Shown: in pieces, positions 1 to 64,000 of the stretch
How the letters are laid out: each line of letters starts with the position of its first letter
Numbering within the stretch: the first letter of the stretch is position 1
Source: a virus
DNA length: 64,000 nucleotides
Virus record (IMG/VR): IMGVR_UViG_3300018080_005419
Direction: 5' to 3' (one strand)
Notes under the pieces: model-generated
Databases searched by the model: none
What the model saw: only the letters and a program-made list of their open reading frames with translations
Told to the model about the DNA's origin: nothing
Position numbers and translations under genes: made by a program

Positions 1-284
1 CAGAAAGCAAGATCAACTAATGGTTTAGCAATCTTATTCTCTGTGCAATTTACCAAAGCTATAACATTCTCTGTTGAAGCTGTAATCATATGTTTAGCAA
101 TTTCTTTCTTTTGTTCTTGGAGTTCTGCTATCTTTGTATCAATTTCATTTATTTGTTTAATCTCATTTGCGCATTTGTTTGTAAAATCAGACGTTTCTCT
201 ATTAACAGCATCTTGGTCTATTTGATCAGCAATAGACCAAAGTGCTAAACGACGAGCAAGTTTTTTTTGTCTCTCTTGCTTCAC
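1..284 (-). CDS. Hypothetical coiled-coil protein, partial (runs off left edge)
   Basis: GTG at 284 preceded by AGGAAG; open frame VKQERQKKLARRLALWSIADQ... continues to the window edge; absent from ORF track. Confidence 0.6.
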   Translation of the reverse strand, partial: MKQERQKKLARRLALWSIADQIDQDAVNRETSDFTNKCANEIKQINEIDTKIAELQEQKKEIAKHMITASTENVIALVNCTENKIAKPLVDLAF

Positions 285-377
285 TTGAATACTTCCTTTT
301 AATATTTAAATAGAAACACATAAAATTCTCTTATCAACTATGGCTAAACAATAAAAAAATAATGAAAATTTTTAAAA

Positions 378-3300
378 TTATCCGCACCCACCAAAGTAAC
401 CACAAGAAGGACAAGTAGGACATTTATCAGTACCATCTGTCATAATAGCACCACATTGAGGACATGCAGGACGAATCATACTAGATAAAGTATTGTCATT
501 AATATTGTCATCATTTTGTTGAGGTTCTATAACCTTTTGTTGTTTCTTTGGTTTATGTTCTTCTTTTTGCTTTTTTTCTTGTTCTTGTGGTAATTGAAAT
601 TCTTTAAATATACTAGGGTCTTTTAAATATCCTTCATCATCAAAATGCATCAACATCAATCTAGCAATATAGTCTACTGGGCTTGTTACTCTACGTAGCT
701 CATCTTTTCTTCCTGTAAATCCCTTAGGCTCAAATTCAACATTTATAAATTTCGAACAAAGATTTCCTAAAGACTCACCTCTCTGTAGGGCAATCGAGAA
801 AGCAATAGACCAGCATTCAAGCATATTATTCAGAGAAGAACCAGGATTACCAAAGGTCAGGAAAAACTCACAAATACGCCCATCAGGATACAGGAAAATT
901 TGAAGATATCCTTGAGCTTGTCCAATTTTAATTCTGAATCTTAGCCCTCTTAATAAATCTCCTGGTCTTCTTCTTTGACCCCAATTTCTTCTAGCTTCAA
1001 CAATATCCTGATTTGTAATGCCCAAGGTTTCTAAGACATGAACAATATCGATAGCATTCTCATTCTTTCTTCTTGCCATTTCATTAAAGAGATCGTTATT
1101 TGTTAATCTTGTTATAAGTTCTTCAGAGTTAATAGAAATATCGCCATTTTGTTTTATAGCCAGAGGAGCAGAAGCCTTACAGTTATCTCTATATATGGAA
1201 ATTCCCTTACAACCTAATTTATATCCCATCTTAAAAGCTTCTGAAATATCATCTGTTGTTGAGGATTCTGGCATATTGATCGTTTTTGAAATACCACCAG
1301 AAACAAACGATTGAAGAGCCGCTAACATCTTAATATGACCCTTCCAATGAATCGTACCTTCTTCACCCAATGGAGAGGCTGCACATTTAAAAATATCTAC
1401 ATGTTGAGATTTAATTGCAGATCCTTTTACATGACCTTTTTCTTGAATATCATTACAAATAGAATCAATCTGGTCTTGTGTATATCCCAAGTTCTTTAAA
1501 GAATCAGAAATACAATTATTTACAAGCTTCATCATTCCACCACCAGCCAATGTTTTATATGTTACTAATGCATAACAAGGCTCAATACCAGTAGAATCAC
1601 AACCCATAATCAGAGAAATGGTTCCTGTTGGCGCTGCTACTGTTACTTGTCCATTTCTATATCCAAAACTTCCTCCCATAGAAATAGCTTCATCCCAACA
1701 TTCTTTTGCTGCTTTAAACAATTCTTTTGTTTTAGAAGAATAATGATCCTTATCTAATAATGGCAATGGTTTAATTTTTAATTTTTCATATTCTCCAACT
1801 TTTTTAACAACATCTCTTCTGGATAAAGGTTCCATGTCTTCGTGTAATCCATATGCTGCTCTACGATGATTACGTATAGCCTTTAATATATATTCTCTAT
1901 TTCTGTCATATGCAGGAAAAGCACCTAAATGTTCAGCAATTTCAGCAGAAGTAGTATAAGAATGTCCTGTCATAATAGACATCAATGCAGCAGCTATATT
2001 CATACTAACTTCAGAATCATAAGGTTGACCCATCAGCATTAAAAGAGTACCTAAATTTGCAGGTCCTAATCCTGTATTCCTATATTTCCAGACATTATGT
2101 GCTACTGCTTCGGAGGGTAATTGGGCCATGTCATTTGTCAGATCTAAAACAATTTGCCACATACGGATGGCATGTTTATAATTATCTACATTGAAAGTTT
2201 GAGATTTAATATCGAAAAACTTTGCTAAATTAATAGATGCTAAATTGCATGCGGTGTCGTTCAGAGAAATGTATTCTGAGCAATTTGAAACCAACATTTG
2301 ATCAGTAAAAAAATTATGATGTTTAGGGACATTTAAATCATAAACATCTTCTGTGTTAGATATTTCATTTACTTCAATTATTTTACTTTGTTTAATTTTT
2401 AAATTTTTGTTTAAAGTATAAATAATTTCTTCTGTTAATTCTTTTGCTCTTACCCACCCATTATTTGTATAAACCTCATGATCTGGGGTAAGTTTTAATT
2501 TTCCTTTGTTTGTTTTGATAATAACTAATTTAGCATTTCTTCTTGTAACTCCTAAATTATGAGCTTTAGCAACAACAACATTACCCTTATCATCACAAGA
2601 CAAAACTTTTACCGTTTTACTCTTAATATTTTTGATTTTTACTTTCTTGACTTTATCTTTTTCATTAACAACATAGACCAATGTGTCACCTGCCAGACAT
2701 GGATTTGTAGAATAAATTCTCCCATCAGCAGCAAGAGTATTCCAATCATTCATTGTACTATTAAAATGAATTGCAGGATCAGCACATTTCCAAGCAGATA
2801 AAATCATCTCTTCCCAAATTTCTGATGCTTTATATGATTTGGCAGGCTTACAAAGATCGTTAAGTTTTTCATAATCAACATTTCCTAATTCATCTGTAAA
2901 TTGTTTTTTGTCTAATCTCCACCATGTATCCCAAACTTCGCCATCCTCTAAAGCTTCCATAAATTCGTGAGAAACCGCTACACTGTTATTTCCATTTTGA
3001 CCACTTACTGTTTTATATGCTTCTCCATTAAAATCAGATTCATATCCTGCTGCAATTAATGCTTTTGCTTTCTTTTCTTCTTGAGATTTCCATTTAACAT
3101 ATTCCATAATATCTGGGTGATCAACGTCAACAACAAGCATTTTAGCAGCCCGTCTAGTATTGTGGGTAAATACACCGTGTAAGTATCTTGTTTGACCTTC
3201 TTTGTTAATTGGCTTATCTATTATGCAAACTACAGCAAAGTTCTGTTTGTCTTCTTCTTCATTGTCAACAGAAAGATTGTATGTTGGCTGAACACCTATT

Positions 3301-4493
3301 GGAGAAACAAGGCTGACTATGCATTCATTAATCTCCCCATATCCACGACATTTATTTCCTTTTTCTAATTTAAATGCTTTTACATATTCACCACTTGTTA
3401 AAAGAAACGGATGATCAAAAGAAACATTATATTCTTGCCCATCTGTAAATTTAACGTTTACACATTCTTTGTCTTCTGATTGGAAAACTTCTTTGACTGG
3501 TCTTAGAACTGTTTGGGAAGTATCTTTATCCCAGGAATAAACACGAGGAGAAAATTCTGCTTCTGCTAATTGTTGAATAGTAAATACTCCCTCTTCAGTT
3601 GGGATTTTTGTATCGGCACATAAACAGATCCCTCCAGACTTAATACAATCTGCAGCACGATCAAAAATTCTCAGGAACGACATTAATCCAGAAGAAGTAC
3701 CACCACCAGATAACATTTCTCCATCTGCTCTTAGATTGCTAAAGTTTGTACCCGCCCCACTTCCTAATTTAAAAATTCTCGCTTCTTTTCTTAAGAGATC
3801 ATAAATACCACCTTCATCCAATAAGTTATCTTCCAATCCTAAAATAAAACATGCATGGGCTTGACTTCTAGAATAAAGATCTGGTGATTTATTTACAGTG
3901 CCATCATCAGTCGCATAACAGTGACCGCATGGATTTCCTTTAATTCCATAAGCCCACCAAATTCCAGTATTAAAAAATTGAGGGCTATTTGGAGCAGCCA
4001 TTTGATGATACAACATATAGACTATTTCATCATAAAAAGCCTGAGCATATTCTTCACAAGGCTCATTATCCTCATTATTAAAATAGCCCTTAAGACAACC
4101 CCAATATGTCCATGCTCCTGCTAATCTATTGAATACTTGCTTTACACTTGTTTCTCCATGACCTACTGTGTCTGTATCAGGTTCATCATCAGATATAGAA
4201 GGCAAAATCCATTCAGGGTAATTAGATATTTTTCCGGCAATCTCTTCTAAACCTTGTGGCAGTGCATATGATGATTTTGTTTTAAATGGAATACCCGATC
4301 TTCTGAAATACTTAGAAGCCATAATGTCTACAGTTTGCTGGCTCCAATGTGCTGGTGCTTCTATGTCATTTAATTCATAGAGAATATTATTTGATCTATG
4401 GTCTTTGAGTTGAACATTAAATTTTTTCCATTTCAAAGAATCAAATATGTTCTTACCTTTTAAATCCTGAGTAAAGATACGATTGATTTCCAT
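378..4493 (-). CDS. nrdJ: Adenosylcobalamin-dependent (class II) ribonucleotide reductase with two inteins, C-terminal TSCPD-like domain and Zn ribbon
   Basis: Motifs NSPQFFN, HACFIL, GSGAGTN, KSGG..TRRAAKM, NP/CSEY, TACNLASINL, APTGTIS, GGISKTINMP, GCKGISIYRD; C-terminal CPQC..CPSC. Confidence 0.95.
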   Translation of the reverse strand: MEINRIFTQDLKGKNIFDSLKWKKFNVQLKDHRSNNILYELNDIEAPAHWSQQTVDIMASKYFRRSGIPFKTKSSYALPQGLEEIAGKISNYPEWILPSISDDEPDTDTVGHGETSVKQVFNRLAGAWTYWGCLKGYFNNEDNEPCEEYAQAFYDEIVYMLYHQMAAPNSPQFFNTGIWWAYGIKGNPCGHCYATDDGTVNKSPDLYSRSQAHACFILGLEDNLLDEGGIYDLLRKEARIFKLGSGAGTNFSNLRADGEMLSGGGTSSGLMSFLRIFDRAADCIKSGGICLCADTKIPTEEGVFTIQQLAEAEFSPRVYSWDKDTSQTVLRPVKEVFQSEDKECVNVKFTDGQEYNVSFDHPFLLTSGEYVKAFKLEKGNKCRGYGEINECIVSLVSPIGVQPTYNLSVDNEEEDKQNFAVVCIIDKPINKEGQTRYLHGVFTHNTRRAAKMLVVDVDHPDIMEYVKWKSQEEKKAKALIAAGYESDFNGEAYKTVSGQNGNNSVAVSHEFMEALEDGEVWDTWWRLDKKQFTDELGNVDYEKLNDLCKPAKSYKASEIWEEMILSAWKCADPAIHFNSTMNDWNTLAADGRIYSTNPCLAGDTLVYVVNEKDKVKKVKIKNIKSKTVKVLSCDDKGNVVVAKAHNLGVTRRNAKLVIIKTNKGKLKLTPDHEVYTNNGWVRAKELTEEIIYTLNKNLKIKQSKIIEVNEISNTEDVYDLNVPKHHNFFTDQMLVSNCSEYISLNDTACNLASINLAKFFDIKSQTFNVDNYKHAIRMWQIVLDLTNDMAQLPSEAVAHNVWKYRNTGLGPANLGTLLMLMGQPYDSEVSMNIAAALMSIMTGHSYTTSAEIAEHLGAFPAYDRNREYILKAIRNHRRAAYGLHEDMEPLSRRDVVKKVGEYEKLKIKPLPLLDKDHYSSKTKELFKAAKECWDEAISMGGSFGYRNGQVTVAAPTGTISLIMGCDSTGIEPCYALVTYKTLAGGGMMKLVNNCISDSLKNLGYTQDQIDSICNDIQEKGHVKGSAIKSQHVDIFKCAASPLGEEGTIHWKGHIKMLAALQSFVSGGISKTINMPESSTTDDISEAFKMGYKLGCKGISIYRDNCKASAPLAIKQNGDISINSEELITRLTNNDLFNEMARRKNENAIDIVHVLETLGITNQDIVEARRNWGQRRRPGDLLRGLRFRIKIGQAQGYLQIFLYPDGRICEFFLTFGNPGSSLNNMLECWSIAFSIALQRGESLGNLCSKFINVEFEPKGFTGRKDELRRVTSPVDYIARLMLMHFDDEGYLKDPSIFKEFQLPQEQEKKQKEEHKPKKQQKVIEPQQNDDNINDNTLSSMIRPACPQCGAIMTDGTDKCPTCPSCGYFGGCG
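2283..2699 (-). other. Mini-intein 2 in NrdJ (139 aa), at the catalytic NPCxE motif
   Basis: Starts CLAGDTLV, has block B LTPDHEV, ends MLVSN followed by Cys; removal restores TNPCSEY. Confidence 0.9.
3159..3626 (-). other. Mini-intein 1 in NrdJ (156 aa)
   Basis: Starts CLCADTKIPT, ends GVFTHN followed by Thr; interrupts KSGG-TRRAAK; too short for a homing endonuclease. Confidence 0.9.
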
Positions 4494-4584
4494 GCTTATC
4501 CTTTTCTAGAATTTACACAAAAGAAAATAGTATCCCTTTAGAATTAAATATCTAATTGGGACACTATTAATTATAACTAAGTGA

Positions 4585-5637
4585 TTAAGGTGTTTCGGGA
4601 GGATTTTCTTGTATTTCTTCAACGTACTTCTCTACAACTTGAGGAGCCGGAACATCAGACAGATCAAGTTTAAGAGCTTTGTCACGTAATGCATCAACCT
4701 GTTTTGCTGCCAGACTAAGCAATTTCTCCACAAAGTCTGATTCATAGTTTCTTAAAAGACCAACCAAAGTCTCATTTAACTCTTGATTTTCCAGTATATT
4801 CATCAACGCAGTTTCAATATCATTAATTGCTCTCAGTTTAAAATCAGGAGATCTATACGAGAGAGTTAGCGAATCTGTAATTTGACGCCCCAGTCTCGAC
4901 AATATATCATAAAGATCTATATCAACCACATCAGAACCACGCATTTTATCACAAATAGCTTTCCCGATCATTCCAATTATTACAGTCTCGGGTTTCGACC
5001 GCATTTCTTCTAGCTTATCATATGCACCCTGAACCTCTACTTGTTGCATATCAAGAGAATTAAGAGCTTGAGCATCATTTATTTGTTTAATAGCATCGAA
5101 TACTTTTTGAGCACTTTCTTCTACAATTGCGTCTTTTGCCAGTTCTTTTGCTGCTTTAAGAATTCTTGCTGTTTTCTGATTAGTTACAGATTGGGGTCTT
5201 TCTACTGGCGCTACTTCTGCTTCCACTTCTTCTTCTTCAGTTTTAAGAGGAGACCCAAGAACTTCGTCTATTTTTTGCATTAATGCTGCTACCTCACTTG
5301 AATTAAATTGAGGCTTTGTTTGCGACTTATCTTTTGTTGAGGGAGCAGATGTAACCGGGTTTTTCCAATGTACTCTGACACCTAATTGATGAATATCGTC
5401 GTTAGGACCAATTAAAGAAGGTTGTACCCATGCAGCCATATATTGTTCTCTAAGTGTATTTCCACTACGATCTTTAATCACAGAAAATTCAACATCCCAA
5501 TCAAAAGAAGACTCGGGAACTTCTAATGTATATTCGGCTCCATGTCTTAAAGCAAGCTCATCGTTAAGAGGAGCCAGAATTTCCTGTTTGCAGAAAACCC
5601 AGTGTCTATTTGAAGCTTTTCGTCTGCGTAGTGCCAT
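4585..5637 (-). CDS. Hypothetical protein
   Basis: 350-aa ORF with GGAG RBS, co-oriented with neighbours. Confidence 0.75.
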   Translation of the reverse strand: MALRRRKASNRHWVFCKQEILAPLNDELALRHGAEYTLEVPESSFDWDVEFSVIKDRSGNTLREQYMAAWVQPSLIGPNDDIHQLGVRVHWKNPVTSAPSTKDKSQTKPQFNSSEVAALMQKIDEVLGSPLKTEEEEVEAEVAPVERPQSVTNQKTARILKAAKELAKDAIVEESAQKVFDAIKQINDAQALNSLDMQQVEVQGAYDKLEEMRSKPETVIIGMIGKAICDKMRGSDVVDIDLYDILSRLGRQITDSLTLSYRSPDFKLRAINDIETALMNILENQELNETLVGLLRNYESDFVEKLLSLAAKQVDALRDKALKLDLSDVPAPQVVEKYVEEIQENPPETP

Positions 5638-5651
5638 TATTTAATTTCTCC

Positions 5652-6167
5652 TTAGCTTTTCCATTTCCAACCATAAAATGTTGATCTATAAACATCTGGT
5701 TTTACAAAAAATACATCTTCTCCAATTTCTTCAACATTAGGCAAACAATCCTGATCTAATCTTGTTGTCCAGTTTACTTGAGAACCTTTAAATGGACCGT
5801 CTTGGAAAACAGCTTCTCCATCTATAAATTTAACTTTTGCTTGTACTGGAATATCACTAAGCATAGGACGAATCTCAATTAAACATCTTTTCTTTTGTGT
5901 AGCGCTGGCATTATGTACTTCTATTCTATATTGCTTATTATATTTCCTTTTTAGTTTTTTAACTGCTCTACGAATATCGTTCATTAAACCATTACATTCA
6001 AATGTCCCGTGATTTGGATTCTTACATATAATAACTACACCATTTAAAGATGAAATTTGCGACATAACATCTTCAAATACATCTTTAGGAACTTTAAGAT
6101 ATTTTGCTGCTTTTCTGATTGTTTCTTCTTGCAGCATCATAGCTAGATATATTTTGCGTTTGGACAT
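5652..6167 (-). CDS. Hypothetical protein
   Basis: 171-aa ORF tightly packed in the operon. Confidence 0.7.
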   Translation of the reverse strand: MSKRKIYLAMMLQEETIRKAAKYLKVPKDVFEDVMSQISSLNGVVIICKNPNHGTFECNGLMNDIRRAVKKLKRKYNKQYRIEVHNASATQKKRCLIEIRPMLSDIPVQAKVKFIDGEAVFQDGPFKGSQVNWTTRLDQDCLPNVEEIGEDVFFVKPDVYRSTFYGWKWKS

Positions 6168-6180
6168 TTTATGAATCCTT

Positions 6181-6765
6181 CTAAAATAGCTGGAATAATA
6201 AAACTTTTTTGAAAAGATTAGAAAGAATTCCGCCAGTTTTCAATTCTTCTGTATTATTATCTTTAGGAATAACATCGGTACTGGATTTTCCTTTTGCTAC
6301 ATTAAGTCCCAAAGATTCTGCTAAATCATTAATAGAATTTTCACCCTTAATAAAAACATCTACTCCAGGAAGCATATTTTCAATTTGTTTAGCTCTTTTA
6401 ACTCTTCCTGTACTGACAATATATGGAATATCTTGATGCTCTTGGTCTAGATATTTAGCTAAAGAAAATCCATCAGCATTTTTTCCTTCACCTTCTAATC
6501 CCAAATCGATAACAATTGCTTTAACTTTATCTCCATTTCCATATTCTTCAATTCTCTTTTTTGCTTCACTTACATTTTTAGCGCTGACAATTTCAAATAT
6601 TTCGCCTCTAGAATTGAATAGTCTTTTAATCAATTCAACAGCTTCTTCTTTATCATCAACAACAATAAAAACACCTTCTCTTTCGTGTATTCTAATTCTT
6701 TTAGAGGCACGGAAATATTTCTGAAGTTCACTGTTCATTTGGGAAAAGTTTGTTTTGTTTTGCAT
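6181..6765 (-). CDS. Response-regulator receiver-domain protein
   Basis: IVVDD, IVIDLGL (phospho-Asp), VSTG, FIKG receiver motifs. Confidence 0.8.
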   Translation of the reverse strand: MQNKTNFSQMNSELQKYFRASKRIRIHEREGVFIVVDDKEEAVELIKRLFNSRGEIFEIVSAKNVSEAKKRIEEYGNGDKVKAIVIDLGLEGEGKNADGFSLAKYLDQEHQDIPYIVSTGRVKRAKQIENMLPGVDVFIKGENSINDLAESLGLNVAKGKSSTDVIPKDNNTEELKTGGILSNLFKKVLLFQLF

Positions 6766-6767
6766 TT

Positions 6768-7148
6768 TTATTCTCTTTCTCTATTGCACTCTCTCATTAC
6801 CTTTTCAATTTCAGTCAAAGTTTCAACCGCTTTCTTTTCTCTTACCTTAGATTCACGCAAAGCTCTTTTAACGGTTTCCATTGTTTTGGTTGATTCTCCA
6901 ATTAGAGCCACCATCTGTTTATATGCATCATTTAAATTTCTTTGTGCTTCTTTTCTCTCGCTTCTTTGTGTAAAATATAAATAAGCAATTGCTGAAGCTA
7001 ATATACTAATTACTCCACCAAATACTTTTAAATAAGTACTGTCTAATTGTGTTAACACCTGTTTTGTAACAATATCTGCTACAAATTGCGCAAAAACTTT
7101 TAGATCTGCTAGGCTTGTATTTGTTAGTTGTTCAATAGGTTCTGCCAT
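6768..7148 (-). CDS. Single-TM coiled-coil membrane protein (holin-like topology, unproven)
   Basis: Hydrophobic VFGGVISILASAIAYLYF followed by a charged heptad region. Confidence 0.6.
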   Translation of the reverse strand: MAEPIEQLTNTSLADLKVFAQFVADIVTKQVLTQLDSTYLKVFGGVISILASAIAYLYFTQRSERKEAQRNLNDAYKQMVALIGESTKTMETVKRALRESKVREKKAVETLTEIEKVMRECNRERE

Positions 7149-7158
7149 TTCAAATTCC

Positions 7159-9321
7159 TTATAAATCTAACAATTCTTGTACTTTAGAAACAAAATCTGA
7201 TAAATCAAATGGCTTATATAAAAATTCATCATATTCTGTTTCTTCTAAATTTTCTTGTTGTATTCTTCCGGTTAATATCATGACTTTTGGTTTTATTCCT
7301 TTACATTTAGACAATTTATTCAAAAATTCTATTCCAGTCATTTTGGGCATTTGTATGTCGGTTACAACTAATTCAAAAGGATTCTTCTCGTGTTCTTCAA
7401 GTGCTTCGTATCCATCATCTCCAGAAAAGACCTCATAATTATATGTTTTCAATGTTTGTGTTAAGAGCTTACATAATTCAAATTCATCGTCTAATACCAA
7501 CACTCTTTTGTTTTTGCCATTTTTAATAACAACAGTATTGCTTTTTTCTTCTTCTGTGTCTTTTTGAATTGGATTTTTGTTTTCATCTGATGGATTTTCA
7601 AATGTTAAAGTAAAAGTAGTACCAACATTTATTTCACTTTCAACAGATATTTCACCGCCATTCTTTTTCATTATCAAACTGCACATTGCCAAACCAAGTC
7701 CATTACCTGTAAATTTCTTTTGCGATTCTTCTCTGGCGAATGAACCCTTTGTGCTGAAAAATGGGTCAAATAATTTCTTTTGATCTTCTTCACTAATGCC
7801 ATGTCCAGTATCTGATATTTTTAAACATATGTTTTTGTCGTTGCTCTCTATATGAAATGAAACAGTTTTTTCAGGTCGATTATTTACAGCATGTCTTGCA
7901 TTTAGGACAATATTAAGAATTGCCTGTTTTACTTGGGCTGGGTCTGCAAATATAGTATATTGTTTTTCATTTGTCTTATCTGCAGAATCGAAATTGGATA
8001 TAAATTCTATTCCTTCACTTGAAAATTCTTTATGTACCAAGGATTTTGTATTCTCAACTAACTCCAACAAAGAAACCATTTTTTTGTTTATTCCATTTGC
8101 ATTTTCTCTTGCATAGTCTAGTAAACCCTTTGTAACCTCAGCGCCACGAGATATCATTTTTCTAACTGTTTTAAGACTTTCTAATGCTGTGTCTGAAATT
8201 CCTGGCATATTTAACACAATATCAAGATTACACATTGCTATAGAATTAATGTTATTATATTCATGTGCTATACCTGCTGCCAATGTACCTGCTGATGCCA
8301 AAGCAGCAGAACGGATAAGGGCTTTTTCAATTTCTTTTCTTTGTTCTACTTCTGCTTGCAGTTCTAAGAAGTGTTTTTGTTTTTCTTCTTTGTGTTTGAC
8401 TCTTTCTATTTCAACAATTTTTTCTATTTCTATATCGCGAACCAAAAACATAGCACCATCAACCTTTTCATCTCCGACAATTGGTGATATTTTTATTTTA
8501 ACATGAGTGTTTTTTCCACTAACAGATTCTAAAATAAATTGTTCTTGTGTGTCAATTTGCTCTGCATTGCCAATCACTCTTTCAAATATATTTTCAGTTA
8601 TATTGTTTTTAGCATCATTTTTTAAACTAATTATATTTCGAATATCTTTGTATAGAATCTCCTCATTAGATAGACCAAAAATTTCTTGAGCGATATTATT
8701 AACTCTTCGCACTCTCATTTTTCTATCAATAATAACAACACCTTCCATAGAAGATTGCATCATTGTTTCAAGATCGCACTCACATCGACCTAATGCTTCT
8801 TCTATTATTTCGCCTTTTTCAACAATTTTCACAAGGTCAGAAAAAGTGTGAACAAGCTCTAGACAATCAATATTGAAAGGCTGAGCACTTTTAAAAACAA
8901 AGCAAATAACTCCAACAACATAAGAATCTACAATAACCTTGCAACCCACTACTCCTTTAAGATTATTATCAATATTCACATTTAAAGCAGAAACATCGGA
9001 TGGTTTGTTATAGATCTTCTTACACACATCGATAATTGCACTTTTATCTTTTATATCTTTTGTTTTAGCTGACAGTTCAATTTCACCGTCAGATTTTAAA
9101 AATGCATAAAAAGCAGCTTCAGCATCTATTATACGTGCCATTATTTGAAGAGGCCCTGCTAATACTTCACCACATAAGTCAGGGCCATGTGGCAATTGGT
9201 TTTCTTGAAATACGCTTCTTCTATTTTGAAAACAGAAATTACAGGAGTGTTTTTCTCTATTTTTAAAGAATAGATAAACAACCAGAAATGTAAGAATAAT
9301 AGAAGTAACACAATAAAACAT
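7159..9321 (-). CDS. Hybrid sensor histidine kinase (GAF-like, PAS, HisKA, HATPase, receiver)
   Basis: H-box GIAHEYNN, N-box NIVLNARHA, G1 DTGHGI, F-box FDPFFSTK, G2 GNGLGL, receiver LVLDD..TDIQMPKMTG..FLYKPF. Confidence 0.92.
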   Translation of the reverse strand: MFYCVTSIILTFLVVYLFFKNREKHSCNFCFQNRRSVFQENQLPHGPDLCGEVLAGPLQIMARIIDAEAAFYAFLKSDGEIELSAKTKDIKDKSAIIDVCKKIYNKPSDVSALNVNIDNNLKGVVGCKVIVDSYVVGVICFVFKSAQPFNIDCLELVHTFSDLVKIVEKGEIIEEALGRCECDLETMMQSSMEGVVIIDRKMRVRRVNNIAQEIFGLSNEEILYKDIRNIISLKNDAKNNITENIFERVIGNAEQIDTQEQFILESVSGKNTHVKIKISPIVGDEKVDGAMFLVRDIEIEKIVEIERVKHKEEKQKHFLELQAEVEQRKEIEKALIRSAALASAGTLAAGIAHEYNNINSIAMCNLDIVLNMPGISDTALESLKTVRKMISRGAEVTKGLLDYARENANGINKKMVSLLELVENTKSLVHKEFSSEGIEFISNFDSADKTNEKQYTIFADPAQVKQAILNIVLNARHAVNNRPEKTVSFHIESNDKNICLKISDTGHGISEEDQKKLFDPFFSTKGSFAREESQKKFTGNGLGLAMCSLIMKKNGGEISVESEINVGTTFTLTFENPSDENKNPIQKDTEEEKSNTVVIKNGKNKRVLVLDDEFELCKLLTQTLKTYNYEVFSGDDGYEALEEHEKNPFELVVTDIQMPKMTGIEFLNKLSKCKGIKPKVMILTGRIQQENLEETEYDEFLYKPFDLSDFVSKVQELLDL

Positions 9322-9334
9322 ACTAAAACCTCAC

Positions 9335-9374
9335 AAAATTAAAGGATCACCGCAAAAGGTTAACGATGATCCTT
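9335..9374 (-). terminator. Hairpin between the DUF3175-like gene and the kinase gene (terminator-like)
   Basis: AAGGATCA/TGATCCTT inverted repeat followed by TTAATTTT on the minus strand. Confidence 0.4.
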
Positions 9375-9396
9375 GCAATTCTTTCTGTCTTATTTA

Positions 9397-10320
9397 TTAA
9401 TCTCGGACCTTAATGGTTTTCTTTATTAAATTGGAGAGATACTGCAAGGCTTCATTTGTGCTGGCAAAAGTTAATTCATCCTCATCTAAAAGACAATTAA
9501 GATATTGTTTTGCGTCTTCTTGGCTGCTAAAAATAATTTGCGATTGTCCATTTTCATTGTAATTATGAACAGATGCAACACGATCTACAATAACTGGCGT
9601 ATGTTTATTACCCATATAATCTAAGACGGGAACATTTTCTTTTTCAAAAAACGTTTGATTCAATTTCTTTTTAGCATCTGTTAATTGTTCTTGTTTTTCC
9701 TCTTCATTTTTAGGCTTTGGTTTATGATATTTTTTCTGATACCAATCTAAAACCAACTCAATATATTCTTTTATTTCTCCCTCTTTTAATTCTGGTTTTC
9801 TTTGCACAATAAAATCTATTGGTTTATCTATAAGTTCTGCAATTTGATCGCCAATATGTTGGTTTCCTTCTTCATCAACCCAGCCAAAATGCATAGCAGC
9901 AGTTTTTGGTTTACCTTTATTGGCAATTTCCCTATCTTTGCGATGGTATAATTCTCTAAGAATACTCTGCGCTCTCTTAATTTCTTTTCTGCGACTACGA
10001 GACAATCTTTTTCCTGCCCTGTTCAAATATAATTGGATTTTTGCAACTGCTGATTGAAATGTTGGAGCTTTGCGTTTTACTTCAATTGCGATTTCTTCTG
10101 CTGTATTATTGCCTGAAAAAGTACCTTCTTCCTCTTCAACAGTATCCCTAGTGGTGAGTTCCTGAATCCAACGGGGACCACCCTTGTGTATTTTCTTTTG
10201 ACTCTTGCTCTTACTTTTAGGAGTTTTCTTTTTGCTAGTGGTTTTCTTTTTACCTTTAGCAACCCTAAAACGGCAATGTTTATCTTCATCAAGCGCCATA
10301 GGTTTATCTCCAACAAGCAT
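9397..10320 (-). CDS. Basic N-terminal protein with DUF3175-like domain; possible virion internal protein
   Basis: SAVAKIQLYLNRAGKRLSRSRRKEIKRAQSILRELY resembles DUF3175 by eye; C-terminal FASTNEALQYL motif. Confidence 0.6.
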   Translation of the reverse strand: MLVGDKPMALDEDKHCRFRVAKGKKKTTSKKKTPKSKSKSQKKIHKGGPRWIQELTTRDTVEEEEGTFSGNNTAEEIAIEVKRKAPTFQSAVAKIQLYLNRAGKRLSRSRRKEIKRAQSILRELYHRKDREIANKGKPKTAAMHFGWVDEEGNQHIGDQIAELIDKPIDFIVQRKPELKEGEIKEYIELVLDWYQKKYHKPKPKNEEEKQEQLTDAKKKLNQTFFEKENVPVLDYMGNKHTPVIVDRVASVHNYNENGQSQIIFSSQEDAKQYLNCLLDEDELTFASTNEALQYLSNLIKKTIKVRD

Positions 10321-10450
10321 TAATGCAAATCTCTACATATATAATCTAGATTATAAAAGAAAATTAAAAATATTAAAGTGTTGTCGAAAATTATGTCGAT
10401 AAATTCAAGTTGTTAAAATTAAAATGATAAAATAGCTAAAAGAAAGGAAT

Positions 10451-10852
10451 TTGTCAATTATGTTTAGGATACTTGTTGGTTTTATTCTTATTTTGAGTTA
10501 TTCTGGCAATATTAATAATGATAAAAAGCCATATTATGTTGAGGTAAGGGCAACAGCATATTGTCCTTGTGAAAAATGTTGTGGAAAATTTGCAGACGGT
10601 ACAACATCAACAGGTAGAGACGCTTATTTACCAGGAATAGCAGTAGATCCAAAGAAAATACCCTTAGGAAGCCATGTGGATATTCCAGGATACAAAAGAG
10701 GCCCAAATAAAAATGGTTCTTGGATTTTATGTGACGATGTAGGTGGAAAAATTAAAGACTGGCATATAGATGTTCGATTTAAAACACATCAAGAAGCTTT
10801 AAACTGGGGTGTAAAAAGGGTTAAGATTCGAGTGCATCCTAAAGCAAACTAG
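10451..10852 (+). CDS. 3D (Asp-Asp-Asp) domain cell-wall-binding/lytic transglycosylase-like protein
   Basis: ATAYCPC..TSTG..IAVDP..IPLGS..DDVGG.IK..HIDV; N-terminal hydrophobic signal. Confidence 0.88.
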   Translation: MSIMFRILVGFILILSYSGNINNDKKPYYVEVRATAYCPCEKCCGKFADGTTSTGRDAYLPGIAVDPKKIPLGSHVDIPGYKRGPNKNGSWILCDDVGGKIKDWHIDVRFKTHQEALNWGVKRVKIRVHPKAN

Positions 10853-11222
10853 CTATTTTAAGGATTCTAGCCACTCTTTTATAGCGGTATTTAGGACGGA
10901 TATAACGATTAAAATATCTTCCTTTAGAGGGCGCTTCAAGTAACTTCTGTACTATTTCTTCTGGAACATTAGCGTACTGAAATATACCTCTTTTATGGAA
11001 TCTAATCTCCAGCAATCTTTTACGTTTATTATATCGAATACTATCTATTGTTCGTGAATCATTGCCTATTTCGAACTCTTTAAATCCTGTCCACTTTTCT
11101 TTAATCCAATCTTTAACTCTTTGTAGAATTCCGCCCTGAGCAATAATAATTTTAACATCACCAGTATAATCTGATGATGTCAAAAGTTTAGAAGACCTGA
11201 CTATATAAATTTCATTAGCCAT
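10839..11222 (-). CDS. KTSC domain protein
   Basis: SRTIDSIRY..LLEIRF..G.FQYANVP....LL.APSKGRYFNRYIR. Confidence 0.88.
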   Translation of the reverse strand: MANEIYIVRSSKLLTSSDYTGDVKIIIAQGGILQRVKDWIKEKWTGFKEFEIGNDSRTIDSIRYNKRKRLLEIRFHKRGIFQYANVPEEIVQKLLEAPSKGRYFNRYIRPKYRYKRVARILKIASLL

Positions 11223-11595
11223 TTGTGTTATTTTTATTTTCCCACTCCTCTGCCATCATTTGTTTTGCAAGCATTCTACCTACATAGCTTTCACGAGATA
11301 GTTTTGAGGCAATCTTTTTATATGGGTATTTATCAGGGTCACTTCGAATGTTTTTATAGAAGTATTTTCCGTATGATTCTGCATCTAATAAATTTTGAAC
11401 AGTTTTAGGATCTACATTTTCATATTGATACTCTCTGTCGCCTTTAAAGCGAATTTTAAGAATTTTTTTATTTTCGTCATATTGGATAGCTGTAATAGAG
11501 CTAGATCCCTCTAATTTCTTCCAATCCTTTATATCTTCAAGAGTCAATTTTGGTTTTTCATCATTAGGCATAACTGTATCTCCTTGTTGAATCAA
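11215..11595 (-). CDS. KTSC domain protein
   Basis: SSSITAIQYD..LKIRFK...YQYENV......LL.AESYGKYFYKNIR. Confidence 0.88.
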   Translation of the reverse strand: MIQQGDTVMPNDEKPKLTLEDIKDWKKLEGSSSITAIQYDENKKILKIRFKGDREYQYENVDPKTVQNLLDAESYGKYFYKNIRSDPDKYPYKKIASKLSRESYVGRMLAKQMMAEEWENKNNTNG

Positions 11596-11695
11596 TTGTT
11601 TAAGTGTCTTCTTCTAATGGATAAAAAATAAAAAGAAAATGACAGTCTAAAATTGATTGTCATTTTCTTAATATAAACTGTTATGTGAAAAAACT

Positions 11696-12013
11696 TTATG
11701 AAATTTTAAACTCTTCTCCTAATTTGTCAACTTCCACAACAATTTTAACAATCTCTGAATCATTTAAGAAAAAACAGCCAATTTTAATAGGTTTTCCAAA
11801 CAGATCTACTTTGCTGTCAAACTTCATATCAGTCCAAACTATATTGTCTTTTTGAAGGATAAAAATTCTTCCTTTGAAACTATCAGTAATAAAATCTTCT
11901 TCTACTTTATAAAAAGAAAAGTTATCTTTGAAATTATCTATGATTACTTTAGGAAGAACTATCTCCATCTTTCTCTCCAATCCAATCTCTAAATTTTTGA
12001 AACGCTTCTTCAT
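11696..12013 (-). CDS. Hypothetical protein
   Basis: 105-aa ORF, ATGA overlap with tmk. Confidence 0.65.
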   Translation of the reverse strand: MKKRFKNLEIGLERKMEIVLPKVIIDNFKDNFSFYKVEEDFITDSFKGRIFILQKDNIVWTDMKFDSKVDLFGKPIKIGCFFLNDSEIVKIVVEVDKLGEEFKIS

Positions 12014-12630
12014 AGTTTAAAAATACTTTCGAGAATATTGTAAGTATCTTTTGCCACATCCTCAATCGACCTTGTTGCATCTACTAAATAAATATTGCTT
12101 CGTTGTTTTTGAAAATCTAAATATCTTTGCCTAACTGCTTCGAATAATTGGTCGCTCTTGCTCTCCATTCTGTCGCGTTTTTTCCCTGATCTTTCTCGGG
12201 CAACATTTACAGGAACGTCATATAGAATATACCAATCAGGCTCTAACCTTCCATTTAATACGGAACAAACTCTAAGAATATCAGCATCATCTTTCCAATC
12301 ACCAAAGACATATTGATAGACTTCTGTAGAAAGGTTATAACGGTCACAAAGAACATTTACTCCGCTACTTACTGCTGGTTCTATGTTTTCAGATAATAAT
12401 TGAGATCTTGCTGCTACATATAATAATAATTCTGCTTCTCTGCACATATTCGCATTTTTATTGTCTAACAGAACTTTTCTGATTTGCATTCCTACATCAG
12501 TACTACCCGGATCTACTTGTGCTGAAACAGGAAGTCCCTTATCTTCTAGAAATTGTTTCGCATGTGTTAACGCTGTACTTTTACCACACCCATCAATACC
12601 CTCAAAAACAATAAATTTTCCTCTATCCAT
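12010..12630 (-). CDS. tmk: Thymidylate kinase
   Basis: FIVFEGIDGCGKST P-loop, LLYVAARSQ, VLCDRY. Confidence 0.93.
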   Translation of the reverse strand: MDRGKFIVFEGIDGCGKSTALTHAKQFLEDKGLPVSAQVDPGSTDVGMQIRKVLLDNKNANMCREAELLLYVAARSQLLSENIEPAVSSGVNVLCDRYNLSTEVYQYVFGDWKDDADILRVCSVLNGRLEPDWYILYDVPVNVARERSGKKRDRMESKSDQLFEAVRQRYLDFQKQRSNIYLVDATRSIEDVAKDTYNILESIFKL

Positions 12631-13336
12631 GTTTCTTTCCTTTCTTTTTAGCTTTGGATGACCTTTTTAAATTGCCTTCTTCATCTCGTACAAATGGCAA
12701 TTGAAGTCTTTTAGCTAATTGATGCACTATCTTGGCAAAACCTTTAAAACTTCTACATGTGCTAACTAAACCATGCGGATCTTCAAATCGACTATCCTCA
12801 TTGTAAGGTTGTAGACGCTGAACTACATTGATACCTTCATTAATATAATCTTGAATAGTTCTTGGTTGATCTTCTATCGCTAAATCTGCTTCTATATGTT
12901 TGGCGATTGTTCCTTTATTTAAACCAGGACATAAGACAATATGTCCCCATTTAATGTGCTGATCTGGCTCTCTTAAAATAGTACAACCATTAAAGGGTAT
13001 TTTGTGTTTTTCGAAATATTGAATTGTCTTTCTTTTCGCAGATTCAGGACGACTAGATAAATAAATAATATCGTGTAATTTAAATAACTTTTGTAAAACT
13101 TTGGGAACATCTTTGTAGATATCAATAGAATCCCAAAATCCAATTTCAACAAACTCATCGAATGCTTGATAAAACTGATCCTTTGTAAGTTTTACTTCGT
13201 CGTTATATACAAAGTCCCATACAATATAATCTTTAAATTTATAAGCACATCGATATCTGAAATTAAGATATTCAACCATCAATTCGGCAAATCCACAAAT
13301 AACATTATCAATATCTACAAGCAACTTAAGTTTCAT
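12623..13336 (-). CDS. 5'(3')-deoxyribonucleotidase, HAD family
   Basis: LLVDIDNVI motif I, YLSSRP motif II, IEDQP. Confidence 0.8.
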   Translation of the reverse strand: MKLKLLVDIDNVICGFAELMVEYLNFRYRCAYKFKDYIVWDFVYNDEVKLTKDQFYQAFDEFVEIGFWDSIDIYKDVPKVLQKLFKLHDIIYLSSRPESAKRKTIQYFEKHKIPFNGCTILREPDQHIKWGHIVLCPGLNKGTIAKHIEADLAIEDQPRTIQDYINEGINVVQRLQPYNEDSRFEDPHGLVSTCRSFKGFAKIVHQLAKRLQLPFVRDEEGNLKRSSKAKKKGKKHG

Positions 13337-13341
13337 TTTTA

Positions 13342-14214
13342 TTACTCTTTCTCTTTTGGTAAATCAAATGGCAATTTTGATGTTGTAAAACCAGCTGCCC
13401 CTTTATGTCCTCCTCCTCCATATTTTTCTGCAATTATCGAACAATCTACATGGAGTTGAGTTGAATATATAGAAAAAGTCCACGCTCTACTTCTGCCACA
13501 ATACTGAAAAGAAATCATCGCGTCATAATTTTTGTTTTTAAATATCTGAAATAAAAGAGAGCCTCCATCTCTTCGATTAGCAGCAATACAATTTAAACCT
13601 TCAAATTCTACTTCAAATGCGTATTCTTCTGCGTATTCTTTTCTATATTTTTCAATCGATGCTCTAACTCTTTCGCCAACTATGCACAACTCATCAACTT
13701 TCTTTTTTGCCGACTTACTATTATTTAACACTTCACTCCAAAAATGATTGCTTTCGGGATTTAAATTGGCATATTCTACAAAATCTAAAGCCGCAATTAG
13801 ATTTTTTGTTTGGTCCCCGTGTCTATATTTCCAAGCATCAAAATCTGAAACCAACTTAACAAATAAAGGAATATCTACTTTAGGATAGCAAAAACTCCAA
13901 GTTAAACGGCAAGCAGCTGGATCTGAACTACCTCTTTTCCCACCTAAAAACTCAAAATCTTTAAATTTGCGAATTGAAGAAGCATGGTGGTCAATCCAAA
14001 TAAAGTATGGAGTTAGATTGTGAATATGTTCAAATATTTCTACTTTGTCTGGAGAATAATCAACTACATAAACTTTTTCTTTTTTTGTAATTTTTTCGAC
14101 CGGGAAAGGAAGGTTGTATCCTACGGGAATAAATTTTTTCACTTTGAATTTCTTATTGACAATTGCCGCTGAAGTAATTCCGTCTAAATCGTTGTGATAA
14201 AAGCAAACCGACAT
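13342..14214 (-). CDS. DHH/DHHA1 phosphoesterase (nanoRNase-like)
   Basis: YHNDLDG, VVDYS, WIDHH, GGGGHKGAAGF. Confidence 0.9.
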   Translation of the reverse strand: MSVCFYHNDLDGITSAAIVNKKFKVKKFIPVGYNLPFPVEKITKKEKVYVVDYSPDKVEIFEHIHNLTPYFIWIDHHASSIRKFKDFEFLGGKRGSSDPAACRLTWSFCYPKVDIPLFVKLVSDFDAWKYRHGDQTKNLIAALDFVEYANLNPESNHFWSEVLNNSKSAKKKVDELCIVGERVRASIEKYRKEYAEEYAFEVEFEGLNCIAANRRDGGSLLFQIFKNKNYDAMISFQYCGRSRAWTFSIYSTQLHVDCSIIAEKYGGGGHKGAAGFTTSKLPFDLPKEKE

Positions 14215-14256
14215 CTTTTCTCCTTTCTTATATTATATTCCTGTATTTACATAAGT

Positions 14257-14292
14257 TAAAAGAAAATCCCCAGCATTGTTTCGCCGGGGATT
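14257..14292 (-). terminator. Rho-independent terminator after the radical SAM gene
   Basis: AATCCCC/GGGGATT stem followed by TTCTTTT on the minus strand. Confidence 0.6.
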
Positions 14293-14319
14293 GAACAGAT
14301 TAATTTTAACATTTAACAC

Positions 14320-15474
14320 TTAGTTCATAGGAATGTCAAACTCTTCTATCCTCTTGTTCATATTGTCGAGATTGATGTCTTTAAAAATTAAACAAGGTCT
14401 ACATCCGTCTATTTCTGTTTCTAACGCTATCTTTCTATATTTGCTCAATTTGTCAGAATACCAAACATCTTTAAGAAAATCATCACAATTCAAAACGGAT
14501 ATACCCTCTTTCCACTCACATTCTCCTTCGGCAAAACTACAAGGAAAGAAGTCTCCATGAACATTAATATAAGAACTGAAAATTCCAAAAGATTCACAAC
14601 TCTCAGACATGGCAAGATATAACTTTTTATGCTCGTTCTCTATTCGCGAATTACGAACAAACTCATCAAACTTTGGCGCACTACACGAATCGAAACCTAT
14701 ACTAAGATCTTGAGACAAAGCACGATCTAATAATCTTTCAAACGAACTATTTGATAAAACACGAAAACCATTATCTTTTGCTCTACCTTTTGGTTTAAGG
14801 CCTAGAAATACTATACAATTTAGATTTCTTAGTCTTTGGTCTTTTTTGCTGTCTTCTAATACTTCATAAACAAATTGTTGTGTTTCTGCTGCTACTACTA
14901 TATGAATATTTATCTGTTCCATGCCCTTGTTTGTTAATAATTCAACTGTGTCATAACATATATTCTTATCTGTTTGAGATACACTAACGGCAATAGCACC
15001 AGCATATTGATTTAATTTTGTAGCTAAATCGTCGTCAAGATCTATTCCACTTAAAGTTAGATTTGGAATGATACCTGATTCACGAGTATATGACATAATA
15101 TTGAAAAGGTCTGGATTGGTTTTAAGGTCTGTAATTCCAAGAGCAATTTGAGTTAAACATTTAGGCATTTTATCTAAGATTTTCTTAAATGTTTCTAGAT
15201 TCATATTGGTAGGGAAATTTGATGTGTTGTCTTTATAACAGTATTTACATTTCTGACTACAACCCCCTGTACTAATTTCAATATCTAATATCTCTGGCCC
15301 TATAGGAGAGAATTTTGGGTTATCTTCTTTTGTCTTTCCCCATCTAGCAAAGAATCCGTTTGACTTGTTAAAAATATAATTATAGTCCGGACCCTTACAT
15401 TGTTTAGATTCCAATGTTTCCAGAATTGTATATTTTAAGGATGGGCAAATTTGATATTGGTAGACTTTATTCAT
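14320..15474 (-). CDS. Radical SAM protein with C-terminal SPASM/twitch-like region
   Basis: CSQKCKYCY (CxxxCxxC); C-terminal SCES..YINVHGDFFPCSF..CRPC. Confidence 0.9.
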   Translation of the reverse strand: MNKVYQYQICPSLKYTILETLESKQCKGPDYNYIFNKSNGFFARWGKTKEDNPKFSPIGPEILDIEISTGGCSQKCKYCYKDNTSNFPTNMNLETFKKILDKMPKCLTQIALGITDLKTNPDLFNIMSYTRESGIIPNLTLSGIDLDDDLATKLNQYAGAIAVSVSQTDKNICYDTVELLTNKGMEQINIHIVVAAETQQFVYEVLEDSKKDQRLRNLNCIVFLGLKPKGRAKDNGFRVLSNSSFERLLDRALSQDLSIGFDSCSAPKFDEFVRNSRIENEHKKLYLAMSESCESFGIFSSYINVHGDFFPCSFAEGECEWKEGISVLNCDDFLKDVWYSDKLSKYRKIALETEIDGCRPCLIFKDINLDNMNKRIEEFDIPMN

Positions 15475-16216
15475 TGTTTTTAAGAAATTCAGGCCCCATT
15501 AAAGCAATACATATATCTTCAACAGACTTAGTTAATTCTTTTTTTAACTCCTCTTTGTTTTTTGTATTTTTGCTATGTAGATTTTTAGCATTTTTAACTG
15601 CTTGTCTTAATTTATGCTGCAAAAATAAAAACTCTTTTTCATATTCTTCATCTTCGAATTTAAATTGATCTGTCGCTCTTTTCTCGTCTTTTTCTTTCTC
15701 TTTTAATTTTTGAGTATAACATTGCAAACAAACTTTCTTACCTTTATCTTCCCCTCTTGTTAAAATTACATATTCACCGTGGCATCCATTATTTTCGCAA
15801 TATCTATTATATAAAGGAGAGCATAAACGATAATGTATTGCTTTATCTGCATCGTAATACTCTTTTACTGCGGTTACATCATCACATCTTGGCCAATCAT
15901 CTTCTGGTAACGGTATTAATTCATCTATTAAATTAAAGGGATGATTGTTACAAGTGTTAACAAAATAAACATCTTTATCTTTGTATTTACCAGGAAAGAT
16001 ATGTGTGTCAAAATTTGTAGATAAAAAGGTAATTGCAGCATCTTTGGGTAGAATGTCTTTGACTATTTCCAAATTTTCTAATGTTTTCTCATCATATTTA
16101 AAGTCTCTCATCATCACCATAGACATCGCAATTTCAGTTGTATTTTTAACATTATTAACTGGAACCCGATATGATGCCGTAGATGAATTAGAAACAAAAC
16201 CCAATCTAATCTTCAT
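15467..16216 (-). CDS. Hypothetical protein with N-terminal MKIRxGFVSNSS motif
   Basis: Begins MKIRLGFVSNSSTAS; overlaps the radical SAM start. Confidence 0.75.
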   Translation of the reverse strand: MKIRLGFVSNSSTASYRVPVNNVKNTTEIAMSMVMMRDFKYDEKTLENLEIVKDILPKDAAITFLSTNFDTHIFPGKYKDKDVYFVNTCNNHPFNLIDELIPLPEDDWPRCDDVTAVKEYYDADKAIHYRLCSPLYNRYCENNGCHGEYVILTRGEDKGKKVCLQCYTQKLKEKEKDEKRATDQFKFEDEEYEKEFLFLQHKLRQAVKNAKNLHSKNTKNKEELKKELTKSVEDICIALMGPEFLKNNE

Positions 16217-16824
16217 TTTCTTGACCTCTTATTGATAGGGATAAATGTCTTGGTATCCATTTTTGCTTTTACTTGTCCAAACGATACTGGATAATAATTC
16301 CAAGCATCTACTCCCACATCAAATGCTAGAACATTATCAAACTCTGGCAATTTCCCGTGACTATGGCCGAATAAATTCCATATACCAAAGTGAGATCGAT
16401 CCCAAACCCTCATTGCATAGTGGCTTAGAAATATATCTTGTTTATATACCCTAATCATTGATCCTTGATGTTTGCCAGTTATAGACTCAAACCCTCTAGC
16501 CTTTTGAACTGCTGATTTGTCGTGATTCCCTAGTACAAGGTGAATTTTCCCATTAAGTCGTTTGATCAGTCTTTCAATAGCTATTCTGTCTTTAGAAAGT
16601 ACAAAATCTCCAACATGATAAACAGTGTCTTCTGGTTTAACAACAGAATTCCAATTAGCAATAAGATCCTCTGTCATCTCAATACCACGTTGTTTTTTAA
16701 TCTCTTCTGAAACCCATCTTCCCCTTTCATCAATATCGCCTTCTTGCAACCATGGCCTTTTGCAATAAAGTATGATATTAGAGTGCCAAAAATGATGGTC
16801 CCCGGAGAAAAATACATCACTCAC
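16213..16824 (-). CDS. Calcineurin-like metallophosphoesterase (phage type)
   Basis: GDHHFWH, VYHVGDF, LVLGNHD, LSHY, FGHSH, DVGVD. Confidence 0.9.
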   Translation of the reverse strand: MSDVFFSGDHHFWHSNIILYCKRPWLQEGDIDERGRWVSEEIKKQRGIEMTEDLIANWNSVVKPEDTVYHVGDFVLSKDRIAIERLIKRLNGKIHLVLGNHDKSAVQKARGFESITGKHQGSMIRVYKQDIFLSHYAMRVWDRSHFGIWNLFGHSHGKLPEFDNVLAFDVGVDAWNYYPVSFGQVKAKMDTKTFIPINKRSRK

Positions 16825-17053
16825 TTGTTTCTTCTTTCTTTAAAACAAACAAATTACAAGTACAGCGACCTTTTTCTTGAATGTCTTTTTCAAGCATAGG
16901 ACAAGGACATGGAGTTGGTTTTAATCTACAAGGACATAACCCACCCTTTTGATTCACTTTTTCTATAATTTTATCGGCTATATCTGACAATTCTAAGCTA
17001 AAATCCTCACACAATTTTTCGTAAAACTTTCTATCTCTTTCCAATTTATTCAT
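16817..17053 (-). CDS. Ferredoxin-thioredoxin reductase catalytic-subunit-like protein
   Basis: CPCR..CPCP..GRCTCNLF three-Cys-pair pattern. Confidence 0.75.
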   Translation of the reverse strand: MNKLERDRKFYEKLCEDFSLELSDIADKIIEKVNQKGGLCPCRLKPTPCPCPMLEKDIQEKGRCTCNLFVLKKEETSE

Positions 17054-17060
17054 TCCTTTA

Positions 17061-18170
17061 TTAATGCCAAAGATGCGACGAAAATCTTCCTACACGACTT
17101 TGCGGATCCCAAGAATATGGCTCTCTTGTCGTGCCAAATATTTCCAGCCTCATTTTCTTAATTTCTTGTTTCCATTTAATTATTTCGTCTTCTTTAAATC
17201 CATAATCTTCAGGATTTTCTCCGTAAATAATATCCTTTAGTTCGGTAAAAGATCCAAACAATTTTTCAATTTGACCACGAGAAGGAAGAATTAATTCTGG
17301 ATGATCCTTTGAAAATTGTCTATATTGATTTCTTGTTTCTATTTTATTTTCTTTAAATGTCTCGATTAACAATTTCTTTATTCCTTTATATTCTTCTAAT
17401 TCTTCTTTTGCTTCTTTGTTGTCTTGAATATCGATAGCATTATTAATTTCTTCTGTCTTTTCTTTGGATTTTTCAACTTCTTCTTTGCTTAGTTCTTCTT
17501 GTATCTCTATCTTTATCGTCTCGTCAGGTTCTTCTTCGTTAACTTCTGTCTTTTCAAATAATATAGCATCAGTTACAATTTGAACAGTATCATTATTTTC
17601 GGGAATTATTTTTTCAGGGGTTTGCTGTACTTCTTTAGGCTTATCTTCTTCTATTTGTTTTGGAATGTCAATCGAAACAGATTCATCAGTATATATTATC
17701 TCTTTTAATTTAGAAAAAGAACCAAACAATTTCGATATTTTATGACAACTAGGAAGGTCTAATGTAGGATTGTTTTTAACAAATTTTCTGTATTGATCTC
17801 TTTTTTCTATTTTGTTTTCTTTAAAAATTCTTGTCAATTTTTCTTCTAAGGTTTCTTCTGATTTTTGCTCTGCTGTAATAATTGGAGTCTGAGTTTTTGA
17901 GGATTCTTTGGTTTTTTCAACAATTTCAGAAACAATTTTTGAAGCCAAATCTCTAAATGAAGATAAATTTTTCTTTTCTTCGATTTGAATTTTACCATTA
18001 ATCATTGCCTTCTTAAATTCAGCAAATGAGCCAAAATCTTTTCCAAGCACTGTGTCATTAGGAAGTTCCAACTCAGGTTTATTTCTTCTGAGAGCGCGAT
18101 AATCATCTCTAGTGTTTAACGAATTATTTTTCCATATAATCCTAAGTTGTTCAATTTTCTCAGGTGTCAT
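17061..18170 (-). CDS. Protein with three ~44-aa repeats (homing-endonuclease-associated-repeat-like) and acidic linkers
   Basis: Three copies of [FW]K.N.I.tR.qYR.f....P.L.LP.......FGSF..LK. Confidence 0.65.
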   Translation of the reverse strand: MTPEKIEQLRIIWKNNSLNTRDDYRALRRNKPELELPNDTVLGKDFGSFAEFKKAMINGKIQIEEKKNLSSFRDLASKIVSEIVEKTKESSKTQTPIITAEQKSEETLEEKLTRIFKENKIEKRDQYRKFVKNNPTLDLPSCHKISKLFGSFSKLKEIIYTDESVSIDIPKQIEEDKPKEVQQTPEKIIPENNDTVQIVTDAILFEKTEVNEEEPDETIKIEIQEELSKEEVEKSKEKTEEINNAIDIQDNKEAKEELEEYKGIKKLLIETFKENKIETRNQYRQFSKDHPELILPSRGQIEKLFGSFTELKDIIYGENPEDYGFKEDEIIKWKQEIKKMRLEIFGTTREPYSWDPQSRVGRFSSHLWH

Positions 18171-18279
18171 TCTTTATTCTCCTAATTATTCCCCTCATCC
18201 TCCTTATATCCAAATCTTTACAAAACAATTCAAAGATCGGGCAAAAGAATATATTAACACATTATCCACATTTGGCAAG

Positions 18280-18822
18280 TTATTTTTTTAAAGCTTTTGT
18301 TACAATGTTCATCAATTCGTCTCTTTCCTTGCAACTAACTAAATGATATTCTTGATTATTTTCTTTGAGATAATTAAGAATCACGTTGTCCATTTCAATT
18401 GCTTCTTCTAATGTTTGATATCGTCCATGCGCTTCATATGGATTGTCTCTTCTATCTAAAAATATATTAAGACTTGGATATTTTTCTTCAAATGCTTGGG
18501 CTAATTCTACTAACAATTTCCATTTCTCAAATCCATAATTTTGAGCATAGCAAGTGGCCATTCCTACGGGGGAATCTGTTACAACAATTTCTACTCCATT
18601 TCTTAAAACTAGATCTTCCATTCTAATTTGTTTAGCTAACAAATATACCTGATCAAAAGAGGAAACTGCTATATTTTGATACGCCCAGCTCTTGACGTAT
18701 TCTTGAACCTGCTCCACATTGTATTTCATCTCTTTCAGACGAGCATAAACATAAGCTGCACAAGTAGATTTTCCTGATCCTGGACCGCCAAATAAACAAA
18801 TACGTCTTATGTTTGTGGTCAT
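18280..18822 (-). CDS. NadR/AAA_28-like P-loop nucleotide kinase
   Basis: ICLFGGPGSGKST, QEYVK, VVTDSP, YEAHGRYQ. Confidence 0.78.
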   Translation of the reverse strand: MTTNIRRICLFGGPGSGKSTCAAYVYARLKEMKYNVEQVQEYVKSWAYQNIAVSSFDQVYLLAKQIRMEDLVLRNGVEIVVTDSPVGMATCYAQNYGFEKWKLLVELAQAFEEKYPSLNIFLDRRDNPYEAHGRYQTLEEAIEMDNVILNYLKENNQEYHLVSCKERDELMNIVTKALKK

Positions 18823-18824
18823 TT

Positions 18825-19367
18825 CTATTCCTTTTCTATATGTTTTGATAATAATTTGGTTATTCTTTTTAGATCATTTAATACAGTAAAATCATTTAAG
18901 TTTTTATTGATTCCATTCTTGATTAATTCTTCTGTCTTTGTTAATATTGATTTCGACTCAGACTCAATAACCTTAGTAAGATTGACTCCATTAGCAAAAA
19001 TGAACACTATTTTTTCACGAGCAATAGAAATCGAATTGGTTAAAACAAGCGCAAATTTCCCATGATATTCCTCAAAATCATATTCAAATTGAGCCATTGT
19101 TAAGTTTTCTTTTGTTTCTTCTTCAACTTCTATTTTTATTAGAAGACTATTAAGTAATTGTGCATAATTAAAATTGTTACTTAAAATTCTTTCAGATTTC
19201 CAATTACCAAAATTTAAAAGAGACAATCCACAATCACATTGATGAAATTCTACGTCACATTGGTCCATTGTACTCTCATATAATTGAACCATATCTGCTT
19301 GGCCACTTAACATTTTCCAAAAAATATAATTAAGGGCTTCATCTGTTGAATTTACTGTTGTGCTCAT
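18825..19367 (-). CDS. Hypothetical protein
   Basis: 180-aa ORF with RBS. Confidence 0.65.
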   Translation of the reverse strand: MSTTVNSTDEALNYIFWKMLSGQADMVQLYESTMDQCDVEFHQCDCGLSLLNFGNWKSERILSNNFNYAQLLNSLLIKIEVEEETKENLTMAQFEYDFEEYHGKFALVLTNSISIAREKIVFIFANGVNLTKVIESESKSILTKTEELIKNGINKNLNDFTVLNDLKRITKLLSKHIEKE

Positions 19368-19388
19368 TTCTTATTCTCCTTTTCTTCT

Positions 19389-20510
19389 TTAAATTGTTTT
19401 CCATACGTTTCTATTAACATAGTCAATATAACTCATAATTATTCTAACAACCTTCTTTGAAACATCTTTGCTATCATAATCCGGAACCATTCTAAATTGG
19501 TGTTTCTCCAAATAATGTTTACGAACAATTTCTATCGATTCAAATACTCTGTCATATTGCAAACCAGACATAATAATTGTACCTTGATCCATACCTTCTG
19601 GGCGTTCGTGGCTATCCCTAAGTGTTATAGCTGGAAATCTTAAAATGGATGATTCTTCTGTAATTGTTCCACTATCAGAAAGAACACAAGCAGCATGTTT
19701 TTGTAAATAGATATAATCAAAAAATCCAAGAGGTTTAATAAAATTAATTCTGGAATCTGTTATACTAAATCCATTTTCATCTAAACGTTTTTGTGTTCTG
19801 GGATGTGTTGAAATAATAATTGGAAAATCGTGATGCTTTGCTAACTTTTCTATTGTCGTTACTAGTTCATTCAATCGCAAAGGAGAATCGACATTTTCTT
19901 CTCGATGAATGCTGACAACAAAATAACTATTGTCTTTTAATTTTAATTTTTCTAATACACCTGATTCTGCTATTTTGTCTTTGTAGTGCTCCAGAACTTC
20001 AAACATAGGAGATCCAGTTTTCATTATAAATTGAGATTGGATTCCTTCAGATAAAAGATGTCTTCTCGCATGTTCAGTATAGACAAGATTAATGTCGCTA
20101 ATATGATCAACAATTCTTCGATTTATCTCTTCCGGAACGCACTCATCAAAACTTCTATTTCCTGCTTCCATATGAAAAATGGGAACTTTACATCTTTTAG
20201 CAGAAATAGCAGAAAGGCAACTATTTGTATCCCCTAAAATCAAAAGAGCATCTGGTTTTTCTTTTTTAAGAATTAGATAAGATTTCTCTATAATTTTACC
20301 TAAAGTTTCCCCCAAATTCGACCCAACAACTTCTAAAAAATGATCCGGCTTTCTAATCTTTAAATCTTTGAAGAATATTCCATTTAATTCCCAATCATAA
20401 TTTTGCCCTGTATGAATTAAAACGTGATTAGCAGTTTGATCAAGTTCTGCTACTACACGAGATAGCTTTATTAATTCTGGACGAGTACCAACAATAGTGG
20501 CAATCTTCAT
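19389..20510 (-). CDS. wecB: UDP-N-acetylhexosamine 2-epimerase, FnlC/WbjD/Cap5G type
   Basis: VGTRPELIKL, HTGQNYD, GDTNS, FHMEAGNRSFD..PEEINR, SDSGTITEE. Confidence 0.92.
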   Translation of the reverse strand: MKIATIVGTRPELIKLSRVVAELDQTANHVLIHTGQNYDWELNGIFFKDLKIRKPDHFLEVVGSNLGETLGKIIEKSYLILKKEKPDALLILGDTNSCLSAISAKRCKVPIFHMEAGNRSFDECVPEEINRRIVDHISDINLVYTEHARRHLLSEGIQSQFIMKTGSPMFEVLEHYKDKIAESGVLEKLKLKDNSYFVVSIHREENVDSPLRLNELVTTIEKLAKHHDFPIIISTHPRTQKRLDENGFSITDSRINFIKPLGFFDYIYLQKHAACVLSDSGTITEESSILRFPAITLRDSHERPEGMDQGTIIMSGLQYDRVFESIEIVRKHYLEKHQFRMVPDYDSKDVSKKVVRIIMSYIDYVNRNVWKTI

Positions 20511-20524
20511 TTTATTTTATACCT

Positions 20525-21577
20525 TTATCTGAGCAATTCATCTTGATTCGCATCTTCAACCATAAGCCGATATTTTCTTAATAATTCGCAAGTACCAGTT
20601 AAATCTAAAGGATTATCCGCCGAACTATACTCTTTTGTTAAAGCTGTATTCTTCTCATTATTAAACAACTCAGGTAACATAGGGCCAATAACATAATAAT
20701 CTCCACGCGCAATAGTACGGCTTATTTCTTCTTCGGATACCATAATTTCATGTTGTTTTTCTCCGGGTCTAGTCCCAATAACTTTTATTTCTATTTGCCT
20801 ATTATCAATTAATGTTTTTGCTATATTCTGCATTGTAGCTGAAGATATACGCGGAATATAAGTTTCTCCAGCCTTCGCAGTTTGTATCGCACTAAATACT
20901 GTATCAACAGCCTTATTAAGAGGTAAGAGAAATCTTGTCATTTTTCCGTTTGTAATTGTAACAGGACCGCCACTTAAAATTTGATCATGAAATAGAGGAA
21001 TTACAGATCCTCTAGATGCGAGAACATTACCATATCTAACACATACAAAACGAGTCTTTTTGCTTAAAATATTGGCAGATATAAACAATCTTTCTTGTAT
21101 GGCTTTTGACATTCCCATAACATTTACAGGCTTACAGGCTTTATCTGTACTAACACCAACAACAACCTCACTATGATAATCACTTTCTTCTATTGCACGA
21201 ATTAGATTGTAGACTCCCTTACAATTAGTTAAAACTGCTTGATATGGAAAATATTCACATGTAGGAACTTGTTTAAGAGCCGCCGCATTAACAATAATAT
21301 CTGCATCTCTAACTGCCGAAACAATATCAGGATAATTGCGAACATCTCCAATTCTAAACTCTAAAGCATTTTTAAAATTATTAAAAATTGTTTCGTCAGT
21401 TGTAATCCTTCTATTTAAATATTCAACCCTCATCTTATGTTGTTTTGCTTCGTCTCTCGAAAATACAATAACTTTCTTGGGTGTTCCTTGCTCACCTGTT
21501 AATACACGTTTAACAAAGGTTTTCCCTAAAGATCCTGTTCCTCCAGTAATCAATATTGTTTTATCTTCAAAAATCAT
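20525..21577 (-). CDS. UDP-GlcNAc 4,6-dehydratase/epimerase, FnlA/CapE type
   Basis: ITGGTGSLG, FSRDEAKQ, AAALKQVPTCE, STDKA, RYGNVLASRGSVIP, RPGEKQHE. Confidence 0.9.
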   Translation of the reverse strand: MIFEDKTILITGGTGSLGKTFVKRVLTGEQGTPKKVIVFSRDEAKQHKMRVEYLNRRITTDETIFNNFKNALEFRIGDVRNYPDIVSAVRDADIIVNAAALKQVPTCEYFPYQAVLTNCKGVYNLIRAIEESDYHSEVVVGVSTDKACKPVNVMGMSKAIQERLFISANILSKKTRFVCVRYGNVLASRGSVIPLFHDQILSGGPVTITNGKMTRFLLPLNKAVDTVFSAIQTAKAGETYIPRISSATMQNIAKTLIDNRQIEIKVIGTRPGEKQHEIMVSEEEISRTIARGDYYVIGPMLPELFNNEKNTALTKEYSSADNPLDLTGTCELLRKYRLMVEDANQDELLR

Positions 21578-21585
21578 AATTTCCC

Positions 21586-22449
21586 CTAATTTGAAAGTTT
21601 ATTTGCTAATTCTGAAATCATTTCGTTCCATGATGGGATATTGTAGTTACTTTGCTTTTTAAATAGGTCACAATTCAAACTTCGATCACAATAAAAATCT
21701 TGGTCTGGTACAATTTCAATATTTAGATTCATTGCTTCTTTTATTTGAGAAAGCAGATCATATTTAGAAATTAGTTTACTTGAGATATGAATTAATCCTT
21801 TTAGATTCTCTTCGTTTTGAATAATATGTTTTATAATTCTTGACAATTCATATGTAGTAAATCCAGAAAAAATAGCATTCTTGAATCCTTTAACTGTTTT
21901 TTCTTGTTGACTTAAAAACCATTCCAACAAGCCTTTTTTACGACAAAGTTCTGGCCCAATAATAGATGTTCTAATTGTAAGATTCGGCTCTCCTATTTCT
22001 CCAATATATTTAGACTTGCCATAGATATCTTTAGCATCTGATATATCTGATTCTAAATAGTTACCTTTTTTTCCTGAAAAAACACAATCTGTACTTAAAT
22101 GAATCAATCTAAATTTGTACTTTTGAGATAATAAAGACAACTGATGAGGAAAAAGACCATTTACTTTAATATTTATAATTGGATCAGATCCTTCTTCTCT
22201 TTGCTTAATAATCCCAACACAATTAACTACAACATTTGGGCAAAAATTTTTAAATATTTGCTCAAGTTTATTATCATTTATATCAACATTGTCAAATGCA
22301 TTGTAAAATTTAAAAATACCATTATATTTTGGGTCTGACAAACCTTTATGGAGAGTTGCCTTTACATTAATATTATGATCTTCTTCTAAACATAAAAATA
22401 ATTGATGTCCTAACATTCCTCCGCCGCCAACAACTAAAACTTTGTCCAT
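21586..22449 (-). CDS. RmlD-family NDP-4-keto-6-deoxyhexose reductase
   Basis: GGGGMLG, NCVGIIKQ, HLSTDCVFSG, YGKSK, RTSIIGPEL. Confidence 0.88.
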   Translation of the reverse strand: MDKVLVVGGGGMLGHQLFLCLEEDHNINVKATLHKGLSDPKYNGIFKFYNAFDNVDINDNKLEQIFKNFCPNVVVNCVGIIKQREEGSDPIINIKVNGLFPHQLSLLSQKYKFRLIHLSTDCVFSGKKGNYLESDISDAKDIYGKSKYIGEIGEPNLTIRTSIIGPELCRKKGLLEWFLSQQEKTVKGFKNAIFSGFTTYELSRIIKHIIQNEENLKGLIHISSKLISKYDLLSQIKEAMNLNIEIVPDQDFYCDRSLNCDLFKKQSNYNIPSWNEMISELANKLSN

Positions 22450-22699
22450 TTTATTTTCCTTATCTACAATTAAACAAACAAATTCTGATTTTATTGTATC
22501 CGTTTAAAATTAGTTCTAATTGTCAAAATGCAGAAATTTAAGATCTTTCTTTTAATCTTAATATTGCGACTTGTAAGCCAATTAAGTCGTTTTATATTAA
22601 TCACTTATAAAAAAAATAGAAAAACTTCATAAAAGTTTAAAATTTTTCAGTATGATTTTGTCTATAAGATCAGAAAATATTGCTAAAAAGGAGAAGATA

Positions 22700-23461
22700 A
22701 TGAAAAGAAACGCATTTACACTTGTCGAATTATTAGTTGCACTTTCGATTATTACCCTTATGATGGCTTTTTTGCTACCTGCACTACATTCAGTAATTGA
22801 AGAAGCATACCAGATCCAATGCATTAATAATCAAAAACAACTAGCATTGGGAGTTTTATCTTTTGCTGATGATATGCGAGGTCAAATCCCAGGCAATACA
22901 GCAGATAGTACTCAAAATGAACCAATGAAACGAGATTGGCTACGTGGGGCATATTATTACGGAAGCGATCCTACATCTGAGGGAATGCTAGCTGCTCCAC
23001 ATGAAGGAACTATCTTTCCATATATAGAAAACGGAGAAGTATATCTCTGTCCAAAAGTTCAAAAAGGTGCTATTTTTGAAAAGGATTGTGGAAATGGCAT
23101 GTTTGATTACAGTATGTTCCTTGCCTTTTCAGGAGCATATATTCGAAATATGCCCAAAGAAATGAGATATAATTTGGGCGGTGCTTATATTGAGAACTTA
23201 CATGTTCCTTTATTTATAGAAGAAAACGTCAATAACAAATTAAACCAATCTGTAGAAGGCGGCTTTGCATGGCAAGATTCTATTTCGCCTCGTCATAGAG
23301 AAAACTCCACTATAAGCAAAATTGATGGGTCTGCTAGAATACAAAAAATGAATCTTATCAAAAACATGAAGGTTCAAAATATTCAAATGCATACTCTTGA
23401 CGGTCGCTGGTTAACTGTTAATCAAAGAGGAGTCAAATTTGGAGATTGGAATAGTAGATAG
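22700..23461 (+). CDS. Prepilin-type N-terminal cleavage/methylation domain protein (DUF1559/PVC-like)
   Basis: RBS AAGGAG then MKRNAFTLVELLVALSII..LLPAL..A..IQCINNQKQL; YLCP; C-terminal RH..DGS. Confidence 0.85.
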   Translation: MKRNAFTLVELLVALSIITLMMAFLLPALHSVIEEAYQIQCINNQKQLALGVLSFADDMRGQIPGNTADSTQNEPMKRDWLRGAYYYGSDPTSEGMLAAPHEGTIFPYIENGEVYLCPKVQKGAIFEKDCGNGMFDYSMFLAFSGAYIRNMPKEMRYNLGGAYIENLHVPLFIEENVNNKLNQSVEGGFAWQDSISPRHRENSTISKIDGSARIQKMNLIKNMKVQNIQMHTLDGRWLTVNQRGVKFGDWNSR

Positions 23462-23511
23462 ATTATAAATGCATTTAATCGTCAATAATTTTTAAAGGGC
23501 GTTGATCATTT

Positions 23512-24285
23512 CTATAATGTCCCTACTCTTCTATAATTAAATATCTCATGCGTAATGTCCACATACTCTGGGTCATATTTATAACATACGTCGGAATTGT
23601 TTTTTGCATGACCGACTTTACTACAATGTCGAAGTTCTCGTTTTTTTAATTCATGATGTGTTGAATAAGTCATTTTTTTACCAAAGGACGGTTTTAACCA
23701 ATTCCACAAATTTACTTTTGATTGTTCATCTATATTTACGCTTACATTTTGCGGATAGGGGGCACTTACTGTACCTTTACATGGCAAATCATGTACATGT
23801 ATTGTGTTTCTTCGGAATGGTAATGCTAATGTGTTGAAAAACAAAGAACAATCATGAAACCCACCAAAACGGTCAAACATGGGAAAAAAATAATCTAACA
23901 AACTATGATGTATTATTTTCAGATGATTATTAGTTTGTGTGTTATTAGAAATTAGCCCAGGAATTCTTTTTTCTGTATTCGTATTAAGTAGCGTCATTAT
24001 AGCAGGATAGTATTCTTCTAAAAGTTTATCAATCTTCTCCTCAACTTCCTCTTGCTTTATATCGAATACGACATCATAGTCCATGAAAACATAATAATCA
24101 AACTCTTTCTGAATATGTTCTGACAAGTAATTACGATTATATGCCCAACTCGCTCCTTTATTAAAACTCATTGCATTTTTATCTTCACTTAAATATGTAA
24201 CATACTGCACTTCACTTTTTTTGAAAATATTGTGGATATAATCAATCCGTTCATTTGGTGATATATATAAAACACATTTTTTCAT
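23512..24285 (-). CDS. Putative glycosyltransferase-like protein
   Basis: YYVFMDYDV DxD motif; glycan-cluster context. Confidence 0.5.
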   Translation of the reverse strand: MKKCVLYISPNERIDYIHNIFKKSEVQYVTYLSEDKNAMSFNKGASWAYNRNYLSEHIQKEFDYYVFMDYDVVFDIKQEEVEEKIDKLLEEYYPAIMTLLNTNTEKRIPGLISNNTQTNNHLKIIHHSLLDYFFPMFDRFGGFHDCSLFFNTLALPFRRNTIHVHDLPCKGTVSAPYPQNVSVNIDEQSKVNLWNWLKPSFGKKMTYSTHHELKKRELRHCSKVGHAKNNSDVCYKYDPEYVDITHEIFNYRRVGTL

Positions 24286-25379
24286 ACGATTTCTTTCCTG
24301 CTTTTATCTAATGCTGATTTTACTACATGGTGCATATCATAATATTTATAGTCCGCTAGTCTTCCTCCAAAAATATATTTATTATTCGCTCTAGCTTCTT
24401 CCTTATATTTATTAAAAATAATAATATTTTGTTGATCTTCTAGTGGATAGTATGGGCACTTATTTCTATCCCACAATACAGGATATTCATAAGTTACTAT
24501 AGTTTCCCCTTTCAAATCATTCTTTTCAAAATGTTTGTGCTCCACTGACTTCGTATATTTGACATTATGCTGAGGATGAGACATAACCGCACACCCTTGA
24601 TAATCATCAATGTTCATAATTTCAAATTTTATATCAATCGTCTTATACTCTAATTCGCCATATTTGTAATTAAAGAACTCATCAATTGGACCAGTATATA
24701 CAATTTTACTGGACATAGTTTCCCACATACCCCTATCTTTCAAAAAATCTGTTTCTAAACGCACATCAATACCTTTGAGAATTTCTTCAAACATCTTTGT
24801 GTATCCACCTATCGGTATACCTTGATAAATATGATCATAATAATTCTCATTAAAGTTTGTTCTTATAGGAAGACGCTTGTATATAGAACTGGGCAATTCT
24901 CTCAAAGGTTTATTCCAATGTTTTTCTGTATAACCTCTATAAAATAATTCAGTAATTTCCTTCCCCACATGCGAAAGCAACCAATCTTCTGCATTATCAC
25001 ATTCATCGTTCGGTTTACATACCTCTTTGAGTTTAGCTTTTGCTTTCTCTGGGGTATTTACTCCCCATATTTTATTTAAAGTATTAAGGTTTATAGGAAG
25101 AGAATATATTTCCCCACTACAATTTGCCTTTACGCAATTTACAAAACTATTAAATTCTATAAATTTATTGACATAATCCCATACTTTTAAATCACTAGTA
25201 TGGAAAACGTGTGAGCCATACATATGAACATTCACACCTTTTATGTTCTTAGTGTAGCAATTGCCAGCGATATGGTTTCGCTTTTCTATCACAAGACACT
25301 TAAAACCACTATCCGTTAATTGTCTTGCAAATATAGAGCCAAACAATCCAGCACCAACAATAACATAATCATATTTCAT
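24282..25379 (-). CDS. glf: UDP-galactopyranose mutase
   Basis: YDYVIVGAGLFG, EKRNHIAGNCY, HMYGSHVFHT, YQGIP, GRLADYKYYDMH. Confidence 0.95.
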   Translation of the reverse strand: MKYDYVIVGAGLFGSIFARQLTDSGFKCLVIEKRNHIAGNCYTKNIKGVNVHMYGSHVFHTSDLKVWDYVNKFIEFNSFVNCVKANCSGEIYSLPINLNTLNKIWGVNTPEKAKAKLKEVCKPNDECDNAEDWLLSHVGKEITELFYRGYTEKHWNKPLRELPSSIYKRLPIRTNFNENYYDHIYQGIPIGGYTKMFEEILKGIDVRLETDFLKDRGMWETMSSKIVYTGPIDEFFNYKYGELEYKTIDIKFEIMNIDDYQGCAVMSHPQHNVKYTKSVEHKHFEKNDLKGETIVTYEYPVLWDRNKCPYYPLEDQQNIIIFNKYKEEARANNKYIFGGRLADYKYYDMHHVVKSALDKSRKEIV

Positions 25380-26265
25380 TATATTTACCATTATTTACAT
25401 AATCCTCTAATGCATCCTCCCAATGTCGCATTATATTTTGCCCCAACATGTCTAACTTTAAGTTTATCAATTGCTCAGATTTGGGTCTAGGTGAAAAATA
25501 CTCCTTGATAAAATAATCAGAATCAACCTTGGTTAATTTGATATCAAGTCCTAATAGTTCTATTAATTTTTTTGCTGTTTCGTATCTAGATGCTTTGCCT
25601 TTATTAACAGAATTATAAACACCATATGGTAACTTATTTTCTATTATATTATAAATACTCCTAGCAAAATCCTTTGTGTATGTAGGTGTTCCTAATTTAT
25701 CAACAACAACAAATATTTCCTTCTTCCCGGAATTTATTTGTTTTGTAATCTTGCTGATGAACTTCTTGTCTTTCTTTCCGCCACCAAACATCCACCCTGC
25801 TCGTATCACATAACACCGAGTCACTCTATTTACAATCGTATTTTCAGAATGTTGTTTACTATTTCCATATACACTTAACGGAAATGCCTGTTCGTATTCG
25901 GTAAAAACTTCTCTTTTGCCATCGAATATACCAGCAGTCGAAATAAACACATAAATACACCCAAGCTCATTACATATATCACCCAAATATTCGGCAGAAT
26001 TCGTATTTGTACTATAGGCTTCTTTTATGTGGTTCTCACAATATTCAAGGTCAGTCAAAGCAGCTAGATTTATCACAATAGTTGGGTTGAACGTGTTAAT
26101 AGTTTTGTACAGAAAACTCAAATCATTTATATCACCATATTCAATCCATTCTTCATTATCATCAATATCATAGCACAAAAGTTCGTTGTCTTTCTTGAAT
26201 TCTTCATACACATACGAACCAAGCATCCCACCACATCCTATTATAAATATTCTTTCATTTTTCAT
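25369..26265 (-). CDS. rfbD: dTDP-4-dehydrorhamnose reductase-like protein
   Basis: GCGGMLG, NLAALTD, FISTAGIFDG, YGNSK, GTPTYT; start may extend to 26283. Confidence 0.8.
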   Translation of the reverse strand: MKNERIFIIGCGGMLGSYVYEEFKKDNELLCYDIDDNEEWIEYGDINDLSFLYKTINTFNPTIVINLAALTDLEYCENHIKEAYSTNTNSAEYLGDICNELGCIYVFISTAGIFDGKREVFTEYEQAFPLSVYGNSKQHSENTIVNRVTRCYVIRAGWMFGGGKKDKKFISKITKQINSGKKEIFVVVDKLGTPTYTKDFARSIYNIIENKLPYGVYNSVNKGKASRYETAKKLIELLGLDIKLTKVDSDYFIKEYFSPRPKSEQLINLKLDMLGQNIMRHWEDALEDYVNNGKYNEI

Positions 26266-26266
26266 T

Positions 26267-26743
26267 CTAAGTTCCTTTGTCATTTTTTAAAATTATATTA
26301 ACCATCTCCCTAAATGCACCATCTCCTCCGCATACCTGTAGTACTTCGCACACAGCCTTTACCTCTTCTACCGCATCTATTGGACAAAAGGAGTTCCCCG
26401 CCAGCGTTAAGATTTCTAAGTCTGGCAAATCATCACCTAAATAAACCACTTCAGACCATTTAATATCATTATCTCGGATAATCTTCTTAACTACGTCGAG
26501 TTTTCCATTCGGATCAATCCCTTGAATAATGTAATCTAAATTTAACTTTTTATATTTACTATTTAATATTTCCTTTGCTGAATCACAACTAATAATTCCA
26601 GTCTTTATTCCGCGTTTTTGCAAATCTATAAATCCAACACCATCTTTCATGTTAAATGTTTTTGAACATACGCCATTGCTATCTATAGTCACTCTTCCAT
26701 TAGTAAGACAACCATCACAATCTGTAAGAACTAACTTTATCAT
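26267..26743 (-). CDS. kdsC: KdsC-like HAD phosphatase (Kdo-8-P/KDN-9-P type)
   Basis: LTDCDGCLTNG, FNMKDG, YLGDDLPD, GGDGAFRE. Confidence 0.85.
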   Translation of the reverse strand: MIKLVLTDCDGCLTNGRVTIDSNGVCSKTFNMKDGVGFIDLQKRGIKTGIISCDSAKEILNSKYKKLNLDYIIQGIDPNGKLDVVKKIIRDNDIKWSEVVYLGDDLPDLEILTLAGNSFCPIDAVEEVKAVCEVLQVCGGDGAFREMVNIILKNDKGT

Positions 26744-27423
26744 AATTTTCTCAAATCAACGAAACTTCCGGAATCATAATTATCAATGTCATCTATAAAT
26801 GTTATTATTTTTTTTGCTATTTCTTCAGGAGACTCTATCATGTTTTCGTCCTTCTTCTTTTTAAAATCAACAACACTTGGAACAATATTCTCATCAGTGT
26901 TATAAACTTCTTTTTGCATATCTGTATCTATTAGACCAGGAGATATAGATATAAAATGCGTGTCTTTATTTTCACAAGCATAAATTTGAATCAACATCTT
27001 CAAACTTGCTTTTGATAAAGCATAATTTCCCCACCCATATCGACATTTGTTTGCGGCTCCAGAAGATATGCAAACAACATTTTTTATTTTTACTCTTTTT
27101 AGTAATTCGTCTAATATTATTTTTTGAGAAAAAAGATTAATATCTAATATATTTTTTAAACTATCAACCTTAACATTCTTTTGTGGATTTAATCCTCCTA
27201 AGATCCCAGCATTTAAATATAATATGTCTATATCTTTATCGAAATTAAATAAACATTCTTCTAATTTTTTATGATCTTGCATATCAACTTTAAAGTGAAC
27301 ATCTATTTTGTTTGTCGGCTCTGTACGACTAAGACCAAAGATTGTATCATTGTTCTTAACATAATAATTTGCCACAGCCTTTCCTAAACCTCTACTGCAA
27401 CCAGTAATAAATATATTCATCAC
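26740..27423 (-). CDS. Short-chain dehydrogenase/reductase
   Basis: ITGCSRGLG, NAG, ISSG, YALSK, PGLIDTDMQ. Confidence 0.88.
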   Translation of the reverse strand: MMNIFITGCSRGLGKAVANYYVKNNDTIFGLSRTEPTNKIDVHFKVDMQDHKKLEECLFNFDKDIDILYLNAGILGGLNPQKNVKVDSLKNILDINLFSQKIILDELLKRVKIKNVVCISSGAANKCRYGWGNYALSKASLKMLIQIYACENKDTHFISISPGLIDTDMQKEVYNTDENIVPSVVDFKKKKDENMIESPEEIAKKIITFIDDIDNYDSGSFVDLRKL

Positions 27424-28376
27424 TTTCTCCTTTCAAAATCGTTTAATAATTCTTTAGTATAAACATCTTTAAAAAAGACATCTAAACTCCTACAAAAATC
27501 AATAAATTCTTCTAATGGTAAATTCATTTTTTGTGCTTGGCTAGCATATGCTTCGCATATTCCAAAGACACCAGTAGTATAAAAATAAGGCGAAAAATCC
27601 TTCTTTAAAATAGCATAATATTTGTTTATAAATTTAACTAGTTCTAAGCGGTTATTGTCATCATTAAGTACATGCTCAAGTTTTAAATTTCCGGCTCCTT
27701 TACCTATTCCGTGAATTGTTACATCAGTTATGTCAACACCTTTTCCTTGTAATTCTAAGAAATTAGAATACTCCTTTCCTGTATGATTATGGAAATGGAA
27801 TCCTATCTTTTTATTCGTAGATTTCAATTCATCAACTACATCTTTAAACAAAATATCGAAACATTCTCTTAAATTTAAATTTCCATGAGTATCTGCGAAA
27901 TAAACATAATCAAGATCACTCTTTCCAACTAAATAACATTTTTCTTTAATCTCTTTAGTATTATAATTAGATATATTAAAAAGATTTATTGATACTTTGA
28001 GACCAGTGGTTTCTTTTAATTTTTCCCCAAAATTTAAAGCTTTTTCTACATCTTGTTTTCTGGAACACATTCTTATTATTCTAATTATATCTTGATCTTT
28101 AGTGGGATATTCTTTTAGATCTTTTGTGCAATAATGATAATCTATCATAATAGATACGTTTCGGTCTTTTCGACCATCCACAACTTCTTTAACTGTATCC
28201 ATATTTAGATTAAAAAAGGGAGTAGTATATTTGTTTGTTTGTTTCCAATATCCTAATTCAATAATATCAATTCCTATTTTTTGCATTAATGCGTAATATT
28301 CTTTTGCCATATTTATAGGCCAGTCAAAAGAAACAGAATGACCCCCATCTCTTAGTGTACAATCAAGAATTTTCAT
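27420..28376 (-). CDS. HMGL-like (DRE-TIM) aldolase, 4-hydroxy-2-oxovalerate aldolase-like
   Basis: LDCTLRDGG, YFADTHG, GFHFHN, GIGKGAGNL. Confidence 0.85.
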   Translation of the reverse strand: MKILDCTLRDGGHSVSFDWPINMAKEYYALMQKIGIDIIELGYWKQTNKYTTPFFNLNMDTVKEVVDGRKDRNVSIMIDYHYCTKDLKEYPTKDQDIIRIIRMCSRKQDVEKALNFGEKLKETTGLKVSINLFNISNYNTKEIKEKCYLVGKSDLDYVYFADTHGNLNLRECFDILFKDVVDELKSTNKKIGFHFHNHTGKEYSNFLELQGKGVDITDVTIHGIGKGAGNLKLEHVLNDDNNRLELVKFINKYYAILKKDFSPYFYTTGVFGICEAYASQAQKMNLPLEEFIDFCRSLDVFFKDVYTKELLNDFERRK

Positions 28377-29029
28377 TTTTGTCCTTTTACTTTGTTTAAT
28401 AAAAACAGTTTTGCCAGCGCGTAGTCCTGTTCATAATCTATTTCCAAACTCTCAGGAAAGGATAATTTAAAAAAGAATGGATTGACACCTATTCTATTTT
28501 TTTGCTCCATAAATGTTTTTTTTGTAAATATAAAAAAAGCGCCATTCTGAAATATAATAGGATCTAAATCTTGAGTTCTTTTTACCATATTATAACCAAA
28601 ATTTATAGGTTTAATCTCTTTATCCGACTTTAAATAAGCAAATTCTTTATGTATGGTGCAAGATAATACAGAATCATATTCTCCAATTAATCTAGAAGCT
28701 TCTAAGATGGTTTCTAGTTTTAAAAACGGAGATGTTACATGAGGAGTAACTATAATCTCATTCTCATCTTGCACATGCTCGTTCAAAAAATCTTCTATCA
28801 TACTTAAAACCGGACTACTAGGTCTTTCTTTTTCCCATAAAATATGCTTTTCTTTTCGCTCTATAATTATAAATTTACCTTCAACTCTTTTGCTATCAGT
28901 ATTAACGTATGTTTTATTATCAGGCAATCTATCAAGCAAATGTTTATATAAGAATTTTTCTCCAAGCATACGAAAATTTTTATCAGGGACTCTTTCCGAT
29001 TGATCTTTAATTATTACGAAAAACTTCAT
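28373..29029 (-). CDS. Acylneuraminate/CMP-ulosonate cytidylyltransferase (NeuA-like)
   Basis: SERVPDKNFR.LG, VNTDS, HVTSPF, RTQDL, QNGAFFI, EIDYEQD. Confidence 0.88.
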   Translation of the reverse strand: MKFFVIIKDQSERVPDKNFRMLGEKFLYKHLLDRLPDNKTYVNTDSKRVEGKFIIIERKEKHILWEKERPSSPVLSMIEDFLNEHVQDENEIIVTPHVTSPFLKLETILEASRLIGEYDSVLSCTIHKEFAYLKSDKEIKPINFGYNMVKRTQDLDPIIFQNGAFFIFTKKTFMEQKNRIGVNPFFFKLSFPESLEIDYEQDYALAKLFLLNKVKGQK

Positions 29030-29064
29030 TTCAATTCCTTTTCTCTTTTAACAATTGGTAAAAA

Positions 29065-29493
29065 TTACTTATATGTCATGATGATTTTTCTATCTCTTAT
29101 CGGATCTAATTCTATAAAAAATATCGATTGCCATTTTCCTAACATTAATTTTCCATCTTGTACAGGAATAGTTTCAGATGTATTAAAAAACAAAGATCTC
29201 ATATGAGCATAAGCATTGATTCTTTCATCTATAGGAGCTTCTGGTCTTAAAGAAACTAAATCATGTGCATACCTTCTATTATTGGGTTTATGCTTTGGAA
29301 AAGTTTTATCTAAAAACCATCTAATGTCTACATGATGAAGAATTTCGTTTTCCAAAACTCTTAACGAACATGTAGTGTGCGCTGTAAAAATATTTACTAG
29401 CCCATCTCCCTTCTGATCAACAACAAAATCTTCAACTTTTTTTGTAATATTGGTGAAGAGTTTGTCTGTGCTTATTTCGATTATCTTTCTCAT
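29065..29493 (-). CDS. yjbQ: YjbQ/UPF0047 family protein
   Basis: HTTCSL..ENE, NAYAH, LGKWQSIFFIELD. Confidence 0.85.
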   Translation of the reverse strand: MRKIIEISTDKLFTNITKKVEDFVVDQKGDGLVNIFTAHTTCSLRVLENEILHHVDIRWFLDKTFPKHKPNNRRYAHDLVSLRPEAPIDERINAYAHMRSLFFNTSETIPVQDGKLMLGKWQSIFFIELDPIRDRKIIMTYK

Positions 29494-29494
29494 A

Positions 29495-30181
29495 TTATTC
29501 CTCTTTATATAAATTCGCTTTTTTCAAATCAATAAATTCAAATAAGCCTTTTAATATTTGAGATTTATCATTGCAGTTAAAGACTTTAATTTTATTTTGA
29601 TTTGACCATTCACTTAAATGTTTCCATGTTTTTAAATTTATATTTATGGTGGCGATCCTCAATGGATTAAAATTTTCTGATTCTCCTTGATATCCATCCC
29701 ATGCATATTGTCTTTTGGAATCTTTAATTATTCCCTTTGTAAATTCTTTTGGAGACTTTCCATTATAATGCCCGTCAAATCCTATTAAATATATTTCTTC
29801 ATAACTTTTATTTATAGCTATTTGAACACAATTAGCTGCTGTGTGACCTACATTTCGAAATGGTTTTTCTTTAGTGTAGTGCTCTAAAGTCATCTTTCTC
29901 CAAACACTAGAATCTACATAGGTTACTTTTGGGATATCTTTTAGTTCTTTGTTTAATGTAAAATATTCTTCACAATCTCCACTCAAAAAAAAATCTTTAT
30001 GTCCCTTATGATTATATTTAGTCATTTTATCATCAAAACAACCCCAATAAGTAGGATACCACCCTAAATCTTTATAAAATTTATAAGCATTGTTCATACC
30101 AAAAGAATCTATCTTTAATCGTTTAAAATCTACCTCTTTTAAAGATGGACCATTTCCCATTATTAGAATTCTTTTAGTCAT
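29495..30181 (-). CDS. CstII/GT42-like or DUF115-type ulosonate transferase
   Basis: ILIMGNGPSLKEVDF..L resembles the CstII N-terminus; EIYLIGFD. Confidence 0.65.
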   Translation of the reverse strand: MTKRILIMGNGPSLKEVDFKRLKIDSFGMNNAYKFYKDLGWYPTYWGCFDDKMTKYNHKGHKDFFLSGDCEEYFTLNKELKDIPKVTYVDSSVWRKMTLEHYTKEKPFRNVGHTAANCVQIAINKSYEEIYLIGFDGHYNGKSPKEFTKGIIKDSKRQYAWDGYQGESENFNPLRIATININLKTWKHLSEWSNQNKIKVFNCNDKSQILKGLFEFIDLKKANLYKEE

Positions 30182-30199
30182 TTATTTCTCCTATTTTAA

Positions 30200-31054
30200 T
30201 TAGTTTTCTAAAATATAGTTACATAAATTACAGAATAAATTCTTATAATTTCCATACGAATTTTTATTTATTTCATTATTATGTTTCTGACAAATTGGAT
30301 GTCCTGCATACCAATGATAGCCTATTGTTTCCTCAGGAAGAGTTTCGGGATCAATATCATGAGAAAATGCATATGTTATTTGTGTAGAATTATACGGATA
30401 AACTAAATTCATAGGTATATTATAAAACTTCAAATTTGGATACTTCCTGATTGCTTCTTCTAGTACTTTTGCAGGTCCTACTTTATACAAATTATAAATA
30501 TTTAAAACTCCTGCTGACTGATAATTTTTACTATGAAATGATTTAATATTATTTTTAAAAATATCTCCATAAAAATCATTATTGCCAGCAGAGAACAAAA
30601 ATCCAATAGACAAATGGCATGTTTGACAAATTCCAGTATCATAATTATTATCATTAATCTGTTTTAACCAATCACTTAAAGAACGATGATACAATATATC
30701 CATATCCGAATAAATTCCACCCTCTTTAGCTAACATGTGAAATTTAAACATATTGCTTAATTGCGAAGGGGTAATTATTTTATAAAAATCTGAGGACAAA
30801 ATTTCCTGTGGTATCTCCCATTCCTTTATTTCAACATTCAATTTTTTAATTTCATCAATATAATTTTTTTGTTTGTATTTAAAGAAATCCTGCTCATTGT
30901 GGTTATTCCATGTTTTTTCTGTATTTAATTGTGTATTGTAATATAAAGTTATTTTAAAGTCCGGATTGTATTTCGCAAAAGAAAATAACGTCATATATCT
31001 CATCCATGACATTTTTTCATTACCCCAATAAAAGAATATTCTCTTAGGAATCAT
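30200..31054 (-). CDS. GT32-like (DxD) glycosyltransferase
   Basis: IPKRIFFYW, GGIYSDMD, GYHWYAG. Confidence 0.8.
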   Translation of the reverse strand: MIPKRIFFYWGNEKMSWMRYMTLFSFAKYNPDFKITLYYNTQLNTEKTWNNHNEQDFFKYKQKNYIDEIKKLNVEIKEWEIPQEILSSDFYKIITPSQLSNMFKFHMLAKEGGIYSDMDILYHRSLSDWLKQINDNNYDTGICQTCHLSIGFLFSAGNNDFYGDIFKNNIKSFHSKNYQSAGVLNIYNLYKVGPAKVLEEAIRKYPNLKFYNIPMNLVYPYNSTQITYAFSHDIDPETLPEETIGYHWYAGHPICQKHNNEINKNSYGNYKNLFCNLCNYILEN

Positions 31055-31790
31055 ATATTTGTTTCCCCCATTTACGAATTAAAATTTCCCTATTGATTGA
31101 TACTCTTTTTTGCATTTCATGTTTGGGTAAAGAAAATCGTTCATGTTGTTGATGACATACCACTAAAGGAACCAATCTACTAGGAATATTATTCGACTTA
31201 ATTTTGTTGGCAAAATCTCTGTCTTCTGAGGCAATTCCATTAATAAATTCCTCGCTGAATCCTCCAATTTTTTCAAATAGATCTTTATGCAATACCGAAC
31301 AAAAATGAAATAACCTTCTATTCCAACGTGGATGAACATACCAATTCTTTGTAGGATTTATAGTGTATTTCATATCCTCAAAGGTCTCAAAATCATTTAC
31401 ATTTATTACCGATTTGCAAAAACAAATATAGTATTGATCAGGATTCTCTTCTAGGAGATCATCAAAACCTTTTAAAACATTTGCCTCATGTAAAACCTCT
31501 GGGTTCGTCAAAATCAAAAACATTCCCTGACAATGAGATGCTCCAACATTAAACATTCCTGCAGGATTATAACAATTTTCTCTGGTGTATGATATTAGTT
31601 TGATATTAGCGTGACCCTCTATCACCTTCCATAAATCTTCGTGTTTTTTTTGATCCTTTATGTTTTTCATATCTTCTATAATGATAATTTCATAGTCGTT
31701 TCGATCAGCATAAAAATGATGAAAAGTTGTAAGAGTATTTTTTAATTGTTGCGAACGATTATAGTAAGGCATCAACATTGAATATTTCAT
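31044..31790 (-). CDS. GT2-family glycosyltransferase
   Basis: MPYYNR, FNVGA, GGFSEEF..IASEDRDF, HQQH. Confidence 0.82.
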   Translation of the reverse strand: MKYSMLMPYYNRSQQLKNTLTTFHHFYADRNDYEIIIIEDMKNIKDQKKHEDLWKVIEGHANIKLISYTRENCYNPAGMFNVGASHCQGMFLILTNPEVLHEANVLKGFDDLLEENPDQYYICFCKSVINVNDFETFEDMKYTINPTKNWYVHPRWNRRLFHFCSVLHKDLFEKIGGFSEEFINGIASEDRDFANKIKSNNIPSRLVPLVVCHQQHERFSLPKHEMQKRVSINREILIRKWGKQIYDS

Positions 31791-32611
31791 TTTTTGCGAC
31801 TAGCTCCAACCCAAGGAAATTCAACCAATGGGATTTCTTCAATGCCAAGAAAACCGCATAGCTTTTTCCATTTATCTATATTGCTTAATTTGGAGTCTGT
31901 AATATCAATTTGAAGAAGTTGATCTTGCTTATCATCAAAAAAACGCCCAATTTGTATTTGATGCTTTATGTATCCATTTGAAAAAGATTCTTCATTAAAA
32001 GGGAACACATTATTCAAAAAAACTTCACCATAAGCAAACTGATCAACAAGATGACAATGGCTTATATGTTTCTTTTTAAAGAATAATCTACATGATCTTA
32101 ACCACAAATCTAAATCACGAATAGTCCATATAAATTTTGCTTTAGGGAATTTTTTATAGATTCTTTCAATAAAACTGGGAACCCAAATCGGAGTGTCATC
32201 ATAAAAATGATACCTACTATATGTATCAACATCTAAAGATAAGGGAGAATGTTTAACACTAAATCCCAATAAAAAAATAGCCTTACAAAGAGAGGTAGTG
32301 CCGGTTCTTGGAAGTCCTACATTGAATATTTTCAGTTTTCTGTCATCTTTAGATTTTAAAAAACCCTCAAGCAACCAACCAAAATTGGATTTGCCATAGA
32401 ACGTATCAAGCTCGTTATTAAACACAAGTGTATCAATTGAACGATTTCCTAATCGATATTGAATTTCTACACTACCATCTTCTAAAATCTTATATTGATT
32501 ATTTTCAATACTCCAAGCATCACAAAGACCATCCTCCTTAAAAAACAAAATAGTCTCGGAAGCATGATCTAGATTTCTTAAAACAAATTTTTGACCGATC
32601 AGCTTTTTCAT
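31787..32611 (-). CDS. Sulfotransferase-family protein with N-terminal ~82-aa beta-rich module
   Basis: 5'-PSB-like VGLPRTGTTSL, DTP, FIWTIRD..WLRS, WKKLCGFLG. Confidence 0.8.
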   Translation of the reverse strand: MKKLIGQKFVLRNLDHASETILFFKEDGLCDAWSIENNQYKILEDGSVEIQYRLGNRSIDTLVFNNELDTFYGKSNFGWLLEGFLKSKDDRKLKIFNVGLPRTGTTSLCKAIFLLGFSVKHSPLSLDVDTYSRYHFYDDTPIWVPSFIERIYKKFPKAKFIWTIRDLDLWLRSCRLFFKKKHISHCHLVDQFAYGEVFLNNVFPFNEESFSNGYIKHQIQIGRFFDDKQDQLLQIDITDSKLSNIDKWKKLCGFLGIEEIPLVEFPWVGASRKK

Positions 32612-34995
32612 CAGATTTCCAATCTAAAAGCTGGTCTGTTATCGCTATGACCCAAATAATCAAAATGTTTAATGCCGAATTTAGAAAAAATATTTGAATA
32701 AAATTCAATGGTGTCTATTTTAGGGTTGGCATGTCCTTCAAAGAATATTGCTTTCTTAGTGTGTTCTATAATAAATTTAAAATTGTTTTCTGGATCTGAC
32801 AATTCCTTTGTCCGATATATGGCTAAATACATTGCATAGTCCCATTCATTAACAACTTCTATAATATTGTTTTTGTATGATTCACGATTAAAGTCAAACT
32901 GCCGAAACTGAATATCAAAACCTAAAATTTGATTAATTTTTTGAGCTACATTTAAAGCTTCAATTTGATATTCAAAACCATATATATACTTTGCACCTCT
33001 AAAGGCAGCTTCAAAACAAGATTGCCCTATATTACATCCAAAATCTACAACGGTACTGTCAGCTAATTCATCAAAATTGTAAACTTCACGAAAGCGTTCT
33101 CTTTGTTTTCTTTGCCCTTTTAATCCGACTTCTCTAATTTCATGATATTTAGGGAACCATGAGGCTTTACTATTAAGATCTGTTAATATTTGAGTATCCT
33201 CTTTGCTAATAAAATTATTTAATGAATCTCTATGAATTAACACATAACAATCAATAGCAGTTTTTCCAGCCTCTAAATAAGACATTGTTCTATTACTACC
33301 ATCTAAAAATAAAAGATTGTCTGCATCAATTTCTGCTCCGTTTTCAATATAAACAGACGGATGAGTTAAAATAATAGGAGGAAAAACAACCCCATCATTA
33401 ACCAGCGCAGAATAATCTTTAAATCGTTCTTTTTTCCACTTGTTCCATCTATTTATTGCCTCCTCATCCCTAAAAGAAATCTGAAGTGGTGCAGATATAA
33501 TACATAGATCGCCAAGATTGATTTCACAATTAGTTGTCTTTCCATAAGTTTTTTGAAGGGAAATTCTCAACAGACTTTTATAATCGTGTTTAGGACCAAA
33601 ATCATAGTTTTTTAAAACTGACCGAGCACATATAATATTACTAGATAAAGTCAAATCTATGCTGGTATCTATAAATGATTCTACAGCAAATTTATGATGT
33701 AAAGAAAAGATATTCCCTTTTGGGGTTTTCTGAATAATACGTCCTTCAATAGGCCAACCAAAATTAGATTCACCTTTGAATAATGTGTGATCCTCATTAA
33801 AACGAACAATATCAATCGCCTTATTTCCAGCAGAATATTTAATCTTAACCGAATTATTTCCTATAAATTCATAATGATTGTTACTTAAATTCCAAGCTGA
33901 ACAAATTCCATTTTCTAAAAATGTTATTTCAGTACCAGAATTATGTTGTAGATTTTCCATTTCATAAGTTTGTCCAATAATCTCAATTATTTCTTTAGAC
34001 TCTTCACACGGTTCTTCAATTTCCCCTTTTAATAAATGACCTTCTGAAGTAACACCACTAACAGATTTCCAATCAGATGAAAATTCTAAATAATCATAAG
34101 CATAACTTCCTTCAGAATTATAAATTATGCAGGAATGATTTGAAAGAATATTGTATTCGTTGACGATGTGCCATTGAGAACATTTTTTCTGATCGATAAA
34201 AAATAATTCTGTAGTTGAATTATGATTTTCATTCCTTACTGTATACTTTTTATTTAAAACTTTTTCCACAAAGAAACGCTCATCACACTTAGGATCTTTG
34301 ACGCACTTCTCTTTTAAGAACTTGTTGTACTTTTTTAATTCTCTTAGATAACTAGCGCTATTATTTGCTGTTTGATAATAATGCTCATATTCTTTATCTA
34401 AATTATCAGGATCAATCATCCAATCAGCATGTATAAATAAATATGGCTCTTTTGTGCGAATATGGTTTCCATCAGCATTCCAGACATTTCTATGCCTTAC
34501 TAGACAAAATGTTGTATCTATTGGATAATATAGACCTCTACCGCAACTTGTTTCTCCTCTGATTAAATGTTTTTCCCATAGCAACACTCTTTTCTTTAAA
34601 GGATAACAATCAGGAAGATCTAAATTTAACCCAACACCTACCTTTTCAACTTTTGGATAGTCATTTAAAATTGAAAATAGATAAGGAATTAAATCGTTAG
34701 GACAATCGCATGTAGGATATAAATCCGGATCAGAAATAATAAATGGTTCTCTGCCAGAAAAACAATTAGAACAAAAATATCTTAAAGCATTATGTCCCAT
34801 ATTTTTATTTAAATAATGAACTGTAACTTTTTCTTTATATTTATCATATAGATCCAAAGTAGGTTGATAATCCGACTTATTATCAACAATATGAATGCAA
34901 TCAACTCCCTGCGCCTCGAATAAAAGCCAATCAAGAAGTCTTTTAAGCGGATCGCAACGATTGAAGTTATTAATAACAACTTCCGTCTTTACCAT
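32611..34995 (-). CDS. Multidomain protein: GT2-like, two beta modules, unknown domain, SAM methyltransferase-like
   Basis: N-terminal NFNR..VDNKS..ISDPD; C-terminal VVDFGCNIGQ. Confidence 0.7.
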   Translation of the reverse strand: MVKTEVVINNFNRCDPLKRLLDWLLFEAQGVDCIHIVDNKSDYQPTLDLYDKYKEKVTVHYLNKNMGHNALRYFCSNCFSGREPFIISDPDLYPTCDCPNDLIPYLFSILNDYPKVEKVGVGLNLDLPDCYPLKKRVLLWEKHLIRGETSCGRGLYYPIDTTFCLVRHRNVWNADGNHIRTKEPYLFIHADWMIDPDNLDKEYEHYYQTANNSASYLRELKKYNKFLKEKCVKDPKCDERFFVEKVLNKKYTVRNENHNSTTELFFIDQKKCSQWHIVNEYNILSNHSCIIYNSEGSYAYDYLEFSSDWKSVSGVTSEGHLLKGEIEEPCEESKEIIEIIGQTYEMENLQHNSGTEITFLENGICSAWNLSNNHYEFIGNNSVKIKYSAGNKAIDIVRFNEDHTLFKGESNFGWPIEGRIIQKTPKGNIFSLHHKFAVESFIDTSIDLTLSSNIICARSVLKNYDFGPKHDYKSLLRISLQKTYGKTTNCEINLGDLCIISAPLQISFRDEEAINRWNKWKKERFKDYSALVNDGVVFPPIILTHPSVYIENGAEIDADNLLFLDGSNRTMSYLEAGKTAIDCYVLIHRDSLNNFISKEDTQILTDLNSKASWFPKYHEIREVGLKGQRKQRERFREVYNFDELADSTVVDFGCNIGQSCFEAAFRGAKYIYGFEYQIEALNVAQKINQILGFDIQFRQFDFNRESYKNNIIEVVNEWDYAMYLAIYRTKELSDPENNFKFIIEHTKKAIFFEGHANPKIDTIEFYSNIFSKFGIKHFDYLGHSDNRPAFRLEI

Positions 34996-37900
34996 TTAAA
35001 TAGATTCCCAATCCCAATCGTTCAATTTTAGTCCGCGTCTATGAGAAGCCAATCCGGGAAGAGCAGAATATAATTTAGATTTATTGTTAGACCACATATC
35101 ACACCACATTTGATGATCTGTTAATGGATTTTGAGCATCCACAAATAAATGAGAATTTAAAGATAAGGATTGTCCGGTCGCCACAAAAGTAAGACAAGTA
35201 GAAATGCACGTTCTCCAATGATGATCTTGTTCCCATATAATTTCATTTTGATATATATTATTGATAAATTGATATTCTGATTTTATATTAGATTCTATAT
35301 ATCTATCAGGATGATCATAAAGAGTGACAAAATCAGATGGATGATCTTTAATAAAAAGATAGGATTTTTCAAATGCATCTGGACGATAAAGATAATCATC
35401 CTCACAAAAGAAAACAACAGTGTCTTTACTAGCTAATTCTTTAGCAATTTCCATTGAATCTAAATAAAAAGTATAATAATTCCTATTTTTACATAATTTT
35501 CCAGATACTAGTTTCTTTTCACATTTGGATGAATGAGTCTCAATAATAGAAAAAAAGTCTCCAAATTTTTGATTAAGCATATCTATAATAATTTGAGGGC
35601 TGTCGTCAACTATTAAATGAGACGAAAATGTAAGATTAAATTTTTGCACAAAAGGCAAAAATAAATTGTTAAAATTTTCAAGAAATGAAAACTTTTCATG
35701 ATCTATACTAGTAGAGTGAAAACGATAAAGAACCAATACATCAGGAGATAAATTTGGTTCATTTTCAATTATATTAAGAGTTTTGTCATTCTGTTCTGGC
35801 AACACTTTTCGAACAACTAGTTCAATAGAATATTCACCAGAACTATGGTCTTTAGGCCCATTAAAAACAAATTCATCATCACATACTTTAATATATTCAA
35901 TTACGTAATTCGATTTTATAGTATTTTCAAAAAGAAGTTTTAACCCAACAGTATCCGGCAATTCGTCGTTTAACGGCAAAAAAAATCTTTTATGATCTCT
36001 ATTCCATTGAGAAGGAAGATTTTTCTTCTTTTCATATAAATCTCGATGAGGAACTGATACAATTAAATATCCTCCAGGTTTTAAAATTCGCCACCAATTT
36101 TGAATAGCTATTTTAGCACTATTCATGTGTTCAAGACAATGAGACGAATAAACAAAATCGTATAAGTCGTCCTTTACCCCATTCATATATTGCGCATCAC
36201 CATCTTTAATATCCCACGTATCTACATTCTCTGTTATTGGATCTTTTCCACATCCAATATCGATACCCTTCCCTTTGCAAAATTTTTCGAAGAAACCATT
36301 TATTTCTCTGCGGATTTGTGCTTTATGAGTCTCACCTCTGTGCATAATTTTATGATGCTCTTTAATTGATTTACTAGATGACAAAGGTTCTGCAGATTTT
36401 TCGCAAATATCTATGTTTTTTCCTAATACAATAAGGCCATGGCTGTGCTTATGTTTTTCAATAATTTTCCATTCATTATGCTTAGATGTAAAGTCTGAAA
36501 TAGCTTGTTGTAAGCCTGGGTTTTTTCCATCATCGCCAACTATACCAAATGTCTCTGTATCATGAATTAGAATATACTTTGAAACTTTTGAATGGTGTCT
36601 TTCTAGTTCTTTGCCGACCCTATCGTAATTATGCCAAGTGTCCAAATGCAATAAATCAACTTCAGAAATTTCAGCCTCAAGACTGTCCTTCGTTCTAAAA
36701 ATAAATTCAGTGTCTTTTAATCCTTCTCTTAATTCATGAAGTAGAGATATATTATTTGTATTATAACATTCAAAATATTTAGGATTTGAATTAGCTAGAC
36801 AAAGAGTAGTGACATAATTACCATCTCTAAATTCTGCTATCCTATCGCATTGAGCAGCATATTTTTCATAAACATCAAGAAGACCTTTTACATCTGAATG
36901 GCTTTTCTTCGTCTGCGCATATAAAGACTCGACAGTTTCTCCTTTTAAAACCTGACTGTCAAAATATCCTTTGGGATCATGACTCCAAAATCGATCTATT
37001 TTTTCTAGTTTTCCGCCATCTCTTTCCAAACAAAAAGACATTACCGAATCATCTTTATAATGAATGACACTAGGAGGCAATCCATTATAATATTTATCCC
37101 ATACAGCCATCGGAGCACTCATAAAATTACCTTGTATGAACTGATAAACTCTAGGTTTTTCGTTAATTCCGATTTCCTTAAGCTCACCAAAAAAATCATT
37201 ATGTTTATCAAAATTCCCAGCTATAAATTTGTCTTTAAGTGATTTTTGTAATTGCAGGTATCGAACATGATTATAAATACCTTCTATATCAATTTTAACA
37301 TCTTGACCGCATCGCATCATAAAACATTCATTGCCGTATCTTTTCTTAAAATATTGAATGGCTCGTTTTGTTGGTCGCACAATGCCGGTAGGATTTCCCT
37401 CAGGCCTCAAATCAATCATTGGCACGTCAGAAAAATCAATATTCGCATCACATTTATCTACTGTAAAAACAACATCAATATCTAACTTGGTCAAATCCTT
37501 AAATAATTGTCTTCTCTCTAAAAACATTTTTCTGTGTTGCGCTGTTTCTATATATAAAGGAATATGAAGACAAGTCTTTTTCATTTCAAAACTTGACGCT
37601 ATACGATCACTATTTGCGTTTAAAAAATGATGAGCTTCTTCTATAATAGACTGTTCATTTTCCCAACCGTCATGTAAAAACAACAAATTATCGTTATTTT
37701 GCTGCTTCATAAAAGGAACAAAATCAGTACTCCAATCCTTCTTTCTAAAAATAAGCATTGGACAACCGCACATGGCAGCAATATGAGAAGTTCCTGTATC
37801 TGTGCTGATAAACAATCTACAGTTTTTCAACATTGTCACTAATGCATCTAATGGACGTTCGTACTCCCAATTTCTTACAGCAACTTCAGGAAAATCAAAT

Positions 37901-38499
37901 GTAGTATCGGGATGTCCAACAATCCCTACTTTATATTCTTTCAGGCTATCAATGATTTTTTGCCATTTATCTCTAGGATAGTTTCTTTGTGAATCTCGGC
38001 CTCTATTTCTTGGACCTATTACAACATCTACATCGATTTCTTCGCAAAACGGATCTAAAGGAATTGGCATAAATTGAACAAAACGGTAAGAAATTTCATG
38101 CCCAACTTCAATCAATTGATGGTGGGGATATCTTTTATGAAAATCTTGCTTTAATTTCTTATATTTTGCATCACCTTGGGGAATGTTCGCGCCAAGTCTT
38201 TTTTCATCCTTTTGAAAATCATCCCAATCATAAATAAATTCATCAGCAGAAGGGAAAAATATCTCTTCTCCGTGACGACAGCAAACTATTTTTTTGGGAC
38301 ATTTAAAATAATGAACGAATCTAATAAAGGTGTTAATAAAAAAGCCAAATTCTCCCATAAAAGGAAGAAAGACACAAGGCTGATTTGATCCTCTTTTAAT
38401 TTGTTCTAATACAGGAATACCAGTATTTATCTTAGCTAGATCTTGCCAATCTTTAGCATAACCCACATTTAAATGTTCTAATTTCTTTAAGTCTAGCAT
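34996..38499 (-). CDS. Multidomain glycosyltransferase/methyltransferase polyprotein
   Basis: GT9-like STDTGTSHIAAMCGCP; LHLDTWHNY..ILIHDT; IDIGCG..SSHCLEH..LKPGG; FFCEDDYL. Confidence 0.75.
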   Translation of the reverse strand: MLDLKKLEHLNVGYAKDWQDLAKINTGIPVLEQIKRGSNQPCVFLPFMGEFGFFINTFIRFVHYFKCPKKIVCCRHGEEIFFPSADEFIYDWDDFQKDEKRLGANIPQGDAKYKKLKQDFHKRYPHHQLIEVGHEISYRFVQFMPIPLDPFCEEIDVDVVIGPRNRGRDSQRNYPRDKWQKIIDSLKEYKVGIVGHPDTTFDFPEVAVRNWEYERPLDALVTMLKNCRLFISTDTGTSHIAAMCGCPMLIFRKKDWSTDFVPFMKQQNNDNLLFLHDGWENEQSIIEEAHHFLNANSDRIASSFEMKKTCLHIPLYIETAQHRKMFLERRQLFKDLTKLDIDVVFTVDKCDANIDFSDVPMIDLRPEGNPTGIVRPTKRAIQYFKKRYGNECFMMRCGQDVKIDIEGIYNHVRYLQLQKSLKDKFIAGNFDKHNDFFGELKEIGINEKPRVYQFIQGNFMSAPMAVWDKYYNGLPPSVIHYKDDSVMSFCLERDGGKLEKIDRFWSHDPKGYFDSQVLKGETVESLYAQTKKSHSDVKGLLDVYEKYAAQCDRIAEFRDGNYVTTLCLANSNPKYFECYNTNNISLLHELREGLKDTEFIFRTKDSLEAEISEVDLLHLDTWHNYDRVGKELERHHSKVSKYILIHDTETFGIVGDDGKNPGLQQAISDFTSKHNEWKIIEKHKHSHGLIVLGKNIDICEKSAEPLSSSKSIKEHHKIMHRGETHKAQIRREINGFFEKFCKGKGIDIGCGKDPITENVDTWDIKDGDAQYMNGVKDDLYDFVYSSHCLEHMNSAKIAIQNWWRILKPGGYLIVSVPHRDLYEKKKNLPSQWNRDHKRFFLPLNDELPDTVGLKLLFENTIKSNYVIEYIKVCDDEFVFNGPKDHSSGEYSIELVVRKVLPEQNDKTLNIIENEPNLSPDVLVLYRFHSTSIDHEKFSFLENFNNLFLPFVQKFNLTFSSHLIVDDSPQIIIDMLNQKFGDFFSIIETHSSKCEKKLVSGKLCKNRNYYTFYLDSMEIAKELASKDTVVFFCEDDYLYRPDAFEKSYLFIKDHPSDFVTLYDHPDRYIESNIKSEYQFINNIYQNEIIWEQDHHWRTCISTCLTFVATGQSLSLNSHLFVDAQNPLTDHQMWCDMWSNNKSKLYSALPGLASHRRGLKLNDWDWESI

Positions 38500-38516
38500 T
38501 CATCTCTATCCTGTTT

Positions 38517-39362
38517 CTATGATGCCAAGACACCCTTACTACGCATCGCATGAACAATTGCTGGTTGAACAGGTACAGGTTTATTGGTAAAATAATCTAC
38601 AAAATTCCATGGCTCATCAACAGGAAGTCTATTGTTAAAGTGACCTGTCCAATCAGAAGCCCAAATATCAGAAAAATTGTAAATCTGATGGGCCTCTGCA
38701 TCAGCACAAAGCATATGAGTAGCATAAGCTAATGGTGCTTCTTCAGTAAATGTATGGCCTCTATCTTTACAATAAGTCCAGAAAAAACGCATTAAGCTAC
38801 AAATCGTATTAATCGCTTCTTTTTGAACAATCCACAAACCAGCATTAACATTATAAACATTCATACTAATAACACCACATTCTCTCATTAATTCTTCATA
38901 TCGAGGAATCCAACAACCCCACCAATCAAAACGCACATTTTCTGGATTATATGTTTTACTTTCTAAAAAACTATGAATTGGAGAACCCTGCATCATTATT
39001 AAAGGATCATAAGGTAATTCTCGAACAAAATATGTATCAGCATCCATAAAAATAAAGTAATCGTAGTCAAGTTTTGCGACCTCTCTTTGTAAAAATTCTA
39101 CTTTAAATAAATAATGTTTTTTATCAAATGAATTAGTATCTACATGATGAATAACAGCACCCTCAATATCGTCTCTGTCTGTCCATAAGTGAATATCACC
39201 TTCAATATTATGTTCTTTCATGCTTTTAACGGTAGATCTTAACATCTTACCATGATGACCGTCGCCTACACTCCACCAGCAATAGTTACCAAACATTGAA
39301 CACTCTCCTCCATATTTCCTCGTGCTTTTTAGAATCACAAATAACAGATCCAGCATAAGCAC
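38517..39362 (-). CDS. Putative nucleotide-diphospho-sugar transferase
   Basis: FIFMDADTYF, VNAGLW; start probably the second Met (MFGNYC). Confidence 0.65.
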   Translation of the reverse strand: MLMLDLLFVILKSTRKYGGECSMFGNYCWWSVGDGHHGKMLRSTVKSMKEHNIEGDIHLWTDRDDIEGAVIHHVDTNSFDKKHYLFKVEFLQREVAKLDYDYFIFMDADTYFVRELPYDPLIMMQGSPIHSFLESKTYNPENVRFDWWGCWIPRYEELMRECGVISMNVYNVNAGLWIVQKEAINTICSLMRFFWTYCKDRGHTFTEEAPLAYATHMLCADAEAHQIYNFSDIWASDWTGHFNNRLPVDEPWNFVDYFTNKPVPVQPAIVHAMRSKGVLAS

Positions 39363-40368
39363 TTGCTTGTTTTCCTATTGTGTTTCTTAATCCTGGATTT
39401 CTTTGAAGTTCTTGGCAAACGCTTCTATAATCTTCAAAGGTTTCACACATAAATCCCGTCTTACCTTGCAAAATAAACTCAGCAAAATTATGTCCAGTAG
39501 GCACAACAGGAACACAACCAGTTAACATGGCTTCAACTGTTGTCCTGCCCCATGATTCTCTAAATGTATGTCCTAATTTATAAACAAACAAATCTAAAGA
39601 GTAGAGAAAATCAGTGACTTTTTCTTGTTCTTGTGCTAAAAACTCCCATTCAGAACCAAAGGAATGCCATTTATATATTGAATGTAATTTACTATCCCAA
39701 GCCATCACTCTATATTTCACATTCTTTAATCCTAGACTTTCGTAAAAAACAGGAAAGTCTAAACTATATTTTTCTTTGTCTGCTCTTGATAATCTTCCTA
39801 TAGCAAATTGAGAATTATTTCTTTGTTTATATGGATAACGAGTAGGATCAATGTAATTATCTACAACATAATTTTCTATTCCTGGCCTAGCATCATTATA
39901 TGAATTTTCTAGGACTTCTCTGTTGAATTTGGAACTATACAGGACAGCATCAATATATCCACTCTTAATACAACTCAATTCTCCAGGAAAATTCCACATC
40001 ATTTCATTTCCCCAGAGAACTTTAAGACCTTTTTCTTTTGCAATTCGACAAAGAGTGATCCCGCTTGTAAAAGAACCGTTACTTAAAGCAAGAGCAAACC
40101 CATCTAGCTTATCTCCCAATTTGTTAAACTCATCTCTAGATATACAATTAATTCCCATAGCTGTATATTGATCGTACCATTCTTTCTGGTTCAATTGCAT
40201 ATCTTGATTAGGAATAACTGTAATATCCATAAAACTATTCACAAGTCTCAAAGTATTGTCAAGTTTGGTATCAGCACCTCCATAATGTGAGGGCCAACCA
40301 AAAACATATAGCTTATTGGTGCTAGGTTGTGAATAGGCAGGAACCATCTCAATTACATTATCAGGCAT
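39286..40368 (-). CDS. GT4/GT-B glycosyltransferase
   Basis: ESWGRTTVEAMLTGCVPV, GKTGF. Confidence 0.82.
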   Translation of the reverse strand: MPDNVIEMVPAYSQPSTNKLYVFGWPSHYGGADTKLDNTLRLVNSFMDITVIPNQDMQLNQKEWYDQYTAMGINCISRDEFNKLGDKLDGFALALSNGSFTSGITLCRIAKEKGLKVLWGNEMMWNFPGELSCIKSGYIDAVLYSSKFNREVLENSYNDARPGIENYVVDNYIDPTRYPYKQRNNSQFAIGRLSRADKEKYSLDFPVFYESLGLKNVKYRVMAWDSKLHSIYKWHSFGSEWEFLAQEQEKVTDFLYSLDLFVYKLGHTFRESWGRTTVEAMLTGCVPVVPTGHNFAEFILQGKTGFMCETFEDYRSVCQELQRNPGLRNTIGKQASAYAGSVICDSKKHEEIWRRVFNVW

Positions 40369-40433
40369 AGCGCAAATTCTCCCCTAAAGGCAAAATGTTA
40401 AATCTATTATATCCAAAGAAACTACAAATATAT

Positions 40434-40467
40434 AAAAAAATCCTCCTCCTATTAAAAGAAAGAGGAC
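40434..40467 (-). terminator. Probable terminator after the 40493 gene
   Basis: TCCTCT/GGAGGA stem followed by T7 on the minus strand. Confidence 0.45.
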
Positions 40468-40492
40468 AATTAAATATTAAAGACAAGATTTC

Positions 40493-41263
40493 CTACTCAT
40501 CTTCTTGTTTAAGCGATTCCCAACATCTTTCTACTTCATCTCTTAACAATGGAGGATGATAGACCGATTTTAATTTTGAGATGTCCATTACACAATTAAC
40601 CAAGTATAATTTTTGGCTATCTATTAGTTCTTTCCCAGACATAGGCTCACCTTTTAATCCTAACCATTTTGCTAATAATGCTACAGAAGCATGACCATCG
40701 CAACAAACATTGTAAATACCATATTTGTTTGCTGTCAATAATGCTTTAGTTGCTTCAACAATAATATCAACGCTAGTATAAGAATTTTCCTCAACTACAT
40801 ATTTATTAAAATTAGATAGTTTACAGAGGAGGTTGTTTTTATCTTCATAGTCAGCAAAAAGAAGTCTCGGTCTAAGGATAAGATCTAACTCGCTACAGAA
40901 CTTTTCGCCAGCCCATTTAGTCACAGTATAGTTACAATGTGCGGCTATAAATGACTGTTCATCATGCAAATCTTCTTCGCCATCATAAAGACAGCCAGTT
41001 GATATATGTACAAACTTTTTATTTGTCTCTTTGCAAAACGAACTTAATGCTTTAGGAATGATTGCATTACTATATAAGGCAGGTTCAAAATTCTTTTCGC
41101 ACCATCTTGTATTGCTTTTTGCTATGCAGTTAATAATCACATCATAATTTATAAGTTCGGCAATATTTTCTTCTATTACAAATTCTTTTCCTCTTACTTC
41201 AAATCCGGCTTTTTCAAATGCTTTACCTAAAAAGCCTCGTCCTAATACAACAATCTTTTTCAT
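40493..41263 (-). CDS. RmlD-like NAD-dependent reductase/epimerase (third copy)
   Basis: VLGRGFLG, INCIA, HISTGCLY, YTVTK. Confidence 0.78.
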   Translation of the reverse strand: MKKIVVLGRGFLGKAFEKAGFEVRGKEFVIEENIAELINYDVIINCIAKSNTRWCEKNFEPALYSNAIIPKALSSFCKETNKKFVHISTGCLYDGEEDLHDEQSFIAAHCNYTVTKWAGEKFCSELDLILRPRLLFADYEDKNNLLCKLSNFNKYVVEENSYTSVDIIVEATKALLTANKYGIYNVCCDGHASVALLAKWLGLKGEPMSGKELIDSQKLYLVNCVMDISKLKSVYHPPLLRDEVERCWESLKQEDE

Positions 41264-41317
41264 CTTTTCTCCTGGTTGTATATGCCCACATCACGGTGAA
41301 CATCGTTCTATATACCC

Positions 41318-41986
41318 TCACAAATTTTTCGGTTCCATTCTTTCAAGTGCAATCTCGATAGGTGTACAGCCACTTCTGGCAAACCCTATCTTTCCCTTTT
41401 TTGGATATTTGCTAACTGTACAAACGCCAATTACTTTACCGTATTGATCTAAAACAGGACCACCACTCATTCCTACTTCAATTTCTGCTGTAGTCCAAAT
41501 AACATCAAGCTTTTTAGTGACATCATCTTGATCATCTATTACTCTACCGCAGACAAGACCAGTTTTTTCAACATAATTTCCATTTTTATCATATCCGCAA
41601 AATGTAACCGGAAATCCTTCTCTTCCTCTTTCATTTTCAAGCGTTCCATAAGGAAATTCCATAGAAGAAGGCTCAAGATAATGCTCGGTTTGAGTTGTAT
41701 CCATTACATAAACATCTTTATATTGTTCGTTCCATGTTATACCATACTTTTTATCTTCTGAAACTACCGCATGCCTAGCAACAACATAGAAAACTTTCTT
41801 TTTATACTTTAAATAAAAACCAGTAGACATATAACCTTTATCGTTTCTAAATCTACTTATTGAATCTTGACGTTGGATTGTACTATTTTCGATAATTAAA
41901 GCATCATCTATAATTTTTTCTTTTATTTTTTCTGTACACCCAAGAAGGAATACAGTCGATAAAACCAAAACTAATATTTTTTTCAT
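41318..41986 (-). CDS. Trypsin-like serine protease, predicted lipoprotein
   Basis: Lipobox LLGC; VARHAV (His); GMSGGPV (Ser). Confidence 0.82.
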   Translation of the reverse strand: MKKILVLVLSTVFLLGCTEKIKEKIIDDALIIENSTIQRQDSISRFRNDKGYMSTGFYLKYKKKVFYVVARHAVVSEDKKYGITWNEQYKDVYVMDTTQTEHYLEPSSMEFPYGTLENERGREGFPVTFCGYDKNGNYVEKTGLVCGRVIDDQDDVTKKLDVIWTTAEIEVGMSGGPVLDQYGKVIGVCTVSKYPKKGKIGFARSGCTPIEIALERMEPKNL

Positions 41987-42257
41987 TTCTTTTCCTCCTA
42001 TCGACTGTTTACTCTTGCTTTGCTATCCAATATACTAAAATCATTAAAGATAATTTCCAGTCTAATTGAAATGACCAAATCAATATTGCAGAAAATAAAA
42101 ATACACGACAAATAGATAACAAATCTGACATAAATCCAAACATATAAAGCCCCTTTACATTATACTTAAATATAAAACTAAAAACTGTTATATTATTTTA
42201 TATATTTAATTCTGGTATGCTTTTATTTATAAGAAATGCAAATAAGGGGCCAAAAAT

Positions 42258-42602
42258 TTAATTTTTTATTTTATTTTTAATTGCCTGAAAAAGTTCCTCT
42301 TTTGTGAATGGTTTTTTTAAAAAGTCTTCTTCTTTTGTTTTTTTATATTTATCATATCCAGACATGAAAAGGACTGGAACATCAAATCCAAATGCCTTAG
42401 CTAATTCAATTCCTTCAGGTCCACTCCATTTTGGCATCATTATGTCGCAAATGACTAAATCATATTCATTATCGTGTCCTGACAATAAATGATATGCTCC
42501 TTGACCATCGCTTATACAATCAACCTCATAGTCATTGATTAACATTTCCATCAACATAAATCTGATATGCCTACAATCGTCAACAATCAGTATCTTTTTC
42601 AT
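42258..42602 (-). CDS. Single-domain response regulator (CheY-like)
   Basis: MKKILIVDD, CDIMMP, FMSG, LKKPF; start trimmed to 42602. Confidence 0.9.
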   Translation of the reverse strand: MKKILIVDDCRHIRFMLMEMLINDYEVDCISDGQGAYHLLSGHDNEYDLVICDIMMPKWSGPEGIELAKAFGFDVPVLFMSGYDKYKKTKEEDFLKKPFTKEELFQAIKNKIKN

Positions 42603-42834
42603 CAGGAAGTCTACCCATTTTAGGTTCAAACACAGCACATTCCCAAATTGGAGCTATAATATGATGACCTTCACAAACTTCTTTCCAATATCTAAAAAGG
42701 GCGCAGTTTCTACCATTTGGATCATAGTTCTTACATTCATAACAAATATGACTCTCTTTATATTTATCCTTTAAATCTATCCTAACCCAAGTACTCATCC
42801 CTTTATGCTCAGATTTAGCATATTTTGAGTCCAT
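42580..42834 (-). CDS. Hypothetical Cys-containing protein
   Basis: CYEC..C..C..C pattern. Confidence 0.6.
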   Translation of the reverse strand: MDSKYAKSEHKGMSTWVRIDLKDKYKESHICYECKNYDPNGRNCALFRYWKEVCEGHHIIAPIWECAVFEPKMGRLPDEKDTDC

Positions 42835-42857
42835 CGAGGTCGTCCCATAGTTGTATT

Positions 42858-43370
42858 TTATTCTTTATCATTTCTATGTTTGAAATGATAAAGTTCTTGT
42901 TTATATTCTGATGTTGCTTCTGCTATTTTTGCTTTCTTTCTAAGCAAATGTTCGTACATTGCATAATCAACTTGCTTAGGATATTTTTTACTCATCCATT
43001 TTTCATAAGCAATCCACTTTTTTGCTACTTCTTTTGTCATTTCAAATTTGCCAGCATATTTCCCATACATAGCCACACCAATATTTTCATATATTTGGAT
43101 ACGCCTGTTCTTTTCCACATAATCCCAATATCCCAATCCAGACATTTTAAGCTCGGGAGAAGGACCCCACAACTTATTCCATCCCCTTCGCATATACACT
43201 CGATTTGGAATACCATCTTTGCCCTTAACTAAAACAACATCATTAGACTGTGTTGTCCGATTATAAGAATAAAGACCAACCGCTTCTATCCCATACCAAG
43301 TACCAGTTACTTGAGACGAAGAACAGCCAGTCAATACTAAACACATAAAAATTAACATAAGCTTTTTCAT
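42858..43370 (-). CDS. Predicted lipoprotein
   Basis: MKKLMLIFMCLVLTGC lipobox. Confidence 0.7.
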   Translation of the reverse strand: MKKLMLIFMCLVLTGCSSSQVTGTWYGIEAVGLYSYNRTTQSNDVVLVKGKDGIPNRVYMRRGWNKLWGPSPELKMSGLGYWDYVEKNRRIQIYENIGVAMYGKYAGKFEMTKEVAKKWIAYEKWMSKKYPKQVDYAMYEHLLRKKAKIAEATSEYKQELYHFKHRNDKE

Positions 43371-43426
43371 TTTATTCTCCTTTTCTTTTTGTTAAAGACT
43401 TCTATTGATTGCGAAAATTATTTAAT

Positions 43427-44122
43427 TTATTTGCAATTTTCAATTTTGCTATAAATAATATCCAATTGTCCCTCCATCACTTTATCTAATTTATATATCG
43501 CCTTTTTAACTCTTTCATCTTTGACTCTATTTTCTATAAAATTATATGTCCTAATCTTTTCCGCTCTTCCAGATTTTCCAATTTGTTTTTGACGATTAGA
43601 TTTTCGACTATTCTTTTCAGTATCTATTTGTTTTTCTTGTACTCTTGCTTTTAATAATTCCAAAGCCTTTATTTTATTTAAACTTTGTGATCTTCCCCTA
43701 GTACAAACCGCTATTGTTTTAGTTGGTAAATGCTTAACTCTGACTCCTGTATCTGATGTATTCCTATGTTGTCCTCCTGGACCTTGACCTCGGATAAAAT
43801 CAACTTCAACATCATTCATATTAAAATTTTCTTGAGTTTTATTAATAGGAAGGACAGCAACGGTAATTGTAGATGTATGCCGACGACCTTTTGATTCAGT
43901 AGGTGGTACTCTTTGAAGACGATGAATGCCAGACTCGTATTTCACAAGTCTTTCAATATCGCCATCAATTTCGCAAATTATTTCAGAATCAGATACATCA
44001 AGGAGGGAGAGTTTGATTTGTTCTTGTTTGCAATACTTATCATACATCCTTAACATTTCAAGGATAAATTGTTTTGCATCATCTCCACCAACACCTGCGC
44101 GAATTTCAAGAATAGCTCTCAT
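43427..44122 (-). CDS. prfA: Peptide chain release factor 1-like protein lacking N-terminal domain 1
   Basis: ESGIHRLQRVPPTE (PxT), GPGGQ, RSQ..NK..AL..L, EKIRTYNF; ATG at 44122 after GGAG. Confidence 0.85.
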   Translation of the reverse strand: MRAILEIRAGVGGDDAKQFILEMLRMYDKYCKQEQIKLSLLDVSDSEIICEIDGDIERLVKYESGIHRLQRVPPTESKGRRHTSTITVAVLPINKTQENFNMNDVEVDFIRGQGPGGQHRNTSDTGVRVKHLPTKTIAVCTRGRSQSLNKIKALELLKARVQEKQIDTEKNSRKSNRQKQIGKSGRAEKIRTYNFIENRVKDERVKKAIYKLDKVMEGQLDIIYSKIENCK

Positions 44123-44225
44123 TTGAGAATCTCCTTTCGAAAGACAATATTTCACTACGACAAAACTAAATTTAGATAGTTTTGCTAATAGCAGTCAGTC
44201 ATCGAAAGGAGAAATTTAGCCACTT

Positions 44226-44708
44226 TCAAGATCCTTCTTTTTTCTTAAGTTTTCTGGCACCTTCAACTAATGTTTCTTCTAATGCTACATCTATTCCCAA
44301 TTTTAATTTTATCTTTCCTGGCACATTATCATTTTGTATTGCAAAATCTCTAAATGTACTCCTATCAGAAATCAAGCATTCTTCTGGATCATAATCTAAT
44401 ACTCTTAAAATTTTATCTATATATTCTTTGTATGCTTCTACTTTTTCCTGACAAGCCATCTTTATATCTTCTATTTTTGGTGTTTCCCAGAAGAATCCAT
44501 ATTCGCCATGTTCAACAACTATTTCATGACACATATTAACGGGAATGCCTAAAATTTCTCCTAAACCTCGAAACTTGCATAACAAAGAGGACTCATCCCA
44601 CGGTCCTTCTTCCCATGACTTTCTAGGACGTTCTTTATAGATATATGCTATATTTCCCGTAGGAGTCTTTTCATTTCTAATCCAAATTTTTATTTTTTCT
44701 TTTTCCAT
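44226..44708 (-). CDS. Hypothetical protein
   Basis: 160-aa ORF between tRNA-Thr and the release factor. Confidence 0.7.
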   Translation of the reverse strand: MEKEKIKIWIRNEKTPTGNIAYIYKERPRKSWEEGPWDESSLLCKFRGLGEILGIPVNMCHEIVVEHGEYGFFWETPKIEDIKMACQEKVEAYKEYIDKILRVLDYDPEECLISDRSTFRDFAIQNDNVPGKIKLKLGIDVALEETLVEGARKLKKKEGS

Positions 44709-44728
44709 TTTGTTTCTCTTTTAAATTT

Positions 44729-45015
44729 TGGAGCCACCGGAGGGAATCGAACCCCCAACCTGCGGTTTCTCCCATTTTCGACTTTCATCGACATCAAAAA
44801 GATGCTTATGGGATGGACTTTCCCTTCACCATATCATTTTACTGACTTAGGTGGGCCGTGTCAAGTCTCTACACTCGCATTTCTGCTAGCTCGGGATTGC
44901 CATCAGCATTATCTGTTAAGGTTTCCCCGATTTAGCGGCCTCCACCATATATATTTCTATATATGGGTGCAATTTTACTTACAAAACCGCTGCTCTACCG
45001 TTGAGCTACAGTGGC
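44729..45015 (-). tRNA. tRNA-Thr(UGU) interrupted by a group I intron (exons 45015-44981 and 44768-44729)
   Basis: Joined exons give GCCACTG/CGGTGGC acceptor, GCGGT-TTTGTAA-ACCGC anticodon arm, TTCGATT T-loop, encoded CCA. Confidence 0.9.
44769..44980 (-). ncRNA. Group I self-splicing intron, 212 nt, IC3-like, no ORF
   Basis: Inserted after U36, ends in G; P AAATCGGGGAA, Q AATCCCGAGC, R GTAGAGACTTGA, S AAGGGAAAGTCC; P7 GAGACT/AGTCC; P3 GGCCG/CGGCC. Confidence 0.88.
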
Positions 45016-45034
45016 GTTTTCCCCTTTATTTTAC

Positions 45035-45422
45035 GAGAAGTTTTACAAAAGAAAGCCCACTACTTTAGTTGTGGGATGAATTTTGTCTACTTTCCTCTTG
45101 ACAACGATCATAATTCCTCTTATAGTAACACATAAGTTCTTTGAAAACCTGGGTATATGGTTGCCTACAATTAAAGCCTTTGTAGGTGTAAAACCCTAAA
45201 ACGGGTACAAAGTGAGTTTATATAAGATAAACTTAAAAGAATTCATGACGGGTAAAATCGCAGCTTTCTTTCTAAATTTAAACATTCTTATATACCTCAA
45301 AAACCAAATTTTATGCAGAAGGGGCATCTTCTGTTGGTTTAGATACTGTAAGACTATTCCTTCGGATAGCTAGTATCGCTTAAGCCAGAATCCCACGATC
45401 TTTAGTCGTGGGAGTATGTCAA
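45035..45422 (+). mobile_element. Non-autonomous IS200/IS605 (IS608-like) element with a tnpB 3'-end/omegaRNA relic
   Basis: TTAC target, AAAG guide plus hairpin CCCACTACTTTAGTTGTGGG at left; GAAT plus CCCACGATCTTTAGTCGTGGG plus AGTATGTCAA at right; relic frame KFYAEGASSVGLDTVRL. Left cut could instead follow TTAC at 45043-45046. Confidence 0.85.
45098..45126 (+). promoter_or_regulatory. Sigma70-type promoter inside the IS relic
   Basis: TTGACA-17 bp-TATAGT. Confidence 0.75.
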
Positions 45423-45514
45423 GAAGTCTGATTACAAAGCCACATAATAAGCGCGTAACCAATAGTGGCCATTAACAAAAGAGTGACAAACAAAAATCCA
45501 ATTGCTTTTTTCAT
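45419..45514 (-). CDS. Small membrane peptide (31 aa)
   Basis: AGGAG RBS; MKKAIGFLFVTLLLMATIGYALIMWLCNQTS; stop supplied by the IS right end. Confidence 0.55.
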   Translation of the reverse strand: MKKAIGFLFVTLLLMATIGYALIMWLCNQTS

Positions 45515-45699
45515 TTTATATAACTCCTAGAAATCAAATATAAATATCAACATTCTCGCCTAATCCCTTTTCTTTTGTTCCTTCTATCTTATATTTTCCA
45601 ACTGGTTTATCTTTCACAATATCACCAAATTTTTGATTTTGGGAATACTTATATAAATGAAATTTCCTAACTATTGAGTTTGATTGAATGTTCATTATT

Positions 45700-46047
45700 T
45701 TATTTTGCCATTAATGATCGAATTTCCCAGGTACGAACATAAGCCTCAGCACATCTCCTTGCCAAAGTTGGATCTACATTCCTTTTATAAAGATATAAGA
45801 ATACTGCTGCTGCTCTTCTTGCTTTTCTTTCTAAATTAGGAGAAGCAAAGTCTGTAAATCGAATATGTTTATCTTCCCATATCATCATCCAGTGGTTGTT
45901 CATTTCTCCATTTTTAATTATATCAAATTTAACTTCTACATCTTCTTCTTGTAAAAATTGTTCTATTAATCTTTCATCAAATTTATCATCCATACAATCC
46001 TTGGCAAATTGAAAATCATCGCTTTTACCAAAAAAACGTTTCGTCAA
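45700..46047 (-). CDS. Hypothetical protein
   Basis: 115-aa ORF. Confidence 0.65.
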   Translation of the reverse strand: MTKRFFGKSDDFQFAKDCMDDKFDERLIEQFLQEEDVEVKFDIIKNGEMNNHWMMIWEDKHIRFTDFASPNLERKARRAAAVFLYLYKRNVDPTLARRCAEAYVRTWEIRSLMAK

Positions 46048-46081
46048 TCTAATTAATGCTACAAAAAATTCTTTAATTATT

Positions 46082-46519
46082 TTAGTTTCCCCTTAACTGT
46101 AATTTGCACATCCAATATTTAACGAAACTTTCAGTGACCGAATCCATACCTGTTGTTGCAAAATTATTTATTCGTGGAACCAAAACCAATTGAATTCCTA
46201 ATTGCTTGCACGTCTCAGATTCTATACAAGATTCTCCATATTCTTCACCGTTACAATGTATATCCGGGTGTATTCTCTTTAAAAAATCGATTGGTGTTGA
46301 CTCATTAAATATAAAAACCTCATCAATAAACCCTAGCGACATCAATGCTTTCTTTCTTGTTTCTTCATCGTAAAATGGATCTCTTTTATTCTCTTTTATA
46401 TAAGAATCACTATTAATACCAACCTTTAAAACATCACCCTGAGCGCGACAAAACCCAAGGAAAAATAAATGACCTGGATGAATACCGTCAAAACAACCAT
46501 TACAAGTCACAATAATCAT
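46082..46519 (-). CDS. Cytidylyl/adenylyltransferase (RfaE domain II/TagD-like)
   Basis: NGCFDGIHPGH (HxGH), VGINSD, L..LGFIDEV.IF.E.TP. Confidence 0.85.
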   Translation of the reverse strand: MIIVTCNGCFDGIHPGHLFFLGFCRAQGDVLKVGINSDSYIKENKRDPFYDEETRKKALMSLGFIDEVFIFNESTPIDFLKRIHPDIHCNGEEYGESCIESETCKQLGIQLVLVPRINNFATTGMDSVTESFVKYWMCKLQLRGN

Positions 46520-46533
46520 TTTAAATTCTCATT

Positions 46534-46974
46534 TTATACACTGGAACTACTTGAACTACTAACAACGAAATAGTTTGCCAATGTCAACTTTGCAGTCATT
46601 TCATTTGTATGAGTTTGTGAATTTATTGTTGTTACTTCAAATTTAGCATCAATAACGGAAACAGGTACAATAGGAACACTTGGCAATGTAGTCGAATCAT
46701 GAACATAATGCACAATATCTGTATCTGTAGCACCATTTAAAGCACTCATAAAATTCGTATAATTTATATTTGTCTCTCCTGTTCCCAATGCAAAAAATAC
46801 AAAATAAGTACTAGTTGTATCTCCTGCTGTCGTACTAAGAATTTGTTTGTAAGATCCATAATCCTGAACAGATAAAATTGATCCTGTGCCATAATCATAA
46901 ACAATCTCAAAATTTGCAGGACTTATGGTTTCTCCTACATCCATAATATCTTTAAGTTCTGCTACCGTAAGCAT
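46534..46974 (-). CDS. Thr/Ser-rich hypothetical protein (possible virion protein)
   Basis: AAGGAG RBS; 21 Thr in 146 aa; poly-Ser tail. Confidence 0.65.
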   Translation of the reverse strand: MLTVAELKDIMDVGETISPANFEIVYDYGTGSILSVQDYGSYKQILSTTAGDTTSTYFVFFALGTGETNINYTNFMSALNGATDTDIVHYVHDSTTLPSVPIVPVSVIDAKFEVTTINSQTHTNEMTAKLTLANYFVVSSSSSSSV

Positions 46975-47049
46975 GAGCCAATCTCCTTTTACGTTTTAAA
47001 TACTTGCTTATATTATATCTTGATAAATAGAAGATTACTCAAAATTCCA

Positions 47050-47251
47050 ATAAAAAACCACCGAGTTTCAGCCCGGTGGTGAAGTCCGTAAGTCTAATGC
47101 TATCACCACCTAAGCTCATTTTTATTGAGCTTTGTCGTTGTAGTTCTTATGGTTGTGGTGATTACGCTAAAGTTCATGTTTTCTCACAATTCTTATCACT
47201 TTCTAAAAACAGACTAAAAATCAATATAAATCATAAAACAAACAAAGTCAA
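47050..47251 (-). promoter_or_regulatory. Threonine-type transcription attenuator (promoter, leader, antiterminator, terminator)
   Basis: TTGACT(47251-47246)-17-TATATT; seg1 ATCACCAC, seg2 GGTGGTGA, seg3 TCACCACC; terminator CCACCGGG-CTGAAA-CTCGGTGG-T6. Confidence 0.88.
47103..47177 (-). CDS. Thr-rich leader peptide MNFSVITTTIRTTTTKLNKNELRW
   Basis: 7 Thr codons in 9 positions using all four Thr codons; ThrL-like; directly precedes the terminator. Confidence 0.85.
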   Translation of the reverse strand: MNFSVITTTIRTTTTKLNKNELRW

Positions 47252-47265
47252 GTTCTTTTTAATTA

Positions 47266-47529
47266 TTAAACATCCATATACTCCTTTAACAAACGAAAAA
47301 CTCTGTATGTATTATATCCAACTATCGTAGCCTTTTGATGTATTTCTTTAGCCTTCTCTTTAAAACCATGTGCTGCTAATATGCTAGCTGCTTTAACAAT
47401 CATAGCATATCCGTCTATATCTTTTTCTGGATCTAGTTTCATCTTGGGTTTCATCGTATTACCTAATTTAAATAACTCTGGCAACCAAATTGCAAGTATA
47501 CTATTGAAATAACGCAAATCAAGTGGCAA
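47266..47529 (-). CDS. Hypothetical protein (start uncertain, possibly MKPKMK)
   Basis: ORF track; plausible composition. Confidence 0.5.
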   Translation of the reverse strand: MPLDLRYFNSILAIWLPELFKLGNTMKPKMKLDPEKDIDGYAMIVKAASILAAHGFKEKAKEIHQKATIVGYNTYRVFRLLKEYMDV

Positions 47530-47632
47530 ATTGTAAACTAATGATAATAATCACCCCATAGTATATCAATAATCACTTAAAACAATAAACAAAATATTTC
47601 TCTTTCTATTTTGGGGTAAAGGGGTGACAACA

Positions 47633-48892
47633 ATGTATAAACAACGGGGTTCTGCTCTAATAATAACAATGATTATGTTTATGATAGCAACAGGAATAAT
47701 AACAGCATTATATATAGTAGTTTTGACAGCAAGTAAAAACAGTCAAATTCAATCTCAGTATTTAGAAGCATTAGAAAAATCACAAATAGGATTAAACATA
47801 ACATTTAGAAAAATTAAAATGACACCACTGAAATACAATAGTAGTTATGAATTAATGTGTTTTGTAGAGCAGGACCCCGACACAATAGGAAATATAAAAA
47901 CAATTGATAATAGCAATGTGGGCTATAAAGTACAAGTTCGCTCAGCATATCTAGCACATACATTAGGAGCAGTTGAAGAAACATATTTAAAAGAAATACA
48001 ATATGAAGTTAGAAATGATCCTATCAATCCAATTTTTGACTATTATGAAATCAGGGCAAAATCGAAAGGAGTTGGAGAACATGACTTTCAAAGAGGCGTT
48101 ATCTGCTTTGCTGAAATCCGCAAATCTGATGCAGCCATCCCCAGTGCGCTTTATATTGATAATGACCCTAATCCTGTTTGGAATGGGGCTTCTTGGCGTG
48201 TTAGCGGTAAAGATCATTCAATGGCTCCGACAAGTGGAGGTGGAGGAATCATGGAAGAAGATGATTACCTCGTCTTCTCCGATAAGCATAAGCCAGCAGT
48301 TGGATACGATGGAGAATATTCTGCTTTGGGATTTACCTCATCAGAAGAAGATCAAATCTCTACCTTTAACGAAAGTGGAACAGAAGTCACAGGAGAACAG
48401 GCATTTGTCAATACAAATATCGACCTACGAAAACTCGCCTGTAAATTCATCGGAGGAGAACCAACAGACCCATTAAAACCAGATTATAGCAGAGTTGACA
48501 ATACTACTATGTCTTCATCTGGTCTTGGAGATATTGATGATTTTAGAGTTACATATATTGGTGGAGATGCTGGAACTGTTGCCGGAAAAATAACAGGAGG
48601 TGGAGTTTTAGTAATCGATGGAAGTGTTAGTATTGTAGGACAATTAACGTGGTATGGATTGGTTATTGTTTTGGGCGATATGAATATGAGCGGTGGAGGG
48701 GCAGGAATTCACGTTTTTGGATCTATTATGGTTGAATCAGAATCGGTAGTTTCGGGACAAGCAGATATTTGGTATAGCGAAGAAGCATTGCAAAAATTAA
48801 TGAAAGATTGTGAACCTATTATGATGGTCGATGTGATTCCTATGGCTTATCAATTAATAGAAAAAGGTGATGATAAGATGGAAGATTTATAG
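47633..48892 (+). CDS. PilX-like N-terminal pseudopilin-domain protein
   Basis: QRGSALIITMIMFMI..; C-terminal GGGVLVIDG..GLVIVLGD..FGSIMV; start ATG 47633 (or GTG 47624). Confidence 0.75.
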   Translation: MYKQRGSALIITMIMFMIATGIITALYIVVLTASKNSQIQSQYLEALEKSQIGLNITFRKIKMTPLKYNSSYELMCFVEQDPDTIGNIKTIDNSNVGYKVQVRSAYLAHTLGAVEETYLKEIQYEVRNDPINPIFDYYEIRAKSKGVGEHDFQRGVICFAEIRKSDAAIPSALYIDNDPNPVWNGASWRVSGKDHSMAPTSGGGGIMEEDDYLVFSDKHKPAVGYDGEYSALGFTSSEEDQISTFNESGTEVTGEQAFVNTNIDLRKLACKFIGGEPTDPLKPDYSRVDNTTMSSSGLGDIDDFRVTYIGGDAGTVAGKITGGGVLVIDGSVSIVGQLTWYGLVIVLGDMNMSGGGAGIHVFGSIMVESESVVSGQADIWYSEEALQKLMKDCEPIMMVDVIPMAYQLIEKGDDKMEDL

Positions 48893-48898
48893 ATTTTG

Positions 48899-48975
48899 TG
48901 GTGGGCGACATAGGACTCGAACCTATAACTTCTTGCGTGTAAAGCAAGTACGCTAGCCAATTGCGTCAGTCGCCC
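48899..48975 (-). tRNA. tRNA-Val(UAC)
   Basis: CTTGC-TTTACAC-GCAAG anticodon arm; full cloverleaf; CCA. Confidence 0.95.
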
Positions 48976-49038
48976 ATATAATATAAAAGAGCAAACAATA
49001 TATTCTATCGTCTGCTATTTTAAAAGTCAAATTATATT

Positions 49039-50892
49039 TTAATTTTCTCTTAACAATTCGATAAATGTAGTCTTATCTAGTGCTTCAGGAGACAGATCAA
49101 CAAAGTCTTTTTCAGGCTTTTCATGAACTACAATTGCTTCAGCTTTTTTAAGAACATCATTAAGTTCCAGAGAATTGATCAAACTAGAAACAAAGTATTG
49201 TCTCATTCTCTCAGCATTAACATTGAAAGAAAAACTTATAGCGTTTCCAAGAATAACATTAGCAAAATAAACTCTATTTTCGTCCTCTACATTAGTTACA
49301 AGTCCTAATACATTCTGTCTTTGTTCTATAAGAATGTTAGTAGAAGCAATAATGTTATTCGGATCGACCATGTAATTATTGCCAAACCTCTTTATCTGTT
49401 CTTGAGCAACGATAATTTTAGTAGGAACAGGACTATTTTCATCATGATTATAATAATTCAATGCTAAGATTTTCGACGTTACTTTCCCCTTTTTAACATA
49501 GAATAATTCACTTGCCCCTTTTGGCTTTGGAGCATCAGTTACATCACCAGAAAATAGAATCTCGCAATCAGAAGATCTATAACTTCCATCCCAACCAATT
49601 TTTCCACCAGCATCAGATATAGACAAATCCAGATCTATTCTTCTATCTGTATTTGTCCAATGAACTCCAACAATCAGATCTTCAGGTACAGACACATAAG
49701 TACCTGTTGGAAGACTGCCGGTAAATTGTTTTTCTGTTGCTGGCATTGCATAATGAACCATTTTAGGAATATAAATCGTCTTACCTTCAACATTCTTTTT
49801 AATATTTTCCGCAATAGAAGAAACAACTGCATCTAAAGCCTCATTGGTTGCAGAAGTCTCGGTCCATGCAAAATCAGCAGACCATCCACGACCATTGCGA
49901 ACACGGTATACAATTGCCTCAGGTGAATTCAATCTAAAATTAAGAGCATATGCTAAACGCACCTTTCTGAAAATAGAAGCATTGCTAAGCTTTTTATTTA
50001 AGGTCTTCATATCAAGATCTTTATTCTTAATATGAGAAGTCACACTGTTTAAATAATCCTCAGGCATTGGTTTGTGCATCTTGTTAGCTTGTTTTCTCAG
50101 ACGATTAAAGAAGGTCTTATTGCGACTAATAGACTTCAAAGCCAAGAAAATGGGTTTAAATCTAAAGAAAATAGACGCTAAATCTTCGGGAGCATTTTTC
50201 AATAACTCATCCAAGAATTTTCCATTTGAAATCTTGATTTTGTTAATTAATTCGTTGTTTTTAATCAAAAGAGAAGTATCTGTCAATTTGCTGATAACAT
50301 AACGAAGATATTCAACAGGATCAGAAGGACAAATACCATAGAAGTCATAGAGACGAGCCTTTAATTCTCTATTTTTAATCTTTTCAACAAAGGCACTATC
50401 AAACTTGCTCTGTTCAACAATTGTCATAATATCGTTGAGAGATTCTTCTGATAAAGCAATCCCACAACCCAACTTCACAATTGCCTCAAGAACTTCCTCA
50501 GAGGTCATAGCTTTTACTACAACAAGAGGAATTCTTTCAGCTTCTGGAAATTCTAGAACTTCACGGGGAATGTATACGGAATCCTCGCTATATATACCCA
50601 TTGCTTCAAATCCATAGGTAGTAATATAGTGAAGAATTTGCTGCATAACCAATTGGAGTTCTGAAGATTCTTTAACAATCTTCCAAGACTTATGAAAGGC
50701 AGCATTGGCCTTTTCACCAGAAATGCCGACTACTGTTTCTATCAAATCTAAAAGTTCAGTATCAGGGCGAATTGCTGGTTGAAGAATATAACCATTCTTG
50801 ATAGTGCGTTCAAGAATGTCATCAGAGATTTTCTTCTTTCTTTTGTTCTCCACCAATACAGCATTAAATAGTTTCAGCAATTCGGTCTTCAT
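49039..50892 (-). CDS. Large helical protein with C-terminal TerD-like domain
   Basis: C-terminal VGVHW..DLDLS..GWDG.YR..LFSGDVTDAP..GASELF; AGGAG RBS. Confidence 0.65.
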   Translation of the reverse strand: MKTELLKLFNAVLVENKRKKKISDDILERTIKNGYILQPAIRPDTELLDLIETVVGISGEKANAAFHKSWKIVKESSELQLVMQQILHYITTYGFEAMGIYSEDSVYIPREVLEFPEAERIPLVVVKAMTSEEVLEAIVKLGCGIALSEESLNDIMTIVEQSKFDSAFVEKIKNRELKARLYDFYGICPSDPVEYLRYVISKLTDTSLLIKNNELINKIKISNGKFLDELLKNAPEDLASIFFRFKPIFLALKSISRNKTFFNRLRKQANKMHKPMPEDYLNSVTSHIKNKDLDMKTLNKKLSNASIFRKVRLAYALNFRLNSPEAIVYRVRNGRGWSADFAWTETSATNEALDAVVSSIAENIKKNVEGKTIYIPKMVHYAMPATEKQFTGSLPTGTYVSVPEDLIVGVHWTNTDRRIDLDLSISDAGGKIGWDGSYRSSDCEILFSGDVTDAPKPKGASELFYVKKGKVTSKILALNYYNHDENSPVPTKIIVAQEQIKRFGNNYMVDPNNIIASTNILIEQRQNVLGLVTNVEDENRVYFANVILGNAISFSFNVNAERMRQYFVSSLINSLELNDVLKKAEAIVVHEKPEKDFVDLSPEALDKTTFIELLREN

Positions 50893-50907
50893 ACTTTTCT
50901 CCTAAAA

Positions 50908-51104
50908 ATGGGCGAGAGGTATTCTGGCGATTTGGAATCGAATTTAAGGAACCTCATTTGCCCATCAAATATAAAGAAGGCGAGGAGTAATTCTTTCTCC
51001 AATAGAAAATATTAAGGAACTCCCTTTGCCTTCAAAAATTAATAAAAAGGGGCGAGAGGTAATCGATTTACAGTCGTTTGAAAAAAGGAACCTCTTGTGC
51101 CCCT
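50908..51104 (-). repeat. Three tandem ~58-nt structured repeats (50908-50965, 50976-51033, 51048-51104); candidate ncRNA array
   Basis: Covarying outer stems (ATGGGC/GCCCAT, GAAGGC/GCCTTC, AGGGGC/GCCCCT) and inner stems (GAGGT/ACCTC, GGAGT/ACTCC); invariant TCCTT and TC bulge; variable loop. Confidence 0.85.
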
Positions 51105-51357
51105 AATCATACATTTTAGTATACAGAAAATAGCATTACTTTTCTGGCGCTTAATTAAATTGTTTTTTGACTCTACTTGAAACACCGACCAAAGCATTTT
51201 CAAGCGTATGGGATATTATACGCTCTTTGTAATTAATGCAAGTATTTTTCCTAATTTTTGTTTTTTAGACGAATTAAATTATTAAATTGAGCAAATTTCG
51301 ACCTATTGCATTTAATATACAACTATTGAAATATAAAATACTTATAAATTAAATATA

Positions 51358-51483
51358 TCACTTATCATCATACGTAACAGGAGGTGGTGGAATTATTTTA
51401 TTTTCTCCAGGATAAGGACCACCATTTCTTGCACAACCAGATAAAATAACCAACATGCCAATAATCAAAATAGCTTTTTTCAT
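51358..51483 (-). CDS. Small Pro-rich lipoprotein (41 aa)
   Basis: MKKAILIIGMLVILSGC lipobox, PPPP; GGAG RBS; not in ORF track. Confidence 0.6.
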   Translation of the reverse strand: MKKAILIIGMLVILSGCARNGGPYPGENKIIPPPPVTYDDK

Positions 51484-51496
51484 TGTTCTATTCTCC

Positions 51497-51964
51497 TTAG
51501 AAATTTACAAACCATGCGCTCTCAATTTCTTCTGGTGTCAAAGTAATAATTCCTGGTCTCCCACGAGCAACAAGCTGGGGTTCTACAAAAATAACTTCTC
51601 TGTTATCTCTATCTCCTACAATTGCGACATTAATAGCATGACCACCTCCCCCACCACCTTCTGCTCTAGCTTTTGCCATATAATAAACTACACCAAAAGA
51701 AAGTCCCTGAGCCGTTGATTGCTTTGTATTATAGTGAGCCCATTGCATATCAACAAACATAAGCCAAGCAAAATTATCACAATCATTATTTGGCTCCCAT
51801 TTATCGAGATTTTGATCCTTTAATTTTCGAGCCCACCACTTTGGAAAATCGTTTTGAATATAATCTCTACTAGGAACTCCATAGTCTTTATCGCATATGT
51901 GTAAAGAAGCTCTATACATTCCAACATCATTAATTAAAGTACCCAATTCTCTTGCGCTGATCAT
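51497..51964 (-). CDS. Papain-like/agglutinin C-terminal (MOA-related) domain protein
   Basis: DCDNFA and GHAINV..FVEPQ Cys-His pattern. Confidence 0.65.
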   Translation of the reverse strand: MISARELGTLINDVGMYRASLHICDKDYGVPSRDYIQNDFPKWWARKLKDQNLDKWEPNNDCDNFAWLMFVDMQWAHYNTKQSTAQGLSFGVVYYMAKARAEGGGGGGHAINVAIVGDRDNREVIFVEPQLVARGRPGIITLTPEEIESAWFVNF

Positions 51965-52071
51965 ACTAATCCTCCTTTTTAAAACAATACTTCAACACAA
52001 CTAAATACAAATAATGCAAAACAAATAAAACGATTCCAGGAGACAAAACATATGGAAACCAACTTTTGTAA

Positions 52072-52263
52072 TCAATCACTTCTATCAACCTTCTTGTAAC
52101 AATTCGTACATAAAATTTGATGAGATATTAAATATTCTCCATTTCCACAGTCAACTTTCCTAACTACCAAAGCACCATCATAAGGTGGCTCTGGAACGCA
52201 CTTACAAAGCATACAACGACTGCTTTTCATAGCCAATTCTATTTCATTATTTGTGAGGAACAA
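52072..52263 (-). CDS. Small Zn-finger hypothetical protein
   Basis: CMLC..CTNC. Confidence 0.5.
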   Translation of the reverse strand: MFLTNNEIELAMKSSRCMLCKCVPEPPYDGALVVRKVDCGNGEYLISHQILCTNCYKKVDRSD

Positions 52264-52819
52264 TTTCTACTCTCCCCGATCCATTACATAAAACACAAAT
52301 ATAGGAATTCGGAGGCACACTTCTATCGTGTCCATCTTTCCCGCTACCATTACACCAAGGACATTTAATTACAATATCTTCCGTATCTATAGTTGTATCT
52401 TTTAATTCTAAAGCATCGGCAATATCAGAAATTAAACGCATCCAATTTTTATGATCTTCTCGTAATGTCTCTATGTCATCAGTTTTGCATTCTATTTCTT
52501 TTTCTTCTTCCAATTCTTTTTGTACTTTGACTTGCTCTACTCCAAAACATTTTTTTAGTACTGAATAAAACCACTCTTTATCTTCTTCTGTCAATTCTTC
52601 AGATTCATCATAACCAGCATCAAGTCTAATTCCTGAATGTATAAAATTACGCTTATATCCCCAAATTTGTAATCCTATAATTTTTCCACTATTATCAAAT
52701 GGATGAGTAACAGTTAAAATAGGATTAACCCATTCGGAAAAACCACCTTCCTCTTCCCATTTAACTTCAAGTATATCTCCTAGCTCGTTATACCATACAA
52801 TTGGCTTAAACTTTTCCAT
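52247..52819 (-). CDS. Hypothetical protein with C-terminal DnaJ-type Zn finger
   Basis: CPWCNGSG..CVLCNGSG. Confidence 0.65.
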   Translation of the reverse strand: MEKFKPIVWYNELGDILEVKWEEEGGFSEWVNPILTVTHPFDNSGKIIGLQIWGYKRNFIHSGIRLDAGYDESEELTEEDKEWFYSVLKKCFGVEQVKVQKELEEEKEIECKTDDIETLREDHKNWMRLISDIADALELKDTTIDTEDIVIKCPWCNGSGKDGHDRSVPPNSYICVLCNGSGRVEIVPHK

Positions 52820-52843
52820 TGCTAATATTCTTCTTTTAAAATA

Positions 52844-53349
52844 ATAGGCTCTGGCGGATTTTTCTACTCTGAAAGTTCCTGAACTAATTCATTTGCTCTA
52901 GTCAATCCATTTGATAATTCGTTTATGATTATCTTTAATTGTTCAGCATCAGAAAGTCCATAACATCTTTTTGAAATATCATTATTATCTGGGATGCATT
53001 GAAGAGGATTATCTGCTCGATCAGCTTTATTTGCCTCCCACATTGCACTCCAATTACTTAAAATATTTAGGAATACTTGATCTCCAACTTCAACATCGGC
53101 AGCAATTCCAACATCAGAACCATAATCATATTGAGTAATTAATCCGTTATCATGCTCTAAACGAATGATGATATACTTAGTATCAGAACAATTCGTGCAA
53201 CCTTGATTTTCATCATTACAAGCACATTCTTTCAATTTTCCTTTTGCAACTACTACACCTTCATGCTTCTGTTCTGTGACACGTTTCATTGCTTCTTTGA
53301 TTCCTGCCATTGTTTTCTCCTTCTCCTGATAAGCTCCGCCAGAGCCTAT
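52844..53349. repeat. Perfect 15-bp inverted repeat flanking one gene
   Basis: ATAGGCTCTGGCGGA at 52844-52858; reverse complement at 53335-53349. Confidence 0.85.
52864..53310 (-). CDS. Hypothetical protein enclosed by the inverted repeat
   Basis: Double GGAG RBS; 148 aa. Confidence 0.7.
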   Translation of the reverse strand: MAGIKEAMKRVTEQKHEGVVVAKGKLKECACNDENQGCTNCSDTKYIIIRLEHDNGLITQYDYGSDVGIAADVEVGDQVFLNILSNWSAMWEANKADRADNPLQCIPDNNDISKRCYGLSDAEQLKIIINELSNGLTRANELVQELSE

Positions 53350-53370
53350 ATAAGGATTTTTTTTGGCAAC

Positions 53371-53598
53371 TTATTTATTTACCGCACCATAATTTGGCAA
53401 CGCTCCTTCTGGCATTTGCTGAACTCCAATTAACGCTCTTAAAATTGACTCTTTGTAGATTCTTTGTTTCATTGGATCCATCATAAGACTAGCAATATGT
53501 GTTCTTAGCTCTGGTTCTCCTAAAGTATTATCTCTAGTATTATATCCCATCTGTTTGCGATAATTACGCATCCATCTTCCCATTATTCTATTTTTCAT
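53371..53598 (-). CDS. Hypothetical protein
   Basis: 75-aa ORF overlapping the GT stop. Confidence 0.55.
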   Translation of the reverse strand: MKNRIMGRWMRNYRKQMGYNTRDNTLGEPELRTHIASLMMDPMKQRIYKESILRALIGVQQMPEGALPNYGAVNK

Positions 53599-54334
53599 TC
53601 AAAACTCCCCATTCTTTTCCTTTATTTCTAACAATAATTCCTTTTCTACTTAAATACAATTGACGATTATGTTCATGTAAAGGTCTGGTTCTTCCTGGTC
53701 TGCTGCTTCTTGAATGATATAAATGAACACATTGAGCATCTGTTTGAACATAATGACAATTCAAATCCAATAACCTATCTACAAAATCCCGATCATCAAA
53801 AGCCATTCCTATAAAATCTTCGTCATATCCCCTAATTTTTTCATAATGTGATCGATGCATGGAAAATAAAAATGGAAGTTTCACATTTAAATTTCCTAAT
53901 TTATTATAGATTTCTATTAAATTATTACCACTAGATTCTAACGCATTTAAAAATAATTTATTATCATCTTTTCCTTGAGGTATTCCCAAAGCCAATTTAT
54001 CATCTAAAACCGGATCTATAAGTTTATTTAGTACATTTCCAATATGATAAATTTCTGCACAAGATAAAATAATAATATCACCAGAAGATCGCTTAAATCC
54101 TATGTTAAAAGCAAAACCAGGAACTCTCCATTTTTCTCCATCTAAATTTCTGTGACCTGTAAATATATACTTACAACCATATTCTTTTGCAATTTGTTCT
54201 GTTTGATCATGAGTACCATCATTTATAACAATTACCTCAAGATCATGTTTTAATTTTTGTTTCTTTATTGTTGGAAGAGTGTGTTTGAGAAGATGATCCC
54301 TTTTAAATGTTGTAATGAGCAAACTAATTAACAT
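53588..54334 (-). CDS. GT2-family glycosyltransferase
   Basis: LITTFKR, VINDGT, FNIG, GYDEDF.G.AFDDRDF, HLYH; start trimmed to exclude the tRNA. Confidence 0.85.
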   Translation of the reverse strand: MLISLLITTFKRDHLLKHTLPTIKKQKLKHDLEVIVINDGTHDQTEQIAKEYGCKYIFTGHRNLDGEKWRVPGFAFNIGFKRSSGDIIILSCAEIYHIGNVLNKLIDPVLDDKLALGIPQGKDDNKLFLNALESSGNNLIEIYNKLGNLNVKLPFLFSMHRSHYEKIRGYDEDFIGMAFDDRDFVDRLLDLNCHYVQTDAQCVHLYHSRSSRPGRTRPLHEHNRQLYLSRKGIIVRNKGKEWGVLNEK

Positions 54335-54363
54335 AATTTTAAATCTTTCTGACGAACTATTTT

Positions 54364-54449
54364 TGGTAGCCAAGGTGGGATTCGAACCCACATGGGATTT
54401 CTCCCACTTGTTCTTGAGACAAGCGCGTATCCCGTTCCGCCACTTGGCC
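54364..54449 (-). tRNA. tRNA-Leu(CAA)
   Basis: CTTGT-CTCAAGA-ACAAG; long variable arm; CCA. Confidence 0.95.
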
Positions 54450-54459
54450 TAAAATCATT

Positions 54460-54972
54460 CTAAGTCATAATCCATCTTTGCCATGTCTTATGTGTACGAA
54501 GATCAATAGCAGTAATAATCATAACATCACGCTGAGGAATAAATGGACGACAACGAAGCTTCATACCAGCTTCCTCAGGTGTTCTGTTATCCTTTGCACA
54601 ATTGCACTTTCTACACGCAGCTACAACATTTCCCCACTTATGCTTTCCTCCACGACTAGTAGGAAAAACATGATCTATTGTACCGCTCTTAGAAGTCAAA
54701 CGAGTACCACAATATTGACATTCGAAACTATCACGACGAAGCACATTTTCCTTGCTAATCGAAATACTTTTAAAAGGCACACGAACATAAGTTATTAGAA
54801 TCAAAACAGTAGGAAGCTTAAAAACAGCGCCACCTACCAATTTGATATCATGGTATTCATCGTGTCCAGATGGCTTTTTAGCTTTACCATTAACCATCTG
54901 CATTACAGCTTCTTTCCAGGTAATAACATCGTGTACTTCATAACTTGCATTCAGCAATAACACACGCTTCAT
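54460..54972 (-). CDS. HNH endonuclease (McrA/HNH_5 type)
   Basis: VLLLNASYE, NVLRRD..CQYCG, TIDHV.P.SRGG..W.NVVAAC..CN..K. Confidence 0.9.
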   Translation of the reverse strand: MKRVLLLNASYEVHDVITWKEAVMQMVNGKAKKPSGHDEYHDIKLVGGAVFKLPTVLILITYVRVPFKSISISKENVLRRDSFECQYCGTRLTSKSGTIDHVFPTSRGGKHKWGNVVAACRKCNCAKDNRTPEEAGMKLRCRPFIPQRDVMIITAIDLRTHKTWQRWIMT

Positions 54973-55042
54973 TTTATCATCCTCCGTTCATATTTCTCCT
55001 TTATAATTTAGCGTATTTATTTAATTTTTTCAAGTATTAAAT

Positions 55043-55116
55043 TGGCAGGAGCGGAGAGAATCGAACTCCCAGCTAAAGGTTTGGAGCCTTTCATGTTGCC
55101 ATTACACCACGCTCCT
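55043..55116 (-). tRNA. tRNA-Trp(CCA)
   Basis: AAAGG-CTCCAAA-CCTTT; G73; CCA. Confidence 0.95.
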
Positions 55117-55143
55117 TTTTATATTTTAATTCCTTTGCTTTTG

Positions 55144-55935
55144 TTAATCTACGTGCTTCTTTTTGGCAATAATCTCATCTAAAATTTTTAAATCGCTTAA
55201 ATATGCTTTATCGAAATAAGGTAATAACTCACCCCAAGAATCTGTTTTAGATAACACCAAATACGCATTTGCTCTTGCCTTATTTACGCCCCAATGCATA
55301 GCAGAATTGCCAGGACGACGATTGGGACTTAAATGAATACCATGTACAGGTCTTTCTCTATTGGGCGTAATTTTTCCGAAATAATACGTTACGATTCTAC
55401 ATATAAGTTCTTCGTCACTCATTTTGCCATATTGTCGAAAATATTCTTGCCCAATCCATTCAATATCAATTTTATCAAAATATCTCTTTGTGTCTACGCA
55501 ATGCAATCCTGTCATTCTTCCTGTGCGCCTGAGCATATTACTATAAGGAAGACGAGTTTCTTTCATAATACGACGATGAATATCTCCAAGCGATTCTTTT
55601 GTATCTCTTAAAATTAGAATATCAATATCTCCAATATAAGTTAACGGTTGTCTTGTTTTTGGAGCAACCACCCATCGCAAAGAATTAAAAATCGGGCTAA
55701 CTTTTGATTGCGGCCTTAAAAATTTTGCAGGAATTTGACGTAATGCCCATCTACTACCAAAATGATTCCTTGCAATTGAAATTAAAGGTTTGTGAGTCTT
55801 TTCAAATTGAATCTTATCATCTAAATAAATTTCCATTGTCGATTGTTTATATGTCTCTAAAGCAGCAGCAATATAAGGAATAACAAATCGATAATATTTC
55901 TGATTTGATACTGTTAAAAAGTGAACATTGTTCAA
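55144..55935 (-). CDS. Putative glycosyltransferase-like protein
   Basis: YIGDIDILI DxD motif. Confidence 0.5.
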   Translation of the reverse strand: MNNVHFLTVSNQKYYRFVIPYIAAALETYKQSTMEIYLDDKIQFEKTHKPLISIARNHFGSRWALRQIPAKFLRPQSKVSPIFNSLRWVVAPKTRQPLTYIGDIDILILRDTKESLGDIHRRIMKETRLPYSNMLRRTGRMTGLHCVDTKRYFDKIDIEWIGQEYFRQYGKMSDEELICRIVTYYFGKITPNRERPVHGIHLSPNRRPGNSAMHWGVNKARANAYLVLSKTDSWGELLPYFDKAYLSDLKILDEIIAKKKHVD

Positions 55936-55947
55936 TTTAACATCCTT

Positions 55948-56631
55948 TCAGATTTTTTGATAGCCTAGCTTTTCAAATACAACATCAGATATGTTATCAT
56001 TTACAATTTGTATTTGTGTTGAAGTTAAATCAAATGTTTGCATGTTTAAATATTTTTTTCTTTGTTCTTCAGTAAACACATTTGATTGACCGACTTTTTT
56101 CACATTACGCCAACTTGTTGTTGCCTTATTTAATCCGAAATTTCTTTCTATTTTTTGTAATGCTCCCTTGAATCCATTTATTTTGATTAGATGCTCATAT
56201 TGAATTCTAATTATTAAAGGAAGTTCTCTCTTTGGAGATATAAACCAATTTAGAAAGAATTCATTATATAGGCGACACAAATTTTGCAAACTAAAATTTG
56301 AAACTTCACCGAGAACATTTTTTGACGTTATAATTTCATCACCAGTTAATCCATTAATATTACAAATTTCAAATTCTAAATGTCTTCCTCCCATATCTAC
56401 ACAATTTCTTTGTATACTTTCAATCCATGAATACGGATTTTTACTAATCAAAATATGGAAAAAATTGTCTTCGAAGTTGAAAATATTAGGATTCACAGAG
56501 TGCTTCCAAAAATATCCTCTTTTGACATGATTCTTTATTGTTACATTTTTAAAATTAACTCTTAAAAGTTGTTCTAAATATTCTGTTCCACTTCGTTGCA
56601 GCCCTATCACAATTCCGGAAAATTCATTCAT
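55948..56631 (-). CDS. Sulfotransferase-like protein
   Basis: GLQRSGTEYL 5'-PSB-like motif; KNPYSWI.S; IQYEHL. Confidence 0.7.
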   Translation of the reverse strand: MNEFSGIVIGLQRSGTEYLEQLLRVNFKNVTIKNHVKRGYFWKHSVNPNIFNFEDNFFHILISKNPYSWIESIQRNCVDMGGRHLEFEICNINGLTGDEIITSKNVLGEVSNFSLQNLCRLYNEFFLNWFISPKRELPLIIRIQYEHLIKINGFKGALQKIERNFGLNKATTSWRNVKKVGQSNVFTEEQRKKYLNMQTFDLTSTQIQIVNDNISDVVFEKLGYQKI

Positions 56632-56749
56632 TTTATCTCTCTAAAATTCAAATCAAACGACTTACCATTATAATACTTTCTTAGCTATAAAAACCAATTT
56701 ATCTAAAAATTATAAATAACATCCTATACACCACGATCCTTTCTATATT

Positions 56750-56965
56750 TTAACAAGAATTAACTACTTTGTTAGCCAACGCATTAAGAGCAGCACTGAG
56801 ACAAATACTTGGATCACCGCCCCAAAAAGAAAATAATTGTTCATCTGTCACTACAACTCCACATCCTTTACATTTATTAACTGAATCTGCCGATGGAATT
56901 TTTGAAGTTACACATTTGTATATGTATAATTCTGGGTTATATTCCCATCGATGTGAAATGTACAT
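56750..56965 (-). CDS. Hypothetical protein
   Basis: 71-aa ORF with RBS directly after the tRNA fragment. Confidence 0.5.
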   Translation of the reverse strand: MYISHRWEYNPELYIYKCVTSKIPSADSVNKCKGCGVVVTDEQLFSFWGGDPSICLSAALNALANKVVNSC

Positions 56966-56980
56966 ATTAGTCCTTCCTCT

Positions 56981-57012
56981 AAATGCGCTCTCCCAAATTG
57001 AGCTATACCCAG
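56981..57012 (-). pseudogene. tRNA 5'-half fragment (Pro-like C1 start)
   Basis: CTGGGTA-TA-GCTC-AATTTGGGA-GAGC-GC, then no anticodon or T arm. Confidence 0.65.
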
Positions 57013-57019
57013 TTAAATT

Positions 57020-57238
57020 TTAGGGATAAATAATATTTCCCTGTTCTTCTTGCTTTTTAACATCTCTCCACGAATACCAAATACTGCTATATTTCCAAGA
57101 AGCCTCAACAGTATAATTTCCCCCACATTTAAGTTTCTTATAATACACATCTTTTTCTGCTTTTTTATATCCTTCTTCAAATGCTTCTTTTATTAATTCA
57201 GAAGCAAATTTAGCATATTGCGGCCCTCTTGCTCCCAT
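57020..57238 (-). CDS. Hypothetical protein
   Basis: GGAG RBS, MGARGPQY; ORF-track extension into the tRNA removed. Confidence 0.6.
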   Translation of the reverse strand: MGARGPQYAKFASELIKEAFEEGYKKAEKDVYYKKLKCGGNYTVEASWKYSSIWYSWRDVKKQEEQGNIIYP

Positions 57239-57257
57239 AATCAACTCCTTTAAATTT

Positions 57258-57380
57258 TGGCGGAGAGGACAGGAATTGAACCTGCACATCCGGATCCTAT
57301 AAGATTTAAAAGGAACCATTTTTGCCGGAAAGCGAATGGTAGATCAATTCCGGCGCTCTAACCATTTAAGCTACCTCTCC
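57258..57380 (-). tRNA. tRNA of undetermined isotype with a 47-nt insertion in the anticodon loop
   Basis: GGAGAGG/CCTCTCC acceptor, G73-CCA, D and T arms normal; CCGGA/TCCGG stem closes a 54-nt loop. Confidence 0.75.
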
Positions 57381-57447
57381 AAAAAAACCATTTCGAATCC
57401 TTTTATTTTATTATATCTTTGATGTTCATTGAAATTATCATTAAATT

Positions 57448-57527
57448 TGGCGGGATGTACGGGAATTGAACCCGCGATTCCTTAGCCTTGACAGGGCTAC
57501 GTGCAGAAACCACTACACCAACATCCC
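57448..57527 (-). tRNA. tRNA-Asp(GUC)
   Basis: TAGCC-CTGTCAA-GGCTA; G73; 7-nt variable region. Confidence 0.92.
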
Positions 57528-57535
57528 ATATTTTT

Positions 57536-57625
57536 TGGTGAGGATGGAGAGATTTGAACTCTCATGGCCTTTTTGCGACCACCACATTCTGAGTGTGGCC
57601 CGTATACCAATTCTAGCACATCCCC
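57536..57625 (-). tRNA. tRNA-Leu(CAG)
   Basis: CCACA-CTCAGAA-TGTGG; long variable arm. Confidence 0.95.
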
Positions 57626-57627
57626 AA

Positions 57628-57864
57628 TTAGACGTTCAGCAAATGTAACATTGCTGAAAACGTCTTTAATAGATCTTCTTTGCGAACATGAGGACCACGA
57701 AAAACTTTGCCCTCTGAAACAATTGAAAGACGAATAGCTTCTTCTCCATCATAATCAACTACTTTTGTAGCTCTTAAATAAGGAGCAACTTCAATATACT
57801 CCTGATTACTTCCGTCACGATAAACCTTTGTTTCTTCAGAAATTGCATAACCTAATAAATCCAT
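57628..57864 (-). CDS. Hypothetical protein
   Basis: AAGGAG RBS; 78 aa. Confidence 0.65.
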   Translation of the reverse strand: MDLLGYAISEETKVYRDGSNQEYIEVAPYLRATKVVDYDGEEAIRLSIVSEGKVFRGPHVRKEDLLKTFSAMLHLLNV

Positions 57865-57953
57865 ATCGTTCTCCTTTGTAACCAGGACAATTCCCGGTTA
57901 TGACAAGAACGATTATGCGAAGAAAAAACCTCCATAAAAACAAGAAAAATTTT

Positions 57954-58039
57954 TGGTGCGGTAGAGAGGATTCGAACCTCTATAGGATTTCTCCCACATG
58001 GCCCTCAACCATGCGCGTATCCCTTTCCGCCACTGCCGC
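57954..58039 (-). tRNA. tRNA-Leu(GAG)
   Basis: CATGG-TTGAGGG-CCATG; long variable arm. Confidence 0.93.
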
Positions 58040-58049
58040 ACAATCAACA

Positions 58050-58382
58050 TTATACTACCATTACAAATAATCTGGCCATTTCCCAACCTCTATCTGTAGG
58101 CTCAAATCTGGCAATAGGCGAATAATAATTTTTATTCTCTGCAAAATGAGGATCTAAATGTCCCTGATCCAAAATATCTCTGATGGTTATATTTTCATAA
58201 ACAAGAATTTTTCTTCCTTCATAATTTATACATCTCGGATATCTCACAATCATAACAAGATAAGACCCAATGTGTTCGTATTTTTCAATTTCAAAATCTC
58301 GCGGATCAGGATTTGGCAATTCTTTTTGAGTTACGCTTGGAGCATCATATGTGCTCCTTGAGCCTATTAAACAAACTCCCAT
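58050..58382 (-). CDS. Hypothetical phage protein
   Basis: GGAG RBS, MGVCLIGSRS; extension into tRNAs removed. Confidence 0.7.
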   Translation of the reverse strand: MGVCLIGSRSTYDAPSVTQKELPNPDPRDFEIEKYEHIGSYLVMIVRYPRCINYEGRKILVYENITIRDILDQGHLDPHFAENKNYYSPIARFEPTDRGWEMARLFVMVV

Positions 58383-58400
58383 AATTCTCTCCTTAAAAAT

Positions 58401-58486
58401 TGGTGCTCTCGACAGGATTCGAACCTGTATAGGATTTCTCCCGCCAGTTCCTAAGACTGGTGCGTATTCCTTTCCGCCACGAGAGC
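58401..58486 (-). tRNA. tRNA-Leu(UAG)
   Basis: CCAGT-CTTAGGA-ACTGG; long variable arm. Confidence 0.95.
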
Positions 58487-58493
58487 ATTTTAG

Positions 58494-58570
58494 TGGTGGG
58501 CAGGGGCGGATTTGGACCGCCGACCTCCACATTTTCAGTGTGGCACTCTACCGGACTGAGTTACCTGCCC
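58494..58570 (-). tRNA. tRNA-Phe(GAA)
   Basis: CCACA-CTGAAAA-TGTGG; atypical T-loop TCCAAAT. Confidence 0.92.
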
Positions 58571-58576
58571 TTATTT

Positions 58577-58669
58577 TGGTCTGCAGGGAGGGAGTTGAAC
58601 CCCCAATGTTTACCCGAAGGGACCAGTTTTACAAACTGGCACGACACAACCGATAGTCGTCTCCTGCAG
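58577..58669 (-). tRNA. tRNA-Tyr(GUA), atypical (C1:G72, A8, 5-bp D stem)
   Basis: CCAGT-TTGTAAA-ACTGG; long variable arm; CTGCAGG/CCTGCAG acceptor. Confidence 0.85.
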
Positions 58670-58673
58670 AAAT

Positions 58674-58750
58674 TGGTGGACCGGACAAGACTTGAACTTG
58701 CAGCCTACTCCTAGCCAAGGAGTCGCTCTCCCAATTAGAGCTACCGGCCC
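58674..58750 (-). tRNA. tRNA-Ala(GGC)
   Basis: G3:U70; ACTCC-TTGGCTA-GGAGT (U37). Confidence 0.9.
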
Positions 58751-58767
58751 AAAATAAATACGCTAAA

Positions 58768-58780
58768 TTGTCAAAGAGCC
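58768..58780 (-). promoter_or_regulatory. boxA-like antitermination motif
   Basis: GGCTCTTTGACAA vs rrn boxA TGCTCTTTAACA. Confidence 0.55.
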
Positions 58781-58792
58781 ACATTTAAATCT

Positions 58793-58869
58793 TGGTGTAC
58801 CCGACAGGAATCGAACCTGCAACATCCTCCATGCAAAAGAGGTACTCTCCCAGATTGAGTTACGGGCAC
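58793..58869 (-). tRNA. tRNA-Ala(UGC)
   Basis: G3:U70; CCTCT-TTTGCAT-GGAGG. Confidence 0.93.
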
Positions 58870-58880
58870 ATTTTATATTT

Positions 58881-58969
58881 TGGTCGGTGGAGGAGGATTT
58901 GAACCTCCGATCTCCTTGCGGCCTCTTCCTTATCAGGGAAGCGCTCTGACCAGACTGAGCTACCCACCG
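58881..58969 (-). tRNA. tRNA-Ile(GAU) with an unusual 16-nt variable arm
   Basis: CTTCC-CTGATAA-GGAAG; variable region AGGCCGCAAGGAGATC. Confidence 0.9.
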
Positions 58970-58991
58970 ATTATCGCTCCTTAATTCCAAC

Positions 58992-59205
58992 AAAAAAAGC
59001 CAACCGTTTTTCGGCTGGCGTTCGAGGGTTTTCTGTTTTTGCGTTTCTTTAGTTTACAGAACCTCCTCGTTCGCCAGCTAGCCACAGGGCTGCTGCCATA
59101 ATATCGGCAAAGGGCAAATAAAGTCGGTTCTCTTTATGATTCACGGTTCTTTCTCCAAATAAAAGTATCAAAGCTATTTCTACCACTTATAGACAACAAA
59201 GTCAA
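58992..59205 (-). promoter_or_regulatory. Multi-codon transcription attenuator heading the tRNA array
   Basis: TTGACT(59205-59200)-17-TAGAAA; terminator GCCAGCCG-AAAAA-CGGTTGGC-T7; antiterminator GCTGGCG.AA.CGAGG/CCTCG.AA.CGCCAGC overlapping the terminator 5' arm. Confidence 0.85.
59049..59144 (-). CDS. Leader peptide MNHKENRLYLPFADIMAAALWLAGERGGSVN (GTG start)
   Basis: GGAG RBS 9 nt upstream; codons 8-23 match the downstream tRNA anticodons. Confidence 0.8.
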   Translation of the reverse strand: MNHKENRLYLPFADIMAAALWLAGERGGSVN

Positions 59206-59213
59206 GGAAAATT

Positions 59214-59402
59214 TTAAATATTTTCTCTTTTTTCTCTATAAAATATTTCACCGCAGTCATAACACCATACAATATCAATGTATTTCCAAAGCAAAAAACC
59301 CTTAAATTTAAACCCAACTCCATGATAACAAGGTTTATGCAACTTACATATACAATGGGCCCAACATTTAATATAAGCTAAAAATCTTCTAACCGATATC
59401 AT
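59214..59402 (-). CDS. Small Cys/His hypothetical protein
   Basis: 62-aa ORF with CYDC. Confidence 0.55.
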   Translation of the reverse strand: MISVRRFLAYIKCWAHCICKLHKPCYHGVGFKFKGFLLWKYIDIVWCYDCGEIFYREKRENI

Positions 59403-59884
59403 TCTTCTTTACCCAATTTATTTCTATCCTCTTCTAATACATATTTATCTATTTGCGTATTTCCCCAGACTTTTACTTGATCAATAATTGCAGTTTTATC
59501 GTCAGTATTCATTTTCTTAATTGTCTTAAAGTCTATCTCTCCAAAATCACCCCTCATAATCCAAGAGACATTTTTACCGTCTTCTGAAAAACCATAAATA
59601 ATTGGCTCAGTTGCTTTTATTGGCTTATTAGATGACCATACTGCCTCTTTAGCAATTACTACAAATTCTATAGTGCCCTGAGGAGTAAAACTTTGAATTG
59701 CTATACCCTTCATATTCGTCTCAATTGGCTTCGGGGGCGATTCTTTTTTCTTTTTTGTATCTGGTTCTTCTGCTTTTATTTTTTCGCAAATAAAATCATA
59801 ATTGGTAAATCCTATAATGACAGCAACAATAAAAATAAATCCTAGAGTAACCGATCTAAAGGTAAATAGTTCATACCATTTCAT
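59399..59884 (-). CDS. Single-TM periplasmic protein, LptC-like
   Basis: N-terminal TM, linker, then beta-rich pattern (IAKEA..P.I..F..G..W..RGDFG..V.VWGN.QI); by-eye resemblance only. Confidence 0.45.
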   Translation of the reverse strand: MKWYELFTFRSVTLGFIFIVAVIIGFTNYDFICEKIKAEEPDTKKKKESPPKPIETNMKGIAIQSFTPQGTIEFVVIAKEAVWSSNKPIKATEPIIYGFSEDGKNVSWIMRGDFGEIDFKTIKKMNTDDKTAIIDQVKVWGNTQIDKYVLEEDRNKLGKEE

Positions 59885-59922
59885 TGTTTTTTCCTTTTTG
59901 TTAATTTTGCTTGTTCAGCATA

Positions 59923-60729
59923 TCATTTCCCATTTAAAGCCAAAGATAACTGTAAATACTCAGCCGTTAATCTTGCAATAGGAGTATAAACTATTTCTGT
60001 GGGCGTTCCTTCATATTTTATTAACGGATCTCTTCTCCAAATCCAAGCAGTAGGTTTTGCAAAATTTAAAGGTACAACTTTTTTGCATTTTGTCCTTTTA
60101 ATGTTTTCGAGTTTATTCATTGCAGGATATTTATCTATTTTGCAATGCTTTTTTCCGATGTATGAAAAATATGCGTTATGCTCATACATCCATCTCATCG
60201 ACCAAGAAGGTTTAGATCCTTTAGCCAAATATGCAGTGAACATAGTATTAATATGTTGTCTCAGAGAAGAAATATATTTAACAGCAAATCCAAATGCCCA
60301 ACCTAATTTTGTTAAATATAAAGCTGATTCCCATTTCTTTTTTAAATAATCTGGAACTTTTAATTTAGAACCATTATCGATAGCAAATTTTAAACCGAGA
60401 GGGCCAGCGCTAGATTGAGGTTTTTCTATATACCACAATCCCTTAATATTGACGGACTCTTTCCATTCATCATCTACTTTAATGGGAGCAAATGTTCTGG
60501 CGTCTCTTCCTACATCGATAATTGTTTGTACATATCTTTCTGCAAGTTCGGCTAATTCTATATCTCCTATCTTATAACAGGAAGCAATAAGAGGGGTATT
60601 CCAGGCCATTCCATCTATATATTCGTTGTATTTATAAGGCTTTAGACAATAGAAATAGCCATTATCTCGATTATAAGCATCCAATACTTCTTGTCTGACT
60701 GTTTTTAACTGATCTGATATTTCTAACAC
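59923..60729 (-). CDS. Hypothetical protein
   Basis: 268-aa ORF with RBS. Confidence 0.7.
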   Translation of the reverse strand: MLEISDQLKTVRQEVLDAYNRDNGYFYCLKPYKYNEYIDGMAWNTPLIASCYKIGDIELAELAERYVQTIIDVGRDARTFAPIKVDDEWKESVNIKGLWYIEKPQSSAGPLGLKFAIDNGSKLKVPDYLKKKWESALYLTKLGWAFGFAVKYISSLRQHINTMFTAYLAKGSKPSWSMRWMYEHNAYFSYIGKKHCKIDKYPAMNKLENIKRTKCKKVVPLNFAKPTAWIWRRDPLIKYEGTPTEIVYTPIARLTAEYLQLSLALNGK

Positions 60730-60851
60730 TTACTCTCCTCTAAAAACAAACCTATCCTTTGCAGTTCTCTACTATCCATTGGTTTCTTTTCATCTTCAGT
60801 CCTTTAATACAAATTCTATTATATCTGTATGAATTGACAAAACGAAAAAAA

Positions 60852-61259
60852 TTAATGACTTTGTGGAATCAATTGTATTTGCTGCTCTCTCTGTATAGCT
60901 CTCGTTTTGATTCCTTTGTCAAGATTTTCGTCAAGACGTTTCTGGTGTTCTTTTCGGAGGGCATCAATTGGGAAGGGATTGATTACCTTTTCTTCTTTTT
61001 CTAATGCTTTAAGTTTGACTTTCGTTGCTTCTAATTCTGCTTTAAGGTCTGCAATTTCTTTATTATAATTTTCTCTCATGCTGCCAAAACTATCAACAAG
61101 AGTTTCTGTAGCTTTTCTCATTCCCTTCATTTCGTTTCTAACATCGGTTCCTAAATCCCACAGTAATTGGCAAAGCAGGACAACAGAACCAACAGCCAAA
61201 GAAACAACAAACGGCTTAACGAACCAATCCAATATTGATTTATCCTTCTTCTCTGTCAT
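60852..61259 (-). CDS. TM plus coiled-coil hypothetical protein
   Basis: Hydrophobic aa ~14-33, then heptads. Confidence 0.65.
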   Translation of the reverse strand: MTEKKDKSILDWFVKPFVVSLAVGSVVLLCQLLWDLGTDVRNEMKGMRKATETLVDSFGSMRENYNKEIADLKAELEATKVKLKALEKEEKVINPFPIDALRKEHQKRLDENLDKGIKTRAIQREQQIQLIPQSH

Positions 61260-61521
61260 TTTCTTCTTCCTCTATTTCTGGCATATTCTTTATTCTCTGT
61301 TCTGCTTGATCTAGTAATGCCAATCTGCTAGCTAAAACCAATCTAATTTTTTTCGCTCTTTCCATATTCTTATTAACCATATCGCAAACGCATGCAGGAA
61401 TTCCATCTTCCAATTGCACCTTTACATTTTTCTCTAAATCTTTTAATTCCTGAATATCCCCTTCTATAGCATCTTGGAGCTTTTTAATAGCATCTAAAAC
61501 TTTTTCTTTAGGAACAGACAT
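61240..61521 (-). CDS. Coiled-coil hypothetical protein
   Basis: 93-aa ORF. Confidence 0.6.
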   Translation of the reverse strand: MSVPKEKVLDAIKKLQDAIEGDIQELKDLEKNVKVQLEDGIPACVCDMVNKNMERAKKIRLVLASRLALLDQAEQRIKNMPEIEEEENDREEG

Positions 61522-61532
61522 TATAAACTTCT

Positions 61533-62288
61533 TTATTTTAATGCCGACTTATTAAAAACATAAATAGAAGGAGGCTCGTTTTTTCCTTCATCTAATTTTA
61601 CAGCTTTTAATTTTTTAGTTTTTGCTTCTGATATTGCTTCATCTATTGCATCTGGATCGCCTGCATAAGGAAGATCATCAGCAATATATACATCTTCTAA
61701 TTTTATACGCCTTACCTTCACTTCTTCAATCCTTCCAGTTTGTGTAAATTGAGCAGCCCATTCTTTATCTGTTGACCAATAGTTCCCATCTTTATTCCCT
61801 GTATATTCTCCTCTATATATTTCTATTTCTTTTGCTATTTTTACTCTCTTTTTGGTATAATCTGCTAAAAACTGAAGAGCTATATTGTCTGAAGCAAATT
61901 TTATTTCTTCTACTAGTTTTATTGATTTTGGATTATATATTACAACTCCTCCAAAACTACCCTCGTCTCTTAGCCCGTCAATCTTATTTTTACGCATAAT
62001 TTGATCAAAATCGTCTCTATGCATTAACCTCTCAAACTTATTATCTCTCCAAAGTGCAAAGTCTTCTGGTTTATCTAAATCTAAAATTCTAGCATTTGGA
62101 TCTAATTTAAATTTGAGAACGACACCTTCATCTTCGGCAAAATCAGCATAGTTGCTTTGAGCCAATTCAGGATTTGTTGCTGTATAGAATCCTTTGCCAA
62201 AATACCCCTTGGTGCTTTTATCTATATCTACGCCTTTTTGTACAATATCTTTGGCGCTTTGTATGTCTGTGCCGTGATATAAATACAT
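61533..62288 (-). CDS. ADP-ribosyltransferase-fold protein, apparently two tandem ART-like domains
   Basis: Domain 1 LYHGT..YFGKGFYTA..A..YA; domain 2 IYRG..YWSTDKEWA.QF..E..IYVF. Confidence 0.65.
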   Translation of the reverse strand: MYLYHGTDIQSAKDIVQKGVDIDKSTKGYFGKGFYTATNPELAQSNYADFAEDEGVVLKFKLDPNARILDLDKPEDFALWRDNKFERLMHRDDFDQIMRKNKIDGLRDEGSFGGVVIYNPKSIKLVEEIKFASDNIALQFLADYTKKRVKIAKEIEIYRGEYTGNKDGNYWSTDKEWAAQFTQTGRIEEVKVRRIKLEDVYIADDLPYAGDPDAIDEAISEAKTKKLKAVKLDEGKNEPPSIYVFNKSALK

Positions 62289-62359
62289 ATTATTCTAACT
62301 CCTTTTATATATAAGAAGTTTTATTCAAATTTAATGGAAAGTGTTTAAGAGATGGGGAA

Positions 62360-63490
62360 CTACAACGAAACTTTTGCCTTTTTTACTGCTAAAGGCAATC
62401 TTCTTATTAATTCTTCAACTTCTCTATAATCCGAATATTTAGATAGACTTATACGAATAGTGCTATGTGCATCTAATGTGCTTAATCCGATTTCACTTAA
62501 AACATGACTTGCTACTGTTTGTCCTTCATTGCAAGCAGAACCAGAAGAACAACAAATGCCGTATTTATTTAATTCATTTACAAGCATTTTTGATTCTGTT
62601 TCTGGGAATGTTATATTTAAAATTCCTGGAACTGTTTCTTCTATTTGGGAACCATTTCTTTTTGCTCCTAAATTCATACTCTCAATCTTTTCCCACAATA
62701 GCATTTCCAATCTTTTTACAGTAATAAAATTATCAGGATTAATTAGTCTAGCTGCTTCACCCAATCCTGCAATACCCGGAACATTATGAGTACCTGCTCT
62801 TAAAGAATTTTCTTGATGACCACCTGACATAAATGGGAATAAATCAAAACCATCCCTAACATATAATGCTCCAATACCTTTAGGTCCATGAAATTTATGC
62901 GCCGAAAGAGATAACATATCAACACCAGAATTTACTGCATCTACATATATTTTACCAACAGCTTGAACTGCATCTGTATGAAAGGCTATATTATATTTTT
63001 TACAAATTTGAACTATTTCATATATTGGTTGGATTGTCCCTATTTCATTATTAGCATACATAATAGAAACTAAAGATGGTTTATATGTTTCTATTTGTTT
63101 TTCTAAAAAATCAAGATTTACATTGCCGTATTTGTTTATTGGAACATATTCGTACTTTACACCAAATGTTTTCTTGAAATTTTGCAAAGTTTCTAAAATG
63201 GCATGATGTTCAATTGGAGATGTTATAACCACTTTTCTTTCTGATTGCGCTAACTGAGAATAAATAGCCCAATTGTTACTTTCTGTACCACCAGAGGTAA
63301 ATATTATATTTTCTGGTTTGCACATTAACAATTTAGCAACATGAGATCTGGCTTCTTCAACTAGATCTTTTGCTTGTTTGCCAATTTCATGAGACGAAGA
63401 AGGATTGCCGTATAACTCAAATGCTTCGTTGATTTTTTTGACAACTTCTTCAGATGGTTTGGTTGTAGCTGCATTATCGAAATATATCAT
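62360..63490 (-). CDS. iscS: Cysteine desulfurase (IscS/NifS class V PLP enzyme)
   Basis: IYFDNAATT, FTSGGTESNN, ANNEIG, HTDAVQA, SAHKFHGPKG, RAGTHNV, SSGSAC. Confidence 0.93.
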   Translation of the reverse strand: MIYFDNAATTKPSEEVVKKINEAFELYGNPSSSHEIGKQAKDLVEEARSHVAKLLMCKPENIIFTSGGTESNNWAIYSQLAQSERKVVITSPIEHHAILETLQNFKKTFGVKYEYVPINKYGNVNLDFLEKQIETYKPSLVSIMYANNEIGTIQPIYEIVQICKKYNIAFHTDAVQAVGKIYVDAVNSGVDMLSLSAHKFHGPKGIGALYVRDGFDLFPFMSGGHQENSLRAGTHNVPGIAGLGEAARLINPDNFITVKRLEMLLWEKIESMNLGAKRNGSQIEETVPGILNITFPETESKMLVNELNKYGICCSSGSACNEGQTVASHVLSEIGLSTLDAHSTIRISLSKYSDYREVEELIRRLPLAVKKAKVSL

Positions 63491-63750
63491 TTATCTTTAT
63501 CTTTTTTATTTTGTTCTTTTTCTGCTTGTTCTACTGCGCTTCTCAAGAAAATTGTAGTTTCACTAGATCCGGTTTTAAAACCACAATCAACTGTTAACCC
63601 ATCTTTACTTATGCCTTTATGATTCGAACAGTGCTTGCAAAAACTCATAGAAACACAGCCATGACCACAACTTGCACCAATTAAAGGGCAAATAACTTTA
63701 ATTTCTGCTTTATTGCAGCAGTCTCGACAAAAGGACGATGAACTATCCAT
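63487..63750 (-). CDS. Cys-rich hypothetical protein
   Basis: Multiple CxxC-like motifs; ATGA overlap with iscS. Confidence 0.6.
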   Translation of the reverse strand: MDSSSSFCRDCCNKAEIKVICPLIGASCGHGCVSMSFCKHCSNHKGISKDGLTVDCGFKTGSSETTIFLRSAVEQAEKEQNKKDKDK

Positions 63751-63783
63751 GACTTTCTCCGTAGCATAGTCAATTCAACATTT

Positions 63784-63975
63784 TTATATTTGTTCATCGT
63801 TGTTTTCTTCTTTTTTAAAATATATCATTCCGCAATCTTGGCAAAACTTCCAAGAAAACTTATGATCATCCATACAAAACTCATGGATGTCTAAAATAGA
63901 ACTATCTTCTTTTTGTGACTTGCTGCTTTCCTTTTCTTTAGGAAGCCTATCACAAACACAATTTTCGTTTTCCAC
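63784..63975 (-). CDS. Small hypothetical protein
   Basis: 63 aa, CVC..CQDC. Confidence 0.5.
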   Translation of the reverse strand: MENENCVCDRLPKEKESSKSQKEDSSILDIHEFCMDDHKFSWKFCQDCGMIYFKKEENNDEQI

Positions 63976-64000
63976 TTATTATATCTTAACCTCTGCTTTA

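Follow-up and report, generated by a model that had tools for sequence, protein, structure and literature searches.

A probable threonine-codon leader-peptide attenuator ahead of a tRNA-Thr operon in a large phage

Introduction

The locus described here raises the question of whether a phage can place a tRNA-Thr gene under the control of a switch that reads threonine codons. Leader-peptide attenuation is a textbook mechanism of amino-acid biosynthesis and of a few bacterial synthetase genes. In Enterobacteria, thrL is a short open reading frame (ORF) packed with Thr (and Ile) codons, and transcription reads through when Thr-tRNA is short. In E. coli, a leader-peptide attenuator also precedes pheST, which encodes an aminoacyl-tRNA synthetase. 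A limited literature search found no report of a leader-peptide attenuator in a phage or ahead of tRNA genes.

The region of interest lies in a 64-kb stretch of DNA, hereafter the window, which is part of a 280-kb contig from a sediment-sample metagenome. The window has a G+C content of 32.5%, nearly all of its genes share one strand, and strong PHROG matches are found for many of its ORFs, features that together identify it as DNA of a large phage. An ORF of 422 codons on the opposite strand (47624-48892, plus) has a hydrophobic, pseudopilin-like N-terminus and is without a PHROG match; 56 of the 59 long ORFs around it are on the minus strand. The original prediction, made from the sequence alone, read one intergenic region of the window as a Thr attenuator, and its individual claims are taken up below together with the results that bear on them. 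Features are on the minus strand of the window unless stated otherwise.

Results

Elements of the putative switch

The gap of 291 nt between the end of an 87-aa ORF (47266) and the start of a 146-aa ORF (46974) holds the putative switch. In the direction of transcription it contains a promoter (P1), a leader ORF whose UGA stop lies within the box AGGTGGTGA, the complementary sequence TCACCACC, a hairpin, and a run of six T residues (T6). P1 (47223..47251) is of the sigma-70 type with a hexamer score of 10/12. Its TTGACT (47251-47246) and TATATT (47228-47223) are separated by a 17-nt spacer, and an A/T-rich tract lies upstream. The leader ORF (47103..47177) comprises 24 codons followed by TGA. 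Seven codons specify Thr, ACC ACA ACC .. ACT ACA ACG ACA, so that all four kinds are present and ACA occurs three times. These codons form the proposed stalling site, codons 7-15 (47133..47159), where ACN is found at seven of nine positions. The promoter hexamers and the leader with all four kinds of Thr codon were thus found just as the original prediction had described them.

Throughout the phage, Thr accounts for 4.6% of codons, and ACA for 50% of the Thr codons of the window genes. As in known leader-peptide attenuators, the leader is a short translatable ORF enriched in a single amino acid, with Thr at 7 of 24 codons versus 4.6% phage-wide. The leader run is the single occurrence of six or more ACN codons within nine in the six frames of the window, and such stretches are rare in the short ORFs of 740 kb of other DNA. 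The Shine-Dalgarno match of the leader is weak in the window and in its nearest relative, though the sequence is conserved, and we infer that the leader is translated. The Thr run is located 10-18 codons ahead of the leader stop; a ribosome stalled on it would therefore leave the antiterminator strand described next unoccupied.

Alternative RNA structures

Three segments of the leader RNA can engage in alternative pairing, each where the original prediction had placed it. Segment 1 (47155..47162) lies inside the Thr codons and pairs with segment 2 to form a protector helix. Segment 2 (47102..47117) is the 5' strand of the antiterminator and includes the leader TGA (47105-47103), itself enclosed by the AGGTGGTGA box (47111-47103). 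Segment 3 (47070..47083) serves both as the 3' strand of the antiterminator and as the 5' arm of the terminator, and its sequence TCACCACC (47082-47075) is complementary to AGGTGGTGA. The intrinsic terminator (47051..47080) consists of a hairpin (47080-47057) with a 9-bp stem and a 6-nt loop, followed by T6. It follows the leader ORF and precedes the first structural gene.

RNA folding of the alternatives indicated that the 1:2, 2:3 and 3:4 helices are all able to form and that the default is 1:2 together with 3:4, which is the minimum-free-energy fold of the leader RNA (z = -3.65 versus shuffles). The antiterminator 2:3 has an energy of about -19 kcal/mol (-18 to -19.4) versus -15 kcal/mol for the terminator, and its duplex energy is better than that of 1000/1000 dinucleotide shuffles of the upstream 57 nt. 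The window contains three strict intrinsic terminators. The upstream complement of the attenuator terminator scores z = -7.0, whereas that of the ordinary terminator at 40467 scores z = -0.4. The antiterminator and the terminator are mutually exclusive, and the antiterminator is so placed that a ribosome finishing the ORF would block it and one stalled in the Thr run would not.

Conservation in the nearest relative

The closest homologue of the 146-aa protein, 59% identical to it, is encoded on an 833-bp contig (L003). This contig retains the P1 hexamers (with a diverged spacer), the start region, the stop-codon box, T6 and a TATAAT box. Its leader ORF has 25 codons, eight of them Thr, and its terminator arm carries an A-to-G change that retains pairing as G.U. 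Seven Thr-Thr codon pairs can be compared between the window and L003. Changes are found at 0/14 of their first and second positions and at 5/7 of their third positions (Fisher p = 0.001 for the position bias). The confinement of the Thr-codon changes to third positions argues for selection on the translated Thr codon and not on an RNA motif.

The default fold of the L003 leader is the antiterminator (-22 to -25 kcal/mol), and the terminator folds only once the region of the stop codon is blocked, as a ribosome would do. The 1:2 helix is weak or absent in L003, so the protector helix is not a conserved part of the switch. L003 shows no clear conservation of the small hairpin that separates the Thr run from segment 2.

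A family of nine loci

The first gene after the switch (46534..46974) encodes the 146-aa protein, which ends in a C-terminal poly-Ser tail and defines the locus family. Profile searches of 1.84 billion representatives and of a 5.8-billion set yielded about fifteen members of the poly-Ser family, which are about 145-156 aa long and carry tails of 6-11 Ser, a feature invariant across 24-59% identity. The poly-Ser gene (P0002-P0009, P0070-P0079) is always first after the attenuator, and its product has no known domain. The 146-aa protein has no Pfam or PHROG matches, its AlphaFold model is poor (pLDDT 39), and its ESM Atlas matches are viral hypothetical proteins only. With 21 Thr it has the highest Thr content of any ORF in the window; an explanation of the leader by a Thr-rich first gene was dropped since the homologues of the protein are not Thr-rich.

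Nine distinct loci, all from metagenomes, were compared: the window, L003, L006, L007, L010, L104, L109 (the same as L110 and L111), L112 and L113. The poly-Ser protein gene is the only protein-level match between the relatives' loci and the window. At all nine, an ORF of 24-41 codons and a strong terminator precede the poly-Ser gene, so that a terminator between leader ORF and first structural gene is found at 9/9 loci. Wherever the contig extends far enough, a promoter with TTGAC(T/A) and a spacer of 16-17 nt is present as well; TTGAC(T/A), 16-17 nt and TAnnnT are equally placed in L006, L007, L104, L109, L112 and L113, and ahead of a second leader of the window at 59205. The seven loci more distant than L003 share this architecture with different leader sequences. 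Positions 1-34 of a further contig, L005, are apparent sequencing-adapter sequence and not phage DNA.

The pairing is retained throughout the family. At 9/9 loci the terminator 5' arm pairs best with the sequence containing the leader stop codon, which is a UGA within a GGUGA/AGUGA box at seven loci and a UAA directly after the box at two, and the distance from leader stop to terminator arm is 22-30 nt. The terminator sequences vary among the loci and the stop-codon stretches vary along with them. MAFFT alignment of five attenuator cores left the stop codons out of register; formal pair counting was therefore dropped, and a comparison of cognate with permuted duplexes was used in its place. 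The summed duplex energy was -134.8 kcal/mol for the cognate pairs versus -98.0 +/- 8.6 kcal/mol for the permuted ones (p = 0.00035). This co-variation of the stop region with the terminator arm supports a functional antiterminator, as judged from the sequences.

Thr is enriched in the leaders of the family, at 44/275 residues (16%) versus a background of 4.7% (p = 1.6e-12), and at 29/228 when the two run-type leaders are left out (p = 1.3e-6); because the nine loci have a common ancestry, neither the enrichment nor the synteny counts are fully independent, and the p-values overstate their independence. In the nine leaders no residue but Thr is enriched, Asn, His, Gln, Lys and Pro included, and A/C-rich RNA alone therefore does not explain the Thr content. 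Furthermore, ACA makes up more than half of the leader Thr codons, whereas a pairing motif would favour ACC. In every leader, Thr codons lie at least 6-7 codons ahead of the stop, where a stall would leave the antiterminator strand free. At 7/9 loci the Thr codons are scattered (8-18%) and form no run, so that specificity for Thr is clear only for the window and L003.

Three leaders contain a block R-T-W-D-x-V-A-F-D (L006 ~730-845, L104 ~10660-10775 and L109 ~370-480). Its conservation extends to third codon positions, and the L104 copy makes up the 3' arm of a long hairpin, so that the block may represent an RNA element embedded in the leader and not a motif of the peptide.

Several searches bear on the distribution of the switch. 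Neither a near-identity DNA search nor tblastn with the 146-aa protein matched anything in a phage collection, and IMG/VR scans with the 146-aa protein, the Thr-run DNA and the structure pattern were likewise without a match. The single match of the IMG/VR scans with P0003 and P0004 (L107/L108) proved false. The antiterminator-terminator pattern matched metagenome contigs twice, both times as coding-sequence false positives, and in prokaryote genomes it gave 92 coding-sequence false positives, a Thr-rich short ORF being present in 0 of them.

Genes downstream of the switch

A tRNA-Thr(UGU) gene lies 2 kb downstream of the switch in the window (44729..45015), with five ORFs and a repeat-flanked insert in between. 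The gene is split into exons at 45015-44981 and 44768-44729 by a 212-nt insert (44980-44769) after anticodon position 36, and it is missed by ARAGORN and Rfam because of this split. In silico removal of 44980-44769 restores a canonical 75-nt tRNA-Thr(UGU) cloverleaf. The tRNA gene that the original prediction had placed about 2 kb from the attenuator is thus real, and it is not intact. The 212-nt insert has a U ahead of it and a G as its last nucleotide, as expected of a group I intron; no Rfam intron model matches it at E values up to 10. Between the tRNA gene and an ORF for a 31-aa membrane peptide (45514-45419), two alike imperfect hairpins (CCCAC..GTGGG with an ACTAAAG loop) surround about 340 nt free of ORFs, and this stretch (45035-45422) looks like a small inserted element.

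In 6/7 loci with downstream sequence, counts that are likewise not fully independent, the first same-strand tRNA genes past the poly-Ser gene are tRNA-Thr genes; those of the relatives were called by ARAGORN and confirmed by Rfam. The window has the split UGU gene, L006 has GGU and UGU, L010 has CGU 10 nt after the poly-Ser gene followed by UGU and GGU, L109/L110 has GGU and UGU, L112 has UGU, and L113 has GGU with the contig end next. The UGU tRNA-Thr is therefore found in five of the six tRNA-Thr loci. In L004, ARAGORN and Rfam detected no tRNA in the 1.3 kb downstream.

A short RF1-like gene occurs in three loci, the window, L109/L110 and L112, always directly after tRNA-Thr, with tRNA-Val(UAC) next in the relatives. 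In the window (43427..44122) it encodes 231 aa without domain 1; the PPT and GGQ motifs are present, Pfam identifies PCRF and RF-1, and the match to phrog_19918 begins at profile position 107. The orthologues in L109 (2065-2790) and L112 (4133-4819), 53% and 59% identical to the protein of the window and 228-241 aa long, likewise begin at domain 2. We infer that the RF1-like protein acts in rescue. The predicted link from attenuator to tRNA-Thr and RF1-like genes accordingly holds across relatives, with tRNA-Thr in 6/7 loci and RF1-like orthologues in L109/L110 and L112.

A cytidylyltransferase-like gene (46082..46519), similar to heptose-1-phosphate adenylyltransferase (Pfam PF01467, phrog_7878), lies outside the conserved module, and its own relatives have no shared neighbourhood. 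Among the eight downstream ORFs, Pfam and PHROG searches revealed no Thr-pathway enzyme and no ThrRS. The original account of the downstream genes is borne out in these respects, namely a Thr-rich protein (21/146), a nucleotidyltransferase, an RF1-like gene and neither Thr biosynthesis nor ThrRS. From 47270 to 43400 no second terminator besides that of the attenuator was found, relaxed criteria included, and by the same criteria none separates the attenuator from the tRNA-Thr and RF1-like genes in the relatives. The genes may be co-transcribed from P1.

Two further features of the window concern tRNA genes. At 57261-57380 Rfam identifies a 120-nt tRNA (55 bits), absent from the ARAGORN calls, that presumably carries an insert in its anticodon region. 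At 58992-59205 there is a second promoter-leader-antiterminator-terminator element with the same -35 box, TTGACTTTGTT. Its ORF has 31 codons and a GTG AAT start, as in the leaders of L104, L109 and L113; a TTGGAATT box follows its terminator, as one follows that of the main attenuator, and the element lies 22 nt ahead of the tRNA-Ile of a tRNA array. This suggests that gating of tRNA genes by leader ORFs is a habit of this phage group.

A probable second promoter behind the terminator

A probable second promoter, P2, lies behind the terminator at the GATATAATA box (47011..47019), 43 nt ahead of the first gene. Its TATAAT is conserved in L003, and similar post-terminator boxes are found in L010, L109 and L112, at distances of 15-45 nt behind the terminator. 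The 9-mer GATATAATA occurs in the window eight times on the coding strand (11027, 40405, 47011, 47310, 53538, 57409, 60817 and 63977) and once on the other (33494, plus). It is also found after the ordinary terminator at 40467, again 43 nt from a start codon. Several of the occurrences are about 43 nt upstream of start codons, and a -35 box is not clear. We take GATATAATA as a candidate class of promoter. It is thus very probable that a second promoter, independent of the switch, also serves the operon and that the attenuator gates only transcription from P1; most of the operon's transcription may bypass the switch. The caveat of the original prediction, that a motif near 47007-47020 may be an internal promoter that bypasses the attenuator, is strengthened by the conserved TATAAT and the 8:1 strand bias of GATATAATA.

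Discussion

Proposed mechanism

The arrangement is best read as a ribosome-mediated (leader-peptide) transcription attenuator tuned to Thr codons and feeding a tRNA-Thr operon, an assignment drawn from sequence comparison that we consider probable, with room for doubt. The designation as a Thr attenuator in the original prediction gains support from the conservation in L003 and from the shared architecture and co-variation in seven distant loci. In the proposed mechanism, host RNA polymerase would start at P1 and produce a leader of about 165 nt, of which a ribosome would translate the 24-codon ORF. When Thr-tRNA is plentiful, the ribosome would reach the UGA and cover the 5' strand of the antiterminator; the terminator hairpin would then form and the transcript would end near 47052. 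When charged tRNA-Thr is short, the ribosome would stall within the Thr run, no less than 27 nt upstream of the antiterminator strand. The free strand would pair with the terminator 5' arm (about -19 vs -15 kcal/mol) and the polymerase would read through into an operon encoding the poly-Ser-tailed protein, small ORFs, tRNA-Thr(UGU) and the short RF1-like factor. The predicted response is thus from Thr-tRNA shortage to read-through, and because the output includes the tRNA whose shortage is sensed, the switch would exert negative feedback on tRNA-Thr supply. P2, behind the terminator, would provide transcription independent of the switch, probably at another stage of infection.

Alternative explanations

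The locus might be a real leader-ORF attenuator that reports general translation capacity, with the Thr run as an embellishment specific to the lineage of the window and L003. The leaders of L006, L007 and L112, which have 2-3 Thr codons and no run, fit this explanation, as does the conservation of the architecture while leader sequences diverge. General translation-stress uORFs are known (PMC12121999), and ermC is named in PMC2965389. However, Thr is the sole enriched residue even without the run-type leaders, the tRNA of the operon is tRNA-Thr (6/7 loci) and not a random tRNA, and the identity of the Thr codons is under selection between the window and L003. We regard an attenuator of general capacity as rather unlikely on these grounds. 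Somewhat less likely still is a self-contained unit in which P1, leader and terminator yield a small RNA or micropeptide acting in trans, the operon being transcribed from P2 only and the pairing being non-regulatory. The TATAAT conserved after the terminator in most loci and the strand bias of GATATAATA agree with such a unit, and trans-acting attenuator-derived RNAs and leader peptides are documented (PMC6614838, PMC7298713). It leaves unexplained the co-variation of stop region and terminator arm and the constant 22-30-nt spacing, and the peptide sequence is unconserved across the family but for its Thr content; moreover, a role in trans is compatible with attenuation.

The most conservative interpretation, an ordinary intergenic region in which the terminator of an upstream unit and the promoter of the next flank a chance short ORF, draws on the frequency of promoter-like hexamers at 32.5% G+C (45 found vs 36 expected). 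We consider it highly improbable, given that L003 keeps the ORF with its Thr codons, stop position and pairing, that the architecture recurs in nine loci and that the Thr run is unique in the window. The 24-59% protein identity excludes that the relatives are assembly copies.

Relation to known attenuators

The Thr-based attenuator proposed here resembles thrL (Rfam Thr_leader, RF00506) in its Thr-packed short ORF, alternative hairpins and intrinsic terminator. It has no sequence similarity to thrL, and in place of thrABC its operon contains tRNA-Thr, a gene resembling release factors and genes for uncharacterized proteins; its stop lies inside the antiterminator strand, and a second promoter lies behind its terminator. 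Rfam Thr_leader gave no match at E values up to 10 in 47030-47265 or 43000-47400, and none at the gathering score in the window or eight related loci. Nor is the locus a recognizable T-box riboswitch, no Rfam cis-regulatory family being near threshold. The 1:2 / 2:3 / 3:4 logic is that of trpL, the E. coli trp attenuator, all three helices being possible in the window; it differs from trpL in a 1:2 helix that the nearest relative does not keep, in its use of Thr codons for regulation and in its non-biosynthetic targets. The nearest functional analogues are the leaders of pheST and hisS, in which a codon-run leader controls a translation gene for the same amino acid. Whereas these govern the cell's charging enzyme, the phage switch would control genes that include the tRNA itself, and would do so in a virus. 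The His leader precedes hisS paralogues in bacilli (PMC2965389).

A possible role in counter-defence

Phage tRNAs counter tRNA-cleaving immune systems such as PARIS/AriB (PMC11464382, PMC12409363; PMC10264068). The tRNA-Thr(UGU) of E. coli is a prime target of AriB, ribosomes stall at ACA when it is lost, and the tRNA-Thr(UGU) encoded by T5 helps in rescue from AriB (PMC12409363). The phages that counter PARIS and the phage described here have in common a phage-encoded tRNA-Thr(UGU), and ACA is the commonest Thr codon of the leaders; the PARIS studies describe no sensor regulation of such phage tRNAs. It is conceivable, and in our view doubtful, that the module is an inducible counter-defence in which cleavage of tRNA-Thr(UGU) by host immune nucleases would stall ribosomes on the ACA/ACN codons of the leader and thereby switch on phage tRNA-Thr genes whose anticodon stems differ, along with the short RF1-like protein, which would release the stalled ribosomes. 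The anticodon stems of the module's phage tRNA-Thr(UGU) are varied and the E. coli cleavage-site sequence occurs in none of them, which is a lead only and not evidence. If the counter-defence reading were true, the virus would encode both a sensor for tRNA loss and, coupled to it, the remedy.

Significance

The conserved module has four parts, the attenuator, the poly-Ser-tailed protein, tRNA-Thr and the short RF1-like gene, and two of its proteins are without known function. With the element at 59205-58992 as a second example, leader-peptide attenuators may gate tRNA genes more broadly in this phage group. If the reading as a Thr-tuned attenuator holds, these phages would gauge the decoding capacity for one codon family during infection and adjust their tRNA output to it. 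This bears on the old question of whether phage tRNAs serve codon supply or escape from tRNA-cleaving defences.

Follow-up and report, generated by a model that had tools for sequence, protein, structure and literature searches.

Phage tRNA genes are usually treated as constitutive helpers for codon usage or counter-defence. In the 64-kb stretch of viral DNA analysed here (the window), two short ORFs on the minus strand lie upstream of tRNA genes and follow the same 11-mer, TTGACTTTGTT. This raises the questions of whether these tRNA genes are gated by the codons that their own products decode and whether the shared 11-mer marks a regulon. From the observed sequence anatomy, alternative pairings, codon statistics and covariation in relatives, we conclude that two of the three tRNA units of the window probably sit behind cis-acting leader-peptide attenuators and that all three probably use promoters of the host sigma70/sigmaA type.

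Promoters of the three tRNA-linked units

The promoters of the two modules and that of the third unit are the following:

47223..47251, minus strand: promoter 1, TTGACT, 17 bp, TATATT, with an A/T-rich tract upstream
59177..59205, minus strand: promoter 2, TTGACT, 17 bp, TAGAAA, with TG two bases before the -10 and an A/T-rich tract upstream
48899..49030, minus strand: promoter 3, a member of the same class (TTGACTTT core, 17 bp, TAGAAT), immediately upstream of tRNA-Val(UAC), without leader and without terminator

The initial annotation, which placed TTGACTTTGTT at the -35 position of both leaders with 17-bp spacers, is exact at both sites. The copies (47251-47241 and 59205-59195, both minus strand) are the only ones in the window, and 17 bp after them stand the -10-like hexamers TATATT (47228-47223) and TAGAAA (59182-59177), respectively. 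With one mismatch allowed, the motif has 6 sites versus 3.9 expected, which is not significant. A candidate late-promoter motif occurs more often than expected in the window when one mismatch is allowed, and shows no tie to the tRNA units.

Could the 11-mer be a coincidence of two strong sigma70 promoters in T-rich DNA, carrying no information other than "good -35"? The a priori probability of identity at the six bases that follow TTGAC is ~7e-4, and a run of at least six identical bases anywhere in the 100 anchored positions has a post hoc P of ~4%. Outside the anchor, promoter regions 1 and 2 are 41% identical versus ~29% expected from composition, that is, near the expected level, and the module promoters of relatives use other -35 variants (TTGCAT, TTGCAA, TTGCCA). 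On the other hand, the first 8 bases of the motif (TTGACTTT) and the 17-bp spacing recur at the tRNA-Val promoter, and the intergenic copies of TTGACTTT in the window number 3 where ~0.2 are expected, all three being tRNA-linked. Other intergenic -10-like sites in the window are rarely accompanied by a good -35. We consider coincidence unlikely, though by no means far-fetched.

At the other extreme, TTGACTTTGTT would define a regulon of its own under one shared trans-acting factor, every tRNA block genome-wide having its own codon-matched attenuator. This has in its favour the exact 11-mer at the -35 of both modules, the restriction of the intergenic 8-mer core to tRNA-linked promoters in the window, a relative (G001, see below) whose two modules have a long common cassette, and a precedent in Anabaena, where a tRNA-array regulon is defined by promoter repeats (PMC8421152, PMC10272220). 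However, promoters 1 and 2 share nothing past the -35 hexamer plus 5 nt, we saw no operator-like repeat or palindrome in either region, and the motif does not imply a trans-acting factor; the regulator would be a putative one. A scan of relatives for the motif, which had been suggested as a check, found it in none of 170 related loci. The tRNA-Val(UAC) unit, finally, has the promoter core (TTGACTTT-17-TAGAAT, 27 nt 5' of the gene) with neither an ORF nor a terminator, and a tRNA block lacking such a leader is what the initial annotation had itself named as refuting its claim of one attenuator per block. In this strong form, the regulon is quite improbable.

These results support the initial regulon interpretation only in part: the shared TTGACTTTGTT probably marks a common host-type promoter class rather than a proven regulon. 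Common ancestry of a promoter-leader-terminator cassette is perhaps the source of the 11-mer. A shared promoter class suggests that host RNA polymerase would transcribe the tRNA units at the same time, probably in the early phase of infection, and such timing would suit a rescue role.

Leaders, terminators and competing folds

The minus strand of the window has four strong intrinsic terminators, two of which are those of the modules, and at both modules the order is promoter, short ORF, terminator. Module 2 consists of the following elements:

59049..59144, minus strand: leader ORF 2, GTG start, GGAG 9 nt upstream, 31 codons plus stop
59014..59078, minus strand: long antiterminator hairpin of attenuator 2, whose 5' strand is leader codons 23-30 and whose 3' strand overlaps the terminator's 5' arm
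58992..59019, minus strand: intrinsic terminator 2, 8-bp stem, then T7
57448..58969, minus strand: main tRNA array (Ile-GAU, Ala-UGC, Ala-GGC, Tyr, Phe, Leu-UAG, Leu-GAG, Leu-CAG, Asp), with two small ORFs interspersed
54364..55116, minus strand: tRNA-Trp(CCA) and tRNA-Leu(CAA), with an HNH endonuclease gene between them

The GC-rich stem and T-run of terminator 2 occupy 59019-58999, and tRNA-Ile, the first of 11 array tRNAs with clear anticodons, begins ~30 nt past it, a gap too small for a good promoter. There is no strong terminator between the main array and the tRNA-Trp/tRNA-Leu(CAA) pair. The array tRNAs read 14 of the 16 codons 8-23 of leader 2, and each of the 11 anticodons has a codon there, which makes this the sole site covering 11/11 typed tRNAs among 127,906 six-frame windows of 16 codons. 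Random ORFs drawn from the phage codon usage reach this coverage with P = 2.7e-4, and synonymous resampling of the leader 2 peptide gives P = 0.02. The four Leu codons illustrate the synonymous choice: they are all different, one per tRNA-Leu, and none is TTA, the codon that makes up 45% of the phage's Leu codons. Counted over all of leader 2, array codons amount to only 47%.

When the leader 2 transcript was folded with the ribosome footprint masked, stalls at codons 1-18 gave the antiterminator a probability of ~0.8; at codon 19 this fell to 0.64, and at codons 20-29 it was 0.26-0.41. The codons for Leu-CAG, Trp and Leu-UAG occur only at codons 20-22, where a stall is predicted to favour termination.

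Module 1 has a simpler codon content and a longer path to its tRNA:

47103..47177, minus strand: leader ORF 1, 24 codons plus stop
47155..47162, minus strand: attenuator 1 segment 1, inside the Thr codons, paired with segment 2 in the MFE fold
47102..47110, minus strand: attenuator 1 segment 2, containing the leader stop codon; its partner is segment 1 or segment 3
47047..47082, minus strand: attenuator 1 segment 3 (5' arm) and intrinsic terminator 1, 9-bp stem, then a T-run
45015-44729, minus strand: tRNA-Thr(UGU), interrupted after position 36 by a 212-nt intron and, once spliced, a canonical 75-nt tRNA

Leader 1 starts with ATG behind a weak Shine-Dalgarno sequence (GAG only) and has 7 Thr codons within the 9 codons 7-15, broken by ATA and AGA. 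The GC-rich stem and T-run of terminator 1 span 47080-47057. A full-length thermodynamic fold always retains this terminator; because the decision is kinetic, that fold is uninformative, and truncated, footprint-masked folds were used instead. In these, the antiterminator had a probability of 0.79-0.99 for stalls at codons 1-16 and of 0.22-0.36 with the ribosome at codons 19-25.

The sole tRNA below leader 1 is tRNA-Thr(UGU), 2.1 kb downstream, which was detected only by an intron search because of its 212-nt intron. Since up to five ORFs (three of at least 115 aa and two small ones) and a hairpin-bearing stretch intervene, co-transcription of leader 1 with tRNA-Thr is an assumption. Under standard wobble, UGU reads 4 of the 7 Thr codons. 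The initially proposed match between leader codons and downstream tRNAs stood for both leaders; it is significant for leader 2, and leaders and tRNAs also covary in relatives. A further argument, that each leader has one GTA, the codon of tRNA-Val(UAC), fell to chance: GTA makes up 1.9% of phage codons, and its presence in both leaders has a P of ~0.15.

Both modules have much of the anatomy of a leader-peptide attenuator: a short ORF with a plausible start directly behind the promoter (that of leader 1 with its weak Shine-Dalgarno sequence), clustered control codons, an intrinsic terminator that separates the leader from the genes downstream, and, by in silico folding, an antiterminator that excludes the terminator depending on ribosome position, codons 20-22 of leader 2 favouring termination. 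Classical attenuators control genes for the synthesis or charging of the amino acid that they sense. Here, the downstream genes are tRNA genes and unrelated ORFs, and neither leader is followed by a biosynthetic or aminoacyl-tRNA synthetase gene. We call the modules a variant rather than a classical attenuator because the downstream genes neither make nor charge the sensed amino acid.

This composition also bears on whether the leaders are ordinary sensors of amino-acid (charged-tRNA) starvation, with an incidental link to tRNA genes and with leader 1 controlling the adjoining protein genes. To a stalled ribosome, low tRNA and low charging are indistinguishable. The ORFs that separate leader 1 from tRNA-Thr fit such a sensor, as does the first of them (46974-46534), which at 14.3% Thr versus a mean of 4.5% is the most Thr-rich of the 65 ORFs in the window. 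The missing biosynthetic and synthetase genes speak against it, as do the tRNAs directly after leader 2, whose synonymous choice tracks isoacceptors, and the relatives, in which leader content tracks tRNA content. We regard this explanation as improbable.

Modules in related viruses

The same module with matching codons was found in distant relatives of at least five lineages (L092, L100, L110, L112 and G001/L146). Across seven leaders, the fraction of block anticodons with a codon in their own leader was 0.83-1.00; for the leader of L100, scored separately, it was 1.0. The permutation of leader codons against downstream anticodons that the initial annotation had suggested bore out the match: the true leader-block pairing of the seven leaders is the best of 5,040 permutations. 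The leader of L092 has an N-terminal motif in common with leader 2, but its codons correspond to the different tRNA set of L092.

In G001, the two modules share a 65-nt promoter cassette, ~96% identical, which occurs exactly twice in that 50-kb record and was not found in other viral contigs. Judged by this sequence, a promoter shared between modules would not be an odd idea. One relative has a bL12 ribosomal protein gene also behind the switch. The relatives L013, L035 and L078 have tRNA arrays without such leaders.

The short ORFs and terminators might instead be small early genes, small RNAs or insulators rather than sensors, with the tRNAs reached by read-through that depends on a phage factor or sigma. 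Temporal control through terminator read-through is indeed a known trait of phage development. Against this reading, mutually exclusive pairings lie exactly at the ORF 3' ends, not only here but also in L092, L110 and leaders A and B of G001, and both the codon statistics and the pairing permutation disagree with it. We consider it very improbable, and retain the attenuator reading.

A binomial 10-codon screen overlooks leaders in which many amino acids are sampled, owing to the high base rate. Screen matches in L085, L087, L088, L166 and L140 were rejected as lying inside long ORFs, as judged from the sequence or from ORF lengths, and a Ser/Pro-rich short ORF adjoining Ser/Pro tRNAs in L063 has no terminator and was not counted. 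Single-protein scans with three neighbouring ORFs revealed no close relatives, the protein embedded in the array has its nearest homolog at 55% identity, and the sole Megablast match to cultured phages is a generic tRNA-Ile half. An exact 32-mer of the window had no match among viral, metagenome and genome contigs.

Proposed control and comparison with known systems

We infer from these features translation of the leaders, regulated termination and, as the sensed signal, decoding at the control codons. Each of the three tRNA-linked units would be transcribed from a near-consensus host sigma70/sigmaA-type promoter with an A/T-rich tract, the TTGACTTT core and a 17-bp spacer, and the shared 11-mer would mark this common class rather than demonstrate a trans-acting regulon. 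A ribosome that reads the leader to its end would mask the antiterminator's 5' strand, so that the terminator would form and transcription would end before the tRNA genes. A ribosome stalled at the control codons would leave the antiterminator in place, and RNA polymerase would continue into the tRNA genes. The control codons appear to be those decoded by the tRNAs behind each leader (a Thr run in leader 1; at least one codon for each of the 11 array tRNAs in leader 2), and we therefore propose that each unit is transcribed more when its own codons are decoded slowly.

On a more tentative level, it is possible that a modular "sensor plus supply" system exists in large phages of this group. A conserved host-type promoter cassette, which may be duplicated within a genome, would be joined to a leader that indexes the tRNAs by isoacceptor and is rewritten as the tRNA block changes. 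The phage would sense loss or shortage of host tRNAs (e.g. through anticodon-nuclease defence or a codon-usage mismatch) and transcribe only the matching replacements. If tRNA genes are gated by leaders of their own codons, phages would have a feedback sensor of host decoding capacity, and the leader would be a sequence-readable predictor of which tRNAs matter to the phage. We found no paper describing this attenuator design; as far as our literature search showed, it would be the first case of classical attenuation logic governing tRNA genes.

T-box riboswitches bind uncharged tRNA directly and do not need translation. Like them, the modules would sense specific tRNAs and place a terminator/antiterminator switch before translation-related genes. 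Rfam gave no non-tRNA match at the gathering threshold, and no T-box match at E<=1 in 41000-60000.

The trn operon of Anabaena sp. PCC 7120 is a silent tRNA array that translational stress induces via the TrcR repressor, which acts in trans on 9-nt direct repeats that span the -10 and the start site (PMC8421152, PMC10272220). As we propose for the phage, an extra tRNA array is off and is turned on by impaired translation, and a promoter signature is common to the co-regulated set. The Anabaena operon has neither leader peptide nor terminator; the phage modules, in contrast, lack a shared operator-like repeat, and their proposed control is in cis and block-specific.

The leaders of enterobacterial amino-acid operons include multivalent attenuators, such as the thr leader (Thr, Ile) and the ilvGMEDA leader (Ile, Leu, Val), as well as trpL, hisL and pheL. 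The phage modules resemble them in having a promoter, a short ORF with clustered control codons, an intrinsic terminator, and a competing antiterminator whose 5' strand is covered by the terminating ribosome; leader 1 has the layout of the thr leader, with pairings 1:2, 2:3 and 3:4. Unlike the enterobacterial leaders, the phage switch precedes tRNA genes instead of biosynthetic enzymes or synthetases. Leader 2 departs further in that it samples up to seven amino acids, mostly with one codon per tRNA, separates isoacceptors by synonymous codons, and has the antiterminator as its default fold.

Promoters, leaders and tRNA genes

The window has a GC content of ~32% and carries nearly all of its genes, a ribonucleotide reductase among the phage-type ones, on the minus strand; a 280,011-bp contig is on record with one window-encoded protein. 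The analysis centers on two leader ORFs and three promoters, the third of which has no leader:

47177-47103 (-), leader ORF 1, 24 codons, behind its promoter
59144-59049 (-), leader ORF 2, 31 codons, behind its promoter
49030-49002 (-), third promoter, with the TTGACTTT core, a 17-bp spacer and TAGAAT

As the initial annotation had claimed, the 11-mer TTGACTTTGTT occupies the -35 position of both leader promoters (47251-47241 and 59205-59195, both on the minus strand, exact, with 17-bp spacers), and these are its only exact copies within the window. Within each copy, TTGACT serves as the -35 hexamer; an A/T-rich tract lies upstream of it, and TATATT (leader 1 promoter) or TAGAAA (leader 2 promoter) follows after 17 bp. 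The 8-mer core TTGACTTT has three intergenic copies, exactly the three promoters listed, where ~0.2 would be expected from intergenic composition (~4.7 kb of gaps), and a good -35 is rare at other intergenic -10-like sites of the window. Outside the 11-mer, the two leader promoters share 41% identity versus ~29% expected. The six additional identical bases directly past TTGAC have a P of ~7e-4 a priori; for an identical run that long at any position of the aligned 100 nt, P is ~4%. We read this as the tRNA-linked units of the window using one promoter class. The shared motif does not demonstrate an operator, and the single regulon proposed earlier is not established. The proposal of a separate attenuator for each tRNA block does not hold at tRNA-Val(UAC), where the promoter lies 27 nt upstream of the gene with neither ORF nor terminator between, the very observation that the initial annotation had named as counting against it.

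A GC-rich hairpin followed by a T-run lies downstream of each leader ORF. Strong terminators of this kind number four on the minus strand in 64 kb: two belong to the leader modules, and the other two sit after ordinary gene ends. Rfam returned neither a T-box nor any other known leader family around the leaders.

With default settings, ARAGORN reported 12 tRNAs, every one at or above 48899. Its intron search added tRNA-Thr(UGU) at 45015-44729 (-), a gene overlooked by default tRNA finders, with a 212-nt intron after position 36 (preceded by U and ending in G; no group I match in Rfam at E<=1) that leaves a canonical 75-nt tRNA once spliced. Both leaders do lie above matching tRNAs, with the qualification that tRNA-Thr(UGU) is 2.1 kb from leader 1, behind several ORFs. 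The first ORF after the Thr leader, 46534-46974 (-), is 14.3% Thr, the top value among 65 window ORFs (mean 4.5%, runner-up 8.7%), and has no match in Pfam or PHROG; it may be part of the Thr leader's targets or a coincidence. A non-coding stretch, 45035-45422 (-), separates the leader 1 operon from tRNA-Thr. It is flanked by two similar hairpins, has a consensus promoter at 45098 on the opposite strand, and could interrupt co-transcription of the operon and the tRNA.

The intron search also returned a tRNA-like gene at 57380-57258 (-), with a short variable loop and a 47-nt insert within the anticodon loop. Its anticodon is ambiguous (UAG, UGG or UGA, set by the excision point); read as UGG, it would require four-way wobble to match the CCC codon of leader 2, which has no match otherwise. 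The 89-nt tRNA-Ile(GAU) at 58881-58969 (-) has an extended variable arm, unusual in Ile tRNA. An HNH endonuclease gene at 54460-54972 (-), between tRNA-Trp and tRNA-Leu(CAA), suggests that a mobile element has inserted into the tRNA unit. The phage tRNA-Leu set reads CTN and TTG; since none reads TTA, the commonest Leu codon of the phage (45%), the supplied tRNAs are no simple mirror of phage codon usage.

Codon content and predicted folding of the leaders

Leader 1 has seven Thr codons inside a 9-codon span. For leader 2, all 11 anticodons of the downstream array were covered in only three of 127,906 six-frame 16-codon windows, which overlap and all lie in this leader. Such coverage arose in 54 of 200,000 ORFs of 30 codons generated at random with the codon usage of the phage, and in 2% of trials when synonymous codons of the same peptide were resampled. 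Leader 2 uses four different Leu codons, one per tRNA-Leu, and avoids TTA, a codon that no tRNA of the array reads. In an unbiased binomial screen, leader 2 and leader A of the relative phage G001 both ranked with the highest-scoring windows. The link formerly drawn between the GTA codon in each leader and tRNA-Val(UAC) is at chance level (P ~0.15, GTA being 1.9% of phage codons).

In the minimum-energy fold of leader 1, a segment in the Thr codons pairs with the stop-codon segment and the terminator forms; in the alternative, the stop-codon segment pairs with the terminator's 5' arm. Transcripts were cut off ahead of the terminator's 3' arm and folded with 30 nt masked as the ribosome footprint. 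In these folds the predicted antiterminator probability was 0.79-0.99 for stalls at codons 1-16, falling to 0.22-0.36 with the ribosome at codons 19-25. The default fold of leader 2 is a long hairpin between codons 23-30 and the terminator's 5' arm. In the model it has a probability of ~0.8 for stalls at codons 1-18 and 0.64 at codon 19, and is lost (0.26-0.41) with the ribosome at codons 20-29, so that termination would need translation through the leader's end. Codons 20-22 are the sole codons for Leu-CAG, Trp and Leu-UAG, and stalls there are predicted to favor termination, a caveat to the sensor model.

The same design in distant relatives

No close relative of the window was found in the collections searched. 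The array contains, at 58382-58050 (-), the gene of a 110-aa protein with 224 homologs (nearest 55% identical), >500 metagenome matches, 16 invariant residues and no Pfam match. The protein is encoded in or beside the tRNA arrays of many large phages. Through alignment of its homologs we retrieved 80 viral and 80 metagenome loci, and counted as a module a promoter, short ORF and terminator directly ahead of a tRNA block.

Leader modules and tRNA blocks in relatives (L numbers denote loci)
L092, closest relative: leader codons cover 14/15 of its own, different anticodons
L100: 11 block anticodons, share with a leader codon 1.0
L110: Ile/His/Pro/Glu leader; His, Glu, Ile, Pro block
L112: Leu/Ser/Cys/Tyr leader; Cys, Tyr, Leu, Ser block
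G001 (L019/L081) and its relative L146: Leu/Tyr-run leader; Tyr/Leu-only block
G001, second leader: Gln/Asn/Met/Ile leader; bL12 gene plus Asn, Met, Gln, Ile block

When seven leaders were permuted against seven blocks, as the initial annotation had proposed, the true pairing gave the top total score of 5,040 permutations, with 0.83-1.00 of block anticodons having a codon in their own leader. An N-terminal motif is common to leader 2 and the L092 leader. Where pairing was traced (L092, L110, G001 leaders A and B), the 5' strand of the antiterminator lies at the leader ORF's 3' end. Between the second leader-terminator module of G001 and its tRNA block lies a bL12 (L7/L12) homolog (L081 7258-7635 (+); Pfam PF00542 at 1e-20, PF16320).

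A matched leader was absent at L013, where a promoter directly precedes the tRNA, and at L035; at L078 a short ORF is present with codons unmatched to the array. At L063, a 38-codon ORF (10740-10870 (-)) with a sigma70-like promoter and no terminator has its Ser/Pro-rich end 15 nt ahead of a Ser, Pro, Pro, Ser, Ser, Glu, Gln block, and may represent either a variant lacking the terminator or a coincidence.

The suggested scan of relatives for TTGACTTTGTT returned none in 170 loci. The clear promoters of L092, L100, L110 and L112 are sigma70-like with other -35 variants. The G001 modules have a common 65-nt promoter cassette (~96% identical, exactly two occurrences in the 50-kb record) ahead of diverged ORFs and terminators.

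Comparison with known systems

We regard as real the two codon-matched leader-peptide attenuators, which lie on a common host-type promoter class and would gate two of three tRNA units; all mechanistic steps past the sequence anatomy are ones that we infer. In full-text literature searches, no paper was found that connects tRNA arrays or phage tRNAs with attenuation or leader peptides. The closest published parallel is the trn operon of Anabaena, a true promoter-defined regulon that translational stress induces through the TrcR repressor and repeats of 9 nt in the promoter (PMC8421152, PMC10272220). That operon has no leader or terminator.

Follow-up and report, generated by a model that had tools for sequence, protein, structure and literature searches.

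Does a phage tRNA array carry at its head a device that reads the demand for the very tRNAs it encodes? The purpose of phage tRNA genes is debated: they may serve codon compensation, make up for the loss of host tRNAs or help the phage to escape defences that cleave tRNAs. The question is raised here by the window, a 64,000-nt stretch of viral DNA (32.5% G+C, nearly all genes on the minus strand) that is part of a 280-kb contig from a giant, uncultured phage and in which a short open reading frame (ORF) and a terminator lie directly above an array of tRNA genes. An earlier note, made from the DNA letters, had read this ORF as a leader peptide that samples the anticodons of the array. Our analysis leads to a reading to which we assign a probability of roughly 0.7, judged from sequence and folding models: the locus would be a multivalent Yanofsky-type leader-peptide attenuator that heads a phage tRNA operon and feeds back on tRNA supply. 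The phage would probably make the tRNAs of the array when ribosomes read a core set of leader codons slowly.

The leader locus runs along the minus strand from 59205 to 58992 and comprises a promoter, the sequence GGAG, a spacer of 8 nt, a GTG start codon with a 31-codon ORF, an antiterminator, and a terminator placed ~30 nt before the first tRNA. The putative promoter (59177-59205) consists of a -35 element TTGACT at 59205-59200, extended to TTGACTTT, a 17-nt spacer, and a -10 element TAGAAA at 59182-59177. The -10 element is without the usual final T, and a generic promoter scan did not list the site; it was assigned by its match to the consensus and by the recurrence of its class before leaders and tRNA. 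Three copies of the motif TTGACTTT-N13-16-TANAWW were counted in the window (0.26 expected by chance), all of them intergenic and on the minus (coding) strand: before the multi-codon leader considered here, before a Thr leader (47251) and before tRNA-Val (49030). The tRNA-Val(UAC) gene itself (49030-48899, minus strand) has its own promoter, TTGACT-17-TAGAAT, and no leader, and the core of the multi-codon leader has no Val codons. The Shine-Dalgarno sequence GGAG (59153-59156) precedes the GTG at 59144 by 8 nt, and the ORF (59049-59144, minus strand) encodes the peptide VNHKENRLYLPFADIMAAALWLAGERGGSVN and ends with TAA at 59051-59049; with its ribosome-binding site and start codon it is a candidate translated ORF. 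The predicted intrinsic terminator (58992-59019, minus strand) is formed by GCCAGCCG-AAAAA-CGGTTGGC at 59019-58999 followed by T7, which as RNA reads GCCAGCCG-AAAAA-CGGUUGGC and then U7, and has an 8-bp stem of -13.0 kcal/mol. Promoter, GGAG-GTG ORF and terminator were all found where the earlier note had placed them; the terminator, which it had called strong, is moderate at -13 kcal/mol.

The unit proposed to be controlled (54364-58969, minus strand) contains 11 assignable tRNAs and one tRNA with an inserted anticodon loop, interspersed with small protein genes. The order is Ile-GAU, Ala-UGC, Ala-GGC, Tyr, Phe, Leu-UAG, Leu-GAG, Leu-CAG, Asp, the insert-bearing tRNA, Trp, and Leu-CAA. Because no promoter fits into the ~30-nt gap between the terminator and tRNA-Ile-GAU, which starts at 58969, array transcripts from the leader promoter must cross the terminator. 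This terminator is the sole terminator-like site on the minus strand within 54000-60500, and the absence of further predicted ones points to co-transcription of the array. Among GenBank phages none is similar to the region beyond its tRNAs, and IMG/VR gave no match to a 32-mer from the leader, to the two upstream proteins, or to a tRNA-Ile motif that the window has in common with a metagenomic relative, L001.

Several other features of the array were observed. The insert-bearing tRNA (57380-57258, minus strand) scores 55 bits in Rfam and carries a 47-51-nt insert in its anticodon loop that forms its own hairpin; ARAGORN, with introns allowed, calls it Leu(UAG) despite its short variable arm, and the splice point would decide between UAG, UGG and UGA as its anticodon. 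The tRNA-Ile(GAU) of the window (58881-58969, minus strand) has an unusually long extra arm, for 89 nt in total, and shares 88% identity with its counterpart in L001 (1171-1258). A conserved protein without a Pfam family, phrog_13501 (110-120 aa), is encoded at 58050-58382 (minus strand) in the window and at 2540-2887 in L001; it occurs in 141 metagenomic stretches, and wherever tRNAs could be detected there its gene sits inside or next to tRNA arrays of large phages.

Codons of the leader and tRNAs of the array

The core of the leader comprises codons 8-23 (59123-59076, minus strand; peptide LYLPFADIMAAALWLA). Their sequence is as the earlier note had quoted it, and our codon tally bears out its count: with standard wobble, the 11 downstream tRNAs read 14 of these 16 codons, and every one of the 11 has a codon in the core. 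None of 14 flanking codons falls in the array set, GTG1 and GTA30 matching only the tRNA-Val that lies far downstream with its own promoter. Such a cluster is rare by several measures. The 11-tRNA set reads 31% of the codons in the long ORFs of the window, and not one of 16,589 16-codon windows drawn from these ORFs had 14 matches or 10 tRNAs covered. When the leader was shuffled 200,000 times, 14 matches were never obtained and all 11 tRNAs were covered once, while the other five frames of the leader, including those on the reverse strand, gave at most 7 matches. Coverage of the whole ORF, which involves no chosen window, was also 11/11 (P=4e-4), a value that 2 of 18,323 real windows reach. 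A chance codon match is unlikely.

How finely the leader distinguishes isoacceptors is less sharply defined by these data. A segment score at the amino-acid level gave P=0.0014. When synonymous codons were redrawn for an unchanged peptide, the match had P=0.023 in the window and was not significant in L001, so sensing may act at the amino-acid level. The correspondence between four different Leu codons and the four Leu tRNAs, as the earlier note had pointed out, is one-to-one, and it is supported by P=0.005, TTA accounting for 45% of Leu codons. Enrichment for array codons across the entire ORF is modest (z=1.0 at the amino-acid level, 1.8 at the codon level). The window's own signal is one of clustering and coverage, not of overall enrichment, and the borders of the core were chosen post hoc. 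Since the core codons are those read by the tRNAs of the array, slow decoding of the leader would amount to negative feedback on the supply of these tRNAs, host and phage copies together.

Alternative RNA structures and the proposed switch

Folding of the free leader RNA gave a structure more stable than that of shuffled sequences (z=-2.8), and the minimum-free-energy fold holds a three-helix antiterminator at 59078-59014 (minus strand; -23.5 kcal/mol). In it GCUGGCG..CGAGG..GUUCUG pairs with CAGAA..CCUCG..CGCCAGC, giving the helices GCUGGCG/CGCCAGC, CGAGG/CCUCG and GUUCUG/CAGAA(A/C). The antiterminator and terminator have one strand in common, the antiterminator segment CGCCAGC overlapping the 5' arm of the terminator, GCCAGCC, and the stop codon of the ORF sits in the antiterminator loop. 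An upstream hairpin, CAGCAGCC-CUGU-GGCUAGCUG (59075-59095, minus strand; -11.2 kcal/mol), would compete for the antiterminator sequence GCUG(GC). The pairing of the end of the ORF with an arm overlapping the terminator, the competing hairpin and the Yanofsky-type geometry that the earlier note had described are all recovered by folding as mutually exclusive structures, and this geometry recurs in relatives of the phage.

A structured, promoter-proximal leader with both a terminator and an antiterminator would also suit a T-box-like element or another riboswitch that binds tRNA or a ligand directly. A T-box, which requires no ORF, itself binds uncharged tRNA; it resembles the phage element in attenuating transcription according to tRNA status, and differs in that the phage element has an ORF and gives no match to a T-box model. 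Within 54000-60000 no Rfam family but tRNA was significant at E values up to 1, and the frame of the ORF and the position of its stop codon are conserved, neither of which a riboswitch would need. We therefore regard a riboswitch as scarcely credible.

For a leader-peptide attenuator, the outcome depends on where the ribosome stands when the alternative arms are transcribed. Equilibrium folding of the full-length leaders describes a finely balanced switch in the window and always favors the terminator in L001, so that a kinetic assumption is needed, as for trpL, in which the terminator is likewise the more stable structure. Because equilibrium folding of full leaders is uninformative in this respect, we used a snapshot fold instead, taking the RNA just before the 3' arm of the terminator is made and placing a ribosome footprint at each codon in turn. 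In these snapshots an A site anywhere from codon 1 to codon 19-20 allowed the antiterminator to form (P at least 0.85), and one at codons 21-29 prevented it; with the ribosome on the stop codon, the model has the outer helix re-form around it, a result that we judged to be sterically unrealistic. The earlier proposal that a stall at any core codon leads to read-through thus agrees with this in silico model as far as codon ~19-20 and departs from it for codons 21-23: a stall at TGG21, CTA22 or GCT23 lies outside the modeled read-through zone and would more likely favor termination. The sensing zone is probably narrower than 16 codons. The models further suggest that the default state is read-through and that termination requires a ribosome keeping pace with the polymerase.

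These elements can be assembled into the following scheme. Transcription would begin at the TTGACT-17-TAGAAA promoter, and a ribosome would initiate at the GTG at 59144 and trail the RNA polymerase. If decoding is fast, the ribosome would have reached codon 20 or later, or the stop codon, by the time the 3' arm of the antiterminator is made; it would then cover GCUGGCG..CGAGG..GUUCUG, the terminator hairpin would form, and most transcripts would end at 58992. If instead the ribosome is waiting for an aminoacyl-tRNA at a core codon, the antiterminator would form first and sequester the 5' arm of the terminator, its -23.5 kcal/mol outcompeting the -13.0 kcal/mol of the terminator, and the polymerase would read on into the tRNA genes. 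In this scheme we infer that the leader is translated, that ribosome and polymerase are coupled, that the element responds to tRNA supply and that all 11 tRNAs are co-transcribed.

Leaders of other phage tRNA arrays

Relatives of the locus were located via proteins encoded in or near the array. Two metagenomic loci, L001 and L108, keep the layout of ORF, antiterminator and terminator at the head of their arrays. In L001, a 24-kb JGI contig, a promoter-like TTGCAA-16-TACTAT and GGAG precede an ORF that ends in KENLLIADSYLLLSSYQSLVLVGHVFDIDALGGTP; its TGA stop lies inside an antiterminator arm, CCUGACGGC. The partner of this arm is the 5' arm of a terminator, GGCCGUCAGG-AAAC-CCUGGCGGUC, which is followed by U9. 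Downstream are tRNA-Tyr and 15 more tRNAs. The L108 leader, MNTKSLDNLAYYSIFLVLAGRDMALHIAHIFDIFALKRTP, has the same arm as L001, matching its terminator, and an identical leader was present in two other samples. Its array encodes Ala-UGC, two Tyr, Phe, Leu-CAG, Ile, Asp, His, Leu-CAA, two Leu-GAG, Leu-UAA and Leu-UAG. Just upstream of the L108 leader cassette, at 6290-6420 (plus strand), we also observed a promoter-like TTGTCG..TATAAT, then a structured RNA segment of ~100 nt and a U-run hairpin. No leader was found at loci L005-L009 and L103-L107.

The array proteins of L001 and L108 are 55-69% identical to those of the window, and the peptide cores of the three leaders cannot be aligned; the parts of the peptide that persist are an N-terminal KEN and a C-terminal GG(S/T) or RTP. 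This bears on the possibility that the ORF is a gene for a small hydrophobic peptide, such as a membrane peptide or toxin, with its own terminator, the tRNAs being expressed via read-through. The core LYLPFADIMAAALWLA is indeed hydrophobic. However, its 16 residues are too few to span a membrane, the cores of L001 and L108 contain Asp and His, and a core that varies in length (16, 28 and 31 codons) and is unconserved where the neighboring proteins are 55-69% identical is not what such a gene would lead one to expect. A peptide gene of this kind is very improbable.

What the cores do follow, as an attenuator reading its own tRNAs would predict, is the content of the array. By hand tally from the translations, the fraction of core residues that have a tRNA in their own array is 14/16 (88%) in the window, 24/28 (86%) in L001 and 25/31 (81%) in L108, and each of the three leaders is matched best by its own array. 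For example, the core of the window has Trp and five Ala codons, and its array has tRNA-Trp and both tRNA-Ala species; the core of L001 has four Ser codons, ATA, TTA, GTA and CAT, and its array has four tRNA-Ser, Ile-UAU, Leu-UAA, Val and His; the leader of L108 has two His and five Ala codons, and its array has tRNA-His and tRNA-Ala-UGC. For L001 and L108, the end of the matched core and the onset of the antiterminator block lie no more than 1 codon apart (codons 35/36 and 36/37). Matching at the level of isoacceptors, clear in the window, is imperfect in the relatives: L108 has no CTG despite its tRNA-Leu-CAG, and no tRNA of its array matches its Ser, ATA and GCC codons. A group permutation test on the window, L001 and L108 gave p=0.010 for a set of leaders that are related and not fully independent. 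When just the window and L001 are compared by exchanging whole ORFs, discrimination is weak: each leader's coverage of the array it was swapped to is still 12/15 and 10/11.

A wider set was obtained by a profile search with another array protein, which yielded 35 IMG/VR loci, and by a detector based on architecture only, which called for an ORF with its stop at a segment able to pair with the 5' arm of a terminator (hairpin plus U-run) and for a tRNA no more than 420 nt downstream. The detector matched the window, L001, L108, L129, L115 (variant L118) and L036. The L129 leader, which contains LKCKEIRVKSLCSKRHLSWLLSVS and ends in LKRTAP, precedes tRNAs for Lys, Cys, Asn, Leu (three), Ser and Trp, and that of L115, with many Asn, Tyr, Cys, Glu and Met residues, lies before tRNAs for Tyr, Glu, Asn, Tyr and Cys. 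Six leaders were then compared using whole ORFs and each genome's own background. The z scores for own arrays sum to 15.3 for amino acids and 14.0 for codons, compared with 6.6 and 6.7 for the best full derangement, and among the 720 possible assignments of leaders to arrays the true one scored highest (p=0.0014, the minimum attainable). Co-variation of leader codons with tRNA content in related phages, which the earlier note had suggested looking for, is thus seen in both tests, and in arrays with different tRNA sets the leader cores differ too, each following its own array. A further leader in L115 (9767-9915, plus strand) was observed that encodes MYRNLYINEEMCNNEIINNIDDTSQLTEK; its end, AAUUGACUG, and the 5' arm of the terminator are complementary, and the leader precedes a small gene and tRNA-Met, after which comes the Tyr/Glu/Asn block.

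Two more explanations can be weighed against these comparisons. The first is that the hairpins are a constitutive leaky terminator or an element for processing or stability of the tRNA precursor, that the ORF is incidental, and that its codon match reflects chance together with hydrophobic bias. Translation of the leader is a sequence prediction, tRNA sets and short GC-rich structured segments both favor Leu, Ala, Ile and Phe codons, and our codon-match scans gave false positives near p=2e-4. Yet a Shine-Dalgarno ORF with its stop at the antiterminator recurs in L001, L108, L129 and L115 despite their differing sequences, the other frames and reverse strand of the window leader stay at or below the 7 matches given above, and the test of own against swapped arrays is positive. 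We consider this explanation unlikely. The second, to which we give slightly less credence still, is a real translation-coupled attenuator that reports only general translation capacity, that is, ribosome availability or coupling, with codon identity being irrelevant. It draws on the antiterminator being the default fold of the free RNA, such that any delay or failure of translation gives read-through, and on the modest whole-ORF enrichment in the window. It leaves unexplained why leaders track their own arrays, why the rare residues Trp, Cys and His occur only where a matching tRNA follows, and why Leu codons and Leu tRNAs of the window correspond one-to-one. A codon-specific attenuator remains the reading that we prefer.

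Some candidates from the scans were rejected. A codon-match scan hit in L036/L038 proved to be an out-of-frame ORF inside an HNH gene (the L036 case is one of the false positives mentioned above). Matches at blocks of one or two tRNAs were of low complexity and were also given by the reverse-strand control, and a Thr match in L048 was given no weight. A first scan based on terminators returned mostly ordinary gene terminators.

A possible case outside this group was found in L021, an unrelated, GC-rich phage. Two short Shine-Dalgarno ORFs, at 74-211 and 5471-5587 in the minus-strand view, end 9-13 nt before tRNA blocks and have promoter-like TTGAC..GATCGA motifs upstream. One has a tail, LSFLCSLSSLFLYSNSGWRL, preceding tRNAs for Asn, Trp, Phe, Leu (four), Tyr, Ser and Cys, and the other a tail, LPSPSSPSPSERPSSPPQR, preceding tRNAs for Ser, Pro, Pro, Ser and Ser. 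The tails, which make up the C-terminal halves of the ORFs, spell the tRNA blocks that follow them with p=1e-7 and 1e-8, the best control at a multi-tRNA block reaching 1.8e-4. No U-run terminator was found at the two ORFs, and a different read-out may therefore be in use. A broader proposal would be that giant phages widely carry 'roster' attenuators, in which leader codons list the anticodons of the block, sense exhausted or cleaved host tRNAs and switch on replacements; we offer this tentatively and regard it as rather doubtful.

Known attenuators and a second, Thr-rich leader

Enterobacterial attenuators that respond to more than one amino acid are known: the ilvL leader of ilvGMEDA contains regulatory codons for Ile, Leu and Val, and thrL for Thr and Ile. 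The phage leader resembles them in its short promoter-proximal ORF, its regulatory codons for more than one amino acid, its mutually exclusive antiterminator and terminator, and the deciding role proposed for ribosome position. It differs in that ilvL and thrL control biosynthetic enzymes and read two to three amino acids, whereas the phage leader would control tRNAs and covers seven amino acids and 11 isoacceptors. In addition, it is phage-borne, and its ORF, unlike theirs, runs through the 5' arm of the antiterminator and stops in its loop. The E. coli pheST operon, controlled by leader-peptide attenuation through pheM, is similar in that a gene of the translation apparatus is governed by the decoding of cognate codons; there, however, the gene encodes a synthetase, a single amino acid is read, and the system is chromosomal. 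By analogy, the mechanism suggested here is one known from ilvL, thrL and pheST, and its use on tRNA genes was not found described: a full-text literature search returned no published account of leader-peptide control of phage tRNA genes.

Recent work on phage tRNAs as a counter to tRNA-targeting defences provides a rationale for a phage to encode its own tRNAs when those of the host are cleaved, and thus a possible selective reason for the element (PMC10264068, PMC11555353). These papers appear to concern tRNA function and escape through the anticodon loop, not transcriptional control of arrays. That the leader serves as a counter to anticodon nucleases is speculation. Should the attenuator reading be correct, the phage would regulate its array tRNAs by need, leader-peptide attenuation would reach beyond biosynthetic and synthetase genes to the genes for tRNAs, and the leader would be by far the most multivalent attenuator known. 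Such leaders could also act as an annotation key for tRNA-array transcription units in uncultured phages.

A second predicted attenuator in the window is a Thr-rich leader heading the operon of tRNA-Thr(UGU). Its region (47251-47050, minus strand) begins with a promoter, TTGACT-17-TATATT, of the same class as that of the multi-codon leader. The ORF (47177-47103, minus strand) encodes MNFSVITTTIRTTTTKLNKNELRW, in which 7 of 24 codons specify Thr (P=5e-5). Alternate pairing is possible among AUCACCAC, GGUGGUGA and UCACCACC, with a terminator downstream of them. Rfam searches with the Thr, His, Leu and Trp leader families gave no matches for either leader of the window. The tRNA-Thr(UGU) gene (45015-44729, minus strand) lies ~2 kb downstream in the operon and has a 212-nt intron in its anticodon loop, as called by ARAGORN with introns allowed; the Rfam group I intron model gave no match there. 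Further downstream in the same operon, at 43427-44155 (minus strand), is a shortened, 242-aa class-I release-factor homologue that consists of the C-terminal part of the PCRF domain and the RF-1 domain. On the other side of the array, a 251-aa protein encoded at 61533-62288 (minus strand) has weak N-terminal Pfam matches to DUF3990, PARP and the Exotoxin A catalytic domain, all below cut-off, and may be an ADP-ribosyltransferase.
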